Program-made: the position numbers and the translations under genes
Notes under the pieces: model-generated
Database searches by the model: none
The model's input: only the letters and a program-made list of their open reading frames with translations
What the model was told of the DNA's origin: nothing
In this document: positions 1 through 64,000 of the stretch, piece by piece
Layout of the letters: each line of letters starts with the position of its first letter
How positions within the stretch are numbered: the first letter of the stretch is position 1
Assembly (NCBI GenBank): GCA_964641245.1
Contig: CAZXML010000004.1
Location: forward strand, 5,418-69,417
Length of the DNA stretch: 64,000 nucleotides
DNA from: an uncultured Gammaproteobacteria bacterium
Lineage (GTDB): Bacteria; Patescibacteriota; Patescibacteriia; Magasanikbacterales; GWA2-37-8
Reading direction: 5' to 3'

Positions 1-566
1 TTTCCAATCGGGTGGCTATTATTGCCACTATTCAACCTGAAGGCTACGAGCCAATCGAAGTGGCTTGTACTCATCTGTCTACGTGGACACAGGTTCCACC
101 AAATCATCCCGATTTTTACAGTTGGGAGGATGAGATGATTGCTCAAGTTGACGCTATTTCCAAACGGCTCAAGAAAAGAGCCAAAGATAACCGGCCGTCG
201 CTTTTTCTTGGTGACATGAATGCAGGGCCGGAAATTGGCGATAATATCAGCGAAGAGATGCCGATGGTTTGGAAGCGGATTATGGAACTTGGTTTTTCGA
301 GTCCAGTAACGGAAGTCAAGGAGCCGTTTTGCACCATGTGCAGAACCAACACCTTGCGGCCCAAATCCTCTACGGATACCCTTATTGATCATGTGTTGGT
401 TAGGGACCCGGCCGGAGGTACGGAGCTGGAAACGGAGTCGGTGTATAAGTTTTTTGACCAGCCCCGCAAGTTCGCAGGTTACAACGGCGAGCCGGTCAAA
501 AAACATTTGTCGGATCACTACGGCGTAGTTGTTATCTTTCGTCTGCGAACTGAAAAAGGGGAGTAA
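1..566 (+). CDS. Endonuclease/exonuclease/phosphatase (EEP) family protein, C-terminal part; 5' end lies outside window
   Basis: Frame is open to the window edge (track start at 12 is a GTG). C-terminal motifs LIDHVLV and LSDHYGVV are typical of the EEP-fold catalytic region. Confidence 0.5.
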   Translation, partial: SNRVAIIATIQPEGYEPIEVACTHLSTWTQVPPNHPDFYSWEDEMIAQVDAISKRLKKRAKDNRPSLFLGDMNAGPEIGDNISEEMPMVWKRIMELGFSSPVTEVKEPFCTMCRTNTLRPKSSTDTLIDHVLVRDPAGGTELETESVYKFFDQPRKFAGYNGEPVKKHLSDHYGVVVIFRLRTEKGE

Positions 567-644
567 TATTATTAGTTGCCAGCCCGCCTGGATTAATTTT
601 CGGCGGGCTTTGTTTTTTTCCGCGGAATACGGTATAGTAATTTC

Positions 645-1754
645 ATGCAAAGCGAATTTTCATATAAATTTTATAATACCACCGTTTTGGCCTGGGAGGG
701 GATGCGCCAGGCTCTTTTGGATGCAAAAAAATCAATTTATTGGGAAATTTACACTCTCAACGATGATTTGGCGGGCAGGCCGTTTATAGATATTTTGTGC
801 GCCAAAGCCAAAGCCGGTCTGGACGTAAAATTAATCACCGACGCCATCGGCAGTTTTTATTTATCTAAAGAGGCGATTGGGCGGATAAAAAATGCGGGTA
901 TTAAATTTCTGACTTTTAATCATCTTCGTCCGGATTTTATGGTACAAAATTGGTGGCGGCGCGTCTGGCACCGCACGCACCGCAAAGTTTTAATCATAGA
1001 CGAAGATCTGGCGTTTATAGGCGGGGTAAATATTTCGGATGCTTCTAAAGATTGGTATGATTTACATTTAAAACTTTCCGGAAAAATAGTGCGCCCGATT
1101 TTATTTGGTTTTGCCAAGTCTTATGTGCGGGCCGGAGGAAATAAAAAAGATGTGGAACATTTACTGCACCCTAAATTACTTGCTGGATTAGATGATTTGC
1201 GGGAAAAAGTCAGTTTTATTTTTCATTCGCCGTTGCGCACAACCAACCGTTCTCCTTTTAAAAAAATTTATAAACAAGCCCTGAATACGGCCAAAGAAAG
1301 TTTCAACCTGCTCACGCCGTATTATGTGCCGGACAGGCAATTTTTATCGCTGGTGTCGCAGGCCAAACGCCGGGGAGTGAAAATCAATATTATTTTGCCG
1401 TGGAAAACCGATATCCGCTTAATGCAATATATGGCCACTATGTTTTACGGAATTTCCGCCAAGGCCGGAGCGGCGTTTTATTTTTTAAGAAAAATGAATC
1501 ATGGCAAAGCTTTAAGCCGGGATAATAATCTGGGAATGGTGGGAAGCGCCAATTTAACCCCGCGGAGTTTTTATGTAAACCAGGAAGCGGGCGTAACTTT
1601 CACCCACGAACAGATGGTGGAGGAGTTAAACCATATTTTAGACGACTGGAAAAGTGAAGCCGTGCCTTTAACCGATTTGGGGTTCGGCAATAAGCGCGGT
1701 TGGTACGGAAAATTTAAGGACTGGTGGCTGAATAAATTACATGATTATGTTTAA
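645..1754 (+). CDS. cls: Phospholipase D family protein, cardiolipin synthase-like
   Basis: Two HKD motifs are present: HRKVLIIDEDLAFIGGVNISD and HGKALSRDNNLGMVGSANLTPRSF. Confidence 0.7.
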   Translation: MQSEFSYKFYNTTVLAWEGMRQALLDAKKSIYWEIYTLNDDLAGRPFIDILCAKAKAGLDVKLITDAIGSFYLSKEAIGRIKNAGIKFLTFNHLRPDFMVQNWWRRVWHRTHRKVLIIDEDLAFIGGVNISDASKDWYDLHLKLSGKIVRPILFGFAKSYVRAGGNKKDVEHLLHPKLLAGLDDLREKVSFIFHSPLRTTNRSPFKKIYKQALNTAKESFNLLTPYYVPDRQFLSLVSQAKRRGVKINIILPWKTDIRLMQYMATMFYGISAKAGAAFYFLRKMNHGKALSRDNNLGMVGSANLTPRSFYVNQEAGVTFTHEQMVEELNHILDDWKSEAVPLTDLGFGNKRGWYGKFKDWWLNKLHDYV

Positions 1755-1760
1755 TAAAAG

Positions 1761-1805
1761 AGCCCTCTCCGTTCGCCTAGGCGAACAGAGAGGGCTTATT
1801 TTGTT
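1761..1805. terminator. Bidirectional rho-independent terminator between convergent genes
   Basis: Hairpin AGCCCTCTC...GAGAGGGCT is followed by TATTTTGTT. It sits between the cls stop codon and the stop of the minus-strand protease gene. Confidence 0.55.
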
Positions 1806-1815
1806 ATGGCGCATG

Positions 1816-2775
1816 CTATTGGCGCGGCATGGGCAATCTTTCCGGCTTGGACTGATGAAGTTCTGACATGTTGGGGTAATGATTATTGATCTGTTCGATT
1901 AGTTTTTCGGTAGAGGGGCCGTTAGTATCGCCATTTTTTGTTTCTTTTACAGACGACGCACTCATCTTGTGCGGGTACGTATCGGCGCGAATTTGCGCCC
2001 AAACTGATTTTGCTCGGCTGACCGGAATTGTTACTACGCTCGGCGAATTGCTCAATCGGCCAACGACAATGGCCACGATGGCTTTTTGCCGAACACTGGC
2101 GACAGATGAGCCGGACGAGCCTGGCCCGACTTCGCCCTGGAGAAACATGTTGTTTGTCCAGTTGATGTCGTTGAAAACAAGATTGCGAAGCACTTTTGTC
2201 AGGCTGACACTGCCGCGAAAGAGCTGTTTGCCGTAGCCGCCCGGACAGGCGACATTGGTGATATTTTCTCCAAGCGTGGCATCGTTTTCTGCCAGGGGGA
2301 TGATTTCAATATCACGATCCAATTCTGCCGCCAGGAACAACAGGTCATCTCCCGCGTGCTGGTAGCCGGCACCGACGATTGTGATTGGGTAGTAAGGCCC
2401 GGCTTGAAGATCGTCATTGAAGTTGATGAAAAAATCTTCTTTGCTTATGTTCACGTGGCCGGACAGAGCGTCGTCTTCTGCTGCGCAATGAGCGGCGCTG
2501 ATAAGGTAGGTAATCTTACCCTCCTTGGCAAACACTGTGGCTGTGCACAAAAATCTTTTATCACCGTCTTCATTGACAAAGAGCTGGGCCGTTGCCTGGT
2601 AAAACTTTTTTTCCAGGGGGCTCATTTCTGTTGCCACTGAAATTGTAGCGGTGTCGTGGTTTGACCCTTTTACAGCTGCACAGGCCGCCACCAAGACGAA
2701 CGCCAGGGACATCAGAACTACACCCATTGAGACGCCGATCTTTTTCATCGCACTTCTCCTTCGTGTTGTGGTCAA
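1816..2775 (-). CDS. Secreted trypsin-like (S1) serine protease, probable lipoprotein
   Basis: Signal peptide with an LVAAC lipobox-like end. His-motif LISAAHCA and a Ser-rich GPGSSGSS region are present. Codon usage and GC are visibly richer than the flanks. Confidence 0.5.
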   Translation of the reverse strand: MTTTRRRSAMKKIGVSMGVVLMSLAFVLVAACAAVKGSNHDTATISVATEMSPLEKKFYQATAQLFVNEDGDKRFLCTATVFAKEGKITYLISAAHCAAEDDALSGHVNISKEDFFINFNDDLQAGPYYPITIVGAGYQHAGDDLLFLAAELDRDIEIIPLAENDATLGENITNVACPGGYGKQLFRGSVSLTKVLRNLVFNDINWTNNMFLQGEVGPGSSGSSVASVRQKAIVAIVVGRLSNSPSVVTIPVSRAKSVWAQIRADTYPHKMSASSVKETKNGDTNGPSTEKLIEQINNHYPNMSELHQSKPERLPMPRQ

Positions 2776-2844
2776 ATATGGCCACAGAGTATTATCTTAG
2801 CACGTATATTAAAAAGACACAATTTTTATAGACTAATTAAAGTA

Positions 2845-3639
2845 TTGATGCTAATATTATACAGGAGGGAATTAAATTTTATCACAGCAACTATTATGCG
2901 ACTAACATTTCTCGGCACAAACGGCTGGTATGATTCCGGCACCGGCAATACGCCATCGGCATTACTCGAGACGGAAAAATATTATATTATTTTTGATGCC
3001 GGTTTTGGGTTGGCAAAGGTGGGAGATTACATCAAAGACGACAAGCCAATTTTTTTATTTCTTAGCCATTTTCATATAGACCATATTTGCGGTTTGCATG
3101 CCTTGCCGAAATTTAATTTTAAACAGGGGCTGACCATTTTTGGCCGGAAGGATTTAAAAAAACTTTTCAAAACAGTGATTAATCATCCTTTTTCCGCGCC
3201 GTTGGAATATCTGCGGTATAAAGTAAACCTGGTTCCTCTTAAAGAGGGCAGTTATACACAACCGTTTGATTTTTCCTGTAAGCAATTAAAACACATGGAT
3301 TCCGCCATGGGTTACCGCCTGAATGTTGACGGCAAAATCATTGTTTATTGTTCGGACACAGCCATTTGCGATAATGACCGGCTGTTGGCGCAAGATGCCG
3401 ACTTGCTTATTCATGAGTGCACCTTTGTGCCTGGCGAGGTTTCCGATTGGGGTCATTCCAGACCAGAGGAAGTGGCCGAATTGGCCTTAAAAGCCAATGT
3501 AAAGCAACTGGCCCTAACTCATTTTGGCGCCGCCGGGTATAACAGTTTAGCAGTACGGCAAAACGCTGAAGACGTAGCCAAACAGATTTTTCCAAATACT
3601 ACAGCCACTACCGACGGCCTTGAAATCGTGATATACTAG
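2845..3639 (+). CDS. MBL-fold metallo-hydrolase (RNase Z-like)
   Basis: FLSHFHIDHICGL zinc-binding motif and a downstream His/Asp pattern. The true start may be the internal Met at 2896 (MRLTFLGTNG). Confidence 0.65.
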   Translation: MMLILYRRELNFITATIMRLTFLGTNGWYDSGTGNTPSALLETEKYYIIFDAGFGLAKVGDYIKDDKPIFLFLSHFHIDHICGLHALPKFNFKQGLTIFGRKDLKKLFKTVINHPFSAPLEYLRYKVNLVPLKEGSYTQPFDFSCKQLKHMDSAMGYRLNVDGKIIVYCSDTAICDNDRLLAQDADLLIHECTFVPGEVSDWGHSRPEEVAELALKANVKQLALTHFGAAGYNSLAVRQNAEDVAKQIFPNTTATTDGLEIVIY

Positions 3640-3646
3640 ATTTTGT

Positions 3647-4357
3647 ATGTTAACCTACTTTTGGACGAGTTATCTATATCAGCCGGTATTTAACGCGCTA
3701 ATTTGGATTTACCTTAATATCGCCGAGCGTAATTTGGGCTGGTCCGTGGTTTGGCTCACTATTTTTTTACGTATCATTCTTTTACCGCTCACTTTAATTT
3801 CCGAACGCGATGCCGTTAGGCAAGAAAACGTGGAAGAAGAAGCCCGCCATGCGGCCAAAGCGTTTAAGAACGATGCCGTGGCGCAAAAAGAAGAAATCAG
3901 AAAAATAATGAAGAAAAACCGGGTTTCTCCATGGGCCAAGGTCATGTCCATTGGTCTTCAGTTATTGGTCTTAATACTTTTATACCAGGTTTTCGTCCGG
4001 GGTATAACCGGAGACCGGGTAATCAAGTTTTTATATCTGTGGATAGATTTTCCCGGTAAAATGAACGTTGATTTTTACGGTTTCAACATCGGCAACCGCC
4101 ACGACAGTCTTTGGGCCGGAGCAACCGCATTGTATCTTTTCTTTTCAATTTATTTAGGAGAAGGCCCTAGCCGTAAAAAAGACCAGTCCAGAACCACCTT
4201 CATGTTCCTTTTCCCGCTTTTTACCTTTTTGGCCCTGTGGCTATTACCCATGGTAAAATCCCTCTTCATTTTGACTTCCATGATATTTTCTGATACTATT
4301 ACTTTAATCAGAATGATGATTTTCCCCAAGAAAAAAGAGGTTTTAAAAAAGAAATAA
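3647..4357 (+). CDS. yidC: YidC/Oxa1-family membrane protein insertase (short form), tentative
   Basis: Pattern IFLRIILLPLT ... charged linker ... SPWAKVMSIGLQLLVLILLYQ parallels the conserved YidC core (LLPLT ... NPLGGCLPLLIQMPILIALYQ). Multiple transmembrane segments. Confidence 0.45.
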   Translation: MLTYFWTSYLYQPVFNALIWIYLNIAERNLGWSVVWLTIFLRIILLPLTLISERDAVRQENVEEEARHAAKAFKNDAVAQKEEIRKIMKKNRVSPWAKVMSIGLQLLVLILLYQVFVRGITGDRVIKFLYLWIDFPGKMNVDFYGFNIGNRHDSLWAGATALYLFFSIYLGEGPSRKKDQSRTTFMFLFPLFTFLALWLLPMVKSLFILTSMIFSDTITLIRMMIFPKKKEVLKKK

Positions 4358-4362
4358 TCATT

Positions 4363-4424
4363 GTCATCCTGAACTTGTTTCAGGATCTACACGATAAAGA
4401 TGCTGAAATAAATTCAGCATGACA
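4363..4424. repeat. Family A palindromic element (hairpin pair TGTCATCCTGAACTTGTTTCAGGATC ... GATGCTGAAATAAATTCAGCATGACA)
   Basis: Two inverted hairpin units separated by about 10 bp. Termini are TGTCAT/ATGACA. Same family as 12889, 30926, 37734, 39325 and 40899. Confidence 0.75.
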
Positions 4425-4440
4425 GCTAAATTTAAATTCT

Positions 4441-5007
4441 ATGTCCGGAGATTCCTTCGACAAATTAATGTATTCATTTGTAATGGATGATGTTTTAAAG
4501 GGGATTTTTATAAGCGTTCCTCCCGGATACGTGGCTTGTGTTTACGATTTGGGCAGAGGCGTATTAAAAAAGGTTTTAACACCCGGTCTTCATTTAAAAA
4601 TTCCGTTTTGGCAAAAAGCCAAATTATTCAATACGCAAACCTTGGAATACAGTATTTCCCGCCAATTTAATCCGGAACACGAAAAAGCCTTGGGCGACAT
4701 TCCAATTGCCGCCGGCACCAAAGACGGCCAGCGCTGTGGGGTGGAAGGAACAATTTTATTGCGTCTGGATGTGCATCAGGTGCCGTCTATCTGGCAAACA
4801 ATCGGGGAAGACTTTGTGGCCAAAATTGTGCGCCCCACTATCCGCAGCCGCATACGCATGGTATTCTCCAAATTTGATTACCAAGACATAGTTGGCGCCA
4901 AAAGAGACGCGGTAGAAATGGAATTAAAGAATGAGCTGGAAAGAATTTTCTATGCCCGCGGAATCTATGTAGAAAATGTTTTGTTAAGCGAAATCGCCAA
5001 AATTTAA
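4441..5007 (+). CDS. SPFH/band-7 (prohibitin/HflC-like) domain protein, short
   Basis: PGLHLKIPFWQKA and downstream SPFH-core pattern. It lacks an N-terminal transmembrane segment and the C-terminal extension of typical family members. Confidence 0.55.
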   Translation: MSGDSFDKLMYSFVMDDVLKGIFISVPPGYVACVYDLGRGVLKKVLTPGLHLKIPFWQKAKLFNTQTLEYSISRQFNPEHEKALGDIPIAAGTKDGQRCGVEGTILLRLDVHQVPSIWQTIGEDFVAKIVRPTIRSRIRMVFSKFDYQDIVGAKRDAVEMELKNELERIFYARGIYVENVLLSEIAKI

Positions 5008-5025
5008 CAGGCACAGTACAAGACA

Positions 5026-5051
5026 AAAAGCCCCTCTTGACGGGGCTTTTT
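5026..5051 (+). terminator. Rho-independent terminator
   Basis: AAAAGCCCC TCTTGAC GGGGCTTTTT hairpin plus T-run, directly after the SPFH gene. Confidence 0.7.
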
Positions 5052-5063
5052 AAGTGTGGTATA

Positions 5064-5090
5064 TTATCACTCGTAAGGTTGGAGTGATAA
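5064..5090. promoter_or_regulatory. CIRCE-like HrcA operator (TTATCACTC-N9-GAGTGATAA)
   Basis: Perfect 9-bp inverted repeat with a 9-bp spacer, 10 bp upstream of hrcA. It differs from the canonical TTAGCACTC-N9-GAGTGCTAA at one position per half-site. Confidence 0.7.
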
Positions 5091-5099
5091 TAACACCCT

Positions 5100-5780
5100 A
5101 TGAATAGTCGTGGTGAAAAAATCTTAAATTTAGTCATTGAAAGCTATATTGCCAACGCCGAACCCGTGGGTTCCAAGTTTTTGGTTTCTGTGGGTGGTTT
5201 GGATTTGGGCGAAGCTACTATTCGCAATGAATTGCGTGCGCTAGAAGAAGAGGGCTTTTTAACTCATCCGCACACTTCGGCCGGAAGAATTCCCACGGAA
5301 AAAGGCTATAAACACTATATTAAAAATCTAAATTTAGCCAAAAGCCACATCTCCAAAAACGACGGTAAAATCCTATCAAATTCCTTGGAAAAAGACACCG
5401 ACCACGAATCATCTTTTAAAAATATGGCCAAAACAATGGTGGAGTTATCCAACGAAACCGTGGTCATTGCTTTTTCACCGGAAAATATATACTATACCGG
5501 TTTATCCAATCTTTTTAACAAGCCGGAATTTACCGAACTAAGTTTGGTAGCCGGCATCTCCGAAATGTTTGACCACTGCGAAGAAAGTCTGGAAGGTTTT
5601 TTTGATAAAGTAGACGTTAACCCGCAATATTTTATCGGCGACGAACATCCTTTCGGCGAAATGCTTAGCGTGGTGTCCATGCGCTTTGGAAAAGACGGAT
5701 TGGTGGCGCTATTGGGACCGAAACGAATGGATTACAAATACAATTTTGGTTTAATGAAAAAATTGTTAGAATTAATTTAA
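5100..5780 (+). CDS. hrcA: Heat-inducible transcription repressor HrcA (short form)
   Basis: N-terminal wHTH EPVGSKFLV...ATIRNELRALEEEGFLTHPHTSAGRIPTEKGY. Sits upstream of grpE. Confidence 0.85.
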   Translation: MNSRGEKILNLVIESYIANAEPVGSKFLVSVGGLDLGEATIRNELRALEEEGFLTHPHTSAGRIPTEKGYKHYIKNLNLAKSHISKNDGKILSNSLEKDTDHESSFKNMAKTMVELSNETVVIAFSPENIYYTGLSNLFNKPEFTELSLVAGISEMFDHCEESLEGFFDKVDVNPQYFIGDEHPFGEMLSVVSMRFGKDGLVALLGPKRMDYKYNFGLMKKLLELI

Positions 5781-5833
5781 CCTCCCCATCAATTCTCTCC
5801 CCTTTTAGGGGAGAGACAGAGAGAGGGGTATCG
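5781..5833. repeat. Family F palindromic repeat (CTCTCCCCTTTTAGGGGAGAGACAGAGAGAGGGGTAT)
   Basis: Single copy between hrcA and grpE. Same family as the clusters at 6684-6834, 7214-7394, 28648-28761 and 57836-57880. Confidence 0.8.
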
Positions 5834-5863
5834 TAAGTAATACTTTAATAATACAAAATATTT

Positions 5864-6343
5864 ATGTCAGACGAAGAAATAAAAGAAGAAAATTTAGAAA
5901 ATTCTGAACCTGTTAAATCCGAAGCCGAAGAATACAAAGCCAATTGGCAACGGGCTTTGGCGGATTACCGGAATCTGCAAAAAGAAACCATGGCCATGCG
6001 GTCGCAGTGGGCCAAAATGAGTGAAGAAAATATTTTGCAGAATTTTATTCCGGTTTATGAGTACCTGAAATTAGCAATTAACAACGAACAACTAGCAAAT
6101 GATAAAAACCCTTGGTTGGAAGGTGTTAGACACGTTATACGTCAGTTTGCAGGGGTTTTGAAATCTTACGGGGTAGAAGAAATAAAAACAGTGGGCGAAA
6201 AGTTTGACCCCCATTGGCACGAAGCGATTGGTGAAGAAGAAGCCGAAGACCGCGAGGCCGGGTTCATCCTAAAAGAAGTGGAAAGCGGATATAAAATGGG
6301 TGACAAAGTAATAAAACCAGCCAGGGTAATAATTTCTAAATAA
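5864..6343 (+). CDS. grpE: Nucleotide exchange factor GrpE
   Basis: EYKANWQRALADYRNLQKE and the GrpE C-terminal beta domain. Position is between hrcA and dnaK. Confidence 0.85.
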   Translation: MSDEEIKEENLENSEPVKSEAEEYKANWQRALADYRNLQKETMAMRSQWAKMSEENILQNFIPVYEYLKLAINNEQLANDKNPWLEGVRHVIRQFAGVLKSYGVEEIKTVGEKFDPHWHEAIGEEEAEDREAGFILKEVESGYKMGDKVIKPARVIISK

Positions 6344-6348
6344 TAAGT

Positions 6349-6672
6349 ATGGCACCAGAAAAAGGCGAGGAAGATTTTTTTGGGCAAATAGAACCCAAAG
6401 AAAGCAGGAAAGCAGGCAGAGAAATAGCCGTTAATGTTCCGCTGTTTTCAACGGATAGAACACAAAGTTTTAAAGAATATAGCCGGGTGATAACGGAAGC
6501 GGAAAAAATGGCTCAAAATGCCGATTTAATACAAATGGTTAACGATAAAAAATTGCACTTTACCGTATTATATCGTCTTAGCGATGAGTATGAAATTAAC
6601 GGCCGGCCAGACCCAAAAAATCTAAAAGAAAAAGTTAAAACCGCCATTTTACAGCTAATGTCGCGGATGTAA
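6349..6672 (+). CDS. Hypothetical protein
   Basis: 107-aa ORF immediately after grpE. No recognisable motif. Confidence 0.35.
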   Translation: MAPEKGEEDFFGQIEPKESRKAGREIAVNVPLFSTDRTQSFKEYSRVITEAEKMAQNADLIQMVNDKKLHFTVLYRLSDEYEINGRPDPKNLKEKVKTAILQLMSRM

Positions 6673-6683
6673 AAAAATAATTT

Positions 6684-6834
6684 CCTCTTTCGTCCCTCCC
6701 CCTTTTAGGGGGAGGACAGAGGAAGGGGTATCTCGGCGGGTTCTCTCCCTATTAGGGGAGAGATAAAGAGAGGGGTATTTCACTCAATCACTCTCTCCCC
6801 TTTTAGGGGAGAGACAGAGAGATGGGTATTCGGT
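6684..6834. repeat. Family F palindromic repeats, three tandem copies
   Basis: Three ~45-50 bp units, each with core CCCCTTTTAGGGG/CCCTATTAGGGG and tail AGAGAGGGGTAT. They abut the start of the DUF559 gene. Confidence 0.8.
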
Positions 6835-6841
6835 AATCGCG

Positions 6842-7231
6842 TTGAGTATGATCAAAAAATACATCTACAAAAATGCCCACAAACTAAAAGACATACGCCA
6901 ATCACTCCGCGCCAACCCCACCAAGGCCGAAGAGATTCTCTGGCAACACTTAAGACGCAATCAATTAGGTTTTAAATTTCGCAGACAATTCAGCATAAAT
7001 AGTGTAGTCGTGGATTTTTGTAGCGAGCAATTAAAGCTGGTTATAGAAATCGACGGCTGGACGCATGATTTTGAGAAAACACAATTAAAGGATGCACGGA
7101 AACAGAAAATGTTAGAGGAGAATGGGTATAAAGTTGTGCGGTATACAAATGAACAGGTTTATGGGGATATCGGAGTGTTGGTTGGTGGTATAAAGAAAAT
7201 TTGCGACAGCAGGGCTTCCTTCCCCTTTTAG
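6842..7231 (+). CDS. DUF559 endonuclease-domain protein (Vsr-like fold family)
   Basis: AEEILWQHLRRNQLGFKFRRQFSINSVVVDFCSEQLKLVIEIDGWTHD...GYKVVRYTNEQV matches the DUF559 signature. The last seven codons lie inside a family F repeat. Confidence 0.7.
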   Translation: MSMIKKYIYKNAHKLKDIRQSLRANPTKAEEILWQHLRRNQLGFKFRRQFSINSVVVDFCSEQLKLVIEIDGWTHDFEKTQLKDARKQKMLEENGYKVVRYTNEQVYGDIGVLVGGIKKICDSRASFPF

Positions 7232-7394
7232 GGGAAGGACAGAGGATGGGGTATCTGTAGAACAATGTTTACGAACGAATACCCCCACCCTGCCCTCCCC
7301 CTAAAAGGGGGAGGAACGAGACAACGACAAATAGTAGTCAGTACGCTCAATCGCTCCCGCCCCTTTTAGGGGAGGGATAGAGGGAGGGGTATTT
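7214..7394. repeat. Family F palindromic repeats, three copies (middle copy inverted)
   Basis: GCTTCCTTCCCCTTTTAGGGGAAGG..., then ATACCCCCACCCTGCCCTCCCCCTAAAAGGGGGAGGAACGA, then CTCCCGCCCCTTTTAGGGGAGGGATAGAGGGAGGGGTAT. The middle unit is near-identical to 28727-28761. Confidence 0.8.
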
Positions 7395-7420
7395 GTTCGT
7401 TTGAGATAAAAAAATAAATT

Positions 7421-7918
7421 ATGAATGTAGAAATTAGAGAATATATAGAAAGTGATTTTCAAGAATTAGTAAATTGTATAAATAGTTTTGAGGATTACTA
7501 TGCTTTTTTGAGTGGAAATCAAAGAAAAAGTCGCTCGCCAGATTTTGGCGAAAAATTTACACCATTCCTTATTCAAAAAACAAAAAGTCAAAATGGTCAG
7601 ATATTGGTGGCGAAGCAAGGCAGTACCATAATTGGTTTTGCCGCAGGGATTATATTAGAGCAGGACGCGTTTGATAGGGTTGCAAATGGAGAGAATAAAT
7701 ATGGCGTGGTACAAGAGTTGTTTGTGAAAGAGGATTATAGAAATAATAGTATTGGAAAACAGTTACTTGAAAAATTAGAAAATCATTTTAAAGAGCAAGA
7801 TTGTACTGCAATTAAAATAGAAATAGATTATATAAATAAAGAGGTCGAACATTTTTATCAAAAAGTCGGATATAAACCAAGAAGCACAATCGTATATAAA
7901 TCAATAATAAAACAATAA
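7421..7918 (+). CDS. GNAT family N-acetyltransferase
   Basis: Acetyl-CoA-binding segment [23 protein letters not shown]. Size is 165 aa. Confidence 0.7.
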
Positions 7919-7919
7919 T

Positions 7920-9830
7920 ATGAGTAAAGTTCTCGGAATCGACCTCGGTACTACAAACAGTTGCATGGCAGTTATCGAAGGCGGACAGCCAAAGGTGATG
8001 GAAAACAAAGAAGGCGCGCGCACCACTCCTTCTATTGTGGCTATTTCTAAAACCGGTGAGCGGTTGGTGGGGCAATTGGCCAAACGTCAATCCATTACCA
8101 ATTCGCAAAATACTTTGTATTCCATCAAACGTTTAATCGGCCGACGCTGGGAAGACCAAGAAGTTCAGCGCGACTTGGCTCTTTTACCGTACAAGATAGT
8201 AAAGAGCGGTGATGGAGTAAAAATAGAAATGTCCGGCAAGGAATATACTCCGCAGGAAATTTCGGCTATGATTTTGGGAAAAATGAAAGCGGATGCCGAA
8301 GAAAAATTGGGTGAAAAAATTACCGAAGCGGTTATTACCGTGCCAGCTTATTTTGATGATGCTCAACGCCAGGCCACCAAAGACGCGGGCGCGATTGCCG
8401 GATTAAATGTTTTGCGTATTATCAACGAACCTACGGCCGCGGCTTTGGCTTATGGTTTTGATAAAAAGAAAGATCAAAAAATTGCGGTGTACGATTTGGG
8501 CGGCGGGACTTTTGATATTTCTATTTTGGAAGTTAGCGCCGACACCGTGCAGGTTTTGTCCACTAACGGCGATACTCATTTGGGTGGAGATGACTTTGAT
8601 AATGTTATTATAAATTGGATTAACGAAGAGTTTAAAAGAGACAGCGGGATAGACTTAAGCAAGGATCTTTTGTCTAAACAACGCATAAAAGAGGCTGCCG
8701 AGAAGGCCAAGATAGAGTTATCCACAGCCCAGGAAACCGAAATTAACCAGCCGTTTATCACCTCCGATTCCACCGGGCCAAAACACTTAGTAATGAAATT
8801 AACGAGAGCCAAACTGGAAGAATTGGTAGGGGAGTTGGTGGACAAAACCATGGCTCCGGTGCGCAAAGCTTTGGAAGATGCCAAACTTAAGGCCGGAGAT
8901 TTAAACGAAGTGGTAATGGTTGGGGGTATGACTCGCATGCCTTTGGTTCTGCAAACAGTAGAAAAGTTTTTTGGTAAAAAACCAAATATCAGTGTTAACC
9001 CGGACGAAGTGGTGGCGGTTGGCGCGGCGGTGCAGGCAGGCGTCTTAAAAGGCGAAGTGCACGATGTACTTTTGCTGGATGTTATTCCTTTGTCTTTCGG
9101 TTTAGAAACATTAGGCGGAGTGATGACCAAGTTAATTGAACGCAACACCACGATCCCGACTTCCAAGAGCCAGGTATTTTCTACCGCGGCCGATAATCAG
9201 CCGGCTGTAGAAATTAACGTGCTTCAAGGTGAACGTCCGATGGCCACAGACAATAAAAATTTGGGCAGATTTATTCTGGACGGTATTCCACCGGCTCCGC
9301 GCGGAGTTCCGCAGGTGGAAGTTACATTTGATATAGATGCCAACGGAATTTTAAACGTCAAGGCAAAAGATAAAGCCACCAACAAAGAACAATCTATCCG
9401 CATTGAAGCAAGTACCGGTTTGTCTAAAGAAGAAGTGGAGAAAATGAAAAAAGACGCCGAGACTCATGCGGTTGAAGACAAGCAAAAACAAGAATTAATT
9501 GAAATAAAAAATATCGCCGACACCATGGCTTACACCACCGAAAAAATGATGAAGGAAGTGGAAGAGAAAAAAGTTAATGTCAGCGATGAGGAAAAAAATA
9601 AAGTAAATGAGGCGTTGAAAGCTCTCAAAGAAGTAAAAGACAAAGACGATGTGGAGGCTATTAAAAAGGCTTCGGAAGAATTATCCAAAGTTGCTCAAGT
9701 AATCGGCGCTAAGATGTACGAACAAGCAAAAGCCGCTGAAGCCAAACCTGGAGCCGAAGAACAAAAAGCCGGCGAATCTGGCGCTCCGGAAAATCCAATT
9801 GAAGGGGAAGTGGTTGATGATAAAAAATAA
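7920..9830 (+). CDS. dnaK: Molecular chaperone DnaK (Hsp70)
   Basis: [26 protein letters not shown] and [12 protein letters not shown] motifs. Full-length at 636 aa. Confidence 0.95.
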
Positions 9831-9853
9831 TCTTAATTATCTTAATTATATTT

Positions 9854-10285
9854 ATGTCGGAAATTGAAAATAAAGAAGCGGCCCTGCAAAATTTTAGAGC
9901 GGAAATAAAAAAGATTAAGGAAAATTTTCCGTCACTTTTTGCTGTAGAAAATGTAGACGAGCTTCAAGCGGAAGAAGGCGAAGTTTGGGAAGAATTTAAA
10001 TTGTTATTCAAAAAAATTGAGACGGAGTTGTCGAAATATGATATGCAAAATAAAGACGTTCCGGCCGGTTTAATAAACGAAATAAAAAAGATGGCCATAA
10101 CTGTTGGCGGGAATCTATCAATGATAACAAATCCTAATAGAACGGAATTTTTGGCGTGGATAAATAATCGTTTGGCGGTTTTATCTATTAATTTACAGTT
10201 TCTCAAAAACAGCAAAGCAAACGAATCAACGTTAATGAAAAGCAGGGAAAGTTTGTTGGTGGAAAAGAAAGGTTTATTATTATAA
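9854..10285 (+). CDS. Hypothetical protein (between dnaK and dnaJ)
   Basis: 143-aa ORF with no recognisable motif. Confidence 0.35.
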   Translation: MSEIENKEAALQNFRAEIKKIKENFPSLFAVENVDELQAEEGEVWEEFKLLFKKIETELSKYDMQNKDVPAGLINEIKKMAITVGGNLSMITNPNRTEFLAWINNRLAVLSINLQFLKNSKANESTLMKSRESLLVEKKGLLL

Positions 10286-10292
10286 GCAAACC

Positions 10293-11369
10293 ATGTCCAA
10301 AGACTATTACAAAATCCTTGGTATAGATAAAAACGCTTCGGCGGAGGATGTTAAAAAGGCTTTTAAAAAAGCGGCCATGCAACATCATCCGGACCGGCCG
10401 GGCGGAAATGAGGCTAAATTTAAGGAGGTAAATGAAGCTCACCAGGTTTTAAGCGATGCGGAAAAACGCAAGCGCTATGATTCATATGGTTCGGATTTTG
10501 AACAGCAGGGCGGATTTGGCGGGGGAATGAATTGGGAAGATGTGATGCGCCAGGCTCGGGGCCAGGGTGGTCAGAGTCAGGATTTTGGTTTCGATTTTGG
10601 AGACTTGGGTGATTTATTCGGAGGCGGACGAAACCGCGGTCCAGCCAGAGGCAGAGATATTCAGGTTGATGTGGAAATTGAATTTAAGGAAGCGGCTTTT
10701 GGCGTAGAAAGAGAAATGTCTTTACGCAAACAAAGCAAATGTGATGTTTGTGGCGGTACGGGCGGGGAGCCGGGTACAAAAATGGAAACCTGCGCCACCT
10801 GTAAAGGTCAGGGAAAAGTGGTGCAAATGCAGCGGACTATTTTGGGTTCCATGCAAACGGTAAACACCTGTTCTGATTGCTATGGCGCCGGGAAAAAACC
10901 CGCCAAAAAATGCAAGCATTGCGACGGCAGCGGTGTAGCCACAAAAACTTCCAGTATAAAAATAAAAATTCCGGCCGGTATTGATAACGACCAGTCCATC
11001 AGACTGGAAGGCCACGGCGAGGCGGCCCCGCACGGTGGTGGCAGCGGTGATTTGTATGTGCGCGTGCACGTTAAACCCTTAAAAGGTTTTGCCCGCTCCG
11101 GTTATGATGTTTACACGGAAAAAGAAATTAGCTATCCGCAGGCCGTGCTTGGCGATCACATCGAAGTGGAAACTCTGGATGGAGAAGTAAAATTGGTTGT
11201 TCCCGAAGGTACGGAATCCGGCCAGCAAATCCGGATAAAAGGCAGAGGCACAAAATATCTGGACCGGAATGCCCGCGGCGATCATTATGTAAAAATAAAA
11301 ATCAGAGTTCCTAAAAAACTAGACAGAGAGACAAGAAAAAAATTGGAAGAACTCAAAAAGGAACTCTAA
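10293..11369 (+). CDS. dnaJ: Molecular chaperone DnaJ
   Basis: J-domain DYYKILGIDKNAS...HPDR, a G/F-rich linker and four CxxCxGxG zinc-finger repeats. Confidence 0.9.
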   Translation: MSKDYYKILGIDKNASAEDVKKAFKKAAMQHHPDRPGGNEAKFKEVNEAHQVLSDAEKRKRYDSYGSDFEQQGGFGGGMNWEDVMRQARGQGGQSQDFGFDFGDLGDLFGGGRNRGPARGRDIQVDVEIEFKEAAFGVEREMSLRKQSKCDVCGGTGGEPGTKMETCATCKGQGKVVQMQRTILGSMQTVNTCSDCYGAGKKPAKKCKHCDGSGVATKTSSIKIKIPAGIDNDQSIRLEGHGEAAPHGGGSGDLYVRVHVKPLKGFARSGYDVYTEKEISYPQAVLGDHIEVETLDGEVKLVVPEGTESGQQIRIKGRGTKYLDRNARGDHYVKIKIRVPKKLDRETRKKLEELKKEL

Positions 11370-11383
11370 CTCACAGTTATTGT

Positions 11384-11893
11384 ATGTTGGATAAAATACG
11401 GCTCAAAAAAGAATTTGAAAAATTTTATAATACCCACATAGACAAAGTTTATCGCTTTGTATTTTTTCGCACCGGAGGGAATAAAGACTTGGCTCAGGAT
11501 TTGGTATCGGAAATATTTATCAAAGCTCTGGAACATTTTGCCGATTACGACCAGAAAAAAAGCAATTCCGCCTGGATTTTCACCATCGCAAAAAACCACC
11601 TGGCTAACTACTGGAGGGACAAAAAACCGGTTGGCTCGCTCCCCGAAGATGAGGAAGAGGCGAATGATGATTTTTGGCTAAAGTCAGCGGTAAATTCCTT
11701 TAAAAAGGAGGCAACCAAGAGGCAGGTCACCGATATCCTGGAAAAGCTTGATGAGAGTAGCCGGGAAATTGTAACTTTTCACTACATTTTAGGGTATAAC
11801 TACGCAGAGATAGCGGCTATGAAAAACATGTCCGAAACGGCCGTAAAAGTTGCCGCCCACCGGGCGATTAAAAAACTATCCGCACACATCTAA
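11384..11893 (+). CDS. ECF-type RNA polymerase sigma factor (sigma-70 family)
   Basis: Region 2 (YRFVFFRTGGNKDLAQDLVSEIF) and region 4 HTH (YNYAEIAAMKNMSETAVKVAAHRAIKKL). Confidence 0.75.
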   Translation: MLDKIRLKKEFEKFYNTHIDKVYRFVFFRTGGNKDLAQDLVSEIFIKALEHFADYDQKKSNSAWIFTIAKNHLANYWRDKKPVGSLPEDEEEANDDFWLKSAVNSFKKEATKRQVTDILEKLDESSREIVTFHYILGYNYAEIAAMKNMSETAVKVAAHRAIKKLSAHI

Positions 11894-11894
11894 T

Positions 11895-12506
11895 ATGTCC
11901 TTAAAGACCAGATACAATTTATTTAAAGCCAAGAGAAGCCTGTCACCGGACAGTCATTTTAAGGCTAAATTGCAGAAACAATTAAGCGCTGTTTGGGACA
12001 ATACTTACAATACTAAATATGTCTGGTATCAAACAGTATTCTTCAAGCATGCTACCGGTTTTGCTACTATGGTTTTAATGGCCGGAAGTTTGGGAACTGG
12101 CGCTTATGCTTATACGAGTCCGGAAGTCACCGAAGGTTCGGTTTTATACCCGATCAAAGAGAAATTGGAAAGCATTGAGGAGATAGCGCAAATTACTCCG
12201 GAAGCAAAGGCAAAGTTTTATTTAAAAAAAATTGAACGCCGTGAGGAAGAAAAAGTTGTTCTTAAGAAAAAAAATGTTGAGTTGAAAAAAATAGAAAAAG
12301 TTGAGCAATTAATAGAGAAGACCGAAGATAAACTGGATCAGACAGATAAAATTATTGAAAAAACTACCCACGATGTTAAATTACGCGAACAGGTTAGAGA
12401 GCGTCTTGAAGTAAGGTTTGAGAAAAGACGAGAAAAATTAGAGAAACAACAGGAAAGATTGAAAAAAATAGAATCTTCTAGGTTTGATCGTCCAGAGTCC
12501 GATTAA
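11895..12506 (+). CDS. Putative anti-sigma factor / membrane protein with K/E-rich C-terminal coiled coil
   Basis: ATG lies immediately after the sigma-factor stop codon. One transmembrane helix (ATGFATMVLMAGSLGTGAYAY). The track start at 11850 overlaps the sigma gene and is probably spurious. Confidence 0.4.
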   Translation: MSLKTRYNLFKAKRSLSPDSHFKAKLQKQLSAVWDNTYNTKYVWYQTVFFKHATGFATMVLMAGSLGTGAYAYTSPEVTEGSVLYPIKEKLESIEEIAQITPEAKAKFYLKKIERREEEKVVLKKKNVELKKIEKVEQLIEKTEDKLDQTDKIIEKTTHDVKLREQVRERLEVRFEKRREKLEKQQERLKKIESSRFDRPESD

Positions 12507-12879
12507 CCCACCAGTCGGCTTCTTTGTTTCCCTCGCGCAGAATATGCCGGTAGGTTACTTTCTTAAAAGTGGTTGCCAAATTGTATGTTTGGATAAATAA
12601 TTTTTGCAAATTCGGTTCTTTTACTTTGTATTGCCGGTTCATTTGTTTTGTCACCAGTTCGCTGTCTAAAACACATTCCACTTCCGTTGCCCCCAATTCT
12701 TTGGCTTTTTTTAAACCGGAAATCAGGGCCGAATATTCGGCGTAGTTATTTGTTTGCTTGCCCAGGTACTCGCCATAACCGGCCAGTTTTTTTCCGGCCG
12801 CGTCTTTTATAATAACGCCGGCCGCGGCCGGACCCGGATTTCCGCGCGCTCCGCCGTCGGTAAAGATAATTACTTTCAT
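12478..12879 (-). CDS. rnhA: Ribonuclease HI
   Basis: MKVIIFTDGGARGNPGPAAAGVII and downstream RNase H motifs. The track start at 12894 (MTNKL) uses an ATG inside a family A repeat terminus. The likely real start is the Met at 12879. Confidence 0.8.
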   Translation of the reverse strand: MKVIIFTDGGARGNPGPAAAGVIIKDAAGKKLAGYGEYLGKQTNNYAEYSALISGLKKAKELGATEVECVLDSELVTKQMNRQYKVKEPNLQKLFIQTYNLATTFKKVTYRHILREGNKEADWWVNRTLDDQT

Positions 12880-12888
12880 AAGTTTATT

Positions 12889-12965
12889 TGTCATCCTGAA
12901 CTTGTTTCAGGATCTAGGTATTTAAAATAGTTATCAAGAGATCCTGAAACATGTTCAGGATGACA
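12889..12965. repeat. Family A palindromic element (hairpin pair with 28-bp spacer)
   Basis: TGTCATCCTGAACTTGTTTCAGGATC ... GATCCTGAAACATGTTCAGGATGACA. Confidence 0.8.
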
Positions 12966-14333
12966 TTAGTAGGACAATTTCCAAATTCCTTCTTTATTTT
13001 TATCTTGATTGATATAGTACAAGATTTTATTTTCGGTGTCAGTGGAAGGATTTATTATTTTTTCATTAATAAAATCGTGGCTTACCAAATAATAGGGGAA
13101 CAGCACCGTGGTTTTGTTTGCCCATCCCAGCGCCAGCGTATTATATTTATCTATCGGCATAACCGCCTGCAAATGTTCTCCGGAGCGATTTAAGAGATAT
13201 GGATCTTCGCCTTCGCTGTATGTCCACACTTCCCACTGCGACCACATTAACCACCAATTATTATATTTAGAAATAAGAAATTTATCCGCGGATATTTTGA
13301 ATTTATTGGAATTAGTAAGAAGGATCATTTCCGAGCCATTAAGATTTTTTAACAAAACCGTATTTTGATGCGCGGCCAGAATTTGCAAATTCTCCGTTTC
13401 TGTTTGGCCGGTAGCCAAATTTATATCCACGGCATCCAGACGGTTAAGAACGGAGTTAAAACCCAGAGTGTCTTTGGTAATTTTGAATTGTTTTGTGGAG
13501 GTTTCCGCCTGCATGGTCCACAACTGGCCGTTTTCCATATACCAATCTATATAGATGTTCTTGGTTATGATTTGAGACTTGGCGGTGGCTGGAGAATATA
13601 AAAAAATGTTTTCCTTGGTGCTGAAATATAGTTGCGGGTCGGCTGTGTTTGCCCATTCAATTTTTTTGATGGGCGCATTATTTTTAACAAGGTCTGTTTG
13701 TTTTGACGGATTTTCCGCGTTAATAATTAAAAGCTTGGAGTAGGGAAAAGCGGCATCTCCGATTAGCGCATAATTATTTTTTTCAGCCCAACGGATGGCG
13801 ATTGGTTCGGCGCTGTTTAAACGGAATATGATGGAAGATTTTCCGGTATTATTGTCCCGCAACCAAACATCGGAAGCGGTCTTATTTTGGATAGTATATA
13901 TTATAAATCTGCCGTCAAAAGAAACGGCGTATCCGGTTATTTTTTCATTGATAAAAATTTCCGGTTTATTTTTTTTAATGAGGCTTAGTTCTTTTGTATA
14001 GTTGGTTTGTTTATTTTTTACTTCAATTTCCTTTAGCCAGTCGTAATACCCGGGCATAGTAATGCGCAAACTGTATTTGGCGGGGGCGATGTTATTTAAA
14101 CGAATAGGCATTTTATCCTCTAGTTTTATGCCGTTTAAATACACAACGGCATCGGCCGGTTCAACATCTATGCTAATGGCGCCTGTTTCCTTCAGCAAAC
14201 CACTCTGCCAATCATAACGGTAGCCGGCCGTATAAAGTATGATAATTGGTGAAATTACAAAAAAAGCGGCTAAAAAAACAATTAGCATTATTAGACGTAC
14301 TAAGTGGGTAAATTTTGTTCCGGGATATTCCAT
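12966..14333 (-). CDS. PEGA-domain membrane-anchored protein with probable beta-propeller C-terminal region
   Basis: N-terminal transmembrane helix. PEGA-like segment AISIDVEPADAVVYLNGIKLEDKMPIRLNNIAPAKYSLRITMPGYYDW. Confidence 0.5.
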   Translation of the reverse strand: MEYPGTKFTHLVRLIMLIVFLAAFFVISPIIILYTAGYRYDWQSGLLKETGAISIDVEPADAVVYLNGIKLEDKMPIRLNNIAPAKYSLRITMPGYYDWLKEIEVKNKQTNYTKELSLIKKNKPEIFINEKITGYAVSFDGRFIIYTIQNKTASDVWLRDNNTGKSSIIFRLNSAEPIAIRWAEKNNYALIGDAAFPYSKLLIINAENPSKQTDLVKNNAPIKKIEWANTADPQLYFSTKENIFLYSPATAKSQIITKNIYIDWYMENGQLWTMQAETSTKQFKITKDTLGFNSVLNRLDAVDINLATGQTETENLQILAAHQNTVLLKNLNGSEMILLTNSNKFKISADKFLISKYNNWWLMWSQWEVWTYSEGEDPYLLNRSGEHLQAVMPIDKYNTLALGWANKTTVLFPYYLVSHDFINEKIINPSTDTENKILYYINQDKNKEGIWKLSY

Positions 14334-14410
14334 CTTGCAAATTATGCTAAATTTTAGTATACTTATATTAGTCTAAAATAGCAGTGAAGTCAAAGGCTAA
14401 ATCGAGGATT

Positions 14411-14468
14411 GGCAATTAACAATTAACAAAAAGCAATCGATTGTTAATTGTTAATTGTTAATTGTTTT
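14411..14468. repeat. Family D palindrome (CAATTAACAATTAACAA-N-TTGTTAATTGTTAATTG) upstream of murA
   Basis: Inverted repeat ending 17 bp before the murA ATG. Relatives at 24026-24095 and 43594-43668. Confidence 0.75.
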
Positions 14469-14484
14469 TTGTTAGTTATATTGT

Positions 14485-15789
14485 ATGTCCTATTTAGTTG
14501 TAAATGGAGGTAGAAAACTCAACGGAGAAATCGTTAATCAGTCTTCCAAAAATTCGGCCGAAGCCTTGCTTTGCGCCTCTTTAATGATAAAAGGGCCGGT
14601 TACTTTAACCGACGTGCCTCAAATTGAGGGTGTAAACAGAATTCTGGAGTTACTATCCAGTATTGGTGTAAAAATTGATCGTTCGGGAACAACGGTTCAT
14701 TTGGATGCGTCTGGAGAATTAAATTTAGATAAAATGGATCAGCATGCGGCTGAAGTCACCCGTACCTCTTTATTGCTTTTGGGAGCATTGGCGGCCCGGG
14801 AAAAAAAATACTTGCTTTACAAGTCCGGCGGCTGTCATTTAGGAGAGCGCACTGTTCGTCCGCACTTGTACGCGTTGCAAAAATTAGGAGTAAGTGTTGT
14901 TTCCAAGGATTGTTATTATGAAGTAAAAAATAGTCAGCCTCTTCACGCATCGCATGTTATTTTATATGAGTCTGGTGATACTACCACTGAAAATGTAATT
15001 ATGGCCGCAGTTTTGGCGCCTGGCGTCACCACTTTAAAAATGGCTTCGGCAAATTATCAGGTTCAGGATCTTTGTTATTTTTTAAATAGCGTTGGGGCAA
15101 ATATTGTCGGTATTGGCAACACCACTCTAACTATTACCGGTGTAGCAAAACTGAAGGCATCGGCAGAATATCCAATTATGCCGGATCCGATAGTGGCCAT
15201 GACATATATTTCTGTAGCTATCACTACTGCCTCAAATTTAACAATTAAAAATTGTCCGCTAGAATTTTTGGAACTGGAATTATATAAACTGGAAATAATG
15301 GGGCAGAAGTTTGTGGTTAAAAACGAAAGACTTTCCAAAAACGGGAAATTTCAAATCGTGGATGTGGAAATTATCCCAAGTAAATTAACAGCATTGCCCG
15401 ATAAAATTTACGGGCGTCCGTTTCCCGGATTGAACATAGACAATTTGCCTTTATTTATTCCGCTTTTAACGCAGGCGCGCGGCCGCACCATGGTTCATGA
15501 TTGGGCTTACGAAAACCGGGCCACTTATAGTTTGGAATTGCAAAAGCTCGGGGCAAAAATTACTTTGCTGGATCCGCATCGTATTTGGGTGGAAGGGCCG
15601 ACAGAACTTACGTCGGCGGAAATCACCTGTCCGCCCGCGCTTCGGCCCGCAGTCAATATATTAATCGCCATGCTGTCCGCCAAAGGCAAATCAGTTTTGC
15701 GAGACACCAATGTTATAGATCGCGGCTATGAAAACCTGTATGATACCCTTAACAAAGTCGGAGCAGATATTAAAGAAGTAAGCGAATAA
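14485..15789 (+). CDS. murA: UDP-N-acetylglucosamine 1-carboxyvinyltransferase
   Basis: EPT-family pattern over 434 aa. Active-site Cys context GGCHLGERTVRPH. Confidence 0.8.
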   Translation: MSYLVVNGGRKLNGEIVNQSSKNSAEALLCASLMIKGPVTLTDVPQIEGVNRILELLSSIGVKIDRSGTTVHLDASGELNLDKMDQHAAEVTRTSLLLLGALAAREKKYLLYKSGGCHLGERTVRPHLYALQKLGVSVVSKDCYYEVKNSQPLHASHVILYESGDTTTENVIMAAVLAPGVTTLKMASANYQVQDLCYFLNSVGANIVGIGNTTLTITGVAKLKASAEYPIMPDPIVAMTYISVAITTASNLTIKNCPLEFLELELYKLEIMGQKFVVKNERLSKNGKFQIVDVEIIPSKLTALPDKIYGRPFPGLNIDNLPLFIPLLTQARGRTMVHDWAYENRATYSLELQKLGAKITLLDPHRIWVEGPTELTSAEITCPPALRPAVNILIAMLSAKGKSVLRDTNVIDRGYENLYDTLNKVGADIKEVSE

Positions 15790-15820
15790 TTATTTAATTG
15801 TCATCCTGAACATTTTAACT

Positions 15821-15899
15821 ATAGGGGCTAAAGCCCATATATTCTCATTAACTCGAAAATATTTTAGCAAGCTAAATATTTTACTCATTCATTTCGAAT
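15821..15899 (+). promoter_or_regulatory. Repeated ~80-bp leader module ending ...CAAGCTAAATATTTTACTCATTCATTTCGAAT-ATG
   Basis: Near-identical module at 26116-26192. The 3' portion also occurs at 46020-46066 and 53989-54020, each ending at a start codon. It contains a TAAATAT -10-like box and no Shine-Dalgarno sequence. Confidence 0.5.
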
Positions 15900-17159
15900 A
15901 TGGATATGTCGCCTATAAAACTTAGAGCAAAAAAATACGCGGGAGTTTATTTATCGGTAATACTTTTTATCGTATCTTTTGGCATGGGCATGATGGTGGA
16001 AAAAACATGGAATGTAAAAAAACAAAATGCTAATGATAACGAAGCTCTGCGGTTGGAGAAGCTTATGGCTTCTAACCGTGAAACCAACCATTCAGATTTG
16101 GACTTCTCGCAGTTTTGGGATGTTTGGGACAAGGTAAAGTCCAAGTATGTAAAAGAACCTGCAAAAGACAAGGAAATGTTTTATGGAGCAATTCAAGGCA
16201 TGGTGGCTTCTTTAGGAGATCCATATTCACTGTATTTTCCTCCCGCCGCCGCCGATGAGTTTGCTAAGGATTTATCTGGGGAATTGGAAGGTATCGGCGC
16301 CGAGATAGGCGTAAAAAATAATCAATTGCTTGTAGTTTCACCGCTACCGAATTCTCCAGCCGAAAAAGCAGGATTAAGGCCCGGAGATAGGATTTTGGAT
16401 ATTGATAACACGAGCACATTTGGCATGGATGTTAGTACGGCTGTCAGTAAAATCAGAGGTCCGGCCAATACAAAAGTAGTGCTTACCATCACCAGAGACG
16501 GTTTAACCAAGGCTATGGAAGTGACTATTACCAGATTAAAAATAAACGTTCCCTCGATATTATTTTCGATAAAACCCGGCAATATTGCCTATCTAAGAAT
16601 AATGCAATTTAACGGCGATACTACCGATCAGCTTAATAAATATATAAAACAAATTCAAACCAGGGGCAGTAAAGGTATTGTTTTGGATATGAGAAACAAC
16701 CCCGGAGGTTATTTGAGCGCGGCTATAGATATGGCCAGCGAGTGGGTAACCAGCGGTGCGGTGGTAAGTGAAAAAGGCAGGGACGGTCAAGGTAATGATC
16801 ACCTTACTCAAGGCACCCACCGTTTGTCAGGAATCAAAACCATAGCATTGGTAAATAAGGGTTCGGCTTCGGCGTCAGAAATTGTGGCCGGCGCTTTGCA
16901 GGATACCAAACATGTGATTTTAATCGGCGAGCAAACTTACGGCAAAGGTTCAGTGCAGGATTTTGAAACTTTTCCTGATGGTTCGGCGCTCAAGTTAACC
17001 GTAGCCGAATGGTTCACGCCGAACGGAAAAAATATAAATAAAGAGGGGATTAAGCCCGATATAGAAATAAAACAAGACTGGGAGAAAGAAAAAATAGGTG
17101 AAGATGTTGTTTTAAGCAAAGCTTTGGAATTAATGGCTTCAAGCACTTTCAAATGGTAA
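15900..17159 (+). CDS. ctpA: S41 family C-terminal processing peptidase with PDZ domain
   Basis: N-terminal transmembrane helix, a PDZ region (GDRILDIDN) and catalytic-region GSASASEIVAGAL...KGSVQ. Confidence 0.8.
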   Translation: MDMSPIKLRAKKYAGVYLSVILFIVSFGMGMMVEKTWNVKKQNANDNEALRLEKLMASNRETNHSDLDFSQFWDVWDKVKSKYVKEPAKDKEMFYGAIQGMVASLGDPYSLYFPPAAADEFAKDLSGELEGIGAEIGVKNNQLLVVSPLPNSPAEKAGLRPGDRILDIDNTSTFGMDVSTAVSKIRGPANTKVVLTITRDGLTKAMEVTITRLKINVPSILFSIKPGNIAYLRIMQFNGDTTDQLNKYIKQIQTRGSKGIVLDMRNNPGGYLSAAIDMASEWVTSGAVVSEKGRDGQGNDHLTQGTHRLSGIKTIALVNKGSASASEIVAGALQDTKHVILIGEQTYGKGSVQDFETFPDGSALKLTVAEWFTPNGKNINKEGIKPDIEIKQDWEKEKIGEDVVLSKALELMASSTFKW

Positions 17160-17167
17160 TGTAAAAT

Positions 17168-17230
17168 ACTAAGGTATTTTCTAGGCACACTCGGAAATGA
17201 AAACGAATTTTCATTTCTCTCGCTTTGCCC
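17168..17230. repeat. Family C hairpin repeat immediately after stop codon (ACTAAGGTATTTT..GGCACACTCGGAAATGAAAACGAATTTTCATTTCTCTCGCTTTGCCC)
   Basis: Near-identical 64-bp copy at 20985-21048 after pyrG. Internal inverted repeat GAAATGAAAAC/GTTTTCATTTC. Confidence 0.8.
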
Positions 17231-17241
17231 GAAGATAAAAT

Positions 17242-17273
17242 CACCCCAGTCGCTTTTATGGCTGACTGGGGTG
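17242..17273 (-). terminator. Rho-independent terminator for minus-strand ORF 17293-17838
   Basis: CACCCCAGTC...GACTGGGGTG 10-bp stem with a T-run on the minus strand. Confidence 0.6.
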
Positions 17274-17292
17274 TGTTGCGTCCGGACAGTTT

Positions 17293-17838
17293 TCACTTCC
17301 GGTTTTTTTTCTCTTTCAAAGAATTCACATAAGCGGCGAGTTCGGCCAAGCACTTTGCGCTTGCCTGGGTGGGAATGCCGCCGAGGCGTAGGCCATTGTG
17401 AGCCTTATCAAGCTCCTTTTGCGCGGCCTGCAAGTTATCTTCGCCAGCTTTTTGCACTCGGCGAATCCAGTATTTATCATAGTCTAAATCGAAGAGGATT
17501 TCACGGATTTTAACATCCGTGCCCATTCCTTCATAAATACGAATTATTTGTTCTACCTCTTTCGCCTCAAAACTGGACTTGTTGATCACCAATTTGTGTT
17601 CTAACCACACGTCTTGTGGCAAACTGAGCAAAGCGCGTAAGAATTTATCCCAGAGATCAGTGTCCCGAAAGATGGTTATCATGCGCCAAAGATCATCTTT
17701 GGTCGCATCGGTAAGAAGCCGACCCAAAAATGGAGGGTCTTTTTTAACCAAATCATGGACGTATAGCCTGCCCCCGTCAAGATATATCGTTACCCGCAGT
17801 CTGGTTTTTTTCACTTCTTTTTTCATGGGCTCTCCCAT
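17293..17838 (-). CDS. Hypothetical protein (GC-elevated, terminator-flanked)
   Basis: 181 aa with no recognisable motif. Composition is noticeably GC-richer than the neighbours. Confidence 0.4.
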   Translation of the reverse strand: MGEPMKKEVKKTRLRVTIYLDGGRLYVHDLVKKDPPFLGRLLTDATKDDLWRMITIFRDTDLWDKFLRALLSLPQDVWLEHKLVINKSSFEAKEVEQIIRIYEGMGTDVKIREILFDLDYDKYWIRRVQKAGEDNLQAAQKELDKAHNGLRLGGIPTQASAKCLAELAAYVNSLKEKKNRK

Positions 17839-17901
17839 CGGTTTGGTTGTGAAAAAGCAGACAACACTAAATTAACCTTATCATAAGGTTAAAAAATGTC
17901 A

Positions 17902-17928
17902 ACCCCGCCCTTCGCGAAGGGCGGGGTC
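17902..17928 (-). terminator. Rho-independent terminator after era
   Basis: ACCCCGCCC TTCGCGAA GGGCGGGGT hairpin with a T-run on the minus strand. Confidence 0.7.
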
Positions 17929-17933
17929 AATCC

Positions 17934-18815
17934 CTAAATCTTCTCTTCCCAGCGCCGGTCGGTTTCAACCTCTAACTGAAGAAATACTTTTTTACCAAGA
18001 GCCGCTTCCAGTTCCTTGCGCGCGGCTATGCCGATTTCCTTTATGGAACGGCCTCCGGAGCCGATAATCATTTTTTTATAACGGCTGTCGTATGTATAAA
18101 TAATGGCGTTGATTACAAAAACATCCGGTTTGTCTGTTATTTCCGAAACCTCCACATGAGTAGTATACGGTACTTCCTGGCGTAAGGCTTTAAAAATTTT
18201 CTCTCTGATTAATTCCGCCACCCAAAATTTTTCATCCATATTTGTAAGCTGGGTAGGAGGGTAAGTGGCTTCACCAACCGGTAAAAGTTCAAAAACTTTA
18301 TCGCGCAACGGTTGCACATCTCTATTTTGTTCCGCCGATAATTCAAAAACCGCGGTAAATTCATCGCTCAAAGCTTTATAGTCATCTAAAAAAACCTTTT
18401 CTTTTGTAGGCAGGTCGGATTTATTAATAACCAATAATTTCGGTATTTCCAAGCCTCTTATCATGGCCAAAGTCGCGCGTTCTTCGGCGCCTAAAGACTT
18501 AGTGGGGTCAACCACATAAATTACCATATCTATGGCCTGTAAAGATTCGTGCACGCGCTGGATTAATCTTCCGGAGAGAGGGTTGCCCTTATCCTTAAAA
18601 ACTCCGGGAGTATCCACAAAGATTGCCTGCCCTTGCGCGGTGTTTAATACTCCGTGTATAATGTTTCTGGTTGTTTGCGGTTTGTCGGTGACAGCGGCCA
18701 GTTTGGTGCCAACCAGCGTGTTCAACAAAGCAGACTTCCCTACGTTAGAGCGTCCGACAAGAGTTATAAAACCGGTTTTAAATTCGCTTTTAGGTTGTTC
18801 GGCGGGTAAAATCAT
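17934..18815 (-). CDS. era: GTPase Era
   Basis: G1 GRSNVGKSALLN, G2/G3 motifs and a C-terminal KH domain. Size is 293 aa. Confidence 0.9.
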   Translation of the reverse strand: MILPAEQPKSEFKTGFITLVGRSNVGKSALLNTLVGTKLAAVTDKPQTTRNIIHGVLNTAQGQAIFVDTPGVFKDKGNPLSGRLIQRVHESLQAIDMVIYVVDPTKSLGAEERATLAMIRGLEIPKLLVINKSDLPTKEKVFLDDYKALSDEFTAVFELSAEQNRDVQPLRDKVFELLPVGEATYPPTQLTNMDEKFWVAELIREKIFKALRQEVPYTTHVEVSEITDKPDVFVINAIIYTYDSRYKKMIIGSGGRSIKEIGIAARKELEAALGKKVFLQLEVETDRRWEEKI

Positions 18816-18890
18816 ACGATTTGCCTTTGTCTCTTATTTAAGAGTATAATAATCTTGACTATACATTAAATTACCAATTAAAGCAAGGCT

Positions 18891-19337
18891 TTGAGTATGC
18901 AGGTGATTTTGATACAAAATGTACCCGGAATGGGCAAGATAGACGATATAAAAGAAGCCAGCGAAGGTTACGCCCGTAATTTTCTGTTTGCCCGGAATTT
19001 AGCCATCCCCGTAACCCTAAAAGTGCTGGCGGATTTAAAAATTCGTAAAAATAAAAAAGCCAAAGACTATGAAGTTGAATTACGTGGTGAGCAGAGTATC
19101 GCCGACAAATTGGACGGCTGGGAGTTGGTTTTAAAAGAAAAAGTCAGCACAGGAGGCTTGCTTTACGCCGCTGTTGGTCCGCAAAAAGTAGCTACCGAGC
19201 TGGTGAAAGCCGGTTTTGAAATTAGTAAAGACCAGATTATTTTAAAACCAATAAAAGAAACAGGGGAGTACAAAGCCAAAATTAAATTCCCTCACGGGTT
19301 GGAGGCGGAAATAAGAGTAATTGTTTCAAAATCTTAA
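18891..19337 (+). CDS. rplI: 50S ribosomal protein L9
   Basis: MQVILIQNVPGMGKIDDIKEASEGYARNFL matches the conserved bL9 N-terminus. Confidence 0.85.
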   Translation: MSMQVILIQNVPGMGKIDDIKEASEGYARNFLFARNLAIPVTLKVLADLKIRKNKKAKDYEVELRGEQSIADKLDGWELVLKEKVSTGGLLYAAVGPQKVATELVKAGFEISKDQIILKPIKETGEYKAKIKFPHGLEAEIRVIVSKS

Positions 19338-19346
19338 TTTAATAGC

Positions 19347-20990
19347 ATGAAAAAAACAAAATTTATATTCGTCATCGGCGGAGTGCTTAGCGGGGTGGGC
19401 AAGGGAGTCACAGCCGCATCCATCGGGCGTATTCTAAAAAACCGGGGCTTTAACGTCTCGGTTATTAAAATTGATCCATATATTAATATTGACGCCGGCA
19501 CTATGAATCCGCTGGAACACGGGGAGGTGTTTGTAACTGAAGACGGAGATGAAACCGACCAGGATTTGGGTAATTACGAGAGATTCTTGGAGGATAACAT
19601 TTATTCGTACAATTACATGACCACCGGCCGAGTGTATATGAGCGTGATTGAAAAAGAACGGAGTATGTTTTATAAAGGGCGCTGTGTGCAGGTGGTGCCT
19701 CATATTCCCATGGAAGTAATTTCGCGGATAAAAAACGCGGTAGAAAAAACCAAGGCGGAGGTAATGGTGATAGAAGTGGGTGGCACGGTAGGTGAATACG
19801 AAAATATATTATTTTTGGAAGCGGCGCGCATGATGAAGCTGGACGCCCCGGATGACGTAGCTTTTGTGTTGGTAAGTTATATGCCGGTGCCCGCTCATTT
19901 GGGAGAAATGAAAACCAAACCTACCCAGCACGCGGCCCGTACCTTGAACAATTCCGGTATTCAAGCGGATTTCATCGTGGCCAGAGGGAAAGACGAACTG
20001 GACAAGCCCAGACGCGAAAAGCTGGCGTTTTTTTGTTGGCTTCGTTCACAAGATGATGTAATTGCCGCTCCAGATGTGGCCAGTATTTATGAAATTCCCT
20101 TGGTTTTGGAAAAACAAAAATTCGCCGGTTTGCTCATGAAAAGATTAAAAATCAAACCGCGTCCGTTAGCAGACAAGCGCTGGGATGAATTTGTGGTCAA
20201 AATGAACAATGTAAAAAAACCGCTCAAGATTGCGTTGGTGGGCAAGTATTTTGCCACGGGCGGATATACTTTGGCTGATTCATATATTTCTGTAATCAAT
20301 GCCATAAAACATGCGGCTTGGCACAACGATGTTAAACCCGAACTAACATGGATTGATTCCGAAGATTATGAAAAAAATCCGGAAAAAGTAAAGGATCTTG
20401 GCGGTTATGATGCCTTGATTGTGCCCGGTGGATTTGGCACCAGAGGTATTGAAGGAATTATCAAAGCAATTAAATATGCCAGAGAAAACAATTTGCCGTA
20501 TTTGGGTTTATGTTATGGCATGCAACTTGCAACTGTAGAATTTGCGCGCAATGTTTTGGGTTATAAAGACGCGCACACTGTGGAATGCGATCCGAAAAGT
20601 AAAGAACTGATAATTAATATCAATCCAGCGCAAGCCGAGAATGTTAAAAAGGAACGTTTTGGCGGAACCATGCGCTTGGGCGCTTATGACTGCGTTCTTT
20701 CACCCGGAAGTTTGTCGCGCCAACTTTACGGCGCTGAAAAAATCAGTGAACGCCACCGCCACCGTTATGAGTTTGATAATAAATATAAATCAGAAATGGA
20801 AAAACACGGTCTCCTCGTCGCCGGGGTAAATCCGCAATCCGATCTGGTGGAAATTGTAGAATTAAAAAAACACCCATTTTTTGTGGGCGTTCAATTTCAT
20901 CCTGAATTTAAATCCCGATTTTTACAGCCGCACCCGCTTTTTGTGGGGCTGGTAAAAGCGGCCCTCAAAAAACCACATAAGAAGTACTAA
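19347..20990 (+). CDS. pyrG: CTP synthase
   Basis: N-terminal synthetase domain (KFIFVIGGVLSGVGKG) and a C-terminal glutamine amidotransferase (GLCYGMQL, HPEF). Confidence 0.95.
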   Translation: MKKTKFIFVIGGVLSGVGKGVTAASIGRILKNRGFNVSVIKIDPYINIDAGTMNPLEHGEVFVTEDGDETDQDLGNYERFLEDNIYSYNYMTTGRVYMSVIEKERSMFYKGRCVQVVPHIPMEVISRIKNAVEKTKAEVMVIEVGGTVGEYENILFLEAARMMKLDAPDDVAFVLVSYMPVPAHLGEMKTKPTQHAARTLNNSGIQADFIVARGKDELDKPRREKLAFFCWLRSQDDVIAAPDVASIYEIPLVLEKQKFAGLLMKRLKIKPRPLADKRWDEFVVKMNNVKKPLKIALVGKYFATGGYTLADSYISVINAIKHAAWHNDVKPELTWIDSEDYEKNPEKVKDLGGYDALIVPGGFGTRGIEGIIKAIKYARENNLPYLGLCYGMQLATVEFARNVLGYKDAHTVECDPKSKELIININPAQAENVKKERFGGTMRLGAYDCVLSPGSLSRQLYGAEKISERHRHRYEFDNKYKSEMEKHGLLVAGVNPQSDLVEIVELKKHPFFVGVQFHPEFKSRFLQPHPLFVGLVKAALKKPHKKY

Positions 20991-21048
20991 GGTATTTTTT
21001 AGGCACGCTCGGAAATGAAAACAAGTTTTCATTTCTCTCACTTTGCCC
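20985..21048. repeat. Family C hairpin repeat after pyrG stop
   Basis: ACTAAGGTATTTTTTAGGCACGCTCGGAAATGAAAACAAGTTTTCATTTCTCTCACTTTGCCC. About 90% identical to 17168-17230. Confidence 0.8.
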
Positions 21049-21059
21049 AAAAATAGTTA

Positions 21060-22451
21060 TTACCTTCCCGCCAACCTTAAAACCGTATTAATGGTTCTTA
21101 GGATTATAGAAATATCCAGAGTAAGACCGCGATTTTTAATATAAAATAAATCGTACTCCAGTTTTTGCAGGTTTTCTTCTATGGTGCCGTAGTAGGCATT
21201 ATGAATCTGGGCCCAGCCGGTTAGCCCCGGTTTAATTAAGTGTCTTAAAGAGTAATAGGGCATTTTTTCTGTTAATTGGGCGACAAATTCCGGGCGTTCG
21301 GGGCGGGGACCGATAACGGACATTTCGCCTTTTAGAATATTAATAAATTGCGGTACTTCGTCCAGGCGGGTGAGGCGTAAAAATTTTCCGACGGCGGTAA
21401 TTCGGGCATCTTTGTTGGATGCATATTGCGGTCCGCCGGTTTCGGCGCTACCGTCCGCAGACAGCGACACCATGGTGCGGTATTTATAGACTTTAAAAAT
21501 TATGCCCTGTCTGCCCATGCGGTTTTGAGAAAAAAATACGCGGCCTTTGGAGTTTAATTTAATGGCCAAAGCAACGAATGGGAGGGTGAATACAAAAAAT
21601 ATTCCCAGTACGCCCGCCAGAATATAATCGGTTAAAATGCGGAAACGGTCGTAGATTTTTTTCTGTTGTTCGTGCAAGTTCGTCACAAACCAGCTTTCAG
21701 AAAAAGTGAACGGGGGAATGCGGTGCATGATTGATTCATAAAAATCGGCTAGGTTAATAATACTAACCTGCTGAAAAAGACCCTGGTATAATTCTTTGAG
21801 CAATCCCGCGTCCGCAGTCATGTGAGGTGAAAGTACGATAATATTTGCGAAATTTTTAGTTTGATTATTTATATCGGCAATCGATTTACCAAAGACTATG
21901 TTTTGGAATTGACCGGCTGATTCATCGCCACCAATCACACCGGTAACAAAATATCCCAACCGCGGTTCCTTTTGGATGTTGTTTATCAATTCTTTAACTT
22001 CGGCGGTAACTCCGGCAAAGATTATGTTATATTTTAAGGAAGTAGAAATAAATTTATTGTAAAAATAGCGCCACAAGGAAATTAGGCCGAAGCCAATTAT
22101 GGCGGTAAGAACCAGGATTGTTTTTGGCGTGATGGCGGTTTTGGGGTTTATGTAAAAATAAATTATACCAAAGACAGTCCATGCCAGGGAGCTGAGGATA
22201 ATTTTTTGAAAAAAAGACCATGAGTTTTTGGTTTTACTGATATCGTAAAGGCCGGCAATAAAGAGAATAACGGCCGCCAAAATGAATAGTTGGGTCATGG
22301 GTGAGAGTAATTCCTGAAAATTTTGCCCAGGCGTTTTAAGGTATCTTAAATACAGAGCAAGATATAGCCCCGCATACAGAACGATTAAATCACCGGCCAA
22401 GAGGGTTAGTTGTTTAAAGCGATACATAGTAAATGTGGTATAATATGGCAA
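21060..22451 (-). CDS. Polyprenyl-phosphate sugar phosphotransferase (bacterial sugar transferase, WbaP-like)
   Basis: Transmembrane N-terminus. C-terminal catalytic domain has GPRPERPEF...KPGLTGWAQI. Confidence 0.8.
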   Translation of the reverse strand: MPYYTTFTMYRFKQLTLLAGDLIVLYAGLYLALYLRYLKTPGQNFQELLSPMTQLFILAAVILFIAGLYDISKTKNSWSFFQKIILSSLAWTVFGIIYFYINPKTAITPKTILVLTAIIGFGLISLWRYFYNKFISTSLKYNIIFAGVTAEVKELINNIQKEPRLGYFVTGVIGGDESAGQFQNIVFGKSIADINNQTKNFANIIVLSPHMTADAGLLKELYQGLFQQVSIINLADFYESIMHRIPPFTFSESWFVTNLHEQQKKIYDRFRILTDYILAGVLGIFFVFTLPFVALAIKLNSKGRVFFSQNRMGRQGIIFKVYKYRTMVSLSADGSAETGGPQYASNKDARITAVGKFLRLTRLDEVPQFINILKGEMSVIGPRPERPEFVAQLTEKMPYYSLRHLIKPGLTGWAQIHNAYYGTIEENLQKLEYDLFYIKNRGLTLDISIILRTINTVLRLAGR

Positions 22452-23980
22452 TGTTCGGATTATATCCTATGTTTATGCAAAAATCAAGCTTTATCACGTT
22501 TTTTCTTGCCACGGTAGTATTGTTGTATCCAAGCGTTTTTGTCTTAGCTGAAGTCCCTAACGATCCTAAATATTTGTTGCAGGAGTCTTTTTATAAGCAA
22601 ATAAACGCGCTCGCGGCCTGGGATATTACAACCGGCACCAGCAGTGTGGTGGTGGCGGTCATAGATACGGGCGTGGATATATTAAATGATGATTTAAAAA
22701 CCAATGTCTGGCAAAATTTAAAAGAGATTCCCGCCAATAATGTAGATGATGATGTAAATGGTTTCGTGGACGATGTGAATGGTTGGAATTTTGTGGAAAA
22801 CGACAACGATGTCCGTCTTTCAGTAATTAACGATTATGATGATTCCGGAGCGGTGAGTCACGGAACAATTTTGGCCGGACTGATTGGCGCTGTCGGAAAT
22901 AATAATTTACTGGGGACCGGATTAAATTGGCGTATAAAAATTATGCCTTTACGCGCCATTAGCAGCGGAGGCGGGGGATCATTGGAAAATGTGGCCCACG
23001 CAATTAATTACGCGGTTAATAACGGAGCCGATATTATAAACATAAGTTTTGTCGGCGATTCTAAAAGTTTTGGTTTGCAGGAAAGTTTATTTAACGCCAG
23101 AAATAAAGGAGTGCTGATAGTGGCGGCGTCCGGAAATAACAGAAATGACGGAACCGGAAATGATAACTCCACCAAAAATAAACAATATCCGATTTGTTCG
23201 GACTTCGAAGATTCGGAGAATTGGATATTGGGTGTGACTTCAGTGGGCAAAAATGATAAGTTAAGCGATTTTAGCAATTTTGGCATTTGTGTAGATTTGT
23301 CCGCTCCGGGTGAATACATTTATAGTACACAAAGATACGCCCCGCAATATATCGGTTATGCCAAAAATTTTGACGGCCCGTGGTTTGGTTCTTCATTTTC
23401 CGCGCCACTCGTAGCCGGCGCCGCGGCGTTGGTAAAGTCGGCGCGTCCGGATTGGAAAGCCAAGGAAATAATTTTGAACTTGCTTGCTACCGCGGATGAC
23501 ATAGACGGATTGAATCCCGGTTACGCCGGACAAGTTGGTTATGGACGTTTGAATGTGGGCAGGGCGGTGGCTAGGGCTATAGAATTAAAACCGACAGCGC
23601 TGGTTTTTGAGTCAAAATTAATAAGGAAAAATATAAACTATTTTGTTCGTATTACATCCGGAGGCAAGGTTTTGCGCGACCTGCCTTTGCCCGGTTATAA
23701 CCCAAAAACCACCAAATGGGCTGTGGTAGAAGATTTGCTGGTGTCTGCCAATTTAAGCAAAGGTAAAATGACGGTGAATGCCTGGGATTGGGCCGGTAAT
23801 AAAAAATTAACAAATTGGGTTTTGGCAGGAGTAAGCAAGATAGATGATTTAAAAATTGATACGGTGTGGGGTGATAGTCCGAATGCGATTTTATTTGTTA
23901 AGCGAGCTGGCGAGACCTGGCGGTTTATAATAGATTTGCCGAGTCAGAGCTGGAAAACAGATATTCTGGATGGGGTTTAA
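22433..23980 (+). CDS. Secreted S8 (subtilisin-like) serine peptidase
   Basis: Catalytic triad motifs VAVIDTGVD, HGTILAG and GSSFSAPLVAGAAAL. Signal peptide present. The start is probably an internal Met near 22470. Confidence 0.8.
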   Translation: MWYNMAMFGLYPMFMQKSSFITFFLATVVLLYPSVFVLAEVPNDPKYLLQESFYKQINALAAWDITTGTSSVVVAVIDTGVDILNDDLKTNVWQNLKEIPANNVDDDVNGFVDDVNGWNFVENDNDVRLSVINDYDDSGAVSHGTILAGLIGAVGNNNLLGTGLNWRIKIMPLRAISSGGGGSLENVAHAINYAVNNGADIINISFVGDSKSFGLQESLFNARNKGVLIVAASGNNRNDGTGNDNSTKNKQYPICSDFEDSENWILGVTSVGKNDKLSDFSNFGICVDLSAPGEYIYSTQRYAPQYIGYAKNFDGPWFGSSFSAPLVAGAAALVKSARPDWKAKEIILNLLATADDIDGLNPGYAGQVGYGRLNVGRAVARAIELKPTALVFESKLIRKNINYFVRITSGGKVLRDLPLPGYNPKTTKWAVVEDLLVSANLSKGKMTVNAWDWAGNKKLTNWVLAGVSKIDDLKIDTVWGDSPNAILFVKRAGETWRFIIDLPSQSWKTDILDGV

Positions 23981-24025
23981 TTATATATTGTCAATTAAGG
24001 CTAATAATGGTACAATATGATTGAA

Positions 24026-24095
24026 TAATTAACAATTAGCAATGAGCAAAAAGCAAGTTGTTTGTTAATTGTTGTTTGTTAATTGTTATTTATTA
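24026..24095. repeat. Family D palindrome upstream of epimerase gene
   Basis: AATTAACAATTAGCAATGAGCAAAAAGCAAGTTGTTTGTTAATTGTTGTTTGTTAATTG. Confidence 0.7.
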
Positions 24096-24098
24096 TCT

Positions 24099-25121
24099 AT
24101 GGACACTCCTATTTTTGAGAAAAAAAACGTTTTAGTAACCGGTGGCGCCGGTTTTATCGGATCCCATCTTTGCGAACGGCTTTTAAAAGAAGCCAAGGTA
24201 ATTTGTTTAGACGATTTTTCTAATTCCTCTCCGGCTAATATAAAACACCTGTTGCAGTATCCTGATTTTGAATTTATAAAATACGATGTTAATCAGCCGA
24301 TTGATTTGGATAAATTTGAGGAGTTGGATAAGTTTAAAGTAAAATTTCAGGGTATCCAGGAAGTTTATCATTTGGCTTGCCCCACCAGCCCGCTTAACTT
24401 TGAAAAATTAAAAATGCAATCATTGTGGGCCAATTCGTCTGCCATGATTAATACTTTAGATTTGGCGGTAAAACATAAGGCCAAATATATTTTTACATCC
24501 AGTTCGGTTGTTTACGGCAACGCCAGTGAAACAAAATCTGTTTTTAAGGAAACCGATCAGGGAGTTGTCGACCATTTATCTCTACGCGCCTGCTATGACG
24601 AAGGCAAGCGTTTTGCCGAGACCTGTGTGGCCACTTACCGCCAAGTTTACGGCATAGACGCCAAAATCGCCCGCGTCTTTACCACTTACGGTCCGCACAT
24701 GAAATTATTTGAAGGCCAGATGATTCCGGATTTTATTATCAACGCATTAGAAGGAAAAAATCTTACCATTCACGGAGATGAAACATTTTCCACCTCGCTT
24801 TGTTATGTTACCGATATGGTAGACGGCTTGGTGCGTTTAATGTCCAGCGCGCCGGAAGTTCAGATTGTTAATCTTGGTGATGACAAAATTGTTAAAATGG
24901 TAGATGTCACGGAAACAATAATTAAACTGACAAATTCCGCATCCCAGGTTGTGTTTGAAAAGCCGTTGGTATTTTTAACCAAAAAAGGCGCGCCAGATTT
25001 GGCTTACGCAAAAGACGTATTGGGTTGGATGCCTTTGGTACGTCTTCAAGACGGATTGGAAAAAACAATTGATTATACTATCGCCAATAAGGAGGCGTTA
25101 ATGTTTAATCACAGATATTAG
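24099..25121 (+). CDS. NAD-dependent epimerase/dehydratase, UDP-glucuronate decarboxylase (UXS)-like
   Basis: VLVTGGAGFIGSHL Rossmann motif. YDEGKRFAETC catalytic YxxxK context. The track start at 24069 lies inside the repeat. Confidence 0.8.
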   Translation: MDTPIFEKKNVLVTGGAGFIGSHLCERLLKEAKVICLDDFSNSSPANIKHLLQYPDFEFIKYDVNQPIDLDKFEELDKFKVKFQGIQEVYHLACPTSPLNFEKLKMQSLWANSSAMINTLDLAVKHKAKYIFTSSSVVYGNASETKSVFKETDQGVVDHLSLRACYDEGKRFAETCVATYRQVYGIDAKIARVFTTYGPHMKLFEGQMIPDFIINALEGKNLTIHGDETFSTSLCYVTDMVDGLVRLMSSAPEVQIVNLGDDKIVKMVDVTETIIKLTNSASQVVFEKPLVFLTKKGAPDLAYAKDVLGWMPLVRLQDGLEKTIDYTIANKEALMFNHRY

Positions 25122-25123
25122 TT

Positions 25124-25786
25124 ATGCTGTTCGTCATAGTTCCCGCCTACAACGAAGAGAAAAAAATCGGTCGCGTCATTAGCGGCCTTTTTAGTCAGGG
25201 GTTAAAAAATATTGTGGTGGTTGATGACGGGTCTGGCGATAATACTGTGTCGGAGGCGCAATCGGCCGGAGCGGTTGTTTTAAAGCATGAAGTAAACAGG
25301 GGTCAGGGAGCGGCTCTGCAAACTGGTAATGAGTATACTGTGGCCAACGGAGCCAGCGTGGTGGTTCATTTTGACGCAGACGGGCAGTTTAATCCGGCGG
25401 ATATTGCCAAGGCGCTGGTGACGATGAAAGATAAAAACATAGATGTGATTTTGGGTTCGCGTTTTTTGGACAATCGTTCGCAAATGCCGTGGACGAAAAA
25501 AAATATATTATTACCGGTTGCCAGATTAATAAATTGGTTTCTAACCGGATTAAAATTAACGGACGTACATAACGGTTTCAGAATATTGTCGCGGCGGGCG
25601 CTGGAGAAAATAAAAATTACGCAAGATCGGATGGCGCATAATTCCGAGATTATAAAACAGATAAAACAGAATAATCTATCGTATCTTGAATATCCGGTGG
25701 AGGTTACATATAATGAATATGGCCAGGGGGTAGGCGGAGGTTTTAAAATAATTATGGAAATTTTACAAGGACGTTTAATAAAATGA
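25124..25786 (+). CDS. Family 2 glycosyltransferase (dolichyl/polyprenyl-phosphate sugar synthase-like)
   Basis: VIVPAYNEE...VVVDDGSGDNT and the DAD region. Confidence 0.8.
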   Translation: MLFVIVPAYNEEKKIGRVISGLFSQGLKNIVVVDDGSGDNTVSEAQSAGAVVLKHEVNRGQGAALQTGNEYTVANGASVVVHFDADGQFNPADIAKALVTMKDKNIDVILGSRFLDNRSQMPWTKKNILLPVARLINWFLTGLKLTDVHNGFRILSRRALEKIKITQDRMAHNSEIIKQIKQNNLSYLEYPVEVTYNEYGQGVGGGFKIIMEILQGRLIK

Positions 25787-25787
25787 T

Positions 25788-26117
25788 ATGTTTGTAATTC
25801 AAATTCTACTAACGATTTTTTTTCTGTTCGCTCTAGTAAAAGTTATCGGCCGTTGGCGGGCCGGTGATTTAAGTTTGGTCGGCATGGTTTGGTGGTCAAT
25901 ATTTTGGATTTCGGCCACTGTGGTGGTCTTGTTGCCAAACTCGACTGCTACGCTGGCAAAATTAGTAGGAATTGGCCGTGGCGCGGATTTGGTGGTGTAT
26001 GTGGCGCTGGCCGGCATATTTTTTATAATATTCAGGCTGATGATAAAAATTGAATTGTTGAATAAAGATATAACTAAACTTACCAGAAAAATTGCATTGA
26101 AGGATAAAGATCTATAG
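25788..26117 (+). CDS. DUF2304-like small membrane protein
   Basis: Two transmembrane helices plus a C-terminal coiled coil. Typical partner of GT2 genes. Confidence 0.55.
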   Translation: MFVIQILLTIFFLFALVKVIGRWRAGDLSLVGMVWWSIFWISATVVVLLPNSTATLAKLVGIGRGADLVVYVALAGIFFIIFRLMIKIELLNKDITKLTRKIALKDKDL

Positions 26118-26192
26118 GGGCTAAAGCCCATATAATCTCATTCGCTCGGAAATAAATTTGTAAACAATTTATTTCTCTCACTTATTTCGATT
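26116..26192 (+). promoter_or_regulatory. Second copy of the ~80-bp leader module (CTATAGGGGCTAAAGCCCATATAATCTCATTCGCTCGGAAATAAA...TTATTTCGATT-ATG)
   Basis: Homologous to 15821-15899. Its internal hairpin GGAAATAAATTTGTAAACAATTTATTTC relates it to family C. Confidence 0.5.
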
Positions 26193-27278
26193 ATGAAAAT
26201 CGCCCACATAGTTTCAACTTTCTCGCCGCATATCGGTGGTATGGGGGCTGTTTGTTATAATGAAGCAAAACGATTATCAGAGATTGGGCACGACGTGACA
26301 GTCTTTACATTAAAATATCCGGGTAACGTATACGACGATACAAAATTTCCTTTTAAAGTTGTTCGCTTAAAGCCCTTGGTGAGGCTGGGGGACGCAGGGC
26401 TTGTGCCACAAGTATTAAAATATCTGAAGGGTTTTGATTTGGTTCATTTGCATTACCCGTTTTACGGGGGAGCGGAATGGCTTTGTTTTTCTGATATCCC
26501 ATTAGTTATTACCTACCATATGGACGCGCAGGCGAGGGGTCTTAAATTTATTATTCAAAAAATCTACGATTTAGTTTGGCCAAAATTTTTATTTGCCAAA
26601 GCCAAAAAAATCATTGCGGTTGATTCCGAGCATTTTAAAAATACCAAATTTGGAAAATTATATTCCGGCAAGGTTGTTGAAATAAAAAATGGGGTGGATA
26701 CTAACGTTTTTAATTCACATCCGGTTGATTTGGAAAAACTGGGGCTGGATAATTTAAAAAATAAAAAAATTATTCTTTTTGTCGGTAATTTAATGCCATT
26801 AAAACGTCTGGACCTTTTATTGAATGCATTGAAATTGTTGGCAGACGACAATTTGGCTTTGGTGATAGTCGGTGGAGGTTATGAATTGGAAAAATACAAG
26901 CAAAAGGCGAAAAATTTAAGCAATGTATTCATTGCCGGCCAGTGCAACGACCCGCAAAAACTTTCCGATTATTATAACATAGCTACGTGTGTGGTGGTGC
27001 CGTCGGATTACGAATCTTTTTCGTTGGTGGCCATAGAAGCCATGGCTTGTGGCAAGCCATTAGTGCTTAGCGATTTGCCTGTGCTAAAGAATAATTTCGG
27101 TGGATCAATTTTCTTTGAGAAAGGGTCGGTGGAGAGTCTGAAGGGCGCGTTAAAACAAGTCTTGTCATTGTCGGACGAAGAAAGGAAAAAAAATGGCGAG
27201 CTGGAAATAGAAAAAGCCGTTGGAGAGTATTCTTGGGACAAACATATGGTAAAGTTAACGCAAGTATATGACATTTGA
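26193..27278 (+). CDS. Family 4 (GT-B) glycosyltransferase
   Basis: C-terminal ESFSLVAIEAMACGKPLVLSD motif. N-terminal LVHLHYPFYGG. Confidence 0.8.
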   Translation: MKIAHIVSTFSPHIGGMGAVCYNEAKRLSEIGHDVTVFTLKYPGNVYDDTKFPFKVVRLKPLVRLGDAGLVPQVLKYLKGFDLVHLHYPFYGGAEWLCFSDIPLVITYHMDAQARGLKFIIQKIYDLVWPKFLFAKAKKIIAVDSEHFKNTKFGKLYSGKVVEIKNGVDTNVFNSHPVDLEKLGLDNLKNKKIILFVGNLMPLKRLDLLLNALKLLADDNLALVIVGGGYELEKYKQKAKNLSNVFIAGQCNDPQKLSDYYNIATCVVVPSDYESFSLVAIEAMACGKPLVLSDLPVLKNNFGGSIFFEKGSVESLKGALKQVLSLSDEERKKNGELEIEKAVGEYSWDKHMVKLTQVYDI

Positions 27279-28086
27279 TTACGAGAAGTCTATCTGGGGG
27301 CACGGCAATGCAAGTCTGAAACTTAGTTCTCCGACCAGTTTTCGGTTGCGCCAGAGTTTAAAATCAATAGCCGAGTTAAAAAACGGGGCCAAAGTGTTGG
27401 AATTGGGCTGTGGGGCCGGTCAATTTATTCGTGAAATAAAAAAAATAAGGCCGGAATTAAATTGTTATGGTTGTGATATCAGCCAGCACGCCATCGCCAT
27501 AGCCAAGCAGGCAAATGACGGAGTGGTTTATGATTTGAGCGCGGAAAATAAATCCGTGTACGAAGATAATTTTTTTGATGCCGTTCTTATCTATGATGTG
27601 TTAGAACACGTAGCCAATCCGGGTTTAATTTTAGCCGAAGTGAGCCGTGTTTTAAAAAACGGGGGAGTATTTTATTGTTTTGTGCCTTGCGAAGCCGACG
27701 CTTTATCTTTTTGGAACTTATTGCACAAGCTGGGTTTGAAAAAAGAACTGACAAAAATGTACGCCGGGCATATCAATAAATTTTCCCGAAAGAGTTTAGT
27801 GGGCTTGGTACAATCATTCGGTTTTGTAGTTACACGCATCCGATACAGCGAACAGGTGTTGGGCCAGCTTCTTGGTCTAGCCGCATTTTTTTCTATGGAC
27901 AGGTTTGCCAGAAAAAATAATTTGTATCAGGTAAATAACGAGCAGTATTTTTACGACTTGAATCAAAAAGGCGGGGGAGTTTTGCGAATAATAAAAAATA
28001 TCATAAATAGCCTGGTCACTCTGGAGTCAATTATTTTTTCCAGAATCCCGTCGCCGAACGTGCATTTAACGGTGGTTAAAAAGTAA
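27268..28086 (+). CDS. Class I SAM-dependent methyltransferase
   Basis: VLELGCGAGQF motif I and downstream motifs. Confidence 0.75.
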   Translation: MTFDYEKSIWGHGNASLKLSSPTSFRLRQSLKSIAELKNGAKVLELGCGAGQFIREIKKIRPELNCYGCDISQHAIAIAKQANDGVVYDLSAENKSVYEDNFFDAVLIYDVLEHVANPGLILAEVSRVLKNGGVFYCFVPCEADALSFWNLLHKLGLKKELTKMYAGHINKFSRKSLVGLVQSFGFVVTRIRYSEQVLGQLLGLAAFFSMDRFARKNNLYQVNNEQYFYDLNQKGGGVLRIIKNIINSLVTLESIIFSRIPSPNVHLTVVKK

Positions 28087-28092
28087 TTAGCT

Positions 28093-28128
28093 GTCATCCC
28101 GAGCGAGCCGTAGCGACGAGGGATGACA
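28093..28128. repeat. Family B palindromic element (TGTCATCCCGAGCGAGCCGTAGCGACGAGGGATGACA)
   Basis: Compact 36-bp palindrome with TGTCATCC/GGATGACA termini. Relatives at 46627-46670 and 54675-54768, and as an inverted pair inside secA. Confidence 0.8.
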
Positions 28129-28143
28129 ATTACGTTTGTCTAT

Positions 28144-28644
28144 ATGAAAGTTATCCACATCATCCCATCCGCCTTTGATTATTTTGATGACATCAGATCG
28201 GAAGCTTTTAAGTTGTTGGAGGAATTACACAAGGGGGGTGTGGAATCGGAGGCTTTTACTTTGCAATACGGGTCAACCGGAAAGGCGCTAAAAGCCAGCA
28301 TAAAAAAGGTTTCGCCCTCGGTTCATGATTATATCGGTAATTTTGATATGGACAATGCCATAGCCAGTTTTTCGGATTTTGATATCGTTCACCTGCACTG
28401 CCCGTTTTTTGGCGCGGCCGGGAAAATCTTGCGTTGGAAAAAACTCAATTCAAACATCCCTTTGGTAATTACTTATTACCGCGCAGTTCGGGTTTTGGAT
28501 CTCATGAGCCTGTTTATAAGATTTTATAACGCTTATTATTTGCCGAAATTTTTTAAATTGGCGGATAGCGCCAGTCAATTTAACCCCGAAGAATCCCAGC
28601 AGTCTATTGCGGACAGGACATTGTTGATGTATAATAACTTGTAA
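28144..28644 (+). pseudogene. Stand-alone N-terminal half of a GT4 glycosyltransferase (paralog of 26193-27278); possible gene remnant
   Basis: MKVIHIIPSAF...IVHLHCPFFGAAG...IPLVITYY parallels the N-terminal domain of the upstream GT4. It lacks the C-terminal catalytic EX7E domain. The track start at 28123 uses an ATG in the repeat. Confidence 0.45.
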
Positions 28645-28647
28645 GTT

Positions 28648-28761
28648 CACTCTCAATCGCTCTCTCCCTCTATTAGGGGAGAGACAGAGAGAGGGGTATC
28701 GCGGCCTTTGGACAACGAATACCCCCACCCTGCCCTCCCCCTAAAAGCGGGGAGGAACGAA
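28648..28761. repeat. Family F palindromic repeats, two copies (second inverted)
   Basis: CAATCGCTCTCTCCCTCTATTAGGGGAGAGACAGAGAGAGGGGTATCG and ATACCCCCACCCTGCCCTCCCCCTAAAAGCGGGGAGGAACGA. Confidence 0.8.
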
Positions 28762-28815
28762 AAGAGTTAAGGTTCGATTTGTATCGCATTATTCATAATT
28801 CTTAATTCAACATAT

Positions 28816-29124
28816 ATGGGCATGTTTAAAAAAGGACTTTTTCTAGGCGGTTTAATAGGCGCGGCGGCAATGTGGTTAAACGCCACTCCAAAAGGTAAAG
28901 AAATGCGGGAAAAGCTTGTGGGTCAAGCCAATGACCTATATTCTCAACTCAAAGAAAGCATAAAACAACTGGAAGGCCCAACCAAAGAAATGTATGACGC
29001 GCTGGTAGAAAGAGCCGTAGAAGAATACGCCGCCAAAGTAGAAATGGCCATGGATATGAAAGTTCAATTGGTCAGAGAGTTAAAGAAGAGATGGAAGCAT
29101 TTGGAGAAAGAAATAAAAAAGTAA
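28816..29124 (+). CDS. YtxH-like (DUF948) small membrane-associated protein
   Basis: GLFLGGLIGAAAMWLNATPKGKEMREKL N-terminus and a helical C-terminus. Confidence 0.55.
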   Translation: MGMFKKGLFLGGLIGAAAMWLNATPKGKEMREKLVGQANDLYSQLKESIKQLEGPTKEMYDALVERAVEEYAAKVEMAMDMKVQLVRELKKRWKHLEKEIKK

Positions 29125-29125
29125 T

Positions 29126-29158
29126 TAAAAAAATCCCCTTTAGGGGATTTTTTTAATG
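29126..29158. terminator. Bidirectional rho-independent terminator
   Basis: AAAAAAATCCCC TTTA GGGGATTTTTTTAA. It lies between convergent genes, and the recJ stop lies in the stem. Confidence 0.7.
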
Positions 29159-30918
29159 TCTTCTATTGTCAGTTGCAGTTCTCTATTTCCATTCCACTCG
29201 TTCACTCCGATAGAATAAACCATATCTATTTTATCTCCGGGTTTTAGGCATTCTTTCCAATTTTCGGAACAGCGGTTTACATCGCCCAGGCCAAAGCCAA
29301 TAGTTTTTTTAATTAATTGGGAATTGTGTTTCACCATTAGGCGCAAATGTTTGCCGTCCTGGCCCACGGGTTCTATGGCGGTAACGGTTAGTGAGCGGGA
29401 AACATATTTTGGTTCTTCGTTGGCTTGGCCGAAGGGTTCAAATTTTTGTAGTAAGTCGTAAAATTTCCAGTTCACTTCGTCCAGTTCCACTTCCGCGTCT
29501 ATGTTAATTTGCGGAACTAAATCTATGGTGGCAGTTTGCTCCGCGGCCTTGGCGATTAGTTTGGTTTTAAATTCTTCCAATTTGTCTTTGGTTTTTAAAG
29601 TAAAACCGCAGGCTTGCGGGTGGCCGCCGAATTTGTAAAATACTTCCGGCATGGCTTGCATGGCGCCGATTAAACTGAATTCTTTTATACTTCGGCCGGA
29701 ACCGTTTATTTCATTGGCAGTTTCTCCCATTACAATGGACGGTTTGTAGTAGTCATCTTTTAATTTTCCGGAAATTAATCCCAAAATGCCGGTGGGCCAG
29801 TCTTTGCCCAGCACAAATAAAACCGGATTATTTTCCTGGTTGGTTTCTTTTATCTGTTTGCGCGCTTCGTTTACGTATTGTTCAGTAAGTTTTCGGCGGT
29901 CAACATTATTTTGGTCCAGTTGCGCGGCTAAACTGGTGGCTTCTTTTTCGTCTGTGGCCATCAGTAACGCGTAAGCGGTGTTGGCATGATCCATGCGTCC
30001 GGCGGCGTTTAGACGGGGAACAATTTGAAAACTCATGGTATAAGAATCATAAGCCCCATGTTTCGGCTGTCCTTTTTCGTCGGTTAGGCCGGCTACGGCG
30101 AAAAGTTTTTTTAAACCAATATTTCTGGTTTTGTTGATTACGGTTAATCCGTATTTGGTAATAGTGCGCGATTCGCCAACCAACGGCACCATATCGCCGA
30201 TAGAAGCAATGGCCGCCAGATCCAGCATCCATTTTTCAAATCCCTCAAAGGTTTGTCCGTCCGGTAGAGCGTTGTGTGAACGGCCGTATTTTTTTAAAAG
30301 TCCCTGCACCAATTTAAAAGCTACGGCTCCGCCGCATAATCCTTTATCTGGATACGGTTCGCCCTTCACCAGCGGGTGAATAATGGCATTGGCCTTGGGC
30401 AGTTTGGCCGGTACGGTATGATGGTCGGTCACGATTACTTTCATTTTATATTTTCTGGCCAAAGCAATTTCCGGCGCGTTGCTTACTCCGCAATCGCAGG
30501 TAATTATTAAATCTGTTTTTTGCGTATGGAGAAGTTCGATGGTGCGTAAATTTAATCCATAACCGTCGGTTTCGCGGTGGGGGATAAATACATTTACATT
30601 TTTTGCTCCTAATTTCCGTAGTCCGGTAATAATAATAGCCGAGGAACAAACACCGTCCGCGTCATAATCTCCGTGCACCACAATGTTTTCCTGTTTGTCT
30701 ATTGCTTTAAAAATAATATCCGTGGCTTTTTCCATGTCTTGAAATAAAAAAGGATCATGAATATCCTGCGAATAATCCGGATTTAAAAATTCATCAATTT
30801 GCGCTTGAGTGCGCAGATTTCTATTCCACAACAATTGCGCCACCGCCACAGGCAGTTCCGGATGAGAGCCGGTGAATTCCGGCGGTGGCAAGGGTAAAAC
30901 ATTCCACTTCTTAGGCAT
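29140..30918 (-). CDS. recJ: Single-stranded-DNA-specific exonuclease RecJ
   Basis: DHH motifs (VVHGDYDADGV, VIVTDHH) and a DHHA1 domain over 592 aa. Confidence 0.9.
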   Translation of the reverse strand: MPKKWNVLPLPPPEFTGSHPELPVAVAQLLWNRNLRTQAQIDEFLNPDYSQDIHDPFLFQDMEKATDIIFKAIDKQENIVVHGDYDADGVCSSAIIITGLRKLGAKNVNVFIPHRETDGYGLNLRTIELLHTQKTDLIITCDCGVSNAPEIALARKYKMKVIVTDHHTVPAKLPKANAIIHPLVKGEPYPDKGLCGGAVAFKLVQGLLKKYGRSHNALPDGQTFEGFEKWMLDLAAIASIGDMVPLVGESRTITKYGLTVINKTRNIGLKKLFAVAGLTDEKGQPKHGAYDSYTMSFQIVPRLNAAGRMDHANTAYALLMATDEKEATSLAAQLDQNNVDRRKLTEQYVNEARKQIKETNQENNPVLFVLGKDWPTGILGLISGKLKDDYYKPSIVMGETANEINGSGRSIKEFSLIGAMQAMPEVFYKFGGHPQACGFTLKTKDKLEEFKTKLIAKAAEQTATIDLVPQINIDAEVELDEVNWKFYDLLQKFEPFGQANEEPKYVSRSLTVTAIEPVGQDGKHLRLMVKHNSQLIKKTIGFGLGDVNRCSENWKECLKPGDKIDMVYSIGVNEWNGNRELQLTIEDIKKIP

Positions 30919-30925
30919 ACTAGCA

Positions 30926-31004
30926 TGTCATCCTGAATTTATTTCAGGATCTTACGGTTATATTAAAATTGCACGAGAGATTCTGAAACAAGTTCAGAAT
31001 GACA
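30926..31004. repeat. Family A palindromic element
   Basis: TGTCATCCTGAATTTATTTCAGGATC ... GATTCTGAAACAAGTTCAGAATGACA. Confidence 0.8.
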
Positions 31005-31008
31005 AAGG

Positions 31009-31410
31009 TTATAGTTCTTTTTTGTCTCGAAAACTGTTTAACGTAATTTTTTTAAAATCCCAGTACGAATCGGCCAGGAGCAGAGTGAAGATAATAAAAA
31101 ATATATTTACCGTGGTGTATTCTTCCGCGGAAATAGGGTTGTTGAAGTTTAAAAAAAGAATAATGCCCAGCGCAATCCAATAAATTAATGTTTTGCTTGT
31201 CACGCCTCTTCTTTCCGCAATATTTATTTTACTTCTTATTTCCCAAACGTAAATAAAATACAGAAAAATTAGCGGTCCGGCTGTAAACCATTCGTAATTA
31301 TGCGGGTCTTCGCCGTAATAAGACAAGCCAAAAAAAAGCAGACCAATAATTAAAATTAAAGCAAAGAAAAGAAAGATTATATCCAGCTGGTATTTGCGGA
31401 GAACTTTCAT
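31009..31410 (-). CDS. Hypothetical integral membrane protein
   Basis: Four predicted transmembrane helices. No motif. Confidence 0.4.
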   Translation of the reverse strand: MKVLRKYQLDIIFLFFALILIIGLLFFGLSYYGEDPHNYEWFTAGPLIFLYFIYVWEIRSKINIAERRGVTSKTLIYWIALGIILFLNFNNPISAEEYTTVNIFFIIFTLLLADSYWDFKKITLNSFRDKKEL

Positions 31411-31558
31411 AGGGCAGTGTTGAGCGCTAAGTACTAAGCGCTAAGTACTAAGTTATTGGAGGGCGGGTAGAAAAGAAAAGACCAGCATCGCCAGAATACC
31501 CACAAAAGAAACCACAATCCAAAGTTTTTTTATGGTTTTTCGTTTCATAGAATGATGT

Positions 31559-32560
31559 TTATTTTTTCCGTATATTTAACAATTTATCAATTTCTTCTTC
31601 GGTGGTTGGCAGTTTGATTCCCATTTCTTCTATTTTTTTTCTTAACAAGTCGTTATGCTCTTTTTGGTTTAAGGCTTCCGTCATGTCTCCTAATGAGCCG
31701 CCAATATTCTTTGAAAAGGCGCGTATTTGATCTGTGGATAAATTAACCACTAACTTCCTGATAGCCCAGCTCATTTTGTTGTTGTCTTTGGTAACACCCC
31801 ACAGTATGACACCCATAGCGCCCTCCATCAGATCTCTGGCGTAAACATCATCATTTATAATCTCCTGCGGATTTTTAATCAACCTCCTCTGAATTTCATT
31901 GCTTGTGGGAAAGACAATAGTGTCTCTACCCAGCATCATTTTGGAAGACTGTAATTCTGTCTTCAACTTTTTATGCAGCGAGGTGTGTACAGCCCCAATA
32001 CTAATTAGCACCCGAATATTTTTTTTATTTTTTAGTTGGGGAAATTTTTGAGTCAATGTTTTTAATTTATTTTTTAGTTGATTGGCAATAAAATCTTCCC
32101 TTCTTCTTATGCTAGAGGCGAAGTCCACCGTTCCTTTTTTTAGGTTTTCCATGGCTTTATCAAAATTACCAATTTCAAAATCATCATAAGCTCCCGTTAT
32201 TTCTTTTATGGCGTCTATTGTTTCTTTGATTTCGGGATGTTCTGCGGGTAAATCCACAAAAATAATTGGTATTTTGGAGTTATAAATTAAATGCAATGGT
32301 GTTTCAAAGCCGGGATGGCCATCTATTCGTGGAGGTTCTATTTTACCTTGAGATACTGCGTTAAAACCTTGCTCATCTATATTTTCCCAGCCCACAAATT
32401 CCGGAACATAAACATCGGCATTTTTTAAAGCTTCCGGCAAACGACTAAAATCCTCGGCTGTTCCATGATATGAAAAAAAGAAATCAACCGTAATTTTTGG
32501 TTCTGTTTCTTTGCTTTCTTTATTGCTCTCTGGAGCGTGCCCGGGTTTTATTTCCGACAT
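31559..32560 (-). CDS. Hypothetical protein
   Basis: 333-aa ORF with consistent coding composition. No motif recognised. Confidence 0.4.
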   Translation of the reverse strand: MSEIKPGHAPESNKESKETEPKITVDFFFSYHGTAEDFSRLPEALKNADVYVPEFVGWENIDEQGFNAVSQGKIEPPRIDGHPGFETPLHLIYNSKIPIIFVDLPAEHPEIKETIDAIKEITGAYDDFEIGNFDKAMENLKKGTVDFASSIRRREDFIANQLKNKLKTLTQKFPQLKNKKNIRVLISIGAVHTSLHKKLKTELQSSKMMLGRDTIVFPTSNEIQRRLIKNPQEIINDDVYARDLMEGAMGVILWGVTKDNNKMSWAIRKLVVNLSTDQIRAFSKNIGGSLGDMTEALNQKEHNDLLRKKIEEMGIKLPTTEEEIDKLLNIRKK

Positions 32561-32562
32561 AA

Positions 32563-34380
32563 CTATCTTTTTAATACGGCCAGATAAGTCTCCGGCGGAA
32601 TATCTATTTTTCCGTGAGTCAACATGCGTTTCTTGCCTTTTTTCTGTTTTTGCAATAATTTTTGTTTGCGGGTGTAATCGCCGCCGCTCATGGTGGCCAG
32701 CACATCTTTGCGCAGAGCGGATAGGCGGTCCGAGGCAATTACTTTTCCGCCAATGGTGGCTTGAATTTTTAGCACAAATTGTTGTCTAGGCAGGGATTCT
32801 TTTAGGGATTCCACTATAGTTTTGCCGGCTTTATAGGCTTGGTCTTCCCAAACCAGCGTGGAAAGAGCTTCCACCGGTTCTTCGGCTACCATTATATCCA
32901 GCCTTACCACCTTGGTTGGCTGGTAATCCATAAATTCGTAGTTCATGGACGCGTAGCCCGAGCTGACGGTTTTTAGTTTATCATAAAAATCGGTAACAAG
33001 CGAGGCAAGTGGAATTTCGTAGTGTAGCATAGCCCGCTGGTCGGTGTCCGTGCTTAAATATTCGGTATTTATATATTTTCCTTTGCGTTCGGAAACTAAG
33101 CCCATCACATTACCTGTAAAACTTTTGGGAGTAATAATATCCAGCTTCATCCACGGTTCCAAAATCTCCAGCAGATGATTGGGGTCGGGCATTTCCTGCG
33201 GACTGTGAATAGTTTTTTGTACGCCGGCTTGAGTGGTAATTTTGTAGGCCACGCTGGGTACGGTAATAATAATTTCCAAATTGTATTCGCGTTGTAATCT
33301 TTCCTGAAAAATATCCAGGTGTAATAAACCTAAAAATCCACAGCGAAAACCAAAACCCAGAGCCAAAGAATGTTCCGGTTCGTAAAAAAGGGAGGCGTCG
33401 TTTAATTTTAATTTATCTATGGCGTCGCGAAGCACCTGATAATTGTCGCCCTCTTTGGGAAAGATGCCGGCATACACCATTGGCTTTACTTCTTTATATC
33501 CGGGCAGAGCCAAAGTATGAATATCTTTTTCTTCTTCGTCTGTAAAAGTGGTAATGGTGTCGCCAACCCGGCATTCTTTGAGATCTTTTAGGCCGGTGAC
33601 AACATAACCGATTTCGCCGTTGAATAATTTAGGCGTAGATTGGAATTTCGGTTTATAATATCCCACTTCTAAAATATCCGCCGGCGTTCTGGTGCCAATT
33701 AAAAATATTTTGTCGCCTTTTTTTAATTCGCCGTCCACAATTCTTACCGATGCAATAACACCTTTGTAATCGTTATAAACAGAATCAAAAATTAAAGCGC
33801 GGGTGGGTTGGGTGCTTGTGTCCGGCGGAGGAGTCACTCTCTCAATAATCGCTTTTAAAATATCCTCCACGCCTTGCCCGGTTTTGCCCGAGGCCAGAAT
33901 GATTTCTTCCGGCTTGCATCCCAGCAAATGCAAAATTTCCGCTTTGGTTTTTTCCACATTGGCGGCCGGCATGTCTATTTTATTTATCACCGGAATAATT
34001 TTTAAATTTTGTTCAATCGCCAGATACAAATTGCCGATAGTTTGCGCCTGCACGCCCTGGCTGGCATCTACCAATAAAATAGCGCCTTCCACCGCGGCCA
34101 GAGAACGGGAAACTTCATAGTTAAAATCCACATGGCCGGGAGTGTCGATTAAATTTAGGATGTAGCTTGTAGCTTGTAGCTTGTAGTCCATGCGGACGGG
34201 CGTTAACTTAATAGTAATTCCTCTTTCCCGCTCTAAGTCCATGGAATCAAGGAGTTGATCCTGCATGTCCCGGTGCGCCACTGTGCCTGTAAATTCCAAA
34301 AGACGATCGGCCATGGTGCTTTTACCGTGGTCAATATGGGCAATGATACAGAAGTTTCGGATGTTGTTGTTGGTTGACAT
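32563..34380 (-). CDS. lepA: Elongation factor 4 (LepA)
   Basis: NFCIIAHIDHGKSTMADRLLE G-domain and the LepA-specific C-terminal domain over 605 aa. Confidence 0.95.
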   Translation of the reverse strand: MSTNNNIRNFCIIAHIDHGKSTMADRLLEFTGTVAHRDMQDQLLDSMDLERERGITIKLTPVRMDYKLQATSYILNLIDTPGHVDFNYEVSRSLAAVEGAILLVDASQGVQAQTIGNLYLAIEQNLKIIPVINKIDMPAANVEKTKAEILHLLGCKPEEIILASGKTGQGVEDILKAIIERVTPPPDTSTQPTRALIFDSVYNDYKGVIASVRIVDGELKKGDKIFLIGTRTPADILEVGYYKPKFQSTPKLFNGEIGYVVTGLKDLKECRVGDTITTFTDEEEKDIHTLALPGYKEVKPMVYAGIFPKEGDNYQVLRDAIDKLKLNDASLFYEPEHSLALGFGFRCGFLGLLHLDIFQERLQREYNLEIIITVPSVAYKITTQAGVQKTIHSPQEMPDPNHLLEILEPWMKLDIITPKSFTGNVMGLVSERKGKYINTEYLSTDTDQRAMLHYEIPLASLVTDFYDKLKTVSSGYASMNYEFMDYQPTKVVRLDIMVAEEPVEALSTLVWEDQAYKAGKTIVESLKESLPRQQFVLKIQATIGGKVIASDRLSALRKDVLATMSGGDYTRKQKLLQKQKKGKKRMLTHGKIDIPPETYLAVLKR

Positions 34381-34382
34381 TT

Positions 34383-35999
34383 TTACTCGTTATTACTGAT
34401 GGGTTCCGCAGTCGGCAAATTTTTGGTTTGCAACCAGCGACGGGTTAAGCTTTCCTTTAATTGCATTAACTCCGGCACCCTCAAAAGGTAGCATATCAGC
34501 AGATAAATTGCCAGACCCAGCAGGCTGGCGATTAAGCCTTGCCCGAGGATACCAAAAAAGCGGGTTTGGTCAAAAATTGCGGCCAGTGGGTATTTGGAAA
34601 ATTGGATAACTAAAGCCATGGGAATGGCGGCCAGCATGATGCGGAAGAAGGATGACAGTATTTTTTCTCCGTCTATGCTTTTTAAATGACTGCGTAGAGC
34701 GATGGTTAAAATAAAAAAGTTTAAAATGGAGCCGATGGAAAACGCCAGAGCCAAACCGGCCACGCCCAGCGGTTTCATTAATAATAAAGCGGCGATGATG
34801 CTGAACAGTTCGGAAATTACACCGACAATAAACGGAGTTTTGGTGTTGGCCAGCGCGTAGAAGGCGCGGGCAATTACCGGAATTAATGCTTGGGCGAATA
34901 AGCTTAACGAGAACAAAGCCAAAGTGTCAGCGGTGTTTATGGTGGCAGTCCAGTCAAATTTTCCGGTTCCCAAAACCACGCGCACAATCTGCGCCCGGAG
35001 CAACATAATTATAATAGAGAAGGGGATAATTAAAAATAAAATCTGGCGGATGGTTGCGGATAGATTTTTTATAAACTCCCTCATGTTATTTTGCGATGCG
35101 GCCATAGACAGCACCGGGAAAACGGCGAGCGCGAACGGAATACCGATAATGCCGATGGGTACGGCCTGTAAATTGTTGGCAAAATGAAAAATCGCCACAC
35201 TTCCCACGGGGAGTAAAGACGCAATCATGGTGATGATGACCATATTTAATTGGCTGATAGCCAATCCCATGGTGCGCGGAATCATTAGTCTGCCAATTAG
35301 TTTAGTTTCTTTGTCGCGCCAGTTTAAGTGCCAGCGCCAGCGGTAGCCGTTGGTATAGGCGCTGTAAGTTTGTAAACTAAAATGCAGAAACGCGCCCAGC
35401 ACCACGCCCCAGGCCAAACCGGTTACGCCCCAGATTGGCACGAGTACAGTGGCGCCGATTATAATGCCGACGTTATAAAAAATCGGCGCCAGGGAATAGA
35501 GGAAAAAAGTACGCAAAGATTGTAAAACCCCGCCGATGACCATGGACAGGCCGAGCAGAATAGTGGAGCCAAACATTATTCTGGTGAAACTTATTACCAA
35601 CTCTTTGGATGCGGGGATAAAACCAGGGGCAATGAGGGGAGCGAGGGCCGGGGTGAAAATTATGCCGAGAAAACTGACTACACCCAAAGAAACAGCGGTA
35701 ATATTTAAAACATTGTTGGCCAATTTCCAGGCCGGAGATTTGTCTTCGCCGGAATTAAATAATTTTGTGAAGGCGGGAATAAAAGCCGCCGAAAGCGCGC
35801 CGATAATTAAAAGATTATAAACCAAATCCGGAATTTTAAAGGCAGCATAGTAAGCATCCATAATTGGCCCGGCGCCAAAATTATGGGCAAAAATCCGGTC
35901 GCGCAACAATCCAACTAAACGGCTAACCAAAGTAGCGCCGGAAATAATAATCGCGGCGCCAGTTATGGATTTGGATTGGCCGTTGAGAATTTTTAACAT
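34383..35999 (-). CDS. murJ: Lipid II flippase MurJ (MviN)
   Basis: N-terminal SRLVGLLRDRIFAHNFGAGPIMDAYYAAFKIPD. About 14 transmembrane helices. Confidence 0.85.
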   Translation of the reverse strand: MLKILNGQSKSITGAAIIISGATLVSRLVGLLRDRIFAHNFGAGPIMDAYYAAFKIPDLVYNLLIIGALSAAFIPAFTKLFNSGEDKSPAWKLANNVLNITAVSLGVVSFLGIIFTPALAPLIAPGFIPASKELVISFTRIMFGSTILLGLSMVIGGVLQSLRTFFLYSLAPIFYNVGIIIGATVLVPIWGVTGLAWGVVLGAFLHFSLQTYSAYTNGYRWRWHLNWRDKETKLIGRLMIPRTMGLAISQLNMVIITMIASLLPVGSVAIFHFANNLQAVPIGIIGIPFALAVFPVLSMAASQNNMREFIKNLSATIRQILFLIIPFSIIIMLLRAQIVRVVLGTGKFDWTATINTADTLALFSLSLFAQALIPVIARAFYALANTKTPFIVGVISELFSIIAALLLMKPLGVAGLALAFSIGSILNFFILTIALRSHLKSIDGEKILSSFFRIMLAAIPMALVIQFSKYPLAAIFDQTRFFGILGQGLIASLLGLAIYLLICYLLRVPELMQLKESLTRRWLQTKNLPTAEPISNNE

Positions 36000-36001
36000 A
36001 A

Positions 36002-36709
36002 TTACTGGTTACCAAACGGGTCTTCTTCCGGAATTGGATTTTCCAGACCAAGGTTCACCGTCAGCACCACATAATCCGTGCCCGGCTTTACAGTGTTGTC
36101 GCCTTCTACATATATAGAACCGGTAATAGTGTCTTGGCTGAATGAAAATTGCCGTACGGCCTGCCCTTCGCTTTCCACATCTATTTTATAACCTCTTTTT
36201 TGCAGTTCGGTTTTGTAATAATTTATTATAAACGTCGGCTCGGCATCAAGATTTCTCCATTCAATTTGTACAGTGTCGCGATGGTCGCTTACCGGCGTGC
36301 TGATTATTTTCCACAAATTTTTTACGGAAGCCAATTTTCCGGTGTCTTCCGCGCTTTGTTCGCTTTTATTTAAAGTAAGAAAAAGCGGAGATAAAATTAT
36401 TTTAGGAAAAAAAGCGGCAATTTCTATGCCCCGGTTTTTATATTTTCCGGAAACAAAAGTTATTTGTTCGATATTGTCTTCGTCGTAAATTGTAATATCT
36501 TTGGGGAAATTTTCGGGAATATTTTTTAATGTTTGGGGGCCGCTTCCCAAGGCCAGACGGAGAAAAATGGCAATGCCGATAAGAAACACAACCAAACAAC
36601 CGCACCCGGTAAAACAGGTGCGTTTAATAGAGGAAAATGCCGAGTATCTTTTGGTTAGTTCGCCAATTGGCGGTTCTACTATTTCAACATTGTTTATGTT
36701 GCGTCGCAT
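36002..36709 (-). CDS. Hypothetical membrane-anchored protein
   Basis: N-terminal transmembrane helix. No motif. Confidence 0.4.
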   Translation of the reverse strand: MRRNINNVEIVEPPIGELTKRYSAFSSIKRTCFTGCGCLVVFLIGIAIFLRLALGSGPQTLKNIPENFPKDITIYDEDNIEQITFVSGKYKNRGIEIAAFFPKIILSPLFLTLNKSEQSAEDTGKLASVKNLWKIISTPVSDHRDTVQIEWRNLDAEPTFIINYYKTELQKRGYKIDVESEGQAVRQFSFSQDTITGSIYVEGDNTVKPGTDYVVLTVNLGLENPIPEEDPFGNQ

Positions 36710-36908
36710 ACCAGAATATTATAGCAGAAAATAACATATTTGTGAATATTGTGTATTGTTGAATTTTATTTCGTAATAAAATTCACTTCAGAGTGAGCCA
36801 CAGCGAGTGAAGGAGAGTCCTAATTATGTTTGTGAACTGTCTTGTCGCCCGCAATTGTGTGTGTTACAGTTTAGTTAGCACATTGAACAACCAACCGGGA
36901 GAAGGAAC

Positions 36909-37571
36909 ATGAATTTCGGCTTCTTTTTAATCATGATGTTTGTGGTTTTGGTGATTGCTGTCGTAGCTGTGATGAATATGAGAAAGCCCGCCTCAAAAAA
37001 AGGCGACGCAAACAATGTGGATCAATGGCTTTTCATTGAATATGCGCCCACAAAAATGAGCGGATTGGAAATCAGAGGATTTACGGCTGCGTCTTCGGTG
37101 CAAGATGAATTGCTGGTGGCGGGACGTGAGTTGCTGAAAAAACTGCCACCCGATATCGGTGCCGATCTGAAGTCTCCGGTTTCCGGTAATCTGGCGACGT
37201 TGTTTTCGCAAAGTTCCAACCCAAACAATCTTGCGCCTGATGAAGTTGTGGCTGCCGTCGCGGTGGCAGAAGCCTCGCTGGCTCTTTGGGCATTGATGTC
37301 GCGGTTTGATTGCAGAGTGAAGCCTCCTCATCCGCATCCGGTAATTTTTGATGAGAGCGCCGGCAACTTTATTGTCAGTCAAAAGTCATATAGCGTTTGC
37401 TATGTTATTGGGCGAATCAGCTTCAGCGCCGGCGTAAGCCTGGCCATGGCCACTTTCATGTGGGAAGGTATCGCGCAAATACTGAAGGAAGGCAAAGTGC
37501 CCATTCCCGGTTTGAAGGTAAATAAGGATATTCTAATCGTTTCCAAAGTCGATGTAACTGAAAAAAAGTAA
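36909..37571 (+). CDS. Hypothetical membrane-anchored protein (GC-elevated)
   Basis: N-terminal transmembrane helix. Compositionally distinct from its neighbours. Confidence 0.4.
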   Translation: MNFGFFLIMMFVVLVIAVVAVMNMRKPASKKGDANNVDQWLFIEYAPTKMSGLEIRGFTAASSVQDELLVAGRELLKKLPPDIGADLKSPVSGNLATLFSQSSNPNNLAPDEVVAAVAVAEASLALWALMSRFDCRVKPPHPHPVIFDESAGNFIVSQKSYSVCYVIGRISFSAGVSLAMATFMWEGIAQILKEGKVPIPGLKVNKDILIVSKVDVTEKK

Positions 37572-37733
37572 TAACAGAGTTGTGCTACAGCGCCCGGTTC
37601 ACCCCGCGCGCTTTTTTTATTGTCCGCATCCGTCTTTTTGAAGCAAAGCTTTGCAATTACGTCGGGCTTCAAAAGAAAAAAAATTTACTTTCTTCTTTAT
37701 TCAGCCCTAGCAATTGTGGTATACTTGTTCTAT

Positions 37734-37801
37734 GTCATGCTGAATTTATTTCAGCATCTAAACGGATGGCGATAGATCCTGAAACAAGTTCAGGATGACA
37801 A
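37734..37801. repeat. Family A palindromic element
   Basis: TGTCATGCTGAATTTATTTCAGCATC ... GATCCTGAAACAAGTTCAGGATGACA. Confidence 0.8.
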
Positions 37802-37814
37802 TTATAAAACATCT

Positions 37815-39170
37815 ATGCAACTTTCATTTTTCGGCGCGGCGGGAGAAGTAACCGGTTCGTGCAATATGTTCACGACCGGCGGGAAAAAGTTTTTGGTTGA
37901 CTGCGGGATGTTCCAGGGCAGTCAATTTAACGAAGACAAAAATAATGATCCGTTTGGTTTTGAACCTAAAGAAATTTCCGGAGTAATAATAACGCACGCG
38001 CATTTAGACCATGTGGGACGTTTGCCGTTGCTGGTAAAAAACGGATACGAGGGTAAATTTTTTGCCACACCTCCCACCGTAGAATTAACCGAATTAATTT
38101 TAGACGATGCTTTGCAAATCATGCTTTACAATCAGCGCCATTTTGGCAAGCCGGTTTTATATAACAGTACTGACATCGCTAAAGTTGTGGAGCGTTTTAA
38201 GGCAGTGGATTATCATCAAAAATATTCGCTTACTCCGGATGTGGCTTTTACTTTTTATGATGCCGGGCATATTTTTGGTTCGGCTTTTGTAAAAATAGAG
38301 GCCGAAGGAAAAAAAATAATTTTCTCCGGTGATATCGGCAACATTAACGTGCCAATCTTGCGCGACACCGACACCTTGCCTGGCGGCGTGGATGTTTTGG
38401 TTTGTGAATCAACTTACGGCGACCGTTTGCATGAGTCCGCTATGCAACGCCAGGAAATTTTAGAAAAATTAATTTCTACGGCTATTAGTAAAGGCGGCAC
38501 ATTAATGATCCCGTCTTTTTCTTTGGAACGGACTCAAGAATTAATTTATGATTTAAACGATTTGGTGGCGCGCAAACACAAACTTCCGCATGTGCCGATT
38601 TTTTTGGATAGTCCGCTGGCCATCAAAGCCACCAAAGTTTATTTAAAATATCCAAAATATTACGACGCCGAAGCCACGCGTTTAACCAAAAGCGGAGATG
38701 AGTTATTTAAATTTCCCGGATTGGTAATGACTGCCACAAAAGAAGAATCCAAAAAAATAAATCAGATGCCGGGAACAAAAATAATTATTGCCGGCGCGGG
38801 CATGATGAACGGCGGCCGCATTGTGCATCACGCTATGCGTTATTTATCCGACGCCAGAAATACTTTGCTCATCATCGGCTATCAGGCGCAAAATACTTTA
38901 GGCCGAAAAATTTTAGACGGACACTCGCCGGTAGAAATTATGGGAGAAAAAATTCCCGTCCACTGCCACGTCAAAGCCATCGGCGCTTTATCCGCCCACG
39001 GCGATCAAGATAAACTTTTAGATTGGATAGGCGGCGGATTGTCCGTTCCCAAACAAGTAATACTTACTCATGGCGAACCGGCCGCGTCTTCCGCCTTGGC
39101 CAAAAGATTGGTGGGGGATTTAGGAGTAAAAGCAACGCCAGCCAGTTTTGGATTAACAATTGAGGTATAA
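37815..39170 (+). CDS. MBL-fold beta-CASP family ribonuclease (RNA-metabolising metallo-beta-lactamase)
   Basis: HAHLDHVGRLP motif and beta-CASP motifs over 451 aa. Confidence 0.7.
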   Translation: MQLSFFGAAGEVTGSCNMFTTGGKKFLVDCGMFQGSQFNEDKNNDPFGFEPKEISGVIITHAHLDHVGRLPLLVKNGYEGKFFATPPTVELTELILDDALQIMLYNQRHFGKPVLYNSTDIAKVVERFKAVDYHQKYSLTPDVAFTFYDAGHIFGSAFVKIEAEGKKIIFSGDIGNINVPILRDTDTLPGGVDVLVCESTYGDRLHESAMQRQEILEKLISTAISKGGTLMIPSFSLERTQELIYDLNDLVARKHKLPHVPIFLDSPLAIKATKVYLKYPKYYDAEATRLTKSGDELFKFPGLVMTATKEESKKINQMPGTKIIIAGAGMMNGGRIVHHAMRYLSDARNTLLIIGYQAQNTLGRKILDGHSPVEIMGEKIPVHCHVKAIGALSAHGDQDKLLDWIGGGLSVPKQVILTHGEPAASSALAKRLVGDLGVKATPASFGLTIEV

Positions 39171-39191
39171 TTAAACTAAACTTATCCACAG

Positions 39192-39216
39192 CCCTCGCAA
39201 GTGCGGGGGTTTTTGT
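39192..39216 (+). terminator. Rho-independent terminator
   Basis: CCCTCGC AAGT GCGGGGG followed by TTTTTGTTTT. Confidence 0.55.
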
Positions 39217-39324
39217 TTTATATTAGCCAAATAAATCGATGTTAAAAATGGATTTAAATGTTGACGAGTGTTTTTAAGTGGAGTAAAATGGATACAGGTG
39301 GGAAGAAGTGGGGACCACAGCAAA

Positions 39325-39387
39325 TGTCATGCTGAACTTGTTTCAGCATCTTTCGACGACAGATCCTGAAACAAGTTCAGGATGACA
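39325..39387. repeat. Family A palindromic element
   Basis: TGTCATGCTGAACTTGTTTCAGCATC ... GATCCTGAAACAAGTTCAGGATGACA. The 3' terminus supplies an in-frame ATG upstream of mraZ. Confidence 0.8.
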
Positions 39388-39399
39388 AATAAAAAATAT

Positions 39400-39831
39400 A
39401 TGTTCATCGGTGAATATAGCCATAGCATTGACGAAAAAGGAAGAATGGCCATACCGGTCAAATTTAGGCACGACCTAAAAAACGGCGCGGTTGTCACCCG
39501 CGGTTTGGATAATTGTTTATTTATCTACACCAAAAGCGAGTGGGCAAAGGTGGCAGAAAAATACGCCAACTTGCCAATCGCGCAAGCCAACAGCCGGGCG
39601 TTTTCCCGTTTAATGCTGGCCGGCGCCATGGATGTAGAATTGGACAAACAAGGAAGAATAATGTTGCCGGAATATTTGCGCGAGTTTGCGACTGTAAAAA
39701 AGAATGTGGTAATCGCCGGACTTTATAGCCGATTAGAAATTTGGGATGAGGAAGTTTGGAATAAGTATAAAGGTCAAACCGAAGCCGAAAGCGGCGCGAT
39801 TGCGGAGAAGATGTCAGAGCTCGGTGTATAG
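39400..39831 (+). CDS. mraZ: Transcriptional regulator MraZ
   Basis: MFIGEYSHSIDEKGRMAIPVKFR closely parallels the canonical MraZ N-terminus, so the real start is probably 39400. The track start at 39382 is the repeat-borne ATG. Confidence 0.85.
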   Translation: MFIGEYSHSIDEKGRMAIPVKFRHDLKNGAVVTRGLDNCLFIYTKSEWAKVAEKYANLPIAQANSRAFSRLMLAGAMDVELDKQGRIMLPEYLREFATVKKNVVIAGLYSRLEIWDEEVWNKYKGQTEAESGAIAEKMSELGV

Positions 39832-39927
39832 AAATTACGAAATAAAGAAATTAAGAAATTAATTTCCGTGAGATCACTCAAGAGACCGAACAAATTTCCC
39901 AATTTCTTAATTTCATTATCATGCATT

Positions 39928-40896
39928 ATGCGTCACGAACCTGTGTTGCTGAAAGAAATTCTAGAATTGTTTGATCTTAAACCCAATGATAATGTTGTTG
40001 ATTGTACTTTGGGTGATGCGGGACACAGTGAAGCGATGCTGGAAAAAATTGCGCCTAAAGGAAAATTGTTGGGTATAGATCTGGATATGGAAGCGGTGTT
40101 GCGGGCGAAAAGATTTTTGTATCGTTTCGGAGATAAAGCCATAATTGTCAGAAATAATTTTACTAATTTAAAAAAAATAACAGATGAATCAAATTTCGGT
40201 CCGGTAAACGCAATTCTGATGGACTTGGGCTGGTCGTCTCCACAATTCGCAGAGAGGGGGAGAGGATTCAGTTTTCAGACGGACGAGCCACTAGACATGC
40301 GATATGACGCCTCTTGTCATTCTGAACGAAGTGAAGAATCCCTTAACAACGGAGAGGGATCCTTCGTTCCACTCAGGATGACAACACAAACGGCCGCCGA
40401 CGTTGTGAACATTTACAGCGAACAGGAATTGGCGGGAATTTTAAAAAACTTTGGCGAGGAAAATTTGAGTAAAGAGATAGCCGAAGCAATTGTTGGTTTC
40501 AGGAAGAATAAAAAATTGGAAAAAACAGGGGAGTTGGCGGAAATAATTTTACAGGTTTATCGGACAAAATTACATTCCGATAAAGCCATTCCCTGGATAG
40601 GCGGTTTGCATCCGGCCACAAAAGTTTTTCAAGCGCTACGAATGGAAGTAAATCACGAATTGGATAATTTAAAATTGGCGTTGCCTCAAGCCGTAGATGT
40701 ATTGGCAACAGGCGGGCGCCTCGCGGTCATTACATTTCATTCGTTAGAAGACAGAATCGTAAAACATTTTTTTCAATCAATCGCGGGTAAAACAATTAAA
40801 TTAATAAATAAAAAACCAATCAGCGCGACCGATGAAGAAATAAAATTAAATCCCCGCAGTCGTAGCGCCAAATTACGGGTAGTGGAGAAAATTTAA
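39928..40896 (+). CDS. rsmH: 16S rRNA (cytosine1402-N4)-methyltransferase RsmH, carrying an in-frame 23-codon palindromic insert
   Basis: MRHEPVLLKEILE start, GFSFQTDEPLDMRYD ... TAADVVN and the C-terminal domain. The track start at 39868 is upstream and probably spurious. Confidence 0.85.
   Translation: MRHEPVLLKEILELFDLKPNDNVVDCTLGDAGHSEAMLEKIAPKGKLLGIDLDMEAVLRAKRFLYRFGDKAIIVRNNFTNLKKITDESNFGPVNAILMDLGWSSPQFAERGRGFSFQTDEPLDMRYDASCHSERSEESLNNGEGSFVPLRMTTQTAADVVNIYSEQELAGILKNFGEENLSKEIAEAIVGFRKNKKLEKTGELAEIILQVYRTKLHSDKAIPWIGGLHPATKVFQALRMEVNHELDNLKLALPQAVDVLATGGRLAVITFHSLEDRIVKHFFQSIAGKTIKLINKKPISATDEEIKLNPRSRSAKLRVVEKI
40315..40383 (+). mobile_element. 69-bp palindromic element inserted in frame in rsmH (TGTCATTCTGAACGAAG ... 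CTTCGTTCCACTCAGGATGACA)
   Basis: Terminal inverted repeats of the family A/B type. Length is 69 bp, exactly 23 codons. It encodes CHSERSEESLNNGEGSFVPLRMT between the conserved DMRxD and TAADVVN segments. Confidence 0.7.
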
Positions 40897-40898
40897 AC

Positions 40899-40962
40899 TG
40901 TCATGCTGAATTTATTTCAGCATCTATGTCGTGACAGATCCTGAAACAAGTTCAGGATGACA
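40899..40962. repeat. Family A palindromic element
   Basis: TGTCATGCTGAATTTATTTCAGCATC ... GATCCTGAAACAAGTTCAGGATGACA. Confidence 0.8.
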
Positions 40963-41000
40963 ATCAATATTCATCATTCTTAATTCATAATTCAACCGTT

Positions 41001-41396
41001 GTGTCCCTAAAACGCCAAATCCAATTCCGTTACCAAGGCATGGTTCGCTCTCTGCAAACCATCTCTTTGCCTAAACAACTCACTTCCCACCGCCACGGCG
41101 GGGCCCCGCTTCATAGCGGTGGCAAAACCACCCGTTTGGCTTTATTTTCTATTATATTTTTATTTAGTTTCGCCTATATAATCAAAACCACCGCATCCGC
41201 CACCAGCGGTTACCAAATGCATGAACTGGAAAAACAAACTTCAGCCCTGGAAACCGAGGTACAAAAATTGCAGGTAGAAATTGCGGACAACAGTTCCATG
41301 AACAACATCCAATCCAGATTGGCCAAATTAAACATGATTGAGGCAAGCGGTATCAAATACTTCACGGTCAAGAATACAGAGGTTGCAAAGAAATAA
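41001..41396 (+). CDS. FtsL/DivIC-like cell-division protein, tentative
   Basis: Follows mraZ-rsmH as in dcw clusters. Has a transmembrane helix followed by a coiled coil (LEKQTSALETEVQKLQVEIADN). Confidence 0.45.
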   Translation: MSLKRQIQFRYQGMVRSLQTISLPKQLTSHRHGGAPLHSGGKTTRLALFSIIFLFSFAYIIKTTASATSGYQMHELEKQTSALETEVQKLQVEIADNSSMNNIQSRLAKLNMIEASGIKYFTVKNTEVAKK

Positions 41397-41544
41397 ATTT
41401 AATAATGTCAAAACTCTCCCGATCGGGGGAGCGTAGGTATAGACAAATAAAATAACCTGTGGTACCATTACAACGTCGCGTTTCAATGGTCGTTACGCTG
41501 CGTCATTTAGTCAAATCAAATTTAATTAATTTAATAAACAATTT

Positions 41545-41799
41545 ATGCCGAAAGCCAATTCCGCATTTATGAAGCCGATGACCATCAGCGACGAACTCGC
41601 TGTCGTCGTTGGTAAAGGTCCTATGCCACGTTCAGAGGTGGTAAAAAAACTCTGGGTTTATATCAAAAGCAAGAATTTGCAAGACCCAAACAAGAAACGG
41701 AACATCGTTGCTGACGAAGCATTGAAGGTTGTGTTTGGTGGTAAGGCTGTAGTAGACATGTTTGAAATGACAAAGCTCGTTTCCAAACACCTTTCCTAA
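41545..41799 (+). CDS. SWIB/MDM2-domain protein
   Basis: SDELAVVVGKGPMPRSEVVKKLWVYIKSKNLQDP...VFGGKAVVDMFEMTKLVSKHL matches the SWIB signature across its length. Confidence 0.8.
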   Translation: MPKANSAFMKPMTISDELAVVVGKGPMPRSEVVKKLWVYIKSKNLQDPNKKRNIVADEALKVVFGGKAVVDMFEMTKLVSKHLS

Positions 41800-41812
41800 T
41801 TTTAAATCATAA

Positions 41813-41843
41813 AAAGCATGCTCTAGTGGCGTGCTTTTTAGTT
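41813..41843 (+). terminator. Rho-independent terminator
   Basis: AAGCATGC TCTAGTG GCGTGCTT stem with one G-U pair, followed by TTTAGTTT. Confidence 0.6.
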
Positions 41844-41850
41844 TCTGCCC

Positions 41851-41879
41851 TTGACAGCAGGGCCTTTCTCTGCTATACT
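41851..41879 (+). promoter_or_regulatory. Sigma-70-type promoter (TTGACA-N17-TATACT) for the DEAD-box helicase gene
   Basis: Consensus -35 and near-consensus -10 with 17-bp spacing. Followed by a ~145-nt leader containing a long hairpin. Confidence 0.6.
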
Positions 41880-42026
41880 GACCAGTCTTAACAACTAGCC
41901 CCCAATTAAGGGCGGCTACGGACTCGCCCAGGTCATTCGACCGGGCGTCAGGTCGAATGACCTGACGAACCTCATTGTGTCATATTTAAGTGGCCTAGTA
42001 GGAATCGGGTCACTAAAATTTAACGT

Positions 42027-43316
42027 ATGACACCAAACATCCCATCCCAAGCCCGCTTTAGCGATCTTGGCATCTCGCCGAAACTTTTAGACAACCTGGA
42101 AAGGTTGAAATTTGTCGTTCCTACGCCTATTCAGCATCAGTGTATTCCCCAGGCTTTGCAAGGCAAAGACATTGTCGGTATTGCCCAAACCGGCACCGGC
42201 AAAACTTTGGCTTTCGGCATCCCAATGATACAAATTTTGTCTCAAATGCCGGGCAACGCCCAGGGTTTAATCTTGCTTCCTACCCGCGAATTGGCTTTGC
42301 AGGTAGATCAGGTTTTGCAAACAATCGGCCGTCCAATCGGTCTGCGCACCGCTGTGTTAATCGGTGGCGCTTCCGGTTTCGCGCAAAAACAAATGTTGCG
42401 TCGCGGTCCGCATATTATTGTGTCCACTCCTGGCAGATTAATGGATCACGTTGATCAAAAAAATCTTTCTTTAACCAACATGAAAATTGTGGTGCTGGAC
42501 GAAGCCGACCGCATGTTTGACATCGGTTTTATGCCGCAAATCAAACAAATTCTCGGGATGATTTCCCGTGACAGACAAACTTTAATGTTTTCCGCCACCA
42601 TGCCAAAAGCAATCGCGGAAATCGCCACCCGCTACATGAAAATTCCGCTTCGTATAGAAGTGGCTCCATCCGGAACATCCGCCAAAAACGTGGAACAGGA
42701 AATCTTTATTGTAAATAAGGATGCCAAGATGCAACTTCTGGATAAAATTTTAGCGGATAATCACGGTTCTGTTTTGCTTTTTTCACGCACAAAACACGGC
42801 GCCAAAAGAATCGCCAGCGGCATTCGCGCCATGGGCCACACCGCTTCCGAAATTCATTCCAACAAATCTTTGTCTCAACGCAAAATGGCTTTGGAAGGAT
42901 TTAAAACCGGCAAGCACCGCGTTCTTGTGGCTACGGATATCGCATCCCGCGGTATAGACGTCACCGGAATTTCTTTGGTAATAAATTATGATTTACCGGA
43001 TAACACCGAAGATTACGTTCACCGCATCGGCCGCACCGGCCGGGCCGAAAGTTTTGGCAAGGCAATCTCGTTTGCCACTCCGCAAGAATGGGTAGACATC
43101 CGCCACATAGAAAAACTAATCAAAAAATCAATTCCGGTACGACCATTACCCGTCTTACCGCCACGCCGGACAAATGTCGCCGAACACTATGAAGAAACTT
43201 CCGGGTATCAAGGTGGAGGCAGGGGCAGAAGCGGTGGCAAAGGCGGTTATCAAGGAGCAAGAAAACCTTATGGAGGTTCATCCGGAGGCAACAAAAATTT
43301 CCGCAGACGATATTAA
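42027..43316 (+). CDS. DEAD-box ATP-dependent RNA helicase with RGG-rich C-terminal tail
   Basis: Q-motif, AQTGTGKT, VLDEADRMFDIGF, SAT and HRIGRTGRA motifs. C-terminal GGGRGRSGGKGGYQG repeats. Confidence 0.9.
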   Translation: MTPNIPSQARFSDLGISPKLLDNLERLKFVVPTPIQHQCIPQALQGKDIVGIAQTGTGKTLAFGIPMIQILSQMPGNAQGLILLPTRELALQVDQVLQTIGRPIGLRTAVLIGGASGFAQKQMLRRGPHIIVSTPGRLMDHVDQKNLSLTNMKIVVLDEADRMFDIGFMPQIKQILGMISRDRQTLMFSATMPKAIAEIATRYMKIPLRIEVAPSGTSAKNVEQEIFIVNKDAKMQLLDKILADNHGSVLLFSRTKHGAKRIASGIRAMGHTASEIHSNKSLSQRKMALEGFKTGKHRVLVATDIASRGIDVTGISLVINYDLPDNTEDYVHRIGRTGRAESFGKAISFATPQEWVDIRHIEKLIKKSIPVRPLPVLPPRRTNVAEHYEETSGYQGGGRGRSGGKGGYQGARKPYGGSSGGNKNFRRRY

Positions 43317-43327
43317 AAAATAAAAAA

Positions 43328-43359
43328 ATGATCGCCCAAAAGGCGGTCATTTTTTGTTG
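43328..43359 (+). terminator. Rho-independent terminator
   Basis: ATGATCGCC CAAAA GGCGGTCAT followed by TTTTTGTTG. Confidence 0.7.
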
Positions 43360-43437
43360 TTTTAGGCCATTTTATTTGATATTGACATAAGCCGTAATTT
43401 CACATACAATATGAGCATAATTTTCTAATCGAAATAT

Positions 43438-43590
43438 ATGCCAGAAACTACCTCCGCATTTGAAGCCTATTTAAAGGATTTACAAAATAATACATTGCCT
43501 AAAAAAGGCAGGGTCGGCAAGCTGGCCACAGCGTTGGATGAATTGGCGGAAAAAGAAGAAGAGGAGCCGGAAGTTGATATCGCGGCTTAA
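43438..43590 (+). CDS. Possible small acidic protein (50 aa)
   Basis: ORF MPETTSAFEAYLKDLQNNTLPKKGRVGKLATALDELAEKEEEEPEVDIAA is below the track cutoff. Supported by coding-like composition only. Confidence 0.25.
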   Translation: MPETTSAFEAYLKDLQNNTLPKKGRVGKLATALDELAEKEEEEPEVDIAA

Positions 43591-43593
43591 GAA

Positions 43594-43668
43594 TAATTAG
43601 CAATTAGCAACTAACAATTAACAAGTTGGTTGTCGATTGCTATTTGTTTATTGTTAGTTGCTAATTAA
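43594..43668. repeat. Family D palindrome upstream of gdhA
   Basis: AATTAGCAATTAGCAACTAACAATTAACAA ... TTGTTTATTGTTAGTTGCTAATTAATT. Ends 5 bp before the gdhA ATG. Confidence 0.75.
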
Positions 43669-43672
43669 TTTT

Positions 43673-44908
43673 ATGCAAAATTCAGATCCGTTTTCTATTG
43701 CGCTGGAACAATTAGAAAAAGTAAAAAAATTTATCAGCGTAGAGGAAAACATTTCTGAACAGCTTCAGGCCCCGCAAAAATTTTTGGAAGTATCAATTCC
43801 GGTCCGCATGGACAATGGCCATATTAAAGTATTTAAAGGTTTTCGTTCGCAATTTAATAATGCCCGAGGGCCATACAAAGGCGGCATCAGATTTCATCCT
43901 GGGGTAAACGAATCCGAAGTAAAAGCTCTAAGCATGTGGATGACCTGGAAAACCGCCGTGGTAGATATCCCGCTTGGCGGAGGCAAGGGCGGAGTGATTG
44001 TTAATCCCAAAGAATTAAGCGTTCCAGAATTGGAAAGATTATCCAGAGGTTATATTCAGGCAATATATAAATTTATCGGTCCGGAAAACGACGTGCCGGC
44101 GCCGGATGTTTACACCGACCCGCGCATAATGGGTTGGATGCTGGATGAATACGAAAAATTGGTCGGTCATCACGCGCCGGGTGTAATTACCGGAAAACCA
44201 TTAAGCATTGGCGGGTCAAAAGCCCGCGGTTATTCTACCGCGCAAGGCGGATTTTATGTGCTCGCAGACGCGGTAAAAAAATTAAACATTTCCAGTAAGA
44301 GAGTGGTCGTGCAGGGTTTTGGAAACGCGGGCGCGAATATGGCGGAAATTTTAAGTAAGAACAGTTATGCAATTATTGCCGTCAGTGATTCCAAGGGCGC
44401 CATCCAAAATCCAAACGGACTAGACATAACCGAACTTTTACAGCATAAAAATACCACCGGTTCAGTTTTAAATTTCAACGGCTCGCAAAATCTGGCCGAA
44501 AATATTCTGGAAATGGAAACCGACATTCTGGTTTTGGCGGCTTTAGAAAATTCCGTTACCGCAGACAACGCCGGAAAAATAAAAGCCAAATTAATTATAG
44601 AATTGGCCAACGGTCCCATCACTCCCGAAGCCGATAGTATTCTGGCAAACAATAAAATAGAAGTTGTGCCGGATATTTTAGCCAACGCCGGCGGAGTGGC
44701 CGTCAGTTATTTTGAACAAGTACAAAACGCCTATTCATATTACTGGACGGAAAAAGATGTTTTAGAAAAATTACAAACTTTAATGACATCCGCTTTTACC
44801 GAAGTCTGGAACAGAAAAGAAAAATACAATTGTGACATTAGAACCTCCGCTTATATTTTAGCCGTAGAAAGAGTCGCGAAGGCAATGCGGGATCGAGGGT
44901 GGAATTAA
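43673..44908 (+). CDS. gdhA: NAD(P)-specific glutamate dehydrogenase (Glu/Leu/Phe/Val dehydrogenase family)
   Basis: KGGIRFHPGVNESEVKALSMWMTWKTAVVDIPLGGGKGG and a GFGNAGAN Rossmann motif. The track start at 43658 lies in the repeat. Confidence 0.9.
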   Translation: MQNSDPFSIALEQLEKVKKFISVEENISEQLQAPQKFLEVSIPVRMDNGHIKVFKGFRSQFNNARGPYKGGIRFHPGVNESEVKALSMWMTWKTAVVDIPLGGGKGGVIVNPKELSVPELERLSRGYIQAIYKFIGPENDVPAPDVYTDPRIMGWMLDEYEKLVGHHAPGVITGKPLSIGGSKARGYSTAQGGFYVLADAVKKLNISSKRVVVQGFGNAGANMAEILSKNSYAIIAVSDSKGAIQNPNGLDITELLQHKNTTGSVLNFNGSQNLAENILEMETDILVLAALENSVTADNAGKIKAKLIIELANGPITPEADSILANNKIEVVPDILANAGGVAVSYFEQVQNAYSYYWTEKDVLEKLQTLMTSAFTEVWNRKEKYNCDIRTSAYILAVERVAKAMRDRGWN

Positions 44909-45067
44909 CGAAACGATGATTAAGAAATAAAAAGATGATTAGGAAATTAACGACAATGATTGGGAAATTAATTTCTTAATCATTTTTTTATTTCCTAATT
45001 ATTGTTGTTGGTAAGTTTGACATAAACCCCATACCAGTTTAAGCTAAATACTAGGAGGATAGTCGTC

Positions 45068-45904
45068 ATGAAAAATCGTGGTTTGGCAATGTTTTTTGTT
45101 GTCGCAGTTATTGGGCTGTGCGCAACCCAAGCTTCTGCCAAAAAGGCGAAGAAACATCGCGCTAGGAAGCCTGCCGGTTCGTGCGGTTTGTATCTTGATT
45201 GGAGATACCTGACCGGCAATTTCAGCAGCGAAAGCAGTAGCGATGAGTTTTATCGGCAGGGCTGGGGTTTTGGAGCAAAATGCAGCTACAATAACTACAG
45301 CAGACTAACTTTTGGGGTTGGCGCAGAAATCTACTCCGGAAGCCTTCAGCTCAATCACGCGAATGAATCCCTTGAAGGTTCTGTGTCGTATGTTGAGCTT
45401 GGTTTTAAGGAGTGGGTACGGGCGGTCTACGACTTTAACCATGTAAAAGTCGGCGCATTGGCCGGTATACAAAATGTCAACGGCGGTAGGTTCAAGATAA
45501 ATAGGATGCAAGTGGATTTTAGCGACAGGTGGTTTGACATTACCAAACTTGCTTCCGAGCACTTGACCAGCGTTGGCAGATTGGGAATCCTGGAAGCAGG
45601 ACTGGATGTGGAGTTCCCGCTTCCAAAAAGGCTTTCCATTACCTTTGGCGTGTTGTGGCAGAGGTACAACGTTTTCATGAGCATAAAAATTGACGATGAG
45701 GGTAAAGACATTCTTAATGCTCTGAATTATGACGTTGCGAATGTGGAAAGAGAACTGAAGAGTTCGCCAAACTTCTTCTATCTCAACCCTGGAGTGAAGT
45801 GGTGTGGCAAGCATTTTTGCTCATCACTGGTTGTTCCTTGGGGAGTATTTCAAGAGAAAAAATGGTCATGGGGACTCGCTCTCGGGACCGAGGTAAGATT
45901 TTAA
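45068..45904 (+). CDS. Secreted protein with outer-membrane beta-barrel-like features
   Basis: Signal peptide. Alternating hydrophobic strands. C-terminal ...GTEVRF ends in Phe, as in OMP beta-barrel signatures. Strong AGGAGG Shine-Dalgarno sequence 9 nt upstream and higher GC than the flanks. Confidence 0.4.
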   Translation: MKNRGLAMFFVVAVIGLCATQASAKKAKKHRARKPAGSCGLYLDWRYLTGNFSSESSSDEFYRQGWGFGAKCSYNNYSRLTFGVGAEIYSGSLQLNHANESLEGSVSYVELGFKEWVRAVYDFNHVKVGALAGIQNVNGGRFKINRMQVDFSDRWFDITKLASEHLTSVGRLGILEAGLDVEFPLPKRLSITFGVLWQRYNVFMSIKIDDEGKDILNALNYDVANVERELKSSPNFFYLNPGVKWCGKHFCSSLVVPWGVFQEKKWSWGLALGTEVRF

Positions 45905-46019
45905 TTTTGGAATGGAAATTCTAATTTTCAAAAGCACATCAGCATGAACCGTACTTGACTTGACAAGACGGTTCTTTTTTATTTTATATGTGTTATAATA
46001 TTTTTGAAATTTCATTGGA

Positions 46020-46066
46020 AATTTCAAAAAATATTTCACTGTTTATTTCACTCACTCATTTCGAAT
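46020..46066 (+). promoter_or_regulatory. Partial copy of conserved leader motif (...TTTCACTCACTCATTTCGAAT-ATG)
   Basis: Shares its 3' ~25 nt with the leaders at 15868-15899, 26170-26192 and 53989-54020. Confidence 0.45.
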
Positions 46067-46615
46067 ATGGACCTAACTTTAATCCTCGGGCCGATGAAAA
46101 GCGGAAAATCTTTTGACTTAATAAGTTATTTTGCGCCGTTAAAATTCACCGATATCCCGCACATACTTTATCAGTCTAAACGCAATGTCCGCGACGAACA
46201 TATTTCTTCCCGCAACGGAGTAGTAATAGAAGCCAAAAAAGTTAGCGCCTTAAGCGAAGCTTTAGAAAACAATTTTACTATTGTCGGCATAGACGAACTG
46301 CATATGTTTGATCCCAAAGATGTGGCGGTCGTGGCCGAGTTATTAAAAAGGGGAGTAAAAGTGGTAGCCGCCGGACTGGATTTGGATTATCGGGGAAAAA
46401 TGTTTGATGTGGTAAAAGGACTTTTAGAGCTTGGTCCCAAAGAAGTTCGTTATAAAAGGGCTGTTTGCGAACTCTGCCGTCAACCCTCCGCTGTTTATTC
46501 CCAAGTATTTAGCAAAGGACTTCCTCTTACCGAAGGCATGCCCCCGGTAATTCCGGACGATGGCACCTTCACTTACCAGCCTGTCTGCCGCAATTGTTTT
46601 GTCACCGCCTCGTAG
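46067..46615 (+). CDS. tdk: Thymidine kinase
   Basis: MDLTLILGPMKSGKS P-loop start and a C-terminal zinc ribbon (CELC...CRNC). The track ORF start at 46004 is upstream of the conserved N-terminus. Confidence 0.85.
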   Translation: MDLTLILGPMKSGKSFDLISYFAPLKFTDIPHILYQSKRNVRDEHISSRNGVVIEAKKVSALSEALENNFTIVGIDELHMFDPKDVAVVAELLKRGVKVVAAGLDLDYRGKMFDVVKGLLELGPKEVRYKRAVCELCRQPSAVYSQVFSKGLPLTEGMPPVIPDDGTFTYQPVCRNCFVTAS

Positions 46616-46626
46616 TGGTGAATTGG

Positions 46627-46670
46627 CATCCCTCGTCGTCCCGCTATGGCGGGCTTCGCTCGGGATGACA
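46627..46670. repeat. Family B palindromic element directly after the tdk stop
   Basis: CATCCCTCGTCGTCCCGCTATGGCGGGCTTCGCTCGGGATGACA. Confidence 0.75.
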
Positions 46671-46759
46671 ATATACAAACACAACATATCCACAGTGCTG
46701 TTATCTGTAAATCATGGTATAATTTAGCGTAGAGAAGACAGGAAAAAACTTGAACCTTT

Positions 46760-49021
46760 ATGGTTTTAGGAGGAAAAATTGCGAAGTTAATATTGTTAAT
46801 AGTAGCAACACTTTTTTTGGTGAAGCCGGTTTTTGCGTCCACCACCGACGGCACTATCAGTACAGGAAACGCCTGGAGCGCAAAAATTGGCTGGATAAAT
46901 TTTGCCGCCGCCAACGGCAACGCGCATGTCACAGATTCACAATTAACCGGTTATGTTTGGAACAGTCTTTATGGCTGGATTAAATTAAACCCCGCCAACA
47001 GCGGAGTTACAAATAACTCCGAAGGCGCCTTGTCGGGAAGCGCCTGGGGAGAAAATATCGGCTGGATAGATTTTTCCGGAGTAACTATTCTTGCCAGCGG
47101 AGTTTTTTCCGGCGCGGCCAGCGGCGACAATACCGGGTCTGTAAATTTTAGCTGCGCAAATTGTTTGGTGCAAACCGATTGGCGTCCGGCCAGTTCGCGA
47201 GTCGTCCCTGTCGGCGGCGCCACTCTGCCTCCCGCCGCCGGTTCTCCGCCAGTGGCGCCTTATTTAATTATTTTAAATAACGGCGCGCCGCAAACCAACT
47301 CAAGTACCATAATTATTACTCTGCGCGGAAGCGCGGACACCTCTTATGCCTGGGTGGCGGAGGATTCTTTGTTTACCAATAATCCTACGCGGGTAGATTT
47401 TAGTCCCGCAGTCATGGAAGTAAACATTCCGTTTGTTTTAAGTTCCGGCGAAGGTCAAAAAACTATCTACGCGAAATTTTGCAATCAGTGGGGGACATGC
47501 AGCGGTTTAATTTCCAATTCCATTTTATATACAGTTGTAATCGCTCCGCCGCCACCGGTAATTTCCCCAATTTCTCCAATTTCCTTACCATCCACAACCG
47601 TCGGCCAAATCATAGACCAGGTCAAAGGCGTAGTCGGGCAAATTTTATCCAGAATATTTCCGGTTAAAGTAATAACGGCTCCGCTTGCAAAATTATATTC
47701 CGAAGCCAAGCTTTGGTTCCCGTACTGGTTTAAAGCGCCGCCGGTGGAACAAATTCCGATTGAGCGTTTTGTATCCAAGAAAACCCCTTTTGCTTTTAGA
47801 GGCAAATGGAATTACCTTGACCCCAAGCCAATCAATAGATTCGTATTCGCTCCTTTGCCAAAAGAATTTTTGGCTTTAACCAACAAATTTCCGCAGTTAA
47901 AAAATATTTTACAGCAGGTTGGTATTGATCGTCTAAGCGATATAGAAAAATTAAAATCCGTCCAAATGTATTTGCCCAGTTTAACGCGCGCCATTACTTT
48001 TAGCGCGCCAAAAATAATCCCCGGTCAAATTGACGGGCAAACAACCACGCTTCCTTCAGGCCAAATATTAGCCGGCCAATTTGCCGAAGAAAAAGCCATT
48101 CCTATCGGCGATTTAACTCCGAATCTTAAAGATAAAATACCAACCGACGTAGTGTTCGCGCGCGCGTCCGGCCAGCTGGTAGATTTCAAAATAGCCTTGT
48201 CATTAACTGCCAAAAACCGGCCCGAGCAAAAAATTTCTACCATCTCCGGAAAGACTCTGTCGCTTACCGTTAGGCCGGAATTCCCGGCTAAACGCGTCCG
48301 CGGTTTTTTGGTGTTTAGATCAAAATCACCGCAGGCCAGAGCGGAAATGCCGCTGGCTAATTTAATAAATTCATTAATTTTTGCCCAACCGGCCTTTGCC
48401 TACACCCAAGAACAGCCGGTAGAAGTAGAAGAAAAGCTGGTTTTGTTGGAATTTGAATATACCGATCCGGATGGCGATGGTATTTATAACGCCGAAATTC
48501 AAGCGCCAATCCCGACCGGAGAATACGAAATTATTACGGTTATAGATTATGTGGATCCGGAAATGGGAATAAAACAAATCCGATTAATTACCGTGATTGA
48601 TCCGGAAGGTTATGTCTTTGAAAAAGTAGGTGATAAAGAATTGCGCATCCCCGGAGCCGTTGCTACTCTTTATCATTTTAATCCGGAAACAAAAGCCTAC
48701 GAAGTCTGGCCGGCCAAAGATTTCCAGCAAGACAACCCGCAAGTTACCGGCTTAAGCGGCAGTTATTCATTCCTGGTACCGGGCGGAACCTACTCTATAA
48801 AAATAGAGGCTCCCGGTTATCTTACCTACGAAGGCAAGCCGTTTATAGTAGAAGAGGGAAGCGGTGTTCATGCCAACATAGAATTAAAAGCCCAGTATTG
48901 GTGGTTAAAAGTCCTAGATTGGAAAACCGCGCTCCTAATTTTGGTGGCCATGTTATTGTTATGGAATTTTTATAAAGACAGGCGGAGGGAGAAAGCTGAA
49001 ATTAAGAAATTGGGAAATTAG
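46760..49021 (+). CDS. Large type-I membrane-anchored surface protein with GW-containing N-terminal repeats
   Basis: Signal peptide. Repeats GWINF/GWIKL/GWIDF. Pro-rich linker. Ig-like or carboxypeptidase-regulatory-like C-terminal region. C-terminal transmembrane helix plus a basic tail. Confidence 0.5.
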   Translation: MVLGGKIAKLILLIVATLFLVKPVFASTTDGTISTGNAWSAKIGWINFAAANGNAHVTDSQLTGYVWNSLYGWIKLNPANSGVTNNSEGALSGSAWGENIGWIDFSGVTILASGVFSGAASGDNTGSVNFSCANCLVQTDWRPASSRVVPVGGATLPPAAGSPPVAPYLIILNNGAPQTNSSTIIITLRGSADTSYAWVAEDSLFTNNPTRVDFSPAVMEVNIPFVLSSGEGQKTIYAKFCNQWGTCSGLISNSILYTVVIAPPPPVISPISPISLPSTTVGQIIDQVKGVVGQILSRIFPVKVITAPLAKLYSEAKLWFPYWFKAPPVEQIPIERFVSKKTPFAFRGKWNYLDPKPINRFVFAPLPKEFLALTNKFPQLKNILQQVGIDRLSDIEKLKSVQMYLPSLTRAITFSAPKIIPGQIDGQTTTLPSGQILAGQFAEEKAIPIGDLTPNLKDKIPTDVVFARASGQLVDFKIALSLTAKNRPEQKISTISGKTLSLTVRPEFPAKRVRGFLVFRSKSPQARAEMPLANLINSLIFAQPAFAYTQEQPVEVEEKLVLLEFEYTDPDGDGIYNAEIQAPIPTGEYEIITVIDYVDPEMGIKQIRLITVIDPEGYVFEKVGDKELRIPGAVATLYHFNPETKAYEVWPAKDFQQDNPQVTGLSGSYSFLVPGGTYSIKIEAPGYLTYEGKPFIVEEGSGVHANIELKAQYWWLKVLDWKTALLILVAMLLLWNFYKDRRREKAEIKKLGN

Positions 49022-49027
49022 GAAATT

Positions 49028-49411
49028 ATGAATAGTACTGTTTATGTAATGTTGGAGAATCTGGATGTTTATAAATTAGCGCGTGATTATTCCAGAAGAG
49101 GCTGGGAAATGTACGAAAAATTTGATTGGCAGCAAAGAAAAGTTATTGGTGATCAGGCTATTACAAGTATTGATTCGGTTGGCGCAAACATCGCGGAAGG
49201 CTATGGCAGATTCCACTACTTGGATAAAAATAAGTTTTATTACATTGCCCGCGGTTCATTATTCGAATCAAAGCATTGGTTGGAATTGCTAAAAGAAAGA
49301 AAACTTGTATCCGAAGAGAAATATGCGGAAATGCTGGAAGTACATAAGAATATATTGTTAAAACTTAATTTATTAATTAAATCACAATTAAATCAAAAAA
49401 GTATTTCTTAA
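49028..49411 (+). CDS. Four-helix-bundle protein (TIGR02436-type; Avd-like fold)
   Basis: LDVYKLARDY...SVGANIAEGYGRF...FYYIARGSLFESKHWLELL matches the signature of this family, which includes DGR accessory Avd proteins. Confidence 0.75.
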   Translation: MNSTVYVMLENLDVYKLARDYSRRGWEMYEKFDWQQRKVIGDQAITSIDSVGANIAEGYGRFHYLDKNKFYYIARGSLFESKHWLELLKERKLVSEEKYAEMLEVHKNILLKLNLLIKSQLNQKSIS

Positions 49412-49498
49412 TTTCCAAATCATCGACTTGTTTATTTCGCAATCATTAATTTCATAATTTCTTAATCATTTTTAATTATTTCTTAATTTCAAACGCGT

Positions 49499-49873
49499 AT
49501 GAAATCAAAAGCATATTGGGTGGTAATATTTCTGGTCATGTTTGGAACCAGCGTACTTTTTGGCCTGCTGTATTTTCAAACCAACAAAGAATTGCAAGGC
49601 ACAAAAATAGCGCTGTCTACCCAGCGTTATAACGCCAAGTACCTGGATTTTCTAAAAATGTTTATCAGACTGGTTATAAAATCCGACAAAGAAGTGGATT
49701 TTGAAACGCGTTTGAAATTGGAAAACAACATCCGCGAGCTTTCCGCCGAATATAATGACCCGGAAATTTTGCTCCAATGGCAAAAGTTTGTGGCCTCTAC
49801 CAACGAATTCGAAGCGCAAAAAAACGTCAAAGATTTACTGGCCATGCTGGTGGATAAGACATATCTTAAATAA
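49499..49873 (+). CDS. Hypothetical membrane-anchored protein
   Basis: N-terminal transmembrane helix and a helical C-terminus. Confidence 0.4.
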   Translation: MKSKAYWVVIFLVMFGTSVLFGLLYFQTNKELQGTKIALSTQRYNAKYLDFLKMFIRLVIKSDKEVDFETRLKLENNIRELSAEYNDPEILLQWQKFVASTNEFEAQKNVKDLLAMLVDKTYLK

Positions 49874-49962
49874 ATTTGATATTAATACACAGCTACTGGG
49901 GATAAGTCTGTTTGACTAAAGAAAAAACATGAAATTTGTGGTATAATAATGGAGACAGTTAT

Positions 49963-52900
49963 ATGCTAACCTTAGGAAAAAGAAAACTTTTTAAAATTTT
50001 AGAAATATCCTCTATTTTTGTCGGTGTCATCATGGCGCTTTATTATTTTTATCCGGTTTTTGCCGCTCCTCCTACTACTCCATACGCGCCCGGCGAAACC
50101 ACCGATCCCGCTTGTACTCCCGGCAGTACTAATTGTACAGTTTACCCGCCTCTCACCACCACCCTCACCACTTCCACGGCCATTACTATGGCCACATCTG
50201 CTTTACGGTTTGCTTACGACTCTACAAATTATACCGCCCTCACAGTGGCCGCAGATGGCGCGCTCACGGTCAGTTCCACCGGCGGTGTCACCACTACTTT
50301 TGCCAATAAAATTTCGGTTTTAGCCAATTCATATTTCTCCACTATTTCCAGTGGCACCTGGAATGGTAGTGTTATTGGCGTTGCTTATGGCGGCACCAAC
50401 AGTTCCACCATTGGCCCAGCCGGCTCTGTCGCATATTCTAACGCCAGCAGTTACTTGTTTACCGCCGCCGGTACAGCCGGACAAATTTTGCAGGCCAATG
50501 GCACCGGCGCTCCTACTTGGATAAATACCAGCACCATGGGATTTGTTAATCTGCAGGGCGTTACGTCCGGTACGCAACAAACTGGAAATTTTAATATTAG
50601 CGGCACTGGCCTTATCGGCGCCGCTCTGGGCATCAACACCACTAGCCCCATCGCAAGTTTATCAGTGCAAGGAACGGGAACAAAAAACCCTTTCACTATC
50701 GTTTCTTCAACCAATGGGTCAATGTTGACTGTTTTGACGAACGGGAATGTTGGGATTGGCACTTCCACCCCTTCTGAAAAACTTCAGGTGGTGGGAAATA
50801 TTTCGAATGTGATTGATTCTAACACCACTTTTTCATCTTCCATCGCCACTGTAGGCACAAGTCCTTATGATATCTTTGTTTCCGGCCGCTACGCCTACGT
50901 GACAAATTATGGCGGAGGTACCCTTTCAATCGTAGATGTAACCGACCCTTTAAGACCTTCAGAAATCTCAACTGTTAGTGTAGGCACAAGCCCTTATTCG
51001 GTTTATGTCTCCGGTCACTATGCTTATACAGCAAATTATAACGCTGGTACTATTTCCGTCGTTGATGTTTCTAATCACGCTGTTCCTAAAATAGCTGCTA
51101 CTTTTAGTATATCTAAACCTGCGGGAATTTATGTCTCCGGTCGCTATGCTTATGTGACTAATTTTGATTCCAGTACCATTTCAGTTGTAGATGTATCCAA
51201 CCCCCTTAGCCTTGCTTTTGTTGCGAGCACTACCGCAGGAACGAACCCTCTTCAGATTTATGTGCAAGGAAATTATGCGTATGTGGCTAATAGGGGTAGC
51301 AGTTACATCTCAATAATAGATATTTCTAATCCTTCTGCCCCTCGCAACGTTGCCAATCCGGTTGTGGGTATATCCCCTCACGATATACACGTTTCTGGCC
51401 GTTATGCTTATGTTTCAGTATTGGAAAATGATAATTTTGCAGTTGTAGATATTTCTAATCCAAACGTTCCTGTGGTGGTAACTAGCACCCCTGCAAGCAG
51501 TGGACTGGGCGGTTATGCTTTGTACGTTTCTGGCCGTTACGCTTATGTGACCAGGAGCGCTTCAAGCACTTTAGCTGTTATAGATATTTCTAATTCATCC
51601 ACCCCCGTTTTAGCCGCCACAATTCCTGTATCCCCAGGCCCTGGCGGTGTTTATGTTTCCGGTCGCTACGCCTATGTGACAAATTATAGCGGCAGCAGTA
51701 TTACCGTCATCGACATCTCCGGCACCGAGGTCACTTCACTCATCGCCCACAGCGCCGAGGTGGGGAATCTGCAATCCCGAAACGACATTTTTGCCGAAGG
51801 AAATATAATGGCCGGCACTTCGCTGTCGGTTGGTGCTGGAGGTATTATGTCCCAAGGCGCATTGTCTGTCTTTGCTTCTTCTACCGATGCCACATCTTCT
51901 ATTTTCAATGTTTCATCCGCCCAGACATCAAATATATTTAATGTTTTTGCGAATGGAAAAATTGGTATTGGTAGTTCCACTCCGTCAACACTATTGGTCG
52001 TAAATGGAACTTCTACGATGAACGGATTACAGATTTTAAATAGGGGTTCAGCGGCTGTTCCTGCTCTGGCTATTGGCACAGCTACAGATGGTATTTATCA
52101 GCGAACCGCTACCACTTTGAACATTACCACCAATGGCGCGATTACAGCCGAATTTTATAACGGTTCAATATCAACAAACGACTTAAAAGTAAGTGCGATA
52201 TACAATGGAAGTACTGCGGGAAGCAGTGGTGGAGGTGTCATTGATTTAACCACAGTAGGATTAACTCTGGGGATTGATGGGAACGCTGCAATTTTGAATA
52301 TTAAAAATAATGTGGTCGGCATAAATACTACCACCATAAACTCCACCCTCACAGTGCAGGGCACGGATAGCATCAATCCATTTTCTATCCTTTCCTCCAC
52401 CACAGCTTCTCTGCTCACCGTTCTCACCAACGGCAATATTGGCGTCAACTCATCTAGTCCTATTGCAACTTTGGCAGTACAAGGAAATTACGGAACAAAT
52501 CCTTTTTCTATAAACTCCTCAACTGGAGCAACTATGTTAAACGTTCAAACTAATGGAACAGTTAATGTGGGAATGGGAGCTCTTTCTATTAGACACAACA
52601 ACGCTGTTACTAACAACGCAGTTTTTACTGCTGGTTCATCTGGTAGTGGGTACTTCAATGTTTGTAATGACGGCTGGTGTACTGGATTTGGAGGTGACGC
52701 GCCTGTTGCAGTCACCACTGGGTTTCAGCTTTATGGCGCGGCTCCCATCATTTTTGAGGGGAGTACTGACAATTCATTTGAAACTCGTTTGAATGTTGTC
52801 GAACCTACAGCCGACCGAACTGTTCTACTTCAAAATTTAAGCGGGACGGTTGTTATCACTGAATTAACTACCAATAATGTCGGCCTCGGCACCACCACCC

Positions 52901-53940
52901 CGCAAGCAAAACTAACTATCCAAAGCACCAGCTCCAATCCTTTTTCCATCGTAACTTCAACTGCAGGGGCCGAATCTATGTTCATTGTTTTGACGAATGG
53001 GAATGTTGGTATCGGAAGTTCCACCCCTTCCTATAACTTTGTTTCTACTGGTACGGCTGCTTTAGCAAATCTCCCCTCCGGCGCTCTTTCTGATATTCTT
53101 GTTTGCTGGACTACAGACGGACAATTAACCAGGCAAGCCACCAACTGCACTGTTTCATCTGCTCGTTTCAAAGAAAATATCCAATCTCTATCATCGGATA
53201 AACTAATGGAAAAAGTTCAAAAACTAAGAGTGGTTAGTTTTGATTACAAGTCTAATGGACAACCGAGCGAGGGTTTTATCGCCGAAGAAATTGCCCTAAT
53301 AGACCCAATGCTGGTTGTTTATACCGATAGTTACACTCCGGAAGATCTGGCTTTTGAACAGGCTAATTATCCAAGTTCAACCTTATATAAAGACGGTAAA
53401 ATATTAATTCCGCAAACAGTTGATTATTCCCGAATCTCGGTTCTTCTTACCGGCGCATTGCAAGATATAGATGCCAGATTGACCGCTTATGTTGCTTCAG
53501 CAGAGTTAATGTCTTCGGTATTCAGTATTGATGTAGCGGATATTAGCAACGACATGCCAAACTTTGCCACTGTAATTTTGGACAAATTTACTTTGGCTGT
53601 AAAAAATAGCTTAAGAAAATTGGGCCTGCTGATAAAAGATGGCGTGGCCATGGTAAAAGAATTGGTGGCGGATAAAGTGAAGACTAACCAGTTGTGCGTC
53701 GGCCAGACTTGTATAAACGAACAGCAATTGCAAGATATTTTGAGTAAAACTCAAACTCAAGCCACTCCGGTACCTGTCATCCCGAGCGAGGTCGTAGCCG
53801 ACGAGGGATTTTTGTCCACCACAACACAGGATTCTAACGTACCTGACACAACTCCAGCAACTGTCTCTGAAGAAACTCTAAGCTCTACGCTTCCAACCGT
53901 TCCCGATGAATCAGCTGATATAGTCACTTCAACTCCATAG
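49963..53940 (+). CDS. Giant surface protein: LVIVD-repeat beta-propeller, phage-tail-fibre-like G(N)(V/I)GIG(T/S)S(T/S)P repeats, C-terminal S74-type intramolecular chaperone domain
   Basis: TATAAT box at 49942, GGAGA Shine-Dalgarno sequence, then ATG at 49963. About eight SGRYAYVTNY...ISVVDVSNP units. Five LTVLTNGNVGIGTSTPS-like units. C-terminal SSARFKENIQSLSSDKLMEKVQKLRVVSFDYK matches the endosialidase-chaperone consensus. Confidence 0.6.
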   Translation: MLTLGKRKLFKILEISSIFVGVIMALYYFYPVFAAPPTTPYAPGETTDPACTPGSTNCTVYPPLTTTLTTSTAITMATSALRFAYDSTNYTALTVAADGALTVSSTGGVTTTFANKISVLANSYFSTISSGTWNGSVIGVAYGGTNSSTIGPAGSVAYSNASSYLFTAAGTAGQILQANGTGAPTWINTSTMGFVNLQGVTSGTQQTGNFNISGTGLIGAALGINTTSPIASLSVQGTGTKNPFTIVSSTNGSMLTVLTNGNVGIGTSTPSEKLQVVGNISNVIDSNTTFSSSIATVGTSPYDIFVSGRYAYVTNYGGGTLSIVDVTDPLRPSEISTVSVGTSPYSVYVSGHYAYTANYNAGTISVVDVSNHAVPKIAATFSISKPAGIYVSGRYAYVTNFDSSTISVVDVSNPLSLAFVASTTAGTNPLQIYVQGNYAYVANRGSSYISIIDISNPSAPRNVANPVVGISPHDIHVSGRYAYVSVLENDNFAVVDISNPNVPVVVTSTPASSGLGGYALYVSGRYAYVTRSASSTLAVIDISNSSTPVLAATIPVSPGPGGVYVSGRYAYVTNYSGSSITVIDISGTEVTSLIAHSAEVGNLQSRNDIFAEGNIMAGTSLSVGAGGIMSQGALSVFASSTDATSSIFNVSSAQTSNIFNVFANGKIGIGSSTPSTLLVVNGTSTMNGLQILNRGSAAVPALAIGTATDGIYQRTATTLNITTNGAITAEFYNGSISTNDLKVSAIYNGSTAGSSGGGVIDLTTVGLTLGIDGNAAILNIKNNVVGINTTTINSTLTVQGTDSINPFSILSSTTASLLTVLTNGNIGVNSSSPIATLAVQGNYGTNPFSINSSTGATMLNVQTNGTVNVGMGALSIRHNNAVTNNAVFTAGSSGSGYFNVCNDGWCTGFGGDAPVAVTTGFQLYGAAPIIFEGSTDNSFETRLNVVEPTADRTVLLQNLSGTVVITELTTNNVGLGTTTPQAKLTIQSTSSNPFSIVTSTAGAESMFIVLTNGNVGIGSSTPSYNFVSTGTAALANLPSGALSDILVCWTTDGQLTRQATNCTVSSARFKENIQSLSSDKLMEKVQKLRVVSFDYKSNGQPSEGFIAEEIALIDPMLVVYTDSYTPEDLAFEQANYPSSTLYKDGKILIPQTVDYSRISVLLTGALQDIDARLTAYVASAELMSSVFSIDVADISNDMPNFATVILDKFTLAVKNSLRKLGLLIKDGVAMVKELVADKVKTNQLCVGQTCINEQQLQDILSKTQTQATPVPVIPSEVVADEGFLSTTTQDSNVPDTTPATVSEETLSSTLPTVPDESADIVTSTP

Positions 53941-53988
53941 TTATTACGGATTTGCTATCGCAAAATGGTTGTGATAAAATAACGAAAT

Positions 53989-54020
53989 CAAGCTAAATAT
54001 TTTATTCACTCATTTCGATT
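53989..54020 (+). promoter_or_regulatory. Conserved leader motif CAAGCTAAATATTTTATTCACTCATTTCGATT-ATG
   Basis: About 90% identical to 15868-15899 upstream of ctpA. Confidence 0.5.
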
Positions 54021-54386
54021 ATGGAAAAAGAGAAAGAGCCAACCATACAAGATGTCCTTGACGCCATGCATGCTTTTGCGGGCAATACGCAAGAGAGATT
54101 TGAGAAAATAGACGAGAGATTTGAGAATATAGATGAAAGATTTGATAAAATAGACGAGAGATTTGATAATCTGGAAAAAAATCTGCGTTTAGAAATCGGC
54201 AAAGCAAGAGATGAGGCGTTCGTGCATGCAGACAGAAAATCGGAAGAAGTAATTGTGGAGGTGGGTAAAATAATAAATAGACGCGCCGAACATGAAAATA
54301 AATTTAAGCATGAATTAGTTTCCGTCATGAAACGTAATTCTTTGTTAGGCGCCAAAGAGCTGAAACATCTGGAGCGGGCGATCTAA
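54021..54386 (+). CDS. Hypothetical coiled-coil protein with tandem ERFxxID heptad repeats
   Basis: Four 21-bp DNA repeats at 54097-54180 encode ERFEKIDERFENIDERFDKIDERFDNL. Confidence 0.45.
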   Translation: MEKEKEPTIQDVLDAMHAFAGNTQERFEKIDERFENIDERFDKIDERFDNLEKNLRLEIGKARDEAFVHADRKSEEVIVEVGKIINRRAEHENKFKHELVSVMKRNSLLGAKELKHLERAI

Positions 54387-54391
54387 TTGGT

Positions 54392-54694
54392 ATGCAAATC
54401 AAATTTAAAAAAGATCAAGTGCCTGATCCGGAAAAATTTATCCGCCGTTGCGGTTATGGCAAAATTATAGACCGCCGTATGAACAAAACCAGCTATGCCA
54501 AACGCATTCATCGCGATTTTTATCCGCGTTTTCACGTGTATATAAAAGTAGACGAAGAAAATGTTATTTTTGACTTGCATCTGGACCAAAAACGCCCTAT
54601 TTACGAAGGCGTCACCGCTCATTCCGGGGAATACGACGGCGAGGTGGTGGAAAGAGAAGGGGAGAGGATACGTTTGTCATTGCGACCCGCCTAG
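54392..54694 (+). CDS. Hypothetical small basic protein
   Basis: 100 aa. The final codons and the stop lie inside the palindromic element at 54675-54768. Confidence 0.35.
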   Translation: MQIKFKKDQVPDPEKFIRRCGYGKIIDRRMNKTSYAKRIHRDFYPRFHVYIKVDEENVIFDLHLDQKRPIYEGVTAHSGEYDGEVVEREGERIRLSLRPA

Positions 54695-54768
54695 GCGGGG
54701 AAGCAATCCCCAAGTATGGCAGTGCTAACCATGGAATTGCCGCGTCGCTACTACTCCTCGCAATGACA
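54675..54768. repeat. Family B-like palindromic element (TGTCATTGCGACCCGCC ... CTCCTCGCAATGACA)
   Basis: 94-bp element with 11-bp perfect terminal inverted repeats. Overlaps the 3' end of ORF 54392-54694. Confidence 0.7.
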
Positions 54769-54850
54769 CCGAACATCCTTGATTATTTGCGTAGATAATG
54801 ATAAAATAAGCAGGCTTAAAGGGGGCTTGTTTTTTTGTAATAAACTATAT

Positions 54851-54942
54851 AAGTATCAAGTATTACGTATTAAGTATTAAGCGCCAATTGTCTGGTCGTA
54901 CGATACCTAATACCTGATACCTAATACTTGATACCTAATACT
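54851..54942. repeat. Long imperfect palindrome of TAATAC(T/C)TGATAC units upstream of secA
   Basis: AGTATCAAGTATTACGTATTAAGTATTAAG ... CCTAATACCTGATACCTAATACTTGATACCTAATACT. Confidence 0.65.
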
Positions 54943-54947
54943 GATTT

Positions 54948-57821
54948 ATGTCATTTCTCACTAAAATTTTCGGTGATCCGAACGCCAAAGTAATCCAAAG
55001 CATTCAGCCTATAATTGCCAAAATAAATTCCCTAGAGCCGGAAATGGCCAAATTAAGCATGGCCGATTTGCGCGCCAAAACAGGTGAGTTTAGAACTCGT
55101 TTGGCAAAAAATGAAACCTTGGACGACATTTTGCCCGAGGCTTTTGCCGTCGTCCGCGAAACTTCCAAACGCTTAACCGGTATGCGTCATTTTGATGTGC
55201 AACTAATCGGCGGTGTGGTTTTGCATCGCGGCAGTATTGCCGAAATGGGCACTGGAGAAGGTAAAACTCTGGTGGGAACATTGCCTGTGTACTTAAATGC
55301 TCTGGCCGGCAAGGGTGTGCATGTTGTTACCGTAAACGATTATCTGGCCAAACGCGACGCCGTGTGGATGGGTCAAATTTACGATGCGCTGGGATTAAGC
55401 ATTGGTATTATTCAACAGCAATTAACATCATACAAATACAACGCCAATTCTGTCATTTCGCCCGCCACGTCTGTCATTCCGAGCGAGCGAAGCGACGAGG
55501 AATCTATACCGATGAAAGAAAATAAATCTTTATTAAACGGAATAGATCCCTCGTCGTCTACGGCCTCGCTCGGGATGACAGGTGAGGACCTCTCCGAAGG
55601 CAGCGTCGCCGACAAAGAACGCGACGTTAAAGGAATGTTCAAAGTAGAAGCCGAATATCTGGAACCGTGCGCCCGCCAAGAAGCGTATCGCTGTGATATC
55701 ACTTACGGAACCAACAATGAATTTGGCTTTGATTATTTGCGCGACAACATGGTGCAGAATAAACACGAAATGTCGCAGAGGCCTTTTTATTTTGCGATTG
55801 TGGACGAAGTCGATTCTATTTTAATAGACGAAGCGCGCACTCCGCTTATTATTTCCGCGCCCGCCCAGGAATCTTCCGACAAATATATTAAATTTGCCGC
55901 GCTTGTCCGCCAGTTAAAAGAAAATGAAGATTACAACGTAGACGAAAAAATGCGTTCATCCACTCTTACCGATGTTGGTTTAAATAAAATGGAAAAGTGG
56001 TTGGGGGTAGATAATATTTACGCTGAAGGCGGCATGTCTATGGTTCACCATTTAGAGCAGGCGTTGCGCGCGTACGCGCTATTCAAAAGAGACCGCGATT
56101 ATATTGTGGATAACGGCGAAGTAATAATCGTAGACGAATTTACCGGCCGGAAAATGCCGGGACGTCGTTATAGCGAAGGTTTGCATCAGGCCATAGAAGC
56201 GCAGGAAGGCGTAAAAATTCAACAGGAAAGCCAAACAATGGCTACTATTACGTTTCAAAATTATTTCCGTCTTTACGAAAAACTTTCCGGCATGACCGGA
56301 ACAGCCGTCACCGAAGCGGAAGAATTCGGAAAAATTTATAAATTGGAAGTGGTGGTAATTCCAGCCAACAAAAAAAATCAGCGTCATAATTTACCGGACA
56401 GAATTTACAAAACCGAAGAGATAAAATATAAAGCTATCGCCCAAACCGTAAAAGAACTTCAGGAAAAAGGCCAGCCGGTTTTAATCGGCACCGTGGCCGT
56501 AGACAGAAACGAAGCTCTCTCACTTTATTTGCAAAGAGAGGGGATTGCGCACGAAATTTTAAACGCCAAGAATCACGAACGTGAAGGTGAAATTATTGCT
56601 CAAGCCGGACGCGCCGGAGCGGTCACTTTAGCTACCAATATGGCCGGCCGCGGTGTGGACATTATTTTAGGAGGAAACCCGCCGGATTCTGCCGAAGCCG
56701 AAAAAGTGCGCGCCGCCGGCGGTTTGTTTGTTATCGGTACCGAACGCCACGAAAGCCGTCGCATAGACAATCAGTTGCGCGGTCGGGCCGGCCGTCAGGG
56801 AGATCCGGGTGAATCTCAGTTTTATCTTTCCACCGAAGATGATTTAATGCGTATTTTTGCCGGCGAACGCATCCGTTCGGTAATGGAAACTCTAAAAGTT
56901 CCGGATGATATGCCGATAGAACAAGGAATGATTTCCCGCATTATAGAATCTGCCCAAAAAAAAGTGGAAGGCATTCATTTTGATACCCGCAAACATTTAT
57001 TGGAATATGATGATGTGCTTAATCGCCACCGCGAAGTTATCTACGGTAAACGCCGGGAAATTTTAGACGCGTTTGAAGCGGAGAAAAATAAGACCGTAGC
57101 CGAAGGCGCTAAAACAATGCGCGAAATGATTCTGGAAATGGTGGAGCAGGAAATAGAACAGGTAATTTCTTTTCATACCAACACCGAAGACAGAAAAGAC
57201 TGGAACGTAACCGAAATCATTCAAACCGTCACCACCATATTCCCACTATCCGATGCCGAGAAAAAAACCATCACCGAATTATCCGAAAATAAGCACGAAC
57301 AAAAAATGGAAGATGCGGCCATCAGAACCGGCTTTATTGAATATTTATTAAAACTAGCCAACCAGAAATACGAAACCCTGCTGGAAAAAACCGTGCCTGA
57401 TCCGGAAATGCTGTTAGAAATAGAAAAACAGGTATTACTCCGGGCCATAGATAATTTATGGGTAGAACATTTAGTGGCCGTAGATTATTTACGCACCGGC
57501 ATTGGTTTGCGCGGTTACGGTCAGCACGACCCGCTGGTAGAATACAAAAAAGAAACCTACCGCATGTTCAACGAACTGATGAATCTTATCCAAAAAGAGG
57601 TTGTTTATTTAATTTACAAAGTTAATCTGGGAATTCAATTGGCCCCGTCGGTAATGAACAGCAATGCTTTAAATTTTAGCGGCGCCGCTAAGACGGCTGA
57701 TAGCGAAGAGTATATAGCCAATAGCGGAAAGGAAAAAGATGGCGAAGGAAAAGTTATTGGCCGCAATGACCCGTGTCCGTGTGGTTCTGGAAAGAAATTT
57801 AAGCGCTGCCATGGAGCGTAA
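54948..57821 (+). CDS. secA: Preprotein translocase ATPase SecA, carrying an in-frame palindromic insert in NBD1
   Basis: Walker A GEGKTLV, DITYGTNNEFGFDYLRDNM, DEVDSILIDEARTPLIIS and C-terminal zinc site CPCGSGKKFKRCHG. At 957 aa it is larger than typical because of the insert. Confidence 0.95.
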   Translation: MSFLTKIFGDPNAKVIQSIQPIIAKINSLEPEMAKLSMADLRAKTGEFRTRLAKNETLDDILPEAFAVVRETSKRLTGMRHFDVQLIGGVVLHRGSIAEMGTGEGKTLVGTLPVYLNALAGKGVHVVTVNDYLAKRDAVWMGQIYDALGLSIGIIQQQLTSYKYNANSVISPATSVIPSERSDEESIPMKENKSLLNGIDPSSSTASLGMTGEDLSEGSVADKERDVKGMFKVEAEYLEPCARQEAYRCDITYGTNNEFGFDYLRDNMVQNKHEMSQRPFYFAIVDEVDSILIDEARTPLIISAPAQESSDKYIKFAALVRQLKENEDYNVDEKMRSSTLTDVGLNKMEKWLGVDNIYAEGGMSMVHHLEQALRAYALFKRDRDYIVDNGEVIIVDEFTGRKMPGRRYSEGLHQAIEAQEGVKIQQESQTMATITFQNYFRLYEKLSGMTGTAVTEAEEFGKIYKLEVVVIPANKKNQRHNLPDRIYKTEEIKYKAIAQTVKELQEKGQPVLIGTVAVDRNEALSLYLQREGIAHEILNAKNHEREGEIIAQAGRAGAVTLATNMAGRGVDIILGGNPPDSAEAEKVRAAGGLFVIGTERHESRRIDNQLRGRAGRQGDPGESQFYLSTEDDLMRIFAGERIRSVMETLKVPDDMPIEQGMISRIIESAQKKVEGIHFDTRKHLLEYDDVLNRHREVIYGKRREILDAFEAEKNKTVAEGAKTMREMILEMVEQEIEQVISFHTNTEDRKDWNVTEIIQTVTTIFPLSDAEKKTITELSENKHEQKMEDAAIRTGFIEYLLKLANQKYETLLEKTVPDPEMLLEIEKQVLLRAIDNLWVEHLVAVDYLRTGIGLRGYGQHDPLVEYKKETYRMFNELMNLIQKEVVYLIYKVNLGIQLAPSVMNSNALNFSGAAKTADSEEYIANSGKEKDGEGKVIGRNDPCPCGSGKKFKRCHGA
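55451..55580 (+). mobile_element. Composite palindromic element (two inverted family B units) inside secA
   Basis: TGTCATTCCGAGCGAGCGAAGCGACGAGGAA...[50 bp]...GATCCCTCGTCGTCTACGGCCTCGCTCGGGATGACA, plus an extra TGTCATTTCG at 55451. It is translated in frame. Confidence 0.7.
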
Positions 57822-57835
57822 ACAATTCATCCAAT

Positions 57836-57880
57836 CGTTCTCTCCCCTTTTAGGGAGAGATAAAGAGAGGTGTATTACTT
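57836..57880. repeat. Family F palindromic repeat after secA
   Basis: CGTTCTCTCCCCTTTTAGGGAGAGATAAAGAGAGGTGTAT. Confidence 0.75.
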
Positions 57881-57922
57881 GTGCGTTAAGCCGGTAAAAT
57901 AAAACAGAAAGGAGGGAAACCC

Positions 57923-58036
57923 ATGTTGACTATCGTTGTGGCATTGATCGTTGACGCCATTCTTGCGGCGCTGGTTATGCTGGCTTGGCCGGTGACTTTC
58001 CCGCTGTGGGTTCTTTATCTCACAGCTCGGCAGTAG
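57923..58036 (+). CDS. Possible 37-aa hydrophobic peptide
   Basis: Strong Shine-Dalgarno sequence AAAGGAGGG 7 nt upstream. Single transmembrane helix (MLTIVVALIVDAILAALVMLAWPVTFPLWVLYLTARQ). Followed by a terminator. Confidence 0.3.
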   Translation: MLTIVVALIVDAILAALVMLAWPVTFPLWVLYLTARQ

Positions 58037-58070
58037 GCCTGCAAAGTTCTTTGTAAAGGAAAATAATCAT

Positions 58071-58103
58071 GAGAGCGGGTTTAATACCCGCTCTCTTTTT
58101 TAT
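58071..58103 (+). terminator. Rho-independent terminator
   Basis: GAGAGCGGGT TTAAT ACCCGCTCTC followed by TTTTTTA. Confidence 0.75.
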
Positions 58104-58145
58104 ATTGACCAATCAAGTTATTTAGTTTACAATAAGGACGTAAAT

Positions 58146-58220
58146 TCCCAGGTAGCGCAGCGGTAGCGCAGCTCGCTGTTAACGAGTTGGTCGTCGGTTC
58201 GAATCCGACCCTGGGAGCCA
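58146..58220 (+). tRNA. tRNA-Asn (anticodon GTT), with encoded CCA
   Basis: Manual cloverleaf. Acceptor stem TCCCAGG/CCTGGGA, D-arm GCGCAGCGGTAGCGC, anticodon loop CTGTTAA and T-arm GTCGGTTCGAATCCGAC, ending GCCA. Confidence 0.9.
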
Positions 58221-58413
58221 AATGGAATAGGGCGCAATTTCGGCGACCGTTCGCCAGCCCCTTTTCGCTAAGTAATCGAATTTTTTGTCTTTCAACACAA
58301 AGTTCGAGCCGACATTTTTTAGAAATGTACGGATTTCCGCTAAATCGCCTGTCTGGGTGACTTTTGTTATTTGTAATGGAAAATGATATAATTATAGAAA
58401 TAATTTAATAACT

Positions 58414-58893
58414 ATGAAAATAAACAACACTTTCAAACTCGTCATCGCCATATTCGTCTCTGAGTTTGCCGGCATCATCGGTTCGGTGTTTACCATGCCA
58501 TCTATCACTGGCTGGTACGCCGGTATCGTCAAACCAGCCATTAATCCTCCGGCGTGGATATTTGGACCGGTTTGGACGACGCTGTTTGTGTTTATGGGTA
58601 TCGCGGCGTTCCTAGTCTGGAAGAAAGGTTTAGAGCGTCAGGACGTAAAGATTGCCCTTAGCATCTTTGCTGGCCAGCTAGTCTTGAACACACTTTGGTC
58701 AATTATCTTTTTCGGTTTGCACAGTCCGGGTGGTGCATTGATTGAGATTGTTTTTCTCTGGCTCGCTATTCTCGCCACGATCATTGCCTTTGCGAAAATC
58801 TCCAAACCAGCCGCGTGGTTGCTCTTGCCCTACATCCTTTGGGTCAGCTTTGCCGGGTATCTCAACTATTCGCTCTGGATATTAAACTCATGA
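58414..58893 (+). CDS. tspO: TspO/MBR family tryptophan-rich sensory protein
   Basis: Five transmembrane helices with conserved Trp/Pro pattern ([23 protein letters not shown]). Confidence 0.8.
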
Positions 58894-58906
58894 GAAAAAA
58901 GATTTT

Positions 58907-59269
58907 ATGGAATTAAACAAACTAACTCCCGAAGAAAAGCGAGTGATAATTGACAAGGGCACGGAGGCGCCGTTTACGGGTGGGTATGTGAACAATACCG
59001 CTCATGGCGTGTATGTTTGTCGGCAGTGCAATGCTCCGCTTTATAATTCCAAAGACAAATTTGAAAGCACTTGTGGTTGGCCGAGCTTTGATGATGAGAT
59101 AGATGGTGCGGTGAAGCGCACTCTTGATGCCGATGGAATCAGAACCGAAATTACCTGCGCTCGCTGTGGCGGACATTTGGGACATATATTTAAAGGCGAA
59201 TATCTGACCGACAAAAACATCCGTCACTGCGTCAATTCCATCTCATTAAAATTTATTGAAGGAAAATAA
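58907..59269 (+). CDS. msrB: Peptide-methionine (R)-S-oxide reductase
   Basis: Two CxxC zinc pairs ([18 protein letters not shown]) and the catalytic RxCxN-type region. Confidence 0.9.
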
Positions 59270-59273
59270 TAAT

Positions 59274-59762
59274 ATGTCTAAAAAAATAGTTTTAGCCGGG
59301 GGTTGCTTTTGGGGATTGGAAGATTTGATTAGAAAACAGCCTGGGGCAATAAACACAGAGGTTGGCTATACCGGAGGCGAGGTGCCAAATCCAACTTATG
59401 AAAACCACGAAGGCCATGCCGAAGCGGTTGAGATTGAATATGATGAAAACATAACTTCCTATAAAAAGCTTTTGGATTTTTTCTTTCAAATCCACAATCC
59501 GACTACGTTGAACCAGCAAGGAAATGATGTTGGCACATCTTATCGCTCGGCGATTTTTTATGGAAACGAAGATGAAAGGAAAGAAGCGGAAAATTTTATT
59601 GGCATAGTCAACAAATCCAAACGCTGGCAAGATCGGGTAGTGACTTCTTTGGAGCCTTTGGGGGTATTTTATCCGGCGGAAGATTATCATCAGGATTATT
59701 TACAAAAAAATCCGGGCGGATATACTTGCCACGCCATATATTTTGATAGTTACCTAAAATAA
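59274..59762 (+). CDS. msrA: Peptide-methionine (S)-S-oxide reductase
   Basis: [12 protein letters not shown] active-site motif. Probable start [10 protein letters not shown] at 59274. The track start at 59256 overlaps msrB. Confidence 0.9.
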
Positions 59763-59778
59763 GTAATTTAATAATCCT

Positions 59779-60369
59779 ATGAAAAAAATTATGTACATAA
59801 TACTTTTGGTCATCGTCGCCATACTTCTCGTGTGGACAGCGATTAGTTATTTTTTAAATCGCTCAATAAAAACACCTGAATATACTGTCGTAGAGAAGAG
59901 TGAAGGGTACGAAATACGTTCGTATAAACCATACCTCACAGCTCAAGTTGAAGTATCCGGTACTTATGATGAAGCAATAAGCCAGGGCTTTCGTATTCTG
60001 GCTGATTATATTTTCGGCAATAACACGAAACAGACCGGTATTGCCATGACTGCGCCAGTAGTTGAAACCGGGGATAATAAAAAAAGAATTATTTCATTTG
60101 TTATGCCATTTGAATATACGCTTGAGACGCTTCCGAAACCAAATAATCCTGAAGTGAAGATTGTCCCGCAAAAGGCAAGAAAAGTAGCGGTACTTAGGTT
60201 TTCGTGGTTTAGAAACGCTCTACGTGTCGCAGGTAAAAAACAAGGATTGTTCAAACTGTTAGAACGAGATTCCATTAAACCGAAAGGATTACCTGAATAT
60301 GCCGGATACAATGCGCCATTTACCGCCCCGTGGCTGAATAGAAACGAAGTGATGATTGAGATTGAATAA
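59779..60369 (+). CDS. SOUL/HBP heme-binding family protein, membrane-anchored
   Basis: N-terminal transmembrane helix. YE(I/V)RxY...GFRILADYIFGNN...IAMTAPV pattern typical of the SOUL family. Confidence 0.65.
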   Translation: MKKIMYIILLVIVAILLVWTAISYFLNRSIKTPEYTVVEKSEGYEIRSYKPYLTAQVEVSGTYDEAISQGFRILADYIFGNNTKQTGIAMTAPVVETGDNKKRIISFVMPFEYTLETLPKPNNPEVKIVPQKARKVAVLRFSWFRNALRVAGKKQGLFKLLERDSIKPKGLPEYAGYNAPFTAPWLNRNEVMIEIE

Positions 60370-60374
60370 CAACA

Positions 60375-60416
60375 AAAAACCGCTCATTCAAGAGGCGGTT
60401 TCTTGTTTGATTTTTA
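60375..60416. terminator. Bidirectional rho-independent terminator
   Basis: AAACCGC...GCGGTTT stem followed by CTTGTTTGATTTTT. Lies between convergent genes. Confidence 0.55.
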
Positions 60417-60432
60417 TTCAAATAAAAAAAGC

Positions 60433-60639
60433 TTACTGTTTGGCAAGCTTCATGGACATAGCGGCGAGGTAGACTGCGGCAAGGCCAACAAGGGCGTACA
60501 CGACCCTTGAGAGCACGGACATATCACCGAAGATAGTAGCCACAAGGTCAAATTTTAACAAACCGACTAACCCCCAATTTAAACCGCCGACAATTACCAA
60601 AACCAAAGAGATCCAATCTAAAGCATTTAGTTTGTTCAT
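60433..60639 (-). CDS. DUF378-family small membrane protein
   Basis: ALDWISLVLVIVGGLNWGLVGLLKFDLVATIFG matches the DUF378 signature. Confidence 0.6.
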   Translation of the reverse strand: MNKLNALDWISLVLVIVGGLNWGLVGLLKFDLVATIFGDMSVLSRVVYALVGLAAVYLAAMSMKLAKQ

Positions 60640-60780
60640 AAATTATATTTATTTATTTAAAATTGCTTAGTTTGCGTTTCGACCTTAACGCATTAACATA
60701 ATTATACCACAAATCGCGTAAAAATGTTATACTTAGTGTAGATCATGACTTCAAAAACTAAATTACAAAAATAAAATCGT

Positions 60781-61236
60781 ATGACAGCGCTATTGATTGA
60801 TACGATCGGACTGTTTCTATTCCTCGCCGGTTTTGTGATCGGCCTTGGAGCTGTAACGGTCATAGATATTCACGGCTTTCTTGGACGAAAGTCATCATAC
60901 TGGACCGAAGCTACGACGCGCACACACAAAGTGACAAAACCCATGATCTGGGCCGGCATTATACTTGCCATTATCGGCGGTTTAATTTTCTACCGAGAGC
61001 AAAGCTTTGCCGGCATTCCACTCATCCATGCGGTGATCGCGCTGACACTTATCTTGAACGGCTATTTTCTGTCTTTCAAAGTCAGTCCTTTTTTATTGAA
61101 GCGCGAGAAAGATGGCCTGTCCGGAGAACTCCTGCCTGCTTCCTGGCAAAAGAAAATCATGGCAGGCCTCATTGTCTCCGACATCGGCTGGTGGGGCGGA
61201 CTACTTCTCTTGGTGGTGTATCTTGTAGGCCGATAA
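60781..61236 (+). CDS. Hypothetical integral membrane protein
   Basis: Four transmembrane helices. No motif. Confidence 0.4.
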   Translation: MTALLIDTIGLFLFLAGFVIGLGAVTVIDIHGFLGRKSSYWTEATTRTHKVTKPMIWAGIILAIIGGLIFYREQSFAGIPLIHAVIALTLILNGYFLSFKVSPFLLKREKDGLSGELLPASWQKKIMAGLIVSDIGWWGGLLLLVVYLVGR

Positions 61237-61245
61237 CAAATATTT

Positions 61246-61758
61246 ATGAGAAAAAAGACTGTCAAAGTAAATGATAAATTCCAGAAGAATTACAAATACC
61301 AACTTACCGAACCAATGGGACGCAATTTTTATCCGGACTTCAAGCCGGAGCTCACACCAAAACAGATGCTCGCGCTCGGCGTCTTCGGCGGCAAGTACAT
61401 GACCGATTGCAAAAAGGAATTCCCCAAAGACTGGTTTACGCGAGCCAAACTTTCGCCTGAACATCACGACGATACGCTCAACTTTTTCCATAGGCATGCC
61501 AGCCAGCCACTCAAAGTCTGGCAGGAAAAAGGCTGGATCAACGAAGAACATGACCCTCGCGGCTGGTTCCAGTGGTATTGCCGCTACTATATAGGCAGAC
61601 GGCTCCCGGGCGAAGACGAACGGCAGATCAAGCGTTGGAAAGCCATTCGCCGGCATATATCGCAGATCAAGAAGAATTGCCGGCCAAAAGATTTAACTTG
61701 CCGGCCGACGCAAAGGCAGGCGGTCCTGCACTGGGCATATGACAGCCGGAAGATATGA
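61246..61758 (+). CDS. Hypothetical Trp/Arg-rich protein
   Basis: 170 aa. No motif recognised. Confidence 0.4.
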   Translation: MRKKTVKVNDKFQKNYKYQLTEPMGRNFYPDFKPELTPKQMLALGVFGGKYMTDCKKEFPKDWFTRAKLSPEHHDDTLNFFHRHASQPLKVWQEKGWINEEHDPRGWFQWYCRYYIGRRLPGEDERQIKRWKAIRRHISQIKKNCRPKDLTCRPTQRQAVLHWAYDSRKI

Positions 61759-61998
61759 AGAATGTGAGTGTGTAACGGGGGCGGGCAACTGGTTATTTTT
61801 TGGTGCCGGGATCTTTCTATTTGCCGTATATATCCTTAATTTTTAATATATTAGTTCGAACGTCGTCCGTGACCCCGAGCAAAAATTTTTATAGAAAAAT
61901 TGCCTAAAATAAGGTAATTTTTTTTATTGTTCCTTGTTGGTTTTTGTGGTATAATTAATTTATGGTCGATACACTTAATTTATTTAATTTATAAAAAT

Positions 61999-62667
61999 AT
62001 GAAAAACATCAAAAATAGCACATTGTTTGTGGCGTCCTTAGTAATGGCGTTCACATTTTTTTCTTCAGCCGCCTTTGCCAAGGCAGAAAACATTAATCAA
62101 GCCGATGTCAACGACAGTCAGGCTAGTGTCAATGCCAACCAAGCCAATATTAACGCAAATCAGGCAAAAATAAATGCTACTCAAGCTAAGGTTAACGAAG
62201 ATCAAGCCGATGTGAATGAGAAGCAGGGGAAAAGCAATGAGCTTAGCGGTGAGGAACACCGCAGCGGCGTGGCAACATTTGTTCAGAGTCTTTTAAATGT
62301 GGCCGACAGGGAACGGGGAGGAATCGGCGACCAGGTCAGAGAAATTGCTAACGCTCAGAATGACAGCAAGGAAGCTATAGCTGATGCAATTGATGCAGTT
62401 AAAAACAGAAGCGGCCTTAAAACATTTTTTATCGGGACTGATTATAAAAATATCGGTCAATTACGAAGCGAGATGGTAAAAACTGAGAATCAAATTAAAC
62501 AGCTAACTGAATTGTTGGGCCAAATGACAGTCGCCGAAGATAAAACAAGTCTTCAGGCGCAAATTCAATCCTTAGAACAAGGACAGCAGAAAATTAATGA
62601 TTTTGTAAAAGTAAACGAAGATAAATTTAGTCTTTTTGGATGGTTTGTGAAGTTGTTCAATAAATAA
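61999..62667 (+). CDS. Secreted protein with tandem 7-residue (21-bp) repeats
   Basis: Signal peptide (MKNIKNSTLFVASLVMAFTFFSSAAFA). Repeats (A/D)(N/D)QA(N/D)(V/I)N occur six times at 62095-62225. The track start at 61927 is probably too far upstream. Confidence 0.5.
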   Translation: MKNIKNSTLFVASLVMAFTFFSSAAFAKAENINQADVNDSQASVNANQANINANQAKINATQAKVNEDQADVNEKQGKSNELSGEEHRSGVATFVQSLLNVADRERGGIGDQVREIANAQNDSKEAIADAIDAVKNRSGLKTFFIGTDYKNIGQLRSEMVKTENQIKQLTELLGQMTVAEDKTSLQAQIQSLEQGQQKINDFVKVNEDKFSLFGWFVKLFNK

Positions 62668-62688
62668 AGCAAAAAGTAAATCTAAGAT

Positions 62689-62722
62689 AAACGGAGAACA
62701 ATTGGTTCTCCGTTTATTTTTA
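62689..62722 (+). terminator. Rho-independent terminator
   Basis: AAACGGAGAAC AATT GGTTCTCCGTTT followed by ATTTTTAA. Confidence 0.75.
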
Positions 62723-62756
62723 ATTCGGAAAGATTTGTAGATGGCATTTTTTTAAA

Positions 62757-63440
62757 AATTAAAAAGGCCCCGGCGAATGCGGGGCCTGTAGGCGGGGCGG
62801 GCGGGAAAGAGCGGGGGTGTGGCGGGGTGAGCTGTGACTTACTGGCCGCAGCCCGGGTGGACGACGTGGATGGTCTGCGTCACCGAGAACAGCAGATTCG
62901 CGGTGGCGTTGTTGCCCTTGACCGTACCGGTGAGAGTCACCGTATGGTCGCCGGCGCCGAGATCGGCTCCGACGGGATCCATCAGCGCGGCAGCGAGAGC
63001 GGAACCGTCCGCGCCGCCGTTGTCGTTGCCGGCGAACCAATCCGTGTTGAGGATCGTCCGCGCGTCGCCATCCGTGAGCAACGAGGTGTTTCCGTTCGAA
63101 CCGGCATTGGTCGTGTAGGCGAAGTCGATCGGGTAGACGACGGTTGAAGTAGCCGGAATGGCAACTGTGCCGTCGACTGACACCGCCAAATTCACCACGC
63201 GGCTCACCATGACCGGAAGTCCGGTCGTAGGATCGGTGCCGGGCTCCTCGAGCGAGAACGAGTACTTCCTCGGCCAGTTGGCCTTGCTCACAGCGGACTC
63301 GCCGGCGATGAGCGCCGAAATGTCCACATGAGCCGTCTCGCCGTCGCTGGTTTCACTCACCATCTCCCAGGCCGTGAATGGCCCGACAGTGGCAGTGTCC
63401 GGGTTCGGCGCGACTGCGTAGGTGTTCTGTCAAGGCTTGG
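62757..63440. other. Compositionally foreign GC-rich island (about 65% GC by eye)
   Basis: Abrupt shift from AT-rich flanks. Bounded on the left by hairpin GGCCCCG GCGAATG CGGGGCC (62767-62790), with an A-run on the plus strand acting as a minus-strand terminator. Confidence 0.6.
62839..63363 (-). CDS. Hypothetical Gly/Thr/Ala-rich protein encoded in the GC-rich island (possibly a fragment)
   Basis: 174-aa minus-strand ORF with high-GC codon usage (third positions mostly G/C). Overlapping ORFs in other frames are typical high-GC artefacts. Confidence 0.3.
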   Translation of the reverse strand: MVSETSDGETAHVDISALIAGESAVSKANWPRKYSFSLEEPGTDPTTGLPVMVSRVVNLAVSVDGTVAIPATSTVVYPIDFAYTTNAGSNGNTSLLTDGDARTILNTDWFAGNDNGGADGSALAAALMDPVGADLGAGDHTVTLTGTVKGNNATANLLFSVTQTIHVVHPGCGQ

Positions 63441-63710
63441 CCTGTATAAAAACACATTGCAAAAAGCTTTGTTTAGTGATATAGTTAAATTTACAGTCGA
63501 ACTCATTTCGCTTATATGAGCTTCGTCTCATATATTTTCATTCATTCGTCCCGACTTAGTTGGGATATAATCTATTTATCGTATGGCAAAAAGACCCACA
63601 GGCTACATAAAAAGAACAAAGTCAAAGCATTCTCCAAAAACAAAAAAGCGTTTGGAAGTAAAAAGACAAATGCTTGCCAAAAAAGCTTCTAAAAAAAGAC
63701 GTTAGTAAGC

Positions 63711-64000
63711 TTATTCTATCTTGATAATTTTATAGGCGACTTCATGGTCGCCTATTTTAATTTTTATGTTTTCGCCGATTTTACGGCCAATCAGCGCCAT
63801 GCCAATAGGGGAGCTGTAGGAAATAATTCCTTTGTGCGGATTGGTTTCCGAAGAACCGAGGATTTGATATGTTTTTTGCTTGCCCGCACTTTCCACAGTC
63901 ACCTTATGACCCAGTTGAACCGTGTCAATTTGTTTTTGCGGGCTGATGATGACCGCGTGTTTGAGTTGGTTTTCTGTTTTGGTAATAGCGTCATTAATTC
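63711..64000 (-). CDS. greA: Transcription elongation factor GreA, C-terminal part (N-terminus beyond window)
   Basis: ISYSSPIGMALIGRKIGENIKIKIGDHEVAYKIIKIE matches the GreA FKBP-like C-terminal domain. The minus-strand frame stays open to the window end. Confidence 0.7.
   Translation of the reverse strand, partial: INDAITKTENQLKHAVIISPQKQIDTVQLGHKVTVESAGKQKTYQILGSSETNPHKGIISYSSPIGMALIGRKIGENIKIKIGDHEVAYKIIKIE

Follow-up and report, generated by a model that had tools for sequence, protein, structure and literature searches.

REPINs consist of two inverted REP units separated by a variable spacer, carry a short tag beside the hairpin, leave no target-site duplication and are essentially extragenic. 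Both REPINs and GTAG REPs, the subject of work by Bertels and Rainey in 2011 and by Nunvar et al. in 2010, are reportedly mobilised by RAYT transposases.

CGTC-tagged REPs (Di Nocera, De Gregorio and Rocco 2013, BMC Genomics 14:522) include Neisseria dRS3 and the Rickettsia repeats RPE-4 and RPE-6, and that survey (PMC3733652) defines them by an unpaired CGTC tag (variants TGTC and CCTC), a stem of 8–9 bp opening with A-T then T-A, a loop of 4–5 nt and the 3-nt tail CCA. The same text describes them as dispersed elements lying beside or inside genes, mostly as head-to-head dimers with the tags outside, with heterodimers common and spacers usually of 20–100 bp, and it reports that intragenic CGTC and GTAG REP dimers encode 20–30 amino acids and that CGTC REPs have no known dedicated transposase (PMC3733652). 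Rickettsia RPEs (Ogata et al. 2000, Science 290:347) are palindromic repeats found in frame in unrelated conserved genes, compatible with the protein fold and translated as extra peptide segments in hosts with small genomes; the classic type, RPE-1, is about 100–150 bp long and Rickettsia-specific, the size quoted in a later account being roughly 150 bp (PMC10969869). Intragenic bacterial MITEs, including ERIC/RU, Correia and Nezha, are small elements bounded by inverted repeats, do not move autonomously and occasionally give rise to in-frame fusions (PMC10969869, PMC2759123).

Here we analyse a 69-bp element inside rsmH of a Magasanikbacteria genome, in a 64,000-nucleotide stretch of DNA that we call the window. 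We consider it likely that this element is a translated and tolerated head-to-head heterodimer of TGTC-tagged REP-type units, belonging to a dispersed, mobile-type superfamily abundant in this genome. Insertions of this kind are already known from the Rickettsia RPEs and from intragenic GTAG and CGTC REPs (PMC3733652, PMC10969869), and in-frame REP dimers are apparently unreported for CPR bacteria. Patescibacteria/CPR are not among the five phyla listed for CGTC repeats in that survey, and its supplements contain neither rsmH/mraW nor secA nor any of the GTCAT strings that we searched for (PMC3733652). Literature searches combining CPR with REP or MITE terms returned no relevant paper, and searches with the unit sequence matched only unrelated primers. 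Translated selfish palindromes, described so far in Rickettsia and in a small number of Proteobacteria and Verrucomicrobia, would with this case also be represented in the ultra-small CPR bacteria, in whose streamlined genomes tolerance of such elements is unexpected.

An in-frame insertion in RsmH

The host gene rsmH (39928–40896, forward strand) encodes a 322-aa 16S rRNA m4C1402 methyltransferase, as judged from the ORF list, Pfam and AlphaFold; its PF01795 match (E=3e-97) is broken into two by the insert. The DNA at 40315–40383 reads TGTCATTCTGAACGAAGTGAAGAATCCCTTAACAACGGAGAGGGATCCTTCGTTCCACTCAGGATGACA, is aligned to the codons and encodes residues C130–T152 (CHSERSEESLNNGEGSFVPLRMT), the 69 nt corresponding to codons 130–152. 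Its outer ends, TGTCAT and ATGACA, are perfectly complementary. A sequence-only reading had described the element as an exact, 23-codon palindrome lying in frame; position, codon count and perfect termini stand, but exact palindromy does not, since the 30-nt arms are 77% complementary.

Comparison with homologues confirms that the 23 residues are an insertion between DMRY and TAAD, as that reading proposed. The DMRY-to-TAAD linker is 28 aa long here and mostly 5–7 aa in other genomes, counting the rsmH genes in which a motif scan located DMRx...TAAD, and nothing equivalent to the added residues is present in the solved RsmH/MraW structures 1M6Y, 1WG8 and 3TKA. The AlphaFold model has a pLDDT of 86.9, and residues 131–150 are the only stretch below 50, so that structural mapping of the loop, suggested with the original claim, places the insert at the one low-confidence segment of a confident model. 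Foldseek TM-scores of the model, normalised to the target, are 0.88–0.91 against 1WG8, 1N2X and 3TKA. On this prediction the RsmH fold is normal and the insert alone forms a low-confidence, presumably disordered segment. Similar to RPEs, in-frame insertions here occur in unrelated conserved genes, rsmH and secA, and in RsmH at a low-pLDDT segment; the likeness is one of description, and the rsmH element measures 69 bp in a CPR genome as against about 100–150 bp in Rickettsia.

These observations suggest that the dimer entered the linker between the methyltransferase core and the helical domain of RsmH, and was retained because a length divisible by three and a stop-free frame left the gene readable through it; two of the three reading frames are open per unit. 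Translation of the insert would then give a disordered surface loop of 23 residues, which the enzyme probably tolerates with its fold undisturbed, and would yield peptides such as SEESLNNGEGSFVPLR. Palindromes can provoke misassembly, and an assembly or chimera artefact is the obvious trivial explanation. It is scarcely conceivable here: the protein is 100% identical to P0001, the same protein is recorded in NCBI, JGI and Logan assemblies, and genomes assembled independently from separate sequencing runs (L001–L004 and L206) contain a matching insert, which answers the concern about artefact raised with the sequence-only reading.

The insert might instead be removed or bypassed before it reaches the protein, by RNA processing or by a translational hop over the hairpin. 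Folded as RNA, the 69 nt do form a strong hairpin (−31.2 kcal/mol, z=−4.5, 0 of 200 shuffles; as DNA −14.3 kcal/mol, z=−3.35), yet the length variants at the rsmH junction (69, 78, 84, 84, 87, 105 and 111 bp) are, in all seven cases, multiples of three and stop-free, and the secA insert is likewise in frame. This regularity is partly an effect of ascertainment, because the search for full-length homologues started from proteins called as intact. There is no match to an Rfam family, an intron or a ribozyme: the whole window at the gathering threshold returned one tRNA only, and a permissive scan of 39200–41100 gave only sub-threshold chance matches. A length of 69 nt is also far too short for a self-splicing intron, and we regard removal or bypass as very improbable.

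Related dimers across the window

Tagged units are strongly enriched in this DNA. The window contains 23 TGTC-tagged hairpin units where 2.6 are expected, and 13 TGTCAT...ATGACA pairs spaced 30–130 nt apart, that is, dimers, where 0.17 are expected. The claim that the rsmH termini are shared with intergenic elements is borne out, as TGTCAT...ATGACA ends bound seven intergenic dimers and one dimer in secA. Six of the intergenic copies, found by the tagged-unit scan, belong to a family that we call A. They lie at 4362–4424, 12889–12965, 30926–31004, 37733–37800, 39325–39387 (just upstream of mraZ, reading TGTC ATGCTGAA CTTGT TTCAGCAT C ...) and 40899–40962, the last directly after the rsmH stop codon; its left unit folds at −6.8 kcal/mol (z=−4.3). 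The seventh, at 54675–54768 (TGTCATTGCGA...GCAATCC..ATGGCAGTGCTAAC..TTGCC..CTCGCAATGACA), was identified by scan and alignment, and over its full length with the spacer it shares 78% identity with the dimer found at the rsmH site of the related locus L085. Single tagged units were also found by the scan: at 53775–53810 (forward strand), in the C-terminal tail of a 1334-aa LVIVD-repeat ORF (49936–53940); at 28092–28128, intergenic and self-palindromic; and at 46627–46670 (reverse strand), intergenic.

The dimer inside secA (gene 54948–57821, element 55472–55580) is also in frame, as scan, ORF and homologues indicate, and encodes VIPSERSDEESIPMKENKSLLNGIDPSSSTASLGMT. It measures 109 nt tag to tag, with an extra truncated TGTCAT head 21 nt upstream, and appears to be a parallel case to rsmH. 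The view that the rsmH insertion is size-constrained to a length divisible by three holds for its own 69 nt; with secA at 109 nt and intergenic copies at 63–94 nt tag to tag, divisibility reads as a filter imposed by the frame, not as a property of the element. Spacers are similarly variable, at about 11–43 nt in the other window dimers and 17 nt between the 25-nt units in rsmH. The core of the sequence-only reading, a member of a dispersed repeat family in frame in rsmH with a parallel in secA, is supported. Its further suggestion of selfish palindromes surviving inside essential genes fits the two in-frame cases; "essential" is safe only for secA, since rsmH is not known to be essential in E. 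coli, and "selfish" remains presumptive.

The family extends beyond this window. L001 carries an intergenic paralogue of the rsmH heterodimer type, 77% identical and in the opposite orientation, and the peptide VILNEVKNP in the SecA protein P0122 derives from the same DNA unit as that in rsmH, read in another frame. The 25-mer of the rsmH left unit occurs in many metagenome contigs, ranging from 30 to 70% GC among the matches listed, as single units and as inverted dimers, and is also present in viral contigs. Because the Pfam scan of ORFs of at least 120 aa across the 64 kb contains no transposase domain (no Y1_Tnp match) and there is no target-site duplication or direct repeat, the flanks of 13 elements sharing only the tag's own T and A, it is the distribution of the units that suggests their mobility. 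The rsmH dimer shares with REPINs an inverted doublet with variable spacer, tagged hairpins and no target-site duplication, but its tag is TGTC and not GTAG, and the window has no RAYT or IS200-type gene. Whereas MITEs carry the terminal inverted repeats of a parent IS and a target-site duplication, the rsmH dimer has inverted ends and neither of these features. A GIY-YIG family, the sole ORF cluster (five loci) near the 120 metagenome copies listed, was considered as mobilising enzyme and rejected; it is absent from the window and from related loci.

Such repeats also matter for annotation. They inflate and distort gene calls, their terminal ATGAC can be mistaken for a start codon, and HSERSEES, VILSEAKN and SLRMT are examples of the pseudo-motifs that recur because of them.

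Hairpin structure of the units

Each end of the rsmH dimer reads TGTC followed by AT, and each 25-nt unit is its own hairpin. In the left unit (40315–40340, forward strand), delimited by covariation and unit scan, the TGTC tag (40315–40318) is followed by a stem in which 40319–40327 pairs with 40331–40339 around the triloop GAA (40328–40330), with C at 40340; the stem comprises five Watson–Crick pairs, two tandem G.A pairs and two further Watson–Crick pairs. The right unit (40358–40383, reverse strand; reverse complement TGTCATCCTGAGTGGAACGAAGGATC), defined by unit comparison and the invariant-run scan, differs from the left at seven positions, which make up the compensatory pairs 6–22, 11–17 and 12–16 and one loop base. 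Between them, the spacer (40341–40357) consists of an inner stem, CCCT/AGGG, and a variable centre, as comparison with L001 shows: all six differences between the window and L001 dimers are confined to the spacer, and six positions of its 12-nt centre have changed between these two closest genomes.

Covariation across 55 distinct units demonstrates that conservation applies to the hairpin formed within a 25-nt unit and not to the long 69-bp hairpin. Paired cells make up 87.5% of the total compared with 72.6% in shuffles and 24–46% in slid controls, changes on both sides of a pair occupy 67 cells where 19 are expected (0 of 500 shuffles), and all seven Watson–Crick pairs of the stem covary. Positions 11/17 are G-C 103 times, A-T 19 times, G.T four times and A.C twice. 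Nearest-neighbour folding of the isolated rsmH units gives only −0.8 and −1.7 kcal/mol, no better than shuffles (z about 0); the case for the unit hairpin accordingly rests on covariation together with the non-canonical G.A pairs, which the energy model ignores.

The units can be set against the published CGTC definition feature by feature. The tag is present as TGTC at 40315–40318 and, on the other strand, at 40380–40383, and in the 23 window units. The stem opens as defined, with GTC-AT...AT-C in both units; pair 4–24 is A-U in 41 of 55 units, and pair 5–23 is U-A in 39 and C-G in 10. Where the definition has a stem of 8–9 bp, the rsmH units have nine positions, two of them invariant tandem G.A/A.G and seven Watson–Crick, in a unit that the energy model does not predict to be stable by itself; family A has a clean 8 bp. 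The loop departs from the 4–5 nt described, being 3 nt in the rsmH units (GAA, GGA), or 11 nt if the G.A and inner pairs are left out, and agrees in family A (CTTGT) and in the dimer of the related locus L209 (GAAA). Where the definition has the tail CCA, the rsmH units have CCC, paired within the inner stem, and L209 has CCA. The dimer arrangement matches, with outer tags and two non-identical units, although the 17-nt spacer falls slightly under the usual range. The multi-copy, dispersed nature matches as well, with 23 units within 64 kb and the paralogue in the sister genome L001. Family A, with its 8-bp stem and 5-nt loop, and the L209 dimer, TGTC ATCCCCGT GAAA ACGGGGAT CCA, fit the definition closely.

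The same data bear on whether the segment is simply an ordinary lineage-specific protein loop whose palindromic DNA is incidental. In favour, it is in frame and stop-free, and part of its peptide, SFVPLRMT, recurs in relatives. The units, however, also occur in intergenic DNA, in both orientations and in other frames (VILNEVKNP in SecA P0122), the segment is predicted to be disordered, and synonymous sites are frozen whereas central residues are variable. Relatives do not keep a conserved peptide on non-palindromic DNA, the outcome named as fatal to the insertion claim: their DNA is palindromic with compensatory changes in the hairpin, and many lack the insert. This explanation is already contradicted, and we hold it to be exceedingly unlikely.

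A frozen right unit

When rsmH of the window is compared with that of L001, L002 and L206, no invariant run of nucleotides is longer than the 27 nt at 40358–40384, and only three of 957 segments of 25 nt in the gene are fully invariant across these four mutually related lineages, all three within the right unit. The right unit is identical at 25 of 25 positions where third-codon-position identity to the window is 52–73%; in the spacer centre, 6 of 12 positions differ between the two closest genomes. Such conservation is not predicted for a neutral passenger and counts against our main reading; it points to maintenance at the nucleotide level.

It is therefore possible, though we think it improbable, that a REP-derived insert is now kept at the nucleotide level, either as a DNA or RNA structure or protein site in the mraZ–rsmH operon, or by conversion or re-insertion from a master copy. 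Between these, the exact right-unit variant, GTCATCCTGAGTGGAACGAAGGATC, was not found elsewhere in the window, in other loci or in viral contigs, an absence that speaks against its conversion from copies at other sites; the DNA covered is a small fraction of each genome, however, and donor copies may exist unseen. The covariation table contains few G.U pairs, which points to duplex DNA or to selection independent of orientation. Against maintenance of any kind, the insert is missing from most close relatives, and in others another dimer or a simple repeat takes its place, so no function of the insert can be essential; L206 and L207 do not conserve the left unit; and the comparison spans only four related lineages. 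The frozen unit, together with the presence of the 25-mer in contigs of 30–70% GC and in viral contigs, raises a testable question, namely what recognises these hairpins.

Polymorphism and proposed turnover at the rsmH junction

The junction is polymorphic. In relatives it is occupied by the same dimer (at 69, 78 or 84 bp), by a dimer of another family, by heptanucleotide repeats or by no insert, and the short linker YSTTEKE is present in about 24 close relatives. The dimers of L085 and L005 belong to one family that is 78% identical to an intergenic copy in the window but only 53–59% identical to the window's rsmH dimer. Filled and empty alleles are intermixed on trees; the protein neighbour-joining tree is poorly resolved, and only nodes with high bootstrap support were used. 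The flanks GAC GCN TCY ... ACA CAA are common to lineages with different dimer families, unlike the empty allele, which reads TCC ACG ACA GAA AAA GAA (DNA of L006).

We suggest that the insertion is ancestral to a clade of related lineages and was followed by turnover in place, through changes in the spacer and the left unit, exchange of one dimer family for another, or replacement by heptanucleotide repeats or a short linker. Alternatively, different REP dimers may have inserted independently and site-specifically at one rsmH position. The two unrelated dimer families at an identical junction (that of L085 and L005, and that of the window), the interspersed filled and empty alleles and a matching pattern in one secA loop are what independent insertion would produce. 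The shared flanking codons, distinct from the empty allele, fit replacement within an already filled allele; the inserts of L209 and L210 lie at shifted positions, so that precision is not absolute; and intergenic flanks have no common target beyond the tag's T and A. Independent insertion accordingly seems doubtful to us. The RsmH and SecA loops, each struck repeatedly by heptanucleotide repeats as well as by several repeat families, are natural markers of insertion-tolerant sites and a source of rapid protein length variation. Reuse of one loop by different repeat families and simple repeats is a point of difference from RPEs, for which we found no such description in the texts consulted.

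A more far-reaching idea, which we put forward tentatively and rate as rather unlikely, is that the rsmH site and the secA loop are fixed landing pads and not sites of inert passengers, with dimer families swapped at a nucleotide-identical junction and one unit invariant in its DNA, that unit being the best-conserved 27 nt of rsmH in lineages with half-saturated synonymous sites. If true, this would imply either that some protein or recombination system recognises the TGTC-tagged hairpin and keeps it intact, or that the operon contains an exapted structure, and such behaviour would have no described precedent for CGTC-type REPs.

The heptanucleotide repeats at the junction may speculatively derive from decayed element ends, judging by their letters. 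In L212, the heptamer repeat ends ...GTCAGAATGAAACA, compared with ...CTCAGAATGACA.

A repeat dimer inserted in frame in rsmH

The 322-amino-acid ORF at 39928-40896 encodes RsmH, the 16S rRNA m4C1402 methyltransferase (Pfam PF01795, E = 3e-97), with the domain match broken into two. Codons 130-152 of this ORF are a codon-aligned element of 69 nt at 40315-40383, TGTCATTCTGAACGAAGTGAAGAATCCCTTAACAACGGAGAGGGATCCTTCGTTCCACTCAGGATGACA, which confirms the in-frame position described in the sequence-only reading. The termini TGTCAT/ATGACA are perfect, but the palindrome as a whole is imperfect, with 77% complementarity between its 30-nt arms. It folds at -31.2 kcal/mol as RNA (z = -4.5, 0/200 shuffles) and at -14.3 kcal/mol as DNA (z = -3.35). 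Comparison with RsmH homologues and solved structures bears out that the 23 extra residues are an insertion. The linker from DMR[YFM] to TAA[DE] is 28 residues long here versus mostly 5-7 in the rsmH genes of other genomes, wherever a motif scan detected the segment; within the 120 nearest protein clusters, all named as Patescibacteria/Magasanikbacteria, about 24 close relatives carry the short linker Y-STTEKE-TAAD and 15 clusters carry long inserts with repeat-type peptides. The extra residues are unmatched in alignments to 1M6Y and 1WG8, and the match to 3TKA is likewise split around them.

We conclude that the element is a tolerated REP-dimer insertion (a pair of tagged hairpin repeats) of the TGTC/CGTC type, inferred to be translated, and thus of a kind already known, in a new host group. 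AlphaFold modelling of RsmH on a 90-sequence alignment gave a pLDDT of 86.9 and a pTM of 0.82, with pLDDT below 50 solely at residues 131-150, inside the insert C130-T152, and superposition of the model on 1WG8, 1N2X and 3TKA gave TM-scores, normalised to the target, of 0.88-0.91. Most likely the insert is translated and forms a disordered loop on the protein surface, at the hinge of the two RsmH domains. Two of three frames are open in each unit (CHSERSEES and VILNEVKNP on the left, GILRSTQDD and GSFVPLRMT on the right), and length variants at the junction, from 69 to 111 bp and all found through intact protein calls, are multiples of three in 7/7 cases.

Covariation of the unit hairpin

Each arm of the element is a 25-nt unit, GTCATTCTGAACGAAGTGAAGAATC on the left and, reverse-complemented, GTCATCCTGAGTGGAACGAAGGATC on the right; a T precedes each unit to complete the TGTC tag, and the stem starts with AT. 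Within a unit, positions 4-24, 5-23, 6-22, 7-21 and 8-20 can pair, followed by a G.A tandem at 9-19 and 10-18 and then by 11-17 and 12-16, which enclose a 3-nt loop. Seven transitions separate the left unit from the right. Six of them make up three compensatory pairs (6-22 T-A/C-G, 11-17 A-T/G-C and 12-16 C-G/T-A) and the seventh lies in the loop; each unit's own hairpin is therefore preserved, whereas the long hairpin of the whole element would have mismatches or wobbles at these positions. Among 55 distinct 25-mers gathered without any pairing requirement, 87.5% of cells are paired versus 72.6% in shuffles, and double-sided changes occur in 67 cells versus 19 expected (0/500 shuffles). Slid controls are 24-46% paired. 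Covariation at all seven Watson-Crick pairs confirms that each unit's own hairpin is the conserved structure. When metagenomes were scanned with any R allowed at position 11 and any Y at position 17, the two bases were G-C in 103 cases, A-T in 19, G.T in 4 and A.C in 2. The nearest-neighbour model does not call isolated rsmH units stable because it ignores sheared G.A pairs.

A repeat family of known type

The termini of the rsmH element had also been said to recur in intergenic elements, and the window contains 13 TGTCAT...ATGACA pairs 30-130 nt apart against 0.17 expected, as well as 23 TGTC-tagged hairpin units against 2.6 expected in Markov simulations. Six intergenic dimers, at 4362, 12889, 30926, 37733, 39325 and 40899, belong to family A (consensus TGTC ATSCTGAA YTTRT TTCAGSAT C), and those at 39325 and 40899 lie on either side of the mraZ-rsmH pair. 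Single tagged units occur at 28092, 46627 and 53775. Further dimers lie at 54675, between genes, and at 55472, in frame within secA. The element flanks show no target-site duplication, their only common bases being the T and A of the tag, and no transposase domain was found in window ORFs of at least 120 amino acids. These results support the earlier interpretation of a palindromic repeat family inserted inside genes, with the caveats on palindromy and length noted here.

CGTC-tagged REPs, as defined by Di Nocera et al. 2013 (PMC3733652), have a CGTC tag, often replaced by TGTC, an 8-9 bp stem starting with A-T pairs, a 4-5 nt loop and a 3-nt tail. They occur mainly as head-to-head dimers, in many cases heterodimers, whose tags are at the outer ends, and also within genes, where dimers encode 20-30 amino acids; they have no dedicated transposase, and Rickettsia RPE-4 and RPE-6 as well as Neisseria dRS3 belong to the group (PMC3733652). 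Family A in the window meets this definition, as does a dimer in the relative L209. The rsmH units share the tag, the A-T opening, the organisation as dimers and the occurrence within genes, but differ in loop length and at the two G.A positions. The five host phyla listed for CGTC REPs do not include CPR (PMC3733652), and our literature search found no paper tying REPs or MITEs to CPR bacteria. PMC10969869 summarises in-frame insertions of Rickettsia palindromic elements.

Several smaller features were also noted. The single unit at 53775-53810 lies in a 1334-amino-acid ORF (49936-53940) with LVIVD repeats and a Peptidase_S74 domain, where it is read as PVIPSEVVADEGF within the C-terminal low-complexity tail. 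At 39382 and 28123 the repeat's terminal ATGAC supplies the ATG taken as start by mechanical ORF calling, and gene starts beside these repeats are therefore unreliable; the true mraZ start is probably M7 (MFIGEY...). A 30-nt palindrome with perfect ends at 41932-41961, GTCATTCGACCGGGCGTCAGGTCGAATGAC, is without the tag's flanking T and A; it may represent another type of hairpin, or else a terminator that precedes the DEAD-box helicase gene. Small 'selfish-looking' genes at 6842-7231 and 49028-49411 encode a DUF559 protein (Vsr-like endonuclease fold) and a 23S_rRNA_IVP four-helix-bundle protein, and in two relatives PDDEXK_3 genes lie directly upstream of mraZ (L207 9033-9455 and L210 407-643).

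Variation and conservation at the rsmH loop

The closest relative locus, L001 (RsmH 92-93% identical in protein), has the same 69-bp dimer: the arms are identical at 57/57 positions versus 87% identity over the rest of the gene and 73% at third codon positions, and all six differences within the dimer fall in the 12-nt spacer centre. In L002-L004 the dimer measures 78 bp and its inner stem shows a compensatory C>T/G>A change; in L206 and L207 it is 84 bp long, the left unit being a different one and the right unit identical or almost so. In L085 and L005 (about 80% identical in protein) a different dimer family occupies exactly the same junction, TCY/TGTCAT...ATGACA/ACA CAA; counting the spacer, this family shares 78% identity with the window's intergenic dimer at 54675-54768 but only 53-59% with the window's rsmH dimer. 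L005 has another unit directly upstream of rsmH, and L001 an intergenic paralogue of the rsmH heterodimer type, 77% identical and in opposite orientation. In L208 the same junction contains a dimer of 111 bp, the insert of L210 is shifted by 2 nt relative to this junction, and the textbook dimer of L209, TGTC ATCCCCGT GAAA ACGGGGAT CCA, is also shifted in position. The site is empty in L006. Heptanucleotide tandem repeats without a REP dimer fill the loop in L211 ((AAATCCG)x4, 1167-1211) and L212 ((GAAGTCA)x4, 3379-3423). The end of the L212 array resembles a REP terminus, and a change in copy number of either 7-nt repeat would shift the reading frame. In more distant relatives (L013 1882-1956; P0111) an insert of another kind, 25-27 amino acids long (…CPHSAEPPQAVDGKQLYGKC), fills this loop; its DNA folds strongly but has no TGTC tag.

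In a codon neighbour-joining tree with the loop masked, bootstrap support was 93% for the window with L001 and 97% for a clade of ten, and the L002 dimer and L211 heptamer lineages were sisters at 100%, as was their grouping with L212. The rsmH dimer thus appears to go back to the ancestor of this clade, with several later losses, swaps or replacements. Lineages with different dimer families have the flanking codons GAC GCN TCY ... ACA CAA in common, and the empty allele differs, which suggests exchange within a filled allele rather than independent insertions into empty ones.

Across rsmH of the window, L001, L002 and L206, 63% of alignment columns are invariant, and the 27 nt at 40358-40384, comprising the right unit and two flanking bases, form the longest unbroken run. 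This run contains all three of the fully invariant 25-nt stretches among 957, and the right unit is identical at 25/25 positions even where third-position identity drops to 52%. A neutral passenger does not predict such invariance. It could come from nucleotide-level selection, from gene conversion by donor copies as yet unseen or from re-insertion off a conserved master copy; the hyper-conserved right unit merits follow-up.

A second dimer in secA

The proposed parallel in secA (54948-57821) is real: a second in-frame REP dimer lies at 55472-55580, with a truncated additional TGTCAT head at 55451, 21 nt upstream. The window's SecA carries VIPSERSDEESIPMKENKSLLNGIDPSSSTASLGMT where most relatives, without the dimer, read ...NAEKRIKPEEDVSEG...; in others this loop contains a simple repeat or a repeat-type insert of another sort, one example being VILNEVKNP..GSFAGAQDD, the rsmH-type left unit in another frame. 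Length divisible by three, noted for the 69-nt rsmH element, does not extend to the secA dimer, which is 109 nt long when measured from tag to tag. The reading frame, not the element itself, therefore imposes divisibility. The repeated reuse of the same protein loops in RsmH and SecA merits follow-up.

Distribution beyond the clade

The 25-mer GTCATTCTGARCRAAGYGAAGAATC occurs on at least 120 metagenome contigs of 30-70% GC, as single units and inverted dimers, and the slightly narrower pattern GTCATTCTGARCGAAGYGAAGAATC on 42 predicted viral contigs. No Rfam family matches, and the rsmH-specific right-unit variant was not found on the viral contigs searched. Essentially unchanged, the 25-mer GTCATTCTGAGCGAAGCGAAGAATC spans many environments (at least 120 contigs, L086-L205, at 30-70% GC, and viral contigs L213-L254). 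Small GIY-YIG nucleases are the only recurrent neighbour family among the 120 metagenome loci listed, and the window has no such ORF. At five of those 120 loci (L089, L109, L119, L194 and one further locus), GIY-YIG ORFs of about 105 amino acids adjoin or run into the 25-nt unit.

Follow-up and report, generated by a model that had tools for sequence, protein, structure and literature searches.

A fast-evolving gene of a CPR clade encodes a predicted outer-membrane-type beta-barrel protein behind conserved expression signals

On the plus strand of the 64-kb stretch of DNA analysed here (the window), the ORF list and homologue alignments place a coding sequence for a 278-aa protein at 45068-45904. 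The first-pass annotation had given the feature as 45018-45904; the ORF is real and encodes 278 aa, but its true start is the ATG at 45068. An identical copy of the protein was already on record (P0001, found by protein search). All eight loci that we recovered share one gene order, consisting of SWIB, a DEAD helicase, the gene studied here (called the barrel gene after its predicted product), thymidine kinase, SecA and SecDF, and the neighbours past thymidine kinase differ between loci. The features of the gene and its surroundings are as follows.

45017..45022, + strand: -35 hexamer TTGACA, within the invariant TTGACAtAAA
45040..45045, + strand: -10-like hexamer TAAGCT, 17 nt past the -35
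45053..45058, + strand: Shine-Dalgarno sequence AGGAGG, 9 nt before the ATG
45068-45904, + strand: coding sequence of the barrel protein, 278 aa, stop codon counted
45068..45139, + strand: predicted signal peptide, residues 1-24 (MKNRGLAMFFVVAVIGLCATQASA)
45140..45181, + strand: short basic low-complexity linker, residues 25-38 (KKAKKHRARKPAGS)
45182..45901, + strand: predicted beta-barrel domain, residues 39-278
45946..45985, + strand: putative intrinsic terminator, a hairpin (45946-45974, GAACCGU...ACGGUUC) followed by a U-run (45975-45985)

The arrangement TTGACA...AGGAGG-N9-ATG that had been read upstream of the gene is present, with TTGACA lying one base to the left of the start then assigned to the feature. 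The -35 hexamer is invariant in the 5-locus alignment and is also found in L016, L019 and L021, while TTGACATAAA occurs just once in the window, at this very -35. The -10-like hexamer agrees with the -10 consensus at 3 of 6 positions; its TAnnnT pattern is conserved (T43, A44 and T48 invariant), and the spacing is fixed at 17 nt. The Shine-Dalgarno duplex, at -10.2 kcal/mol, is the strongest of the 62 ORFs in the window, where the mean anti-Shine-Dalgarno energy is -1.4 kcal/mol and falls short of that of random 20-mers (-2.2), so that both the general poverty in such sequences noted in the first-pass annotation and this exception to it are borne out. Orthologues carry AGGAGG or AGGGGG(G), the barrel gene ranks first for its Shine-Dalgarno sequence in 5/5 loci, and the duplex energy is again -10.2 in L019 and L021. 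The TTGACA-N17-TAnnnT promoter and the G-rich Shine-Dalgarno sequence are kept in all checked loci; a strong sequence of this kind, kept in a genome that otherwise does without, offers a natural example useful for studies of translation initiation in CPR.

Downstream, the hairpin has a fold z-score of -3.5, and each of the five loci folded has such a hairpin with its U-run after the stop, with compensatory stem changes in L004 and L006. Neither end of the unit was found by generic scans: the promoter escaped the consensus scan, its -10 matching at only 3/6 positions, and the terminator scan missed the hairpin, which we ascribe to its interrupted stem (one unpaired base). We accept both because they are conserved across loci. 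Judged from these signals, the barrel gene is its own transcription unit, made of a promoter, a very short leader that is essentially all Shine-Dalgarno sequence, the ORF and an intrinsic terminator. This layout suggests that the gene is probably expressed strongly or placed under special control, and that the protein is probably abundant.

The protein starts with MKNRG, a K/R n-region that leads into a hydrophobic core (Kyte-Doolittle maximum 2.95) and then ASA followed by KK, where the AxA motif predicts a signal peptidase I cut after ASA. The signal peptide had been proposed earlier, and a Sec signal peptide is indeed found in 20 of the 22 family members, the remaining 2 being N-terminally truncated; in the predicted model it appears as a helix at residues 4-22 with low pLDDT. 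A lipoprotein reading was dropped, as IGLC forms no lipobox and its Cys is not conserved. The linker corresponds to a gap-rich, variable region of the alignment, is K/E/P-rich and 10-45 aa long in relatives, and overlaps a segment with pLDDT below 50 (residues 16-32).

The remainder of the chain is assigned to a beta-barrel domain on the strength of an AF2 model, Foldseek matches, the parity of hydrophobicity along the sequence and invariant Cys residues. Period-2 hydrophobicity runs along essentially all strands, in keeping with the alternating amphipathic strands described before. Ten membrane strands are proposed (39-47, 62-74, 80-88, 109-123, 126-134, 175-185, 189-197, ~236-246, 250-258 and 266-278), a topology that, like the belt and the closed cap discussed below, comes from the parity analysis of the sequence, whereas DSSP counts 11 strand elements in the model. 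An 11-strand topology was dropped, given that segment 228-235 has no hydrophobic face and that the belts of strands 7 and 8 adjoin the turn at 186-188. Across the 22-member alignment, 47 of the 50 residues assigned by sequence parity, not by coordinates, to the outward face of the belt have hydrophobic or aromatic side chains, whereas the inward face consists of 41 residues that are Gly or charged, as expected of a lipid-facing belt with a dyad repeat, aromatic girdles and a polar, Gly-containing lumen. The ten strands appear to continue into an outer half beyond this belt, and there, in the upper strand halves, the same parity analysis finds that the pattern flips and the hydrophobic side turns inward.

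The domain contains two pairs of Cys residues, C39/C72 and C246/C251, which are invariant in the alignment. Family-wide, the only invariant residues are G69, C72, D209 and P241, and H97 and H165 are conserved in the close subgroup only. The chain finishes with GTEVRF, a beta-signal of the form G-x-x-hydrophobic-x-F, and 19 of the 22 members likewise end in F or W; the C-terminal Phe already remarked on is thus part of a conserved aromatic terminus.

Structure prediction, a check that the first-pass annotation had named, returned a barrel and not a soluble non-barrel fold. The AF2 model of the window protein has a pLDDT of 81.5 and a pTM of 0.69, and the best model of a distant homologue has 75.5 and 0.65, both being predictions built on shallow alignments of 10-12 sequences. 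These two best models are independent, agree with each other and each match outer-membrane barrels only (Foldseek probability 1.0). The top Foldseek matches in the PDB and in a viral library are all outer-membrane barrels, led by Pla, OmpT and pOmpT at TM 0.51-0.56. The predicted fold is a closed, all-next-neighbour antiparallel beta-barrel. Sequence comparison returned a few faint Pfam matches, all sub-threshold (OMP_b-brl, E 0.0024, in 2/22; Autotransporter, E 0.0077, in 2/22; MipA, E 0.27, in one member), and no above-threshold Pfam family for the barrel protein or the 22 members. An NCBIfam search of the barrel protein gave no match, a sequence/profile search of the PDB with the family gave nothing at E up to 10, and in hhalign the family profile reached a probability of 0.2 % with E. 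coli OmpT and of 0.15 % with E. coli MipA (both from NC_000913). Taken together, structure prediction, fold search and the faint Pfam matches back the outer-membrane-type barrel proposed earlier, and under the best reading of the models these sequences form an orphan family that folds like Gram-negative outer-membrane beta-barrels, nearest to the tall 10-stranded omptin architecture.

The family is tiny, with about 20 relatives among billions of proteins. Scanned exhaustively, 1.84 billion representative proteins yielded 18 matches, and three indexed searches returned 10, 12 and 3, none of them outside this CPR clade. With the closer alignment as query, the scan of GTDB genomes added one locus, in the Gr01-1014_13 MAG, and a scan of JGI metagenomes added another, on a groundwater contig from Hainich. 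Those records that carry a name are MAGs of Parcubacteria or Magasanikbacteria, with a single one labelled 'Candidatus Udaeobacter'. Identity among barrel proteins is 20-59 %, against 74-92 % among the flanking proteins. An earlier idea of an 'anciently' inherited family, drawn from barrel identity falling to 22 %, was dropped on this ground: the neighbours are 74-92 % identical, and the genomes are therefore close relatives in which the barrel gene is simply fast-evolving. The variation is spread evenly and not concentrated in loops, a pattern compatible with relaxed constraint as well as with diversifying selection; synonymous sites are saturated between relatives at 48-59 % amino-acid identity. 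Neither the 64-kb window nor the related loci, some 100 kb in all, yielded a second barrel or a paralogue.

The host lineage is CPR, Parcubacteria / Magasanikbacteria-like. Literature surveys treat CPR as lacking an outer membrane, with the cytoplasmic membrane as the only one known, which accords with the monoderm host suspected from the start. In cryo-TEM studies, groundwater CPR lack an outer membrane and are attached to two-membrane hosts.

On this evidence, we consider it somewhat probable that the gene encodes a native and probably abundant surface barrel, embedded in a membrane and closed in its outer half, that serves contact with hosts or phages. This judgement applies to the explanation as a whole, including the view that the gene is single-copy and native to a narrow CPR clade and not a recent import from a diderm. 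According to this model, Sec would export the precursor, with cleavage after ASA24. Two disulfides, C39-C72 and C246-C251, would then form, both on the terminus-bearing rim as suggested by their register and invariance. A related genome holds a DsbD/thioredoxin/VKOR cluster, and extracytoplasmic disulfide formation is therefore plausible. About 10 residues from each of the ten strands would build the belt, hydrophobic outside and Gly/charged inside, in an extracytoplasmic lipid bilayer. The upper strand halves, with their polarity reversed and hydrophobic residues facing inward, would combine with an extra hairpin and two short helices into a closed cap standing out from the membrane. With such a cap, the barrel would be an anchor, an adhesin or a receptor-type surface module rather than an open pore. 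The secreted pore-former suggested in the first-pass annotation is accordingly not favoured, since the model is a closed single-chain barrel whose outer half has, by parity, a hydrophobic interior. Divergence as extreme as this, beside neighbours that have changed so much less, would be expected of a surface protein where symbiont and host meet or phages make contact.

The same fast evolution would suit a host-interaction molecule of another kind, one that the episymbiont releases into the outer membrane of a Gram-negative host, perhaps by way of the host's BAM and the beta-signal, to act as a docking site or a conduit. The protein carries a beta-signal-like C-terminus although no BAM is known in CPR, and the two-membrane hosts to which groundwater CPR attach would provide the target. 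Neisseria PorB, which inserts into host mitochondria, is a precedent. However, the gene, monocistronic and with variable neighbours past thymidine kinase, has no system for secretion or delivery linked to it; BAM works from the periplasmic side, which the barrel could reach only after crossing the host outer membrane; and the proposed closed cap speaks against a conduit. We regard this export as unlikely.

Acquisition from a diderm donor, the origin favoured in the first-pass annotation, would make the promoter, Shine-Dalgarno sequence, barrel gene and terminator a foreign cassette, possibly functionless or repurposed. The fold and the C-terminal beta-signal are hallmarks of diderm proteins, a canonical TTGACA with AGGAGG is atypical of the host genome, and an entry long ago into the ancestor of the clade is conceivable, after which rapid change would have wiped out any likeness to the donor. 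Against this, the homology check for a donor lineage, exhaustive as well as indexed, returned no relative beyond this CPR clade, and in all 8 loci the gene occupies the same syntenic position. The one match with a diderm label, 'Candidatus Udaeobacter', was considered as a donor and rejected: its contig has the same CPR synteny, and we read the label as wrong because the flanking genes are 81-85 % identical to those of the window. The promoter and Shine-Dalgarno sequence are conserved in orthologues and would therefore be native signals under selection, not donor leftovers. The richer GC and codon usage invoked for a foreign origin turned out to be only weakly so. The barrel gene has a GC of 0.467, the mean over genes being 0.425 (z = 0.88), and a GC3 of 0.509, where that mean is 0.446 (z = 0.78); both lie slightly above the local mean in 5/5 lineages, GC3 mildly but consistently (z 0.8-2.0). 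The length-corrected deviation in codon usage ranks 6/63, on a level with SecA and RecJ. GC and codon usage of the barrel gene lie inside the range of housekeeping genes. The true compositional outlier of the window is elsewhere, at 62839-63363 on the minus strand. A diderm origin is, in our estimate, quite unlikely.

We rate still lower the idea that the clade is itself diderm-like, with an outer lipid layer and an Omp85-type machine, so that the gene would encode an ordinary major outer-membrane protein. From the signal peptide and the predicted belt to the short turns beside the termini and the beta-signal, the protein does follow the full canonical design, and its strong expression signals resemble those of major outer-membrane proteins. 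Moreover, envelope data are missing in the literature for most CPR lineages, and SecD of related loci carries a parvulin PPIase domain. However, the records for the 64-kb window and for some 100 kb of related loci, a small part of each genome, list no family of the Omp85, POTRA, Lpt, Lpx, TolC, Tol-Pal or OmpA kind, and the same stretches contain no second barrel; surveys and cryo-TEM, as noted, also treat CPR as without an outer membrane.

Similarly improbable is a soluble protein, secreted or wall-associated, such as a lipid-binding barrel that scavenges host lipids, or a non-barrel fold forced into a barrel by AlphaFold. According to the literature, CPR are unable to synthesise fatty acids and depend on lipids from outside. 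The hydrophobic alternation spans whole strands of 18-22 residues, which exceeds the need of a bilayer, the alignments are shallow, 3 of the 5 models of the distant homologue have a pLDDT below 50, and curated outer-membrane protein families give no sequence match. Yet the two best models concur in matching outer-membrane barrels only, the polar face is rich in Gly and charge with an invariant Gly, as in a narrow lumen and not on a solvent-exposed surface, all ten belts adjoin the short turns and termini, and the terminal aromatic residue is conserved.

We put forward only tentatively, as a claim that we would doubt sooner than accept, that a CPR lineage considered single-membrane and BAM-less makes a genuine transmembrane barrel of the outer-membrane type, with a beta-signal, from a conserved gene with strong expression signals. 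Were this so, some CPR would have an outer lipid layer, or the remnant of one, that has escaped notice so far; or the barrel would fold into a membrane unassisted; or it would be planted in the outer membrane of a Gram-negative host as a component of the episymbiotic interface. Single-chain barrels of this type are regarded as a signature of two-membrane cells, and CPR serve as a monoderm clade in reconstructions of the gain or loss of the outer membrane. A native, conserved and seemingly well-expressed CPR barrel resembling outer-membrane proteins would offer a concrete molecule for questions of an outer lipid layer, of BAM-free assembly and of episymbiont docking. Should whole genomes encode Omp85 and other outer-membrane parts, the surprise would shift to the organism and the gene would be ordinary.

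Among known systems, the best structural matches are the omptins (E. coli OmpT, Yersinia pestis Pla; Pfam Omptin, MEROPS A26), at TM 0.51-0.56 and Foldseek E down to 7e-11. They share a tall, narrow barrel of about 10 long strands, a length of about 250-300 aa, a monomeric state and the lack of an open pore; in omptins, and in the barrel protein as we propose it, the functional part sits beyond the membrane. The outer rim of omptins carries two conserved catalytic pairs, Asp-Asp and Asp-His. In contrast, the barrel family lacks the conserved Asp/Asp and Asp/His set, has no sequence or profile relation to omptins (no Pfam Omptin match, identity 8-11 %) and differs in its predicted disulfides, its charged N-terminal linker and a host lineage reported to lack an outer membrane.

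The small adhesin/invasin barrels OmpX/Ail/Lom and OpcA, together with OmpW, are, like the barrel protein as we propose it, fast-evolving surface proteins made of a single chain, which starts with a signal peptide, ends in an aromatic beta-signal and extends its strands past the membrane as a binding surface. OmpW is among the fold matches (TMt 0.59), and barrels like those of outer-membrane proteins head the viral-library matches. They differ in having 8 (or 10) shorter strands and in belonging to curated families, and an adhesin role would be a proposal for the barrel protein. Autotransporter beta-domains (EspP, Hbp, NalP, EstA) are matched by Foldseek at E 5e-10 to 1e-7, in line with the sub-threshold Pfam match in 2/22 members, but superpose poorly (RMSD 11.5-23 Å, TM 0.36-0.47); they have 12 strands, a passenger and a pore-filling helix, whereas the N-terminal extension of the barrel family consists of about 14-45 low-complexity residues. 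Similarity to the MipA/OmpV family was not found at the profile level (the hhalign probability of 0.15 % given above). To our knowledge, beta-barrel pore-forming toxins such as staphylococcal alpha-haemolysin are the only well-known membrane beta-barrels from monoderm bacteria. No toxin is among the best 50 fold matches listed for the barrel protein. Such toxins are Sec-secreted, as predicted for the barrel protein, but they are soluble monomers that each give one hairpin to an oligomeric barrel, whereas the protein described here is predicted to form a complete single-chain barrel with a C-terminus of the outer-membrane type.

The barrel gene, which encodes a predicted outer-membrane protein (OMP)-type β-barrel in a candidate phyla radiation (CPR) host, is preceded by a promoter-like element and a Shine-Dalgarno (SD) sequence:

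45017-45022 (+): TTGACA upstream of the barrel ORF, from sequence inspection
45053-45058 (+): AGGAGG, then 9 nt, then the ATG of the barrel ORF, from sequence inspection
45068-45904 (+): barrel ORF, 278 aa, from the ORF list

The anti-SD duplex energy of the barrel gene (-10.2 kcal/mol) was the strongest among the 62 window ORFs of at least 100 aa, whose starts averaged -1.4 kcal/mol, as compared with -2.2 kcal/mol for random 20-mers. The first-pass annotation had described this gene as an exception in an SD-poor genome, which holds for the window. In five aligned loci, TTGACAtAAA, a 17-nt spacer, TAnnnT, and a G-rich SD (AGGAGG or AGGGGG) were positionally conserved, and the related loci L016, L019, and L021 had the same arrangement. 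The SD of the barrel gene was stronger than those of its neighbors in 5/5 loci (-9.3 to -11.8 kcal/mol; means -1.4 to -2.4). The transcript is predicted to begin near the SD, giving a leader of ~15 nt. In all five loci folded, the stop codon was followed by a hairpin and a U-run, and the terminator stems of the related loci L004 and L006 carried compensatory changes relative to that of the window. Because promoter, SD, and hairpin with U-run are conserved across loci, the barrel gene is a self-contained, conserved transcription unit. Its SD is a selected native feature and not a donor leftover, and these signals suggest high expression.

SD-like purine runs were found in only two or three other window ORFs (e.g., 36909 and 28123), and the adh_short gene immediately upstream of the barrel in related loci also had AAGGAG. 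An antisense 169-aa ORF inside the barrel gene, 45305-45814 (-), was treated as a shadow ORF, as both the relatives recovered and the calls made on public contigs correspond to the plus-strand protein.

At its N-terminus, the barrel protein has a typical Sec signal peptide (MKNRG, hydrophobic core, ASA|KK) followed by a short basic linker. The remainder is almost all β-strand with strict period-2 hydrophobicity and a C-terminal ...GTEVRF. An AlphaFold2 model built from a 10-sequence alignment (mean pLDDT 81.5, pTM 0.69; strands of 18-22 residues) matched only outer-membrane barrels when compared with the PDB using Foldseek. The omptins Pla, OmpT, and pOmpT fitted best (TM 0.51-0.56, RMSD 4.9-7.7 Å, E down to 7e-11), followed by autotransporter, FapF, and OmpW barrels; OMP-type barrels also topped the matches in a viral-structure library. 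A second model, built for P0032 as the most distant relative (22% identical; pLDDT 75.5, pTM 0.65), matched the same structures. At the level of prediction, the OMP likeness first noticed from sequence was borne out, with an OMP-type barrel as the predicted fold. Searches of Pfam and NCBIfam gave nothing above threshold for the barrel protein, a profile search of PDB sequences with the family had no match at E up to 10, and in hhalign comparisons with E. coli OmpT and MipA the family profile reached probabilities < 1%. Faint sub-threshold Pfam matches among 22 members were to OMP_b-brl, Autotransporter, and MipA.

Membrane character was judged by sequence parity on the 22-member alignment. Ten segments adjoin the termini and the short turns 75-79, 124-125, 186-188, and 247-249; on one face, 47/50 residues were hydrophobic or aromatic, and the opposite face held Gly, several of them invariant, and charged residues. 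Approximately half-way up the long strands, the parity of the hydrophobic face flips, at I88/Y89, Y108/V109, I174/L175, and L196/W197. Hydrophobic residues would thus point outward in a lower belt and inward in an upper strand extension, and the extension would be capped by an additional hairpin (143-157) together with short helices (159-165 and 210-218). DSSP assigned 11 strand elements to the model, but an 11-strand topology fails, as segment 228-235 has no hydrophobic face, and 10 strands are therefore favored. We infer a 10-strand membrane belt with a closed outer cap. The C-terminus matches the OMP β-signal G-x-x-hydrophobic-x-F, and the terminal residue was aromatic in 19/22 members. Four cysteines were invariant in the close subgroup and by position would form the pairs C39-C72 and C246-C251, each lying on the termini-bearing rim; the first pair alone was kept in other subgroups, and C246/C251 was confined to the window type. 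In a related genome, a DsbD/thioredoxin/VKOR cluster is encoded nearby. The protein would be exported by Sec and cleaved, and would hold two disulfides.

The barrel family is very small. We recovered 10 proteins by word-indexed search of 5.8 billion clusters, 18 by scanning 1.84 billion representatives exhaustively with phmmer, 12 and 3 by two profile searches, one locus in 185,579 GTDB species genomes, and one further locus in JGI metagenomes. Named sources were a Parcubacteria group MAG (Gr01-1014_13, 495-kb contig), a Candidatus Magasanikbacteria MAG, and one record labelled Candidatus Udaeobacter. All contexts recovered (the window's contig, L004, L006/L007, L009, L011, L019/L020, L021, and the short L016) shared the gene order (ABC transporter, GST,) SWIB, DEAD helicase, one or two variable genes, barrel, thymidine kinase (TK), small ORF, SecA, DUF1653, SecD, SecF, DUF8128. 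No barrel paralogue was found in the window or in any related locus recovered.

SecD in this clade, whose gene follows the barrel gene by a few kb, has an inserted parvulin-type PPIase (Rotamase) domain and looks like a fusion of translocon subunit and folding catalyst:

L004, 16325-18079: SecD with Rotamase insert
L006, 16382-18136: the same
L009, 16572-18335: the same
L019, 15019-16779: the same

A 21-nt motif, TTTCAYTCAYTCATTTCGAWT, lies directly 5' of the ATG of four unrelated window genes (S41 protease, GT4 glycosyltransferase, TK, and a 121-aa ORF; 4 matches vs 0 expected by chance):

15879-15902 (+): TTTCAYTCAYTCATTTCGAWT site
26172-26195 (+): TTTCAYTCAYTCATTTCGAWT site
46046-46069 (+): TTTCAYTCAYTCATTTCGAWT site
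54000-54023 (+): TTTCAYTCAYTCATTTCGAWT site
45991-45999: extended -10-like TGTTATAAT, 5' of TK

The motif may work as a leader or initiation element that does not depend on an SD; related genomes lacked it upstream of TK. TK probably starts at ATG 46067 (182 aa, the public-contig call) rather than at the ORF-list TTG 46004.

The neighboring DEAD helicase, TK, and SecA were 74-92% identical between genomes, as compared with 20-59% for the barrel protein. TK is followed downstream by a pair of large proteins predicted to be at the surface:

46760-49021 (+): 753 aa, CarboxypepD_reg-like domain, C-terminal hydrophobic anchor
49936-53940 (+): 1334 aa, LVIVD repeats, Peptidase_S74 domain
 The pair is common to the window and the Magasanikbacteria locus L011 (63% and 42% identity; barrel 22%), with no counterpart in L004, L006, or L009. 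The barrel is therefore the fastest-evolving shared gene in these comparisons; its variation is spread over the entire protein, with the alternation pattern kept. At least three subtypes occupy one locus (window type, L019/L021 type, and L009/L011 type; alignments A4/A5, family proteins P0030, P0032, P0033, and P0022), with 22-30% identity between them; P0032 has a 22-residue Cys-containing insertion of low model confidence. The gene is clade-restricted, syntenic, single-copy, and fast-evolving, with conserved promoter, SD, and terminator. A native surface anchor or adhesin is our top-ranked reading and somewhat likely, an estimate carried mostly by what the protein is; its role would be in surface interaction. 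A host-targeted effector is unlikely.

The first-pass observation is for the most part correct. Horizontal transfer from a diderm, as first proposed, is quite unlikely. The richer GC and codon usage cited for it persisted only as a marginal excess (GC 0.467 vs a window gene mean of 0.425, z = 0.88; GC3 z = 0.78), and length-corrected codon-usage deviation ranked 6/63, equal to that of the core genes SecA and RecJ. The proposal was left unsupported by the clade restriction, synteny, and conserved native signals, and no donor was detectable in the protein, genome, and metagenome searches. L019 (GCA_035473115.1, contig DATION010000002.1, 234 kb), deposited as 'Candidatus Udaeobacter sp.' (Verrucomicrobiota), has the CPR synteny and DEAD, TK, and SecA proteins 81-85% identical to the window's. 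On this evidence we do not take it for a diderm relative; its label is probably a mis-assignment, or the bin is mixed.

Elsewhere in the window, a GC-rich island with sharp edges (62750-63450; GC 0.61-0.67 vs 0.34-0.43 in the flanks) holds a 174-aa ORF, 62839-63363 (-), with GC3 0.81, only sub-threshold Pfam matches, and a codon usage more deviant than any other in the window by raw rank (1/63; length-corrected z = 12, rank 2). As a candidate for recent foreign DNA, the island is far stronger than the barrel gene.

An unrecognized diderm-like envelope in the host clade is improbable. Most CPR are without envelope data according to one review (PMC8871954); CPR belong with Chloroflexi to a monoderm clade (bioRxiv 10.1101/2021.05.31.446380), and groundwater CPR cells had an S-layer and no outer membrane by cryo-TEM and were attached to hosts having two lipid layers (bioRxiv 10.1101/2020.05.14.094862). 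Besides glycosyltransferases, giant surface proteins, and a protein with a PEGA domain, the window encodes ordinary core genes (dnaK/dnaJ/grpE/hrcA, yidC, secA, mraZ/rsmH, a murA-like gene, CTP synthase, era, L9, and recJ). Neither there nor in the related loci, together a small genome fraction, were Omp85/POTRA, Lpt, Lpx, TolC, Tol-Pal, or OmpA families recorded. Just as improbable is a non-membrane β-protein. Our literature search found no report of OMP-type barrels in CPR. As modelled, the native surface protein we favor represents a new sequence family whose fold, that of the outer-membrane barrels, is already known, in an unexpected lineage.

Follow-up and report, generated by a model that had tools for sequence, protein, structure and literature searches.

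A chromosomal gene for a probable cell-surface fibre built from phage tail-fibre modules in a Magasanikbacteria-like bacterium

Introduction

Within the 64,000-nucleotide stretch of DNA analysed here (the window), one gene combines the repeats of a beta-propeller with those of phage tail fibres and with a putative autoproteolytic chaperone domain. The question it raises is whether this is a phage gene, past or present, or one that the cell uses at its own surface and, if so, for what. An earlier note, made from the letters alone, had described a 1326-aa surface protein and proposed a host-attachment role or a domesticated phage fibre; translation gives 1325 aa and a stop codon. The features of the gene and of its two conserved neighbours are collected in Table 1.

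Table 1. Features of the fibre gene and its surroundings (positions in the window)
Feature	Positions	Strand	Basis
753-aa protein: signal peptide, GWINF-type repeats, CarboxypepD_reg-like domain, C-terminal TM helix	46760..49021	+	family scan
124-aa protein with N-terminal TM helix, directly upstream of the fibre	49499..49873	+	no family match
Extended -10 TGgTATAAT (49939-49947) and GGAGA Shine-Dalgarno (49951-49955)	49939..49955	+	sequence reading
Fibre gene, 1325 aa + stop	49963..53940	+	ORF list, translation
Residues 1-35, Sec signal peptide or N-terminal anchor	49963..50067	+	Kyte-Doolittle scan, homologue alignment
Residues 36-290, conserved N-terminal module	50068..50832	+	identity windows against syntenic orthologues
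Residues 291-586, seven LVIVD/YVTN blades, one 7-bladed beta-propeller	50833..51720	+	Pfam, AF2 model
Residues 587-640, conserved post-propeller linker DISGTEVTSLIAHSAEVGNLQSRNDIFAEGNIMAGTSLSVGAGGIMSQGALSV	51721..51882	+	orthologue identity
Residues 641-1064, distal shaft, ~41-aa tail-fibre repeats (..NGNVGIGTSTP..L.VQG...NPF.I.SS..)	51883..53154	+	PHROGs, DNA repeats
Residues 1065-1180, Peptidase_S74 intramolecular chaperone core	53155..53502	+	Pfam, dyad, profile and fold matches
Residues 1195-1262, conserved C-terminal module (CTM), Cys1245/Cys1250, ..LDKFTLAVKNSLRKLGLLIKDG..LCVGQTCINEQQLQDIL	53545..53748	+	orthologues, phmmer
Residues 1263-1325, acidic Thr/Ser/Pro/Val-rich low-complexity tail	53749..53937	+	composition T 21, S 14, P 12, V 12%

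Modules of the fibre protein

The N-terminal signal or anchor segment of the earlier note was recovered as an export signal, with a basic n-region (KRK..K), a hydrophobic segment and, between VFA and AP, what may be a signal-peptidase site. This hydrophobic segment is the only one in the protein (windows starting at residues 8-18 alone exceed 1.6 on the Kyte-Doolittle scale), and the leader (12 homologues aligned) and a Cys motif are kept across homologues. Cleavage of the signal peptide would leave the fibre with no known anchor on the cell. The N-terminal module has the motif YAPGETTDPaCtPGsTNC with Cys51 and Cys58, a Thr-rich stretch and, at about residue 259, the first shaft repeat; residues 36-290 found no match in Pfam and no PDB sequence match. 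Over the first ~150 residues, 50-residue windows share 50-84% identity with the syntenic orthologues, among them P0013, in which the payload is replaced.

The LVIVD repeats are significant in a Pfam profile search (PF08309, E 9.1e-33, 111.8 bits, seven stretches), and the YVTN beta-propeller repeat of NCBIfam scores 43.3 bits (cut-off 27.85). The repeats first read by eye are thus real, with seven G[RHN]YAY blades rather than "about eight". The AF2 model of the propeller has 28 strands, mostly with pLDDT above 90, and among PDB structures its closest fold is that of the YVTN propeller from an S-layer protein of an archaeon (1l0q; E 3e-14, 29% identity, rmsd 2.4 A). That Methanosarcina mazei protein is likewise exported to the cell surface and has seven blades of this repeat family, but its propeller precedes PKD domains and belongs to an S-layer, whereas in the fibre it lies within a shaft that carries a putative self-cleaving chaperone. 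To our knowledge, no ligand has been established for LVIVD propellers. The linker after the propeller is 76-84% identical to orthologues P0002, P0004 and P0005 and nearly invariant in the multiple alignment; modelled as a monomer, it has pLDDT below 50.

The tail-fibre nature of the shaft, also noted earlier, is borne out by matches to PHROGs tail-fibre families (phrog_9942, E 2.3e-13, residues 812-1173; phrog_1980, E 1.2e-9), and a baseplate wedge protein of Pelagibacter phage HTVC008M shares 60% identity with residues 919-965. The motif xxTNGNVGIGTSTP had been counted five times; it has four copies at the DNA level (repeat search, family D2) and about seven loose ones at the protein level by eye, four of which a pattern search recovered. 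One shaft repeat precedes the propeller, which is therefore inserted into the shaft and does not stand ahead of it as first described. The distal shaft holds Cys901/906 and, just before the expected cleavage site, a loop between Cys1048 and Cys1062.

The S74 chaperone domain scores 33.4 bits in Pfam (PF13884, E 5.5e-8, gathering cut-off 22, residues 1065-1118), a modest match at the sequence level. The profile of the region matches solved chaperone domains (6f45, 4e-15; 8jov; MYRF 7dc3, 3e-12; T5 8hqz; GA-1 3gud), and in the AF2 model, with pLDDT above 90 across 1079-1179, the best Foldseek matches are 7dc3, 3gud and 3gw6, so that the earlier assignment of this domain holds. Its putative catalytic residues are the nucleophile Ser1065 (53155-53157), Arg1068 and the general base Lys1070 (53170-53172). 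The Ser/Lys dyad, which the note had proposed to look for, is invariant among 19 aligned homologues; the residue after Ser1065 is a Ser instead of the commoner Asp, and SS is seen in about half of the homologues.

Phage S74 chaperones are among these profile and fold matches: K1F/endoNF (3gw6), the T5 L-shaped fibre pb1 (8hqz), the S16 long tail fibre (6f45) and the GA-1 neck appendage (3gud). The fibre shares with them a C-terminal S-x4-K dyad and the helix after it, placed behind a repetitive fibre region, and would be expected to act as they do, by trimer nucleation and then self-excision. It differs from them in its cellular housekeeping locus, in an export signal that replaces the virion-attachment domain, and in the ~145 residues that follow the chaperone.

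The fold closest to the model belongs to a non-viral protein that reuses the phage ICA domain, the myelin regulatory factor MYRF. In this family, autocleavage by the Ser/Lys pair depends on trimerisation, and the N-terminal fragment stops right before the Ser (PMC3742443). The MYRF domain trimerises and cuts the chain right before its catalytic Ser, so that the N-terminal fragment covers residues 1-577 and the C-terminal one begins at S578 (PMC3742443). In MYRF, a membrane-bound transcription factor of eukaryotes, cleavage frees a DNA-binding trimer, whereas the N-terminal product of the window protein is predicted to be an extracellular fibre. After MYRF, the scissile bond is predicted to lie between Val1064 and Ser1065, and trimerisation of the fibre with self-cleavage before Ser1065 is probable.

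Proposed function and assembly

On balance, we consider it probable that the gene product is a Sec-exported cell-surface fibre of a Magasanikbacteria-like Patescibacteria bacterium, encoded on the chromosome and assembled from phage tail-fibre modules. The N-terminal signal or anchor would route the unfolded chain through Sec; such export is supported by the cysteines, since the eight of them form four local pairs. Outside the cell the S74 domain, to judge from its family, would gather three chains and nucleate the folding of the shaft from its C-terminal end, without ATP. Each chain supplies, by the order of its domains, one seven-bladed LVIVD/YVTN propeller between shaft segments, so that the trimer would bear three lateral propeller lobes and then a conserved neck. 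Once it had folded, Ser1065 and Lys1070 would cut the predicted bond and free 261 residues that comprise the chaperone core, the C-terminal module and the Thr/Ser/Pro tail. The cut would expose a new C-terminal tip, which the Cys1048-Cys1062 loop would close. At the N-terminal end, the ~150 conserved residues would keep the fibre on the envelope, and the variable propeller, shaft and tip would attach to a ligand carried by another cell or by a surface. A role as a putative adhesin, or in host attachment, is plausible. In the papers retrieved, the type IV pilus is the only host-binding organelle named for Patescibacteria (bioRxiv 10.1101/2024.11.25.624915).

The protein had been thought to end in the S74 domain. 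The domain is there, but its core stops at about residue 1180 and is followed by the C-terminal module and the tail. Syntenic orthologues without S74 also have the module, at 72-80% identity. Among 1.84 billion representatives of 50%-identity clusters, phmmer found it in 219, each time close to the C-terminus and usually after a gp12-type or S74 self-cleaving domain; comparable tails (median 90 aa) come after it in other proteins. The conserved module and the tail fall on the fragment expected to be discarded, a point against the proposed mechanism, which gives no reason for it.

The locus, its relatives and other explanations

Three related Magasanikbacteria-like genomes (L006, L007, L008) share the gene order around the fibre (DEAD helicase ... 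thymidine kinase, membrane protein, small TM protein, fibre ... SecA). The 753-aa and 124-aa neighbours occupy equivalent positions there, with 61-70% and 68-75% identity, respectively. The larger is a possible envelope partner of the fibre; CarboxypepD_reg proteins likewise flank P0019, another LVIVD and S74 homologue. In the three relatives a Laminin_G_3 protein comes after the fibre, a gene not present in the window.

This setting could suit a structural envelope or S-layer-type protein, with fibre and propeller building or decorating the cell's own surface layer without recognising other cells. The closest structure of the propeller comes from such a layer, the gene adjoins a large exported, membrane-anchored protein near SecA, and similar proteins are abundant in Patescibacteria. 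Structural layers, however, are usually conserved. In the syntenic genomes the flanking proteins are 68-89% identical, whereas the fibre, with 42-55% identity or with parts of it replaced, has diverged far more, and close relatives differ by swaps of its middle and of its chaperone cassettes. The orthologues P0004, P0005 and P0013 have, in place of S74, a self-cleaving domain of the phi29 gp12 type, which matches 6qz9, 3gqh and 3suc and in which the D and E of LD.AE.YP are invariant. The autochaperone of the gp12 pre-neck appendage (Peptidase_G2) thus fills, in these three proteins, the position and presumed role that S74 has in the window protein. The ends of the fibre are conserved, its middle is swapped and its self-cleaving chaperone cassettes are interchangeable. 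In this the locus resembles that of a phage receptor-binding protein, and such a pattern of divergence and swapping is typical of specificity determinants. Since a single gene copy without a self-assembly lattice domain gives no positive support either, we hold a structural layer to be unlikely.

Somewhat less likely still is a fibre that binds or degrades glycans, surface-bound or secreted, a cellular tailspike acting on prey, host or environmental polysaccharide as phage depolymerase spikes do. P0013 has a pectate-lyase-like beta-helix (Pect-lyase_RHGA_epim) where the window fibre has its propeller, S74 and gp12-type chaperones are typical of phage spikes and fibres alike, and the Laminin_G_3 protein of the relatives would fit. 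Yet this last gene is missing from the window, and the window protein matches no catalytic domain, the similarity of its propeller to the lactonase and NosZ types being sub-threshold in Pfam and NCBIfam.

Another reading makes the gene a phage structural one, coding for the tail fibre of a prophage, prophage remnant or tailocin. It would explain the tail-fibre homology over shaft and C-terminus, and a real phage tail module has the same architecture. This metagenomic module (L017, IMGVR_UViG_3300027861_000450) encodes a baseplate hub, two wedge proteins, a fibre, an endolysin and a holin. Its 2275-aa myovirus-type fibre has LVIVD propellers within a repetitive fibre ending in S74 and, read by eye, a similar linker pattern after each propeller. 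The kinship of the window fibre to phage fibres is real. The L017 protein nevertheless differs in lying in such a tail module and in its tail-fibre N-terminus, in having two propellers and YadA-head-like repeats, and in an identity of only 26-38%. The search for phage genes proposed in the note came back empty: no baseplate, tail, lysis or other phage gene was found with Pfam among the fibre's ten flanking ORFs and 20 of the largest ORFs in the rest of the window, which are housekeeping or envelope genes. The slot between thymidine kinase and SecA is likewise occupied in the three other genomes, the N-terminus is an export signal and not a baseplate-attachment domain, and other LVIVD and S74 homologues also stand in cellular contexts. 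The gene is thus a stable, syntenic chromosomal one and not a prophage remnant, and a phage structural gene is very improbable; "domesticated phage fibre" is a reasonable way to describe where it may have come from.

Least credible of all is the variable target of a diversity-generating retroelement: such targets are often fibre or adhesin proteins, and two genes upstream, beyond the gene of the 124-aa TM protein, an Avd-like four-helix-bundle gene (49028-49411) matches 23S_rRNA_IVP, its L008 counterpart also matching bAvd, but this gene is absent from the syntenic loci of L006 and L007, there is no reverse transcriptase among the ten flanking and 20 large ORFs scanned, 40-64 kb contains no template/variable repeat pair (internal blade and shaft repeats only), and the fibre has no C-type-lectin domain.

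The cell-surface fibre favoured here has many relatives. Among the 120 best homologues, 23, mostly from Patescibacteria, have propeller and S74 together, and the gp12-type domain occurs in 35; S74 follows the last propeller on its C-terminal side or abuts it (P0071, P0095), and full-length members have signal-like N-termini. Several of those with propeller and S74 are named "tail fiber domain-containing protein" by NCBI, in Candidatus Magasanikbacteria, Vogelbacteria, Pacebacteria, Babeliales and Flavobacteriales (e.g. P0066, P0025, P0072, P0029, P0095). These share LVIVD, S74, signal-like N-termini and cellular contexts with the window fibre, and differ in having one to four propellers, other N-terminal modules and, for most, no C-terminal module. 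The architecture is thus real, already common in databases and uncharacterised.

Start codon and upstream signals

The reading frame starts at the ATG at 49963, and the closest relative, P0002, begins at the equivalent ATG in the alignment; an in-frame TTG at 49936 would allow a 9-residue extension. The canonical TATAAT (49942-49947) and GGAGA remarked upon earlier are both present. Transcription would start ~7 nt past the -10, inside GGAGA, so that the two cannot jointly serve one mRNA in the textbook manner. No -35 lies 16-18 nt from the TATAAT, for which reason the promoter scan omitted it; a TTGACT sits 24 nt upstream. A protein identical to the fibre is encoded on a JGI metagenome contig (P0001).

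Anatomy of the fibre gene and its product

The open reading frame encoding the fibre lies on the + strand and runs to 53940 from either of two starts, TTG at 49936 or ATG at 49963. We retained the ATG because P0002 (MLSLQKRKLFKILE...), the closest relative, begins at the corresponding position; the product then has 1325 residues. The surface protein that an earlier note had placed at 49963-53940 thus stands as an ORF, with 1325 residues instead of the 1326 announced. Its domain architecture is confirmed, and the individual domain assignments, listed in the table, are firm. Both expression signals ascribed to the gene are present: GGAGA (49951-49955) precedes the ATG, and TGgTATAAT (49939-49947) ends just 15 nt upstream of it. 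At this distance, a transcript from the TATAAT box would start in or just after the GGAGA, implying either a very short leader or another promoter upstream, which qualifies their description as canonical.

Features of the fibre and of neighbouring genes (residues of the 1325-residue product; positions in the window)
Feature	Residues	Window	Remarks
Signal/anchor	1-35		Basic, then the protein's sole hydrophobic segment; possible signal-peptidase site between VFA and AP
N-terminal module	36-290		Begins YAPGETTDPaCtPGsTNC
Propeller	291-586		Seven blades
Post-propeller linker	587-640		Strongly conserved; poorly modelled as monomer
Distal shaft	641-1064		Repeats of ~41 residues; ends with a loop between Cys1048 and Cys1062
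Stretch resembling a phage HTVC008M protein	919-965	52717-52857
S74 chaperone core	1065-1180
Conserved C-terminal module (CTM)	1195-1262	53545-53748	Carries Cys1245/Cys1250
Tail	1263-1325		Acidic, Thr/Ser/Pro-rich
753-aa exported protein		46760-49021
127-aa four-helix-bundle protein		49028-49411
Small transmembrane (TM) protein, 124 aa		49499-49873
121-aa repeat protein		54021-54386

The motif that opens the N-terminal module, together with its Cys pair, is found after the leader in 12 homologues. The fibre contains eight cysteines in four local pairs, an arrangement that fits an extracytoplasmic location.

The repeats are recognized as LVIVD by Pfam (PF08309, E 9.1e-33, 111.8 bits against a cut-off of 20.2, in seven stretches) and as YVTN propeller repeats by NCBIfam (TIGR02276, 43.3 bits against a cut-off of 27.85). 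AlphaFold2 models this region as 28 strands, for the most part at pLDDT above 90; among solved structures, the model comes closest to the YVTN propeller from the surface-layer protein of an archaeon (1l0q, 29% identity, rmsd 2.4 A). In this model, the LVIVD/YVTN repeats close into a seven-bladed propeller; the repeat type proposed earlier was right, and the number, given as about eight, becomes seven.

Two PHROGs tail-fibre families, phrog_9942 and phrog_1980, match residues 751-1179. The shaft motif, xxTNGNVGIGTSTP, is real, but its count was not the five first reported: there are four copies at the DNA level and about seven loose ones in the protein when it is read by eye. One copy precedes the propeller, which means that the propeller interrupts the shaft and is not, as had been supposed, a domain that the shaft follows. 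Further along, a stretch of the distal shaft, FQLYGAAPIIFEGSTDNSFETRLNVVEPTADRTVLLQNLSGTVV, shares 60% identity with a segment of the Pelagibacter phage HTVC008M 'baseplate wedge initiator', and appears from the sequence to be a short fibre/baseplate motif in common.

The interval 50001-52000 of the window has a raised GC content (46.8%) and, unlike most of the window, GC and AT skews that are both negative. We did not adopt this anomaly as a sign of transfer, since the fibre's richness in Thr, Ser, Gly and Ala probably accounts for it.

The S74 chaperone domain

Pfam Peptidase_S74 (PF13884) matches residues 1065-1118 over positions 1-57 of its 58, with E 5.5e-8 and a score of 33.4 bits (gathering threshold 22). 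The profile searches for LVIVD and S74, on whose failure the initial reading was to be abandoned, thus both score above the Pfam thresholds. The domain begins S1065-S-A-R1068-F-K1070-E-N-I, an S-x4-K arrangement with a conserved Arg between the two residues. The Ser/Lys dyad that had been expected is present and, across 19 aligned homologous C-termini, Ser1065, Lys1070 and one Ala of an IAEE motif are the only invariant positions. The profile built from the aligned C-termini matches the long tail fibre of phage S16 (6f45, E 3.8e-15) and MYRF (7dc3, E 2.9e-12), then a putative tail fibre (8jov), the T5 L-shaped fibre (8hqz) and the GA-1 neck appendage (3gud). These solved chaperone domains were reached by the alignment profile only; phmmer against the PDB with single sequences (the C-terminal 396 aa, the shaft and the N-terminal module) returned nothing useful. 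In an AlphaFold2 model covering residues 1020-1270, pLDDT exceeds 90 over 1079-1179, and the top Foldseek matches of the model are 7dc3 (probability 1.0), 3gud and 3gw6. Pfam score, profile and fold all bear out a C-terminal domain of the S74 endosialidase type.

In the S74-type family, the Ser and the Lys form the catalytic dyad, and the chain must fold and trimerise for cutting, which leaves an N-terminal product that stops immediately before the catalytic Ser (PMC3742443). By analogy, the scissile bond of the fibre is predicted to lie between Val1064 and Ser1065, and the released fragment would be 261 residues long. Both the CTM and the Thr/Ser/Pro tail lie on the fragment that the predicted cleavage should discard.

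Exchange of chaperone cassettes upstream of a common C-terminal module

Three syntenic orthologues of the fibre (P0004, P0005 and P0013) are without S74 and carry, ahead of the same CTM, a domain of ~190 residues containing TTLDIAETYP. In 24 aligned domains of this kind, the D and E of the cleavage motif are invariant; Pfam Peptidase_G2 matches 9 of them (best E 4e-6), and their profile matches the phi29 pre-neck appendage protein gp12 (6qz9, 3gqh, 3suc), including the isolated gp12 autochaperone, which begins DFAEYFE. This Peptidase_G2 autochaperone, with its LD.AE.Y motif and following beta domain, is absent from the window fibre. P0002 joins the S74 start to the beta part of the gp12-type domain, and P0013 has a pectate-lyase-like beta-helix in place of the propeller.

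A phmmer search of 1.84 billion cluster representatives found the CTM, for which there is no Pfam family, in 219; it carries a CxxxxC pair, lies near the C-terminus in every case and is typically followed by a Thr/Ser/Pro tail. Among the 97 proteins with enough sequence upstream, purpose-built HMMs, whose counts are approximate, place the gp12-type domain directly upstream in 73, S74 in 14 and neither in 14. Exported proteins of cells thus employ two unrelated phage self-cleaving chaperone domains interchangeably. An intramolecular chaperone that has no need of ATP is suited to folding outside the cell.

A fixed chromosomal locus

When scanned against Pfam, the fibre gene's ten neighbours and another twenty large ORFs from the window showed housekeeping or envelope functions (DEAD helicase, glutamate dehydrogenase, thymidine kinase, SecA, DnaK/DnaJ, MurJ, LepA, RecJ, CTP synthase, peptidases and glycosyltransferases, for example). 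A JGI metagenome contig of 43 kb encodes P0001, a protein identical to the fibre, amid the same neighbours. Gene order is kept in three related genomes, one of them named Candidatus Magasanikbacteria: DEAD helicase, (GDH), hypothetical protein, thymidine kinase, CarboxypepD_reg membrane protein, (four-helix IVP/Avd-like protein), small TM protein, large fibre, (Laminin_G_3 protein), small protein, SecA. The Laminin_G_3 protein, of ~700 aa, follows the fibre in the syntenic relatives and is missing from the window. Other homologues that combine LVIVD and S74 likewise lie among cellular genes.

Most flanking proteins are 68-89% identical between the window and the three syntenic genomes; the less conserved ones are a 278-aa hypothetical protein (22-45%), the 753-aa membrane protein (61-70%) and the IVP-like protein. 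The fibre is only 42-55% identical to two of its syntenic orthologues, over part of its length, and only its first 118 residues align with the third (75%). In windows of 50 residues, identity is 50-84% over residues 1-150 and 72-80% over residues 1201-1250; the middle is variable.

Several neighbours deserve a word. The 753-aa exported protein combines aWSxxiGWInF-type repeats with a C-terminal TM helix and a CarboxypepD_reg domain that scores below threshold; its syntenic pairing with the fibre holds in all related loci, and CarboxypepD_reg proteins also flank P0019, an LVIVD and S74 homologue in L005. The gene for the 127-aa four-helix-bundle protein, a member of the 23S rRNA intervening-sequence family, lies two genes 5' of the fibre, with the small TM-protein gene between; it is missing in two of the three syntenic loci, and its counterpart in the other (L008) also matches bAvd. 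The 121-aa protein carries a 21-nt (7-aa) tandem repeat (ERFEKID/ERFENID/ERFDKID/ERFDNLE), and by tblastn the three syntenic loci showed no counterpart.

Relation to phage tail fibres

The resemblance to phage fibres is genuine at the level of design. Annotated phages (INPHARED, tblastn) gave short weak matches only, one of them to the tail fibre of Synechococcus phage S-B28, and a scan of IMG/VR with the whole fibre gave no close relative. A profile scan of IMG/VR with the propeller-linker alignment retrieved 23 viral contigs. On one, L017 (IMGVR_UViG_3300027861_000450), positions 4149-10976 form a clear tail module: a baseplate hub, two wedge subunits, a 2275-residue fibre, an endolysin and a holin. 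This phage fibre has a tail-fibre N-terminus (phrog_3100), two LVIVD propellers, each with a linker of the same kind behind it when the sequence is read by eye, and a C-terminal S74 domain. Because it sits in such a module, the propeller within a fibre ending in S74 can be taken as a genuine phage tail-fibre design. The window fibre shares this design, but at an identity of only 26-38%, which implies no recent transfer. The two also differ at their N-termini, phrog_3100 in the phage and a signal/anchor with a CPR-specific module in the window, where no baseplate or tail-attachment domain is found; nor do baseplate, tail or lysis genes adjoin the window fibre. LVIVD propellers also occur on the 22 other IMG/VR contigs, and on one of these (L012) the propeller gene adjoins a gene for a virion structural protein.

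The search for phage genes nearby that the earlier note had called for yielded none among the 30 window ORFs scanned (the ten flanking genes and 20 of the largest others), and no reverse transcriptase (RT) either. This weighs against a prophage; together with the synteny of the locus, it led us to reject a prophage or tailocin. That the fibre is the target of a diversity-generating retroelement, a possibility prompted by the Avd-like gene upstream, is likewise rejected, there being no RT in the ORFs scanned and no repeat of the template/variable type in 40-64 kb.

Possible role of the fibre

The evidence best supports a surface fibre that is exported, self-maturing and probably trimeric, that bears three lateral propellers and whose gene occupies a fast-evolving chromosomal locus. 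Export, trimerisation and self-cleavage are strongly suggested by the behaviour of the family. A role as an adhesin, or in host recognition, is a reasonable hypothesis, drawn from the analogy to receptor-binding proteins of phages and from the pattern of conserved ends and variable middle. The interpretation first given, taken as a whole, is thus partly supported. If the signal peptide is removed, the mature fibre might be kept on the cell by its conserved N-terminal module, with two syntenic membrane proteins, of 753 aa and 124 aa, as candidate partners.

Tentatively, and as a rather doubtful extension, such fibres could be cell-encoded counterparts of phage receptor-binding proteins, that is, Sec-exported, self-maturing trimers that recognize partner or host cells and whose specificity is reshuffled at a fixed locus by swaps of payload and chaperone cassette. 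The payload, propeller or beta-helix, would be exchanged between a conserved docking N-terminus and the CTM, and two unrelated phage-derived cassettes, S74 and gp12-type, would be swapped in the same interval.

For the way in which ultrasmall Patescibacteria find and hold other cells, the type IV pilus is the only organelle named in the literature searched (bioRxiv 10.1101/2024.11.25.624915), and the fibre locus offers a concrete second candidate beside it. Folding and maturation of the fibre are open to assay in E. coli through point mutants of Ser1065 and Lys1070, and its variable parts can be compared between genomes at one fixed position.

Distribution

The fibre belongs to an already catalogued, uncharacterised class, its domain combination being widespread in databases under a generic name ('tail fiber domain-containing protein' at NCBI for several homologues), so that the novelty of the gene itself is limited and the gain in annotation more modest. 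No published study of such LVIVD/S74 tail-fibre-like proteins in Patescibacteria was found in the literature searched. We see moderate interest in the comparative findings: the fixed locus, the swappable S74 and gp12-type cassettes, the common CTM and the phage counterpart.

Among the best 120 homologues, the propeller is present in 118, the gp12-type domain in 35 and S74 in 23; S74 lies C-terminal to the last propeller or abuts it, and the full-length proteins start with a signal-like segment. The named homologues come from several lineages of Patescibacteria, and from Babeliales and Flavobacteriales. Searches with sub-regions (the C-terminal 226 aa and the N-terminal 275 aa) returned few homologues, mostly short proteins, the long ones not being listed. 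A scan of genome contigs gave one true relative, a fragment in a Patescibacteria MAG that is 82% identical over residues 1-198, and two remote propellers.
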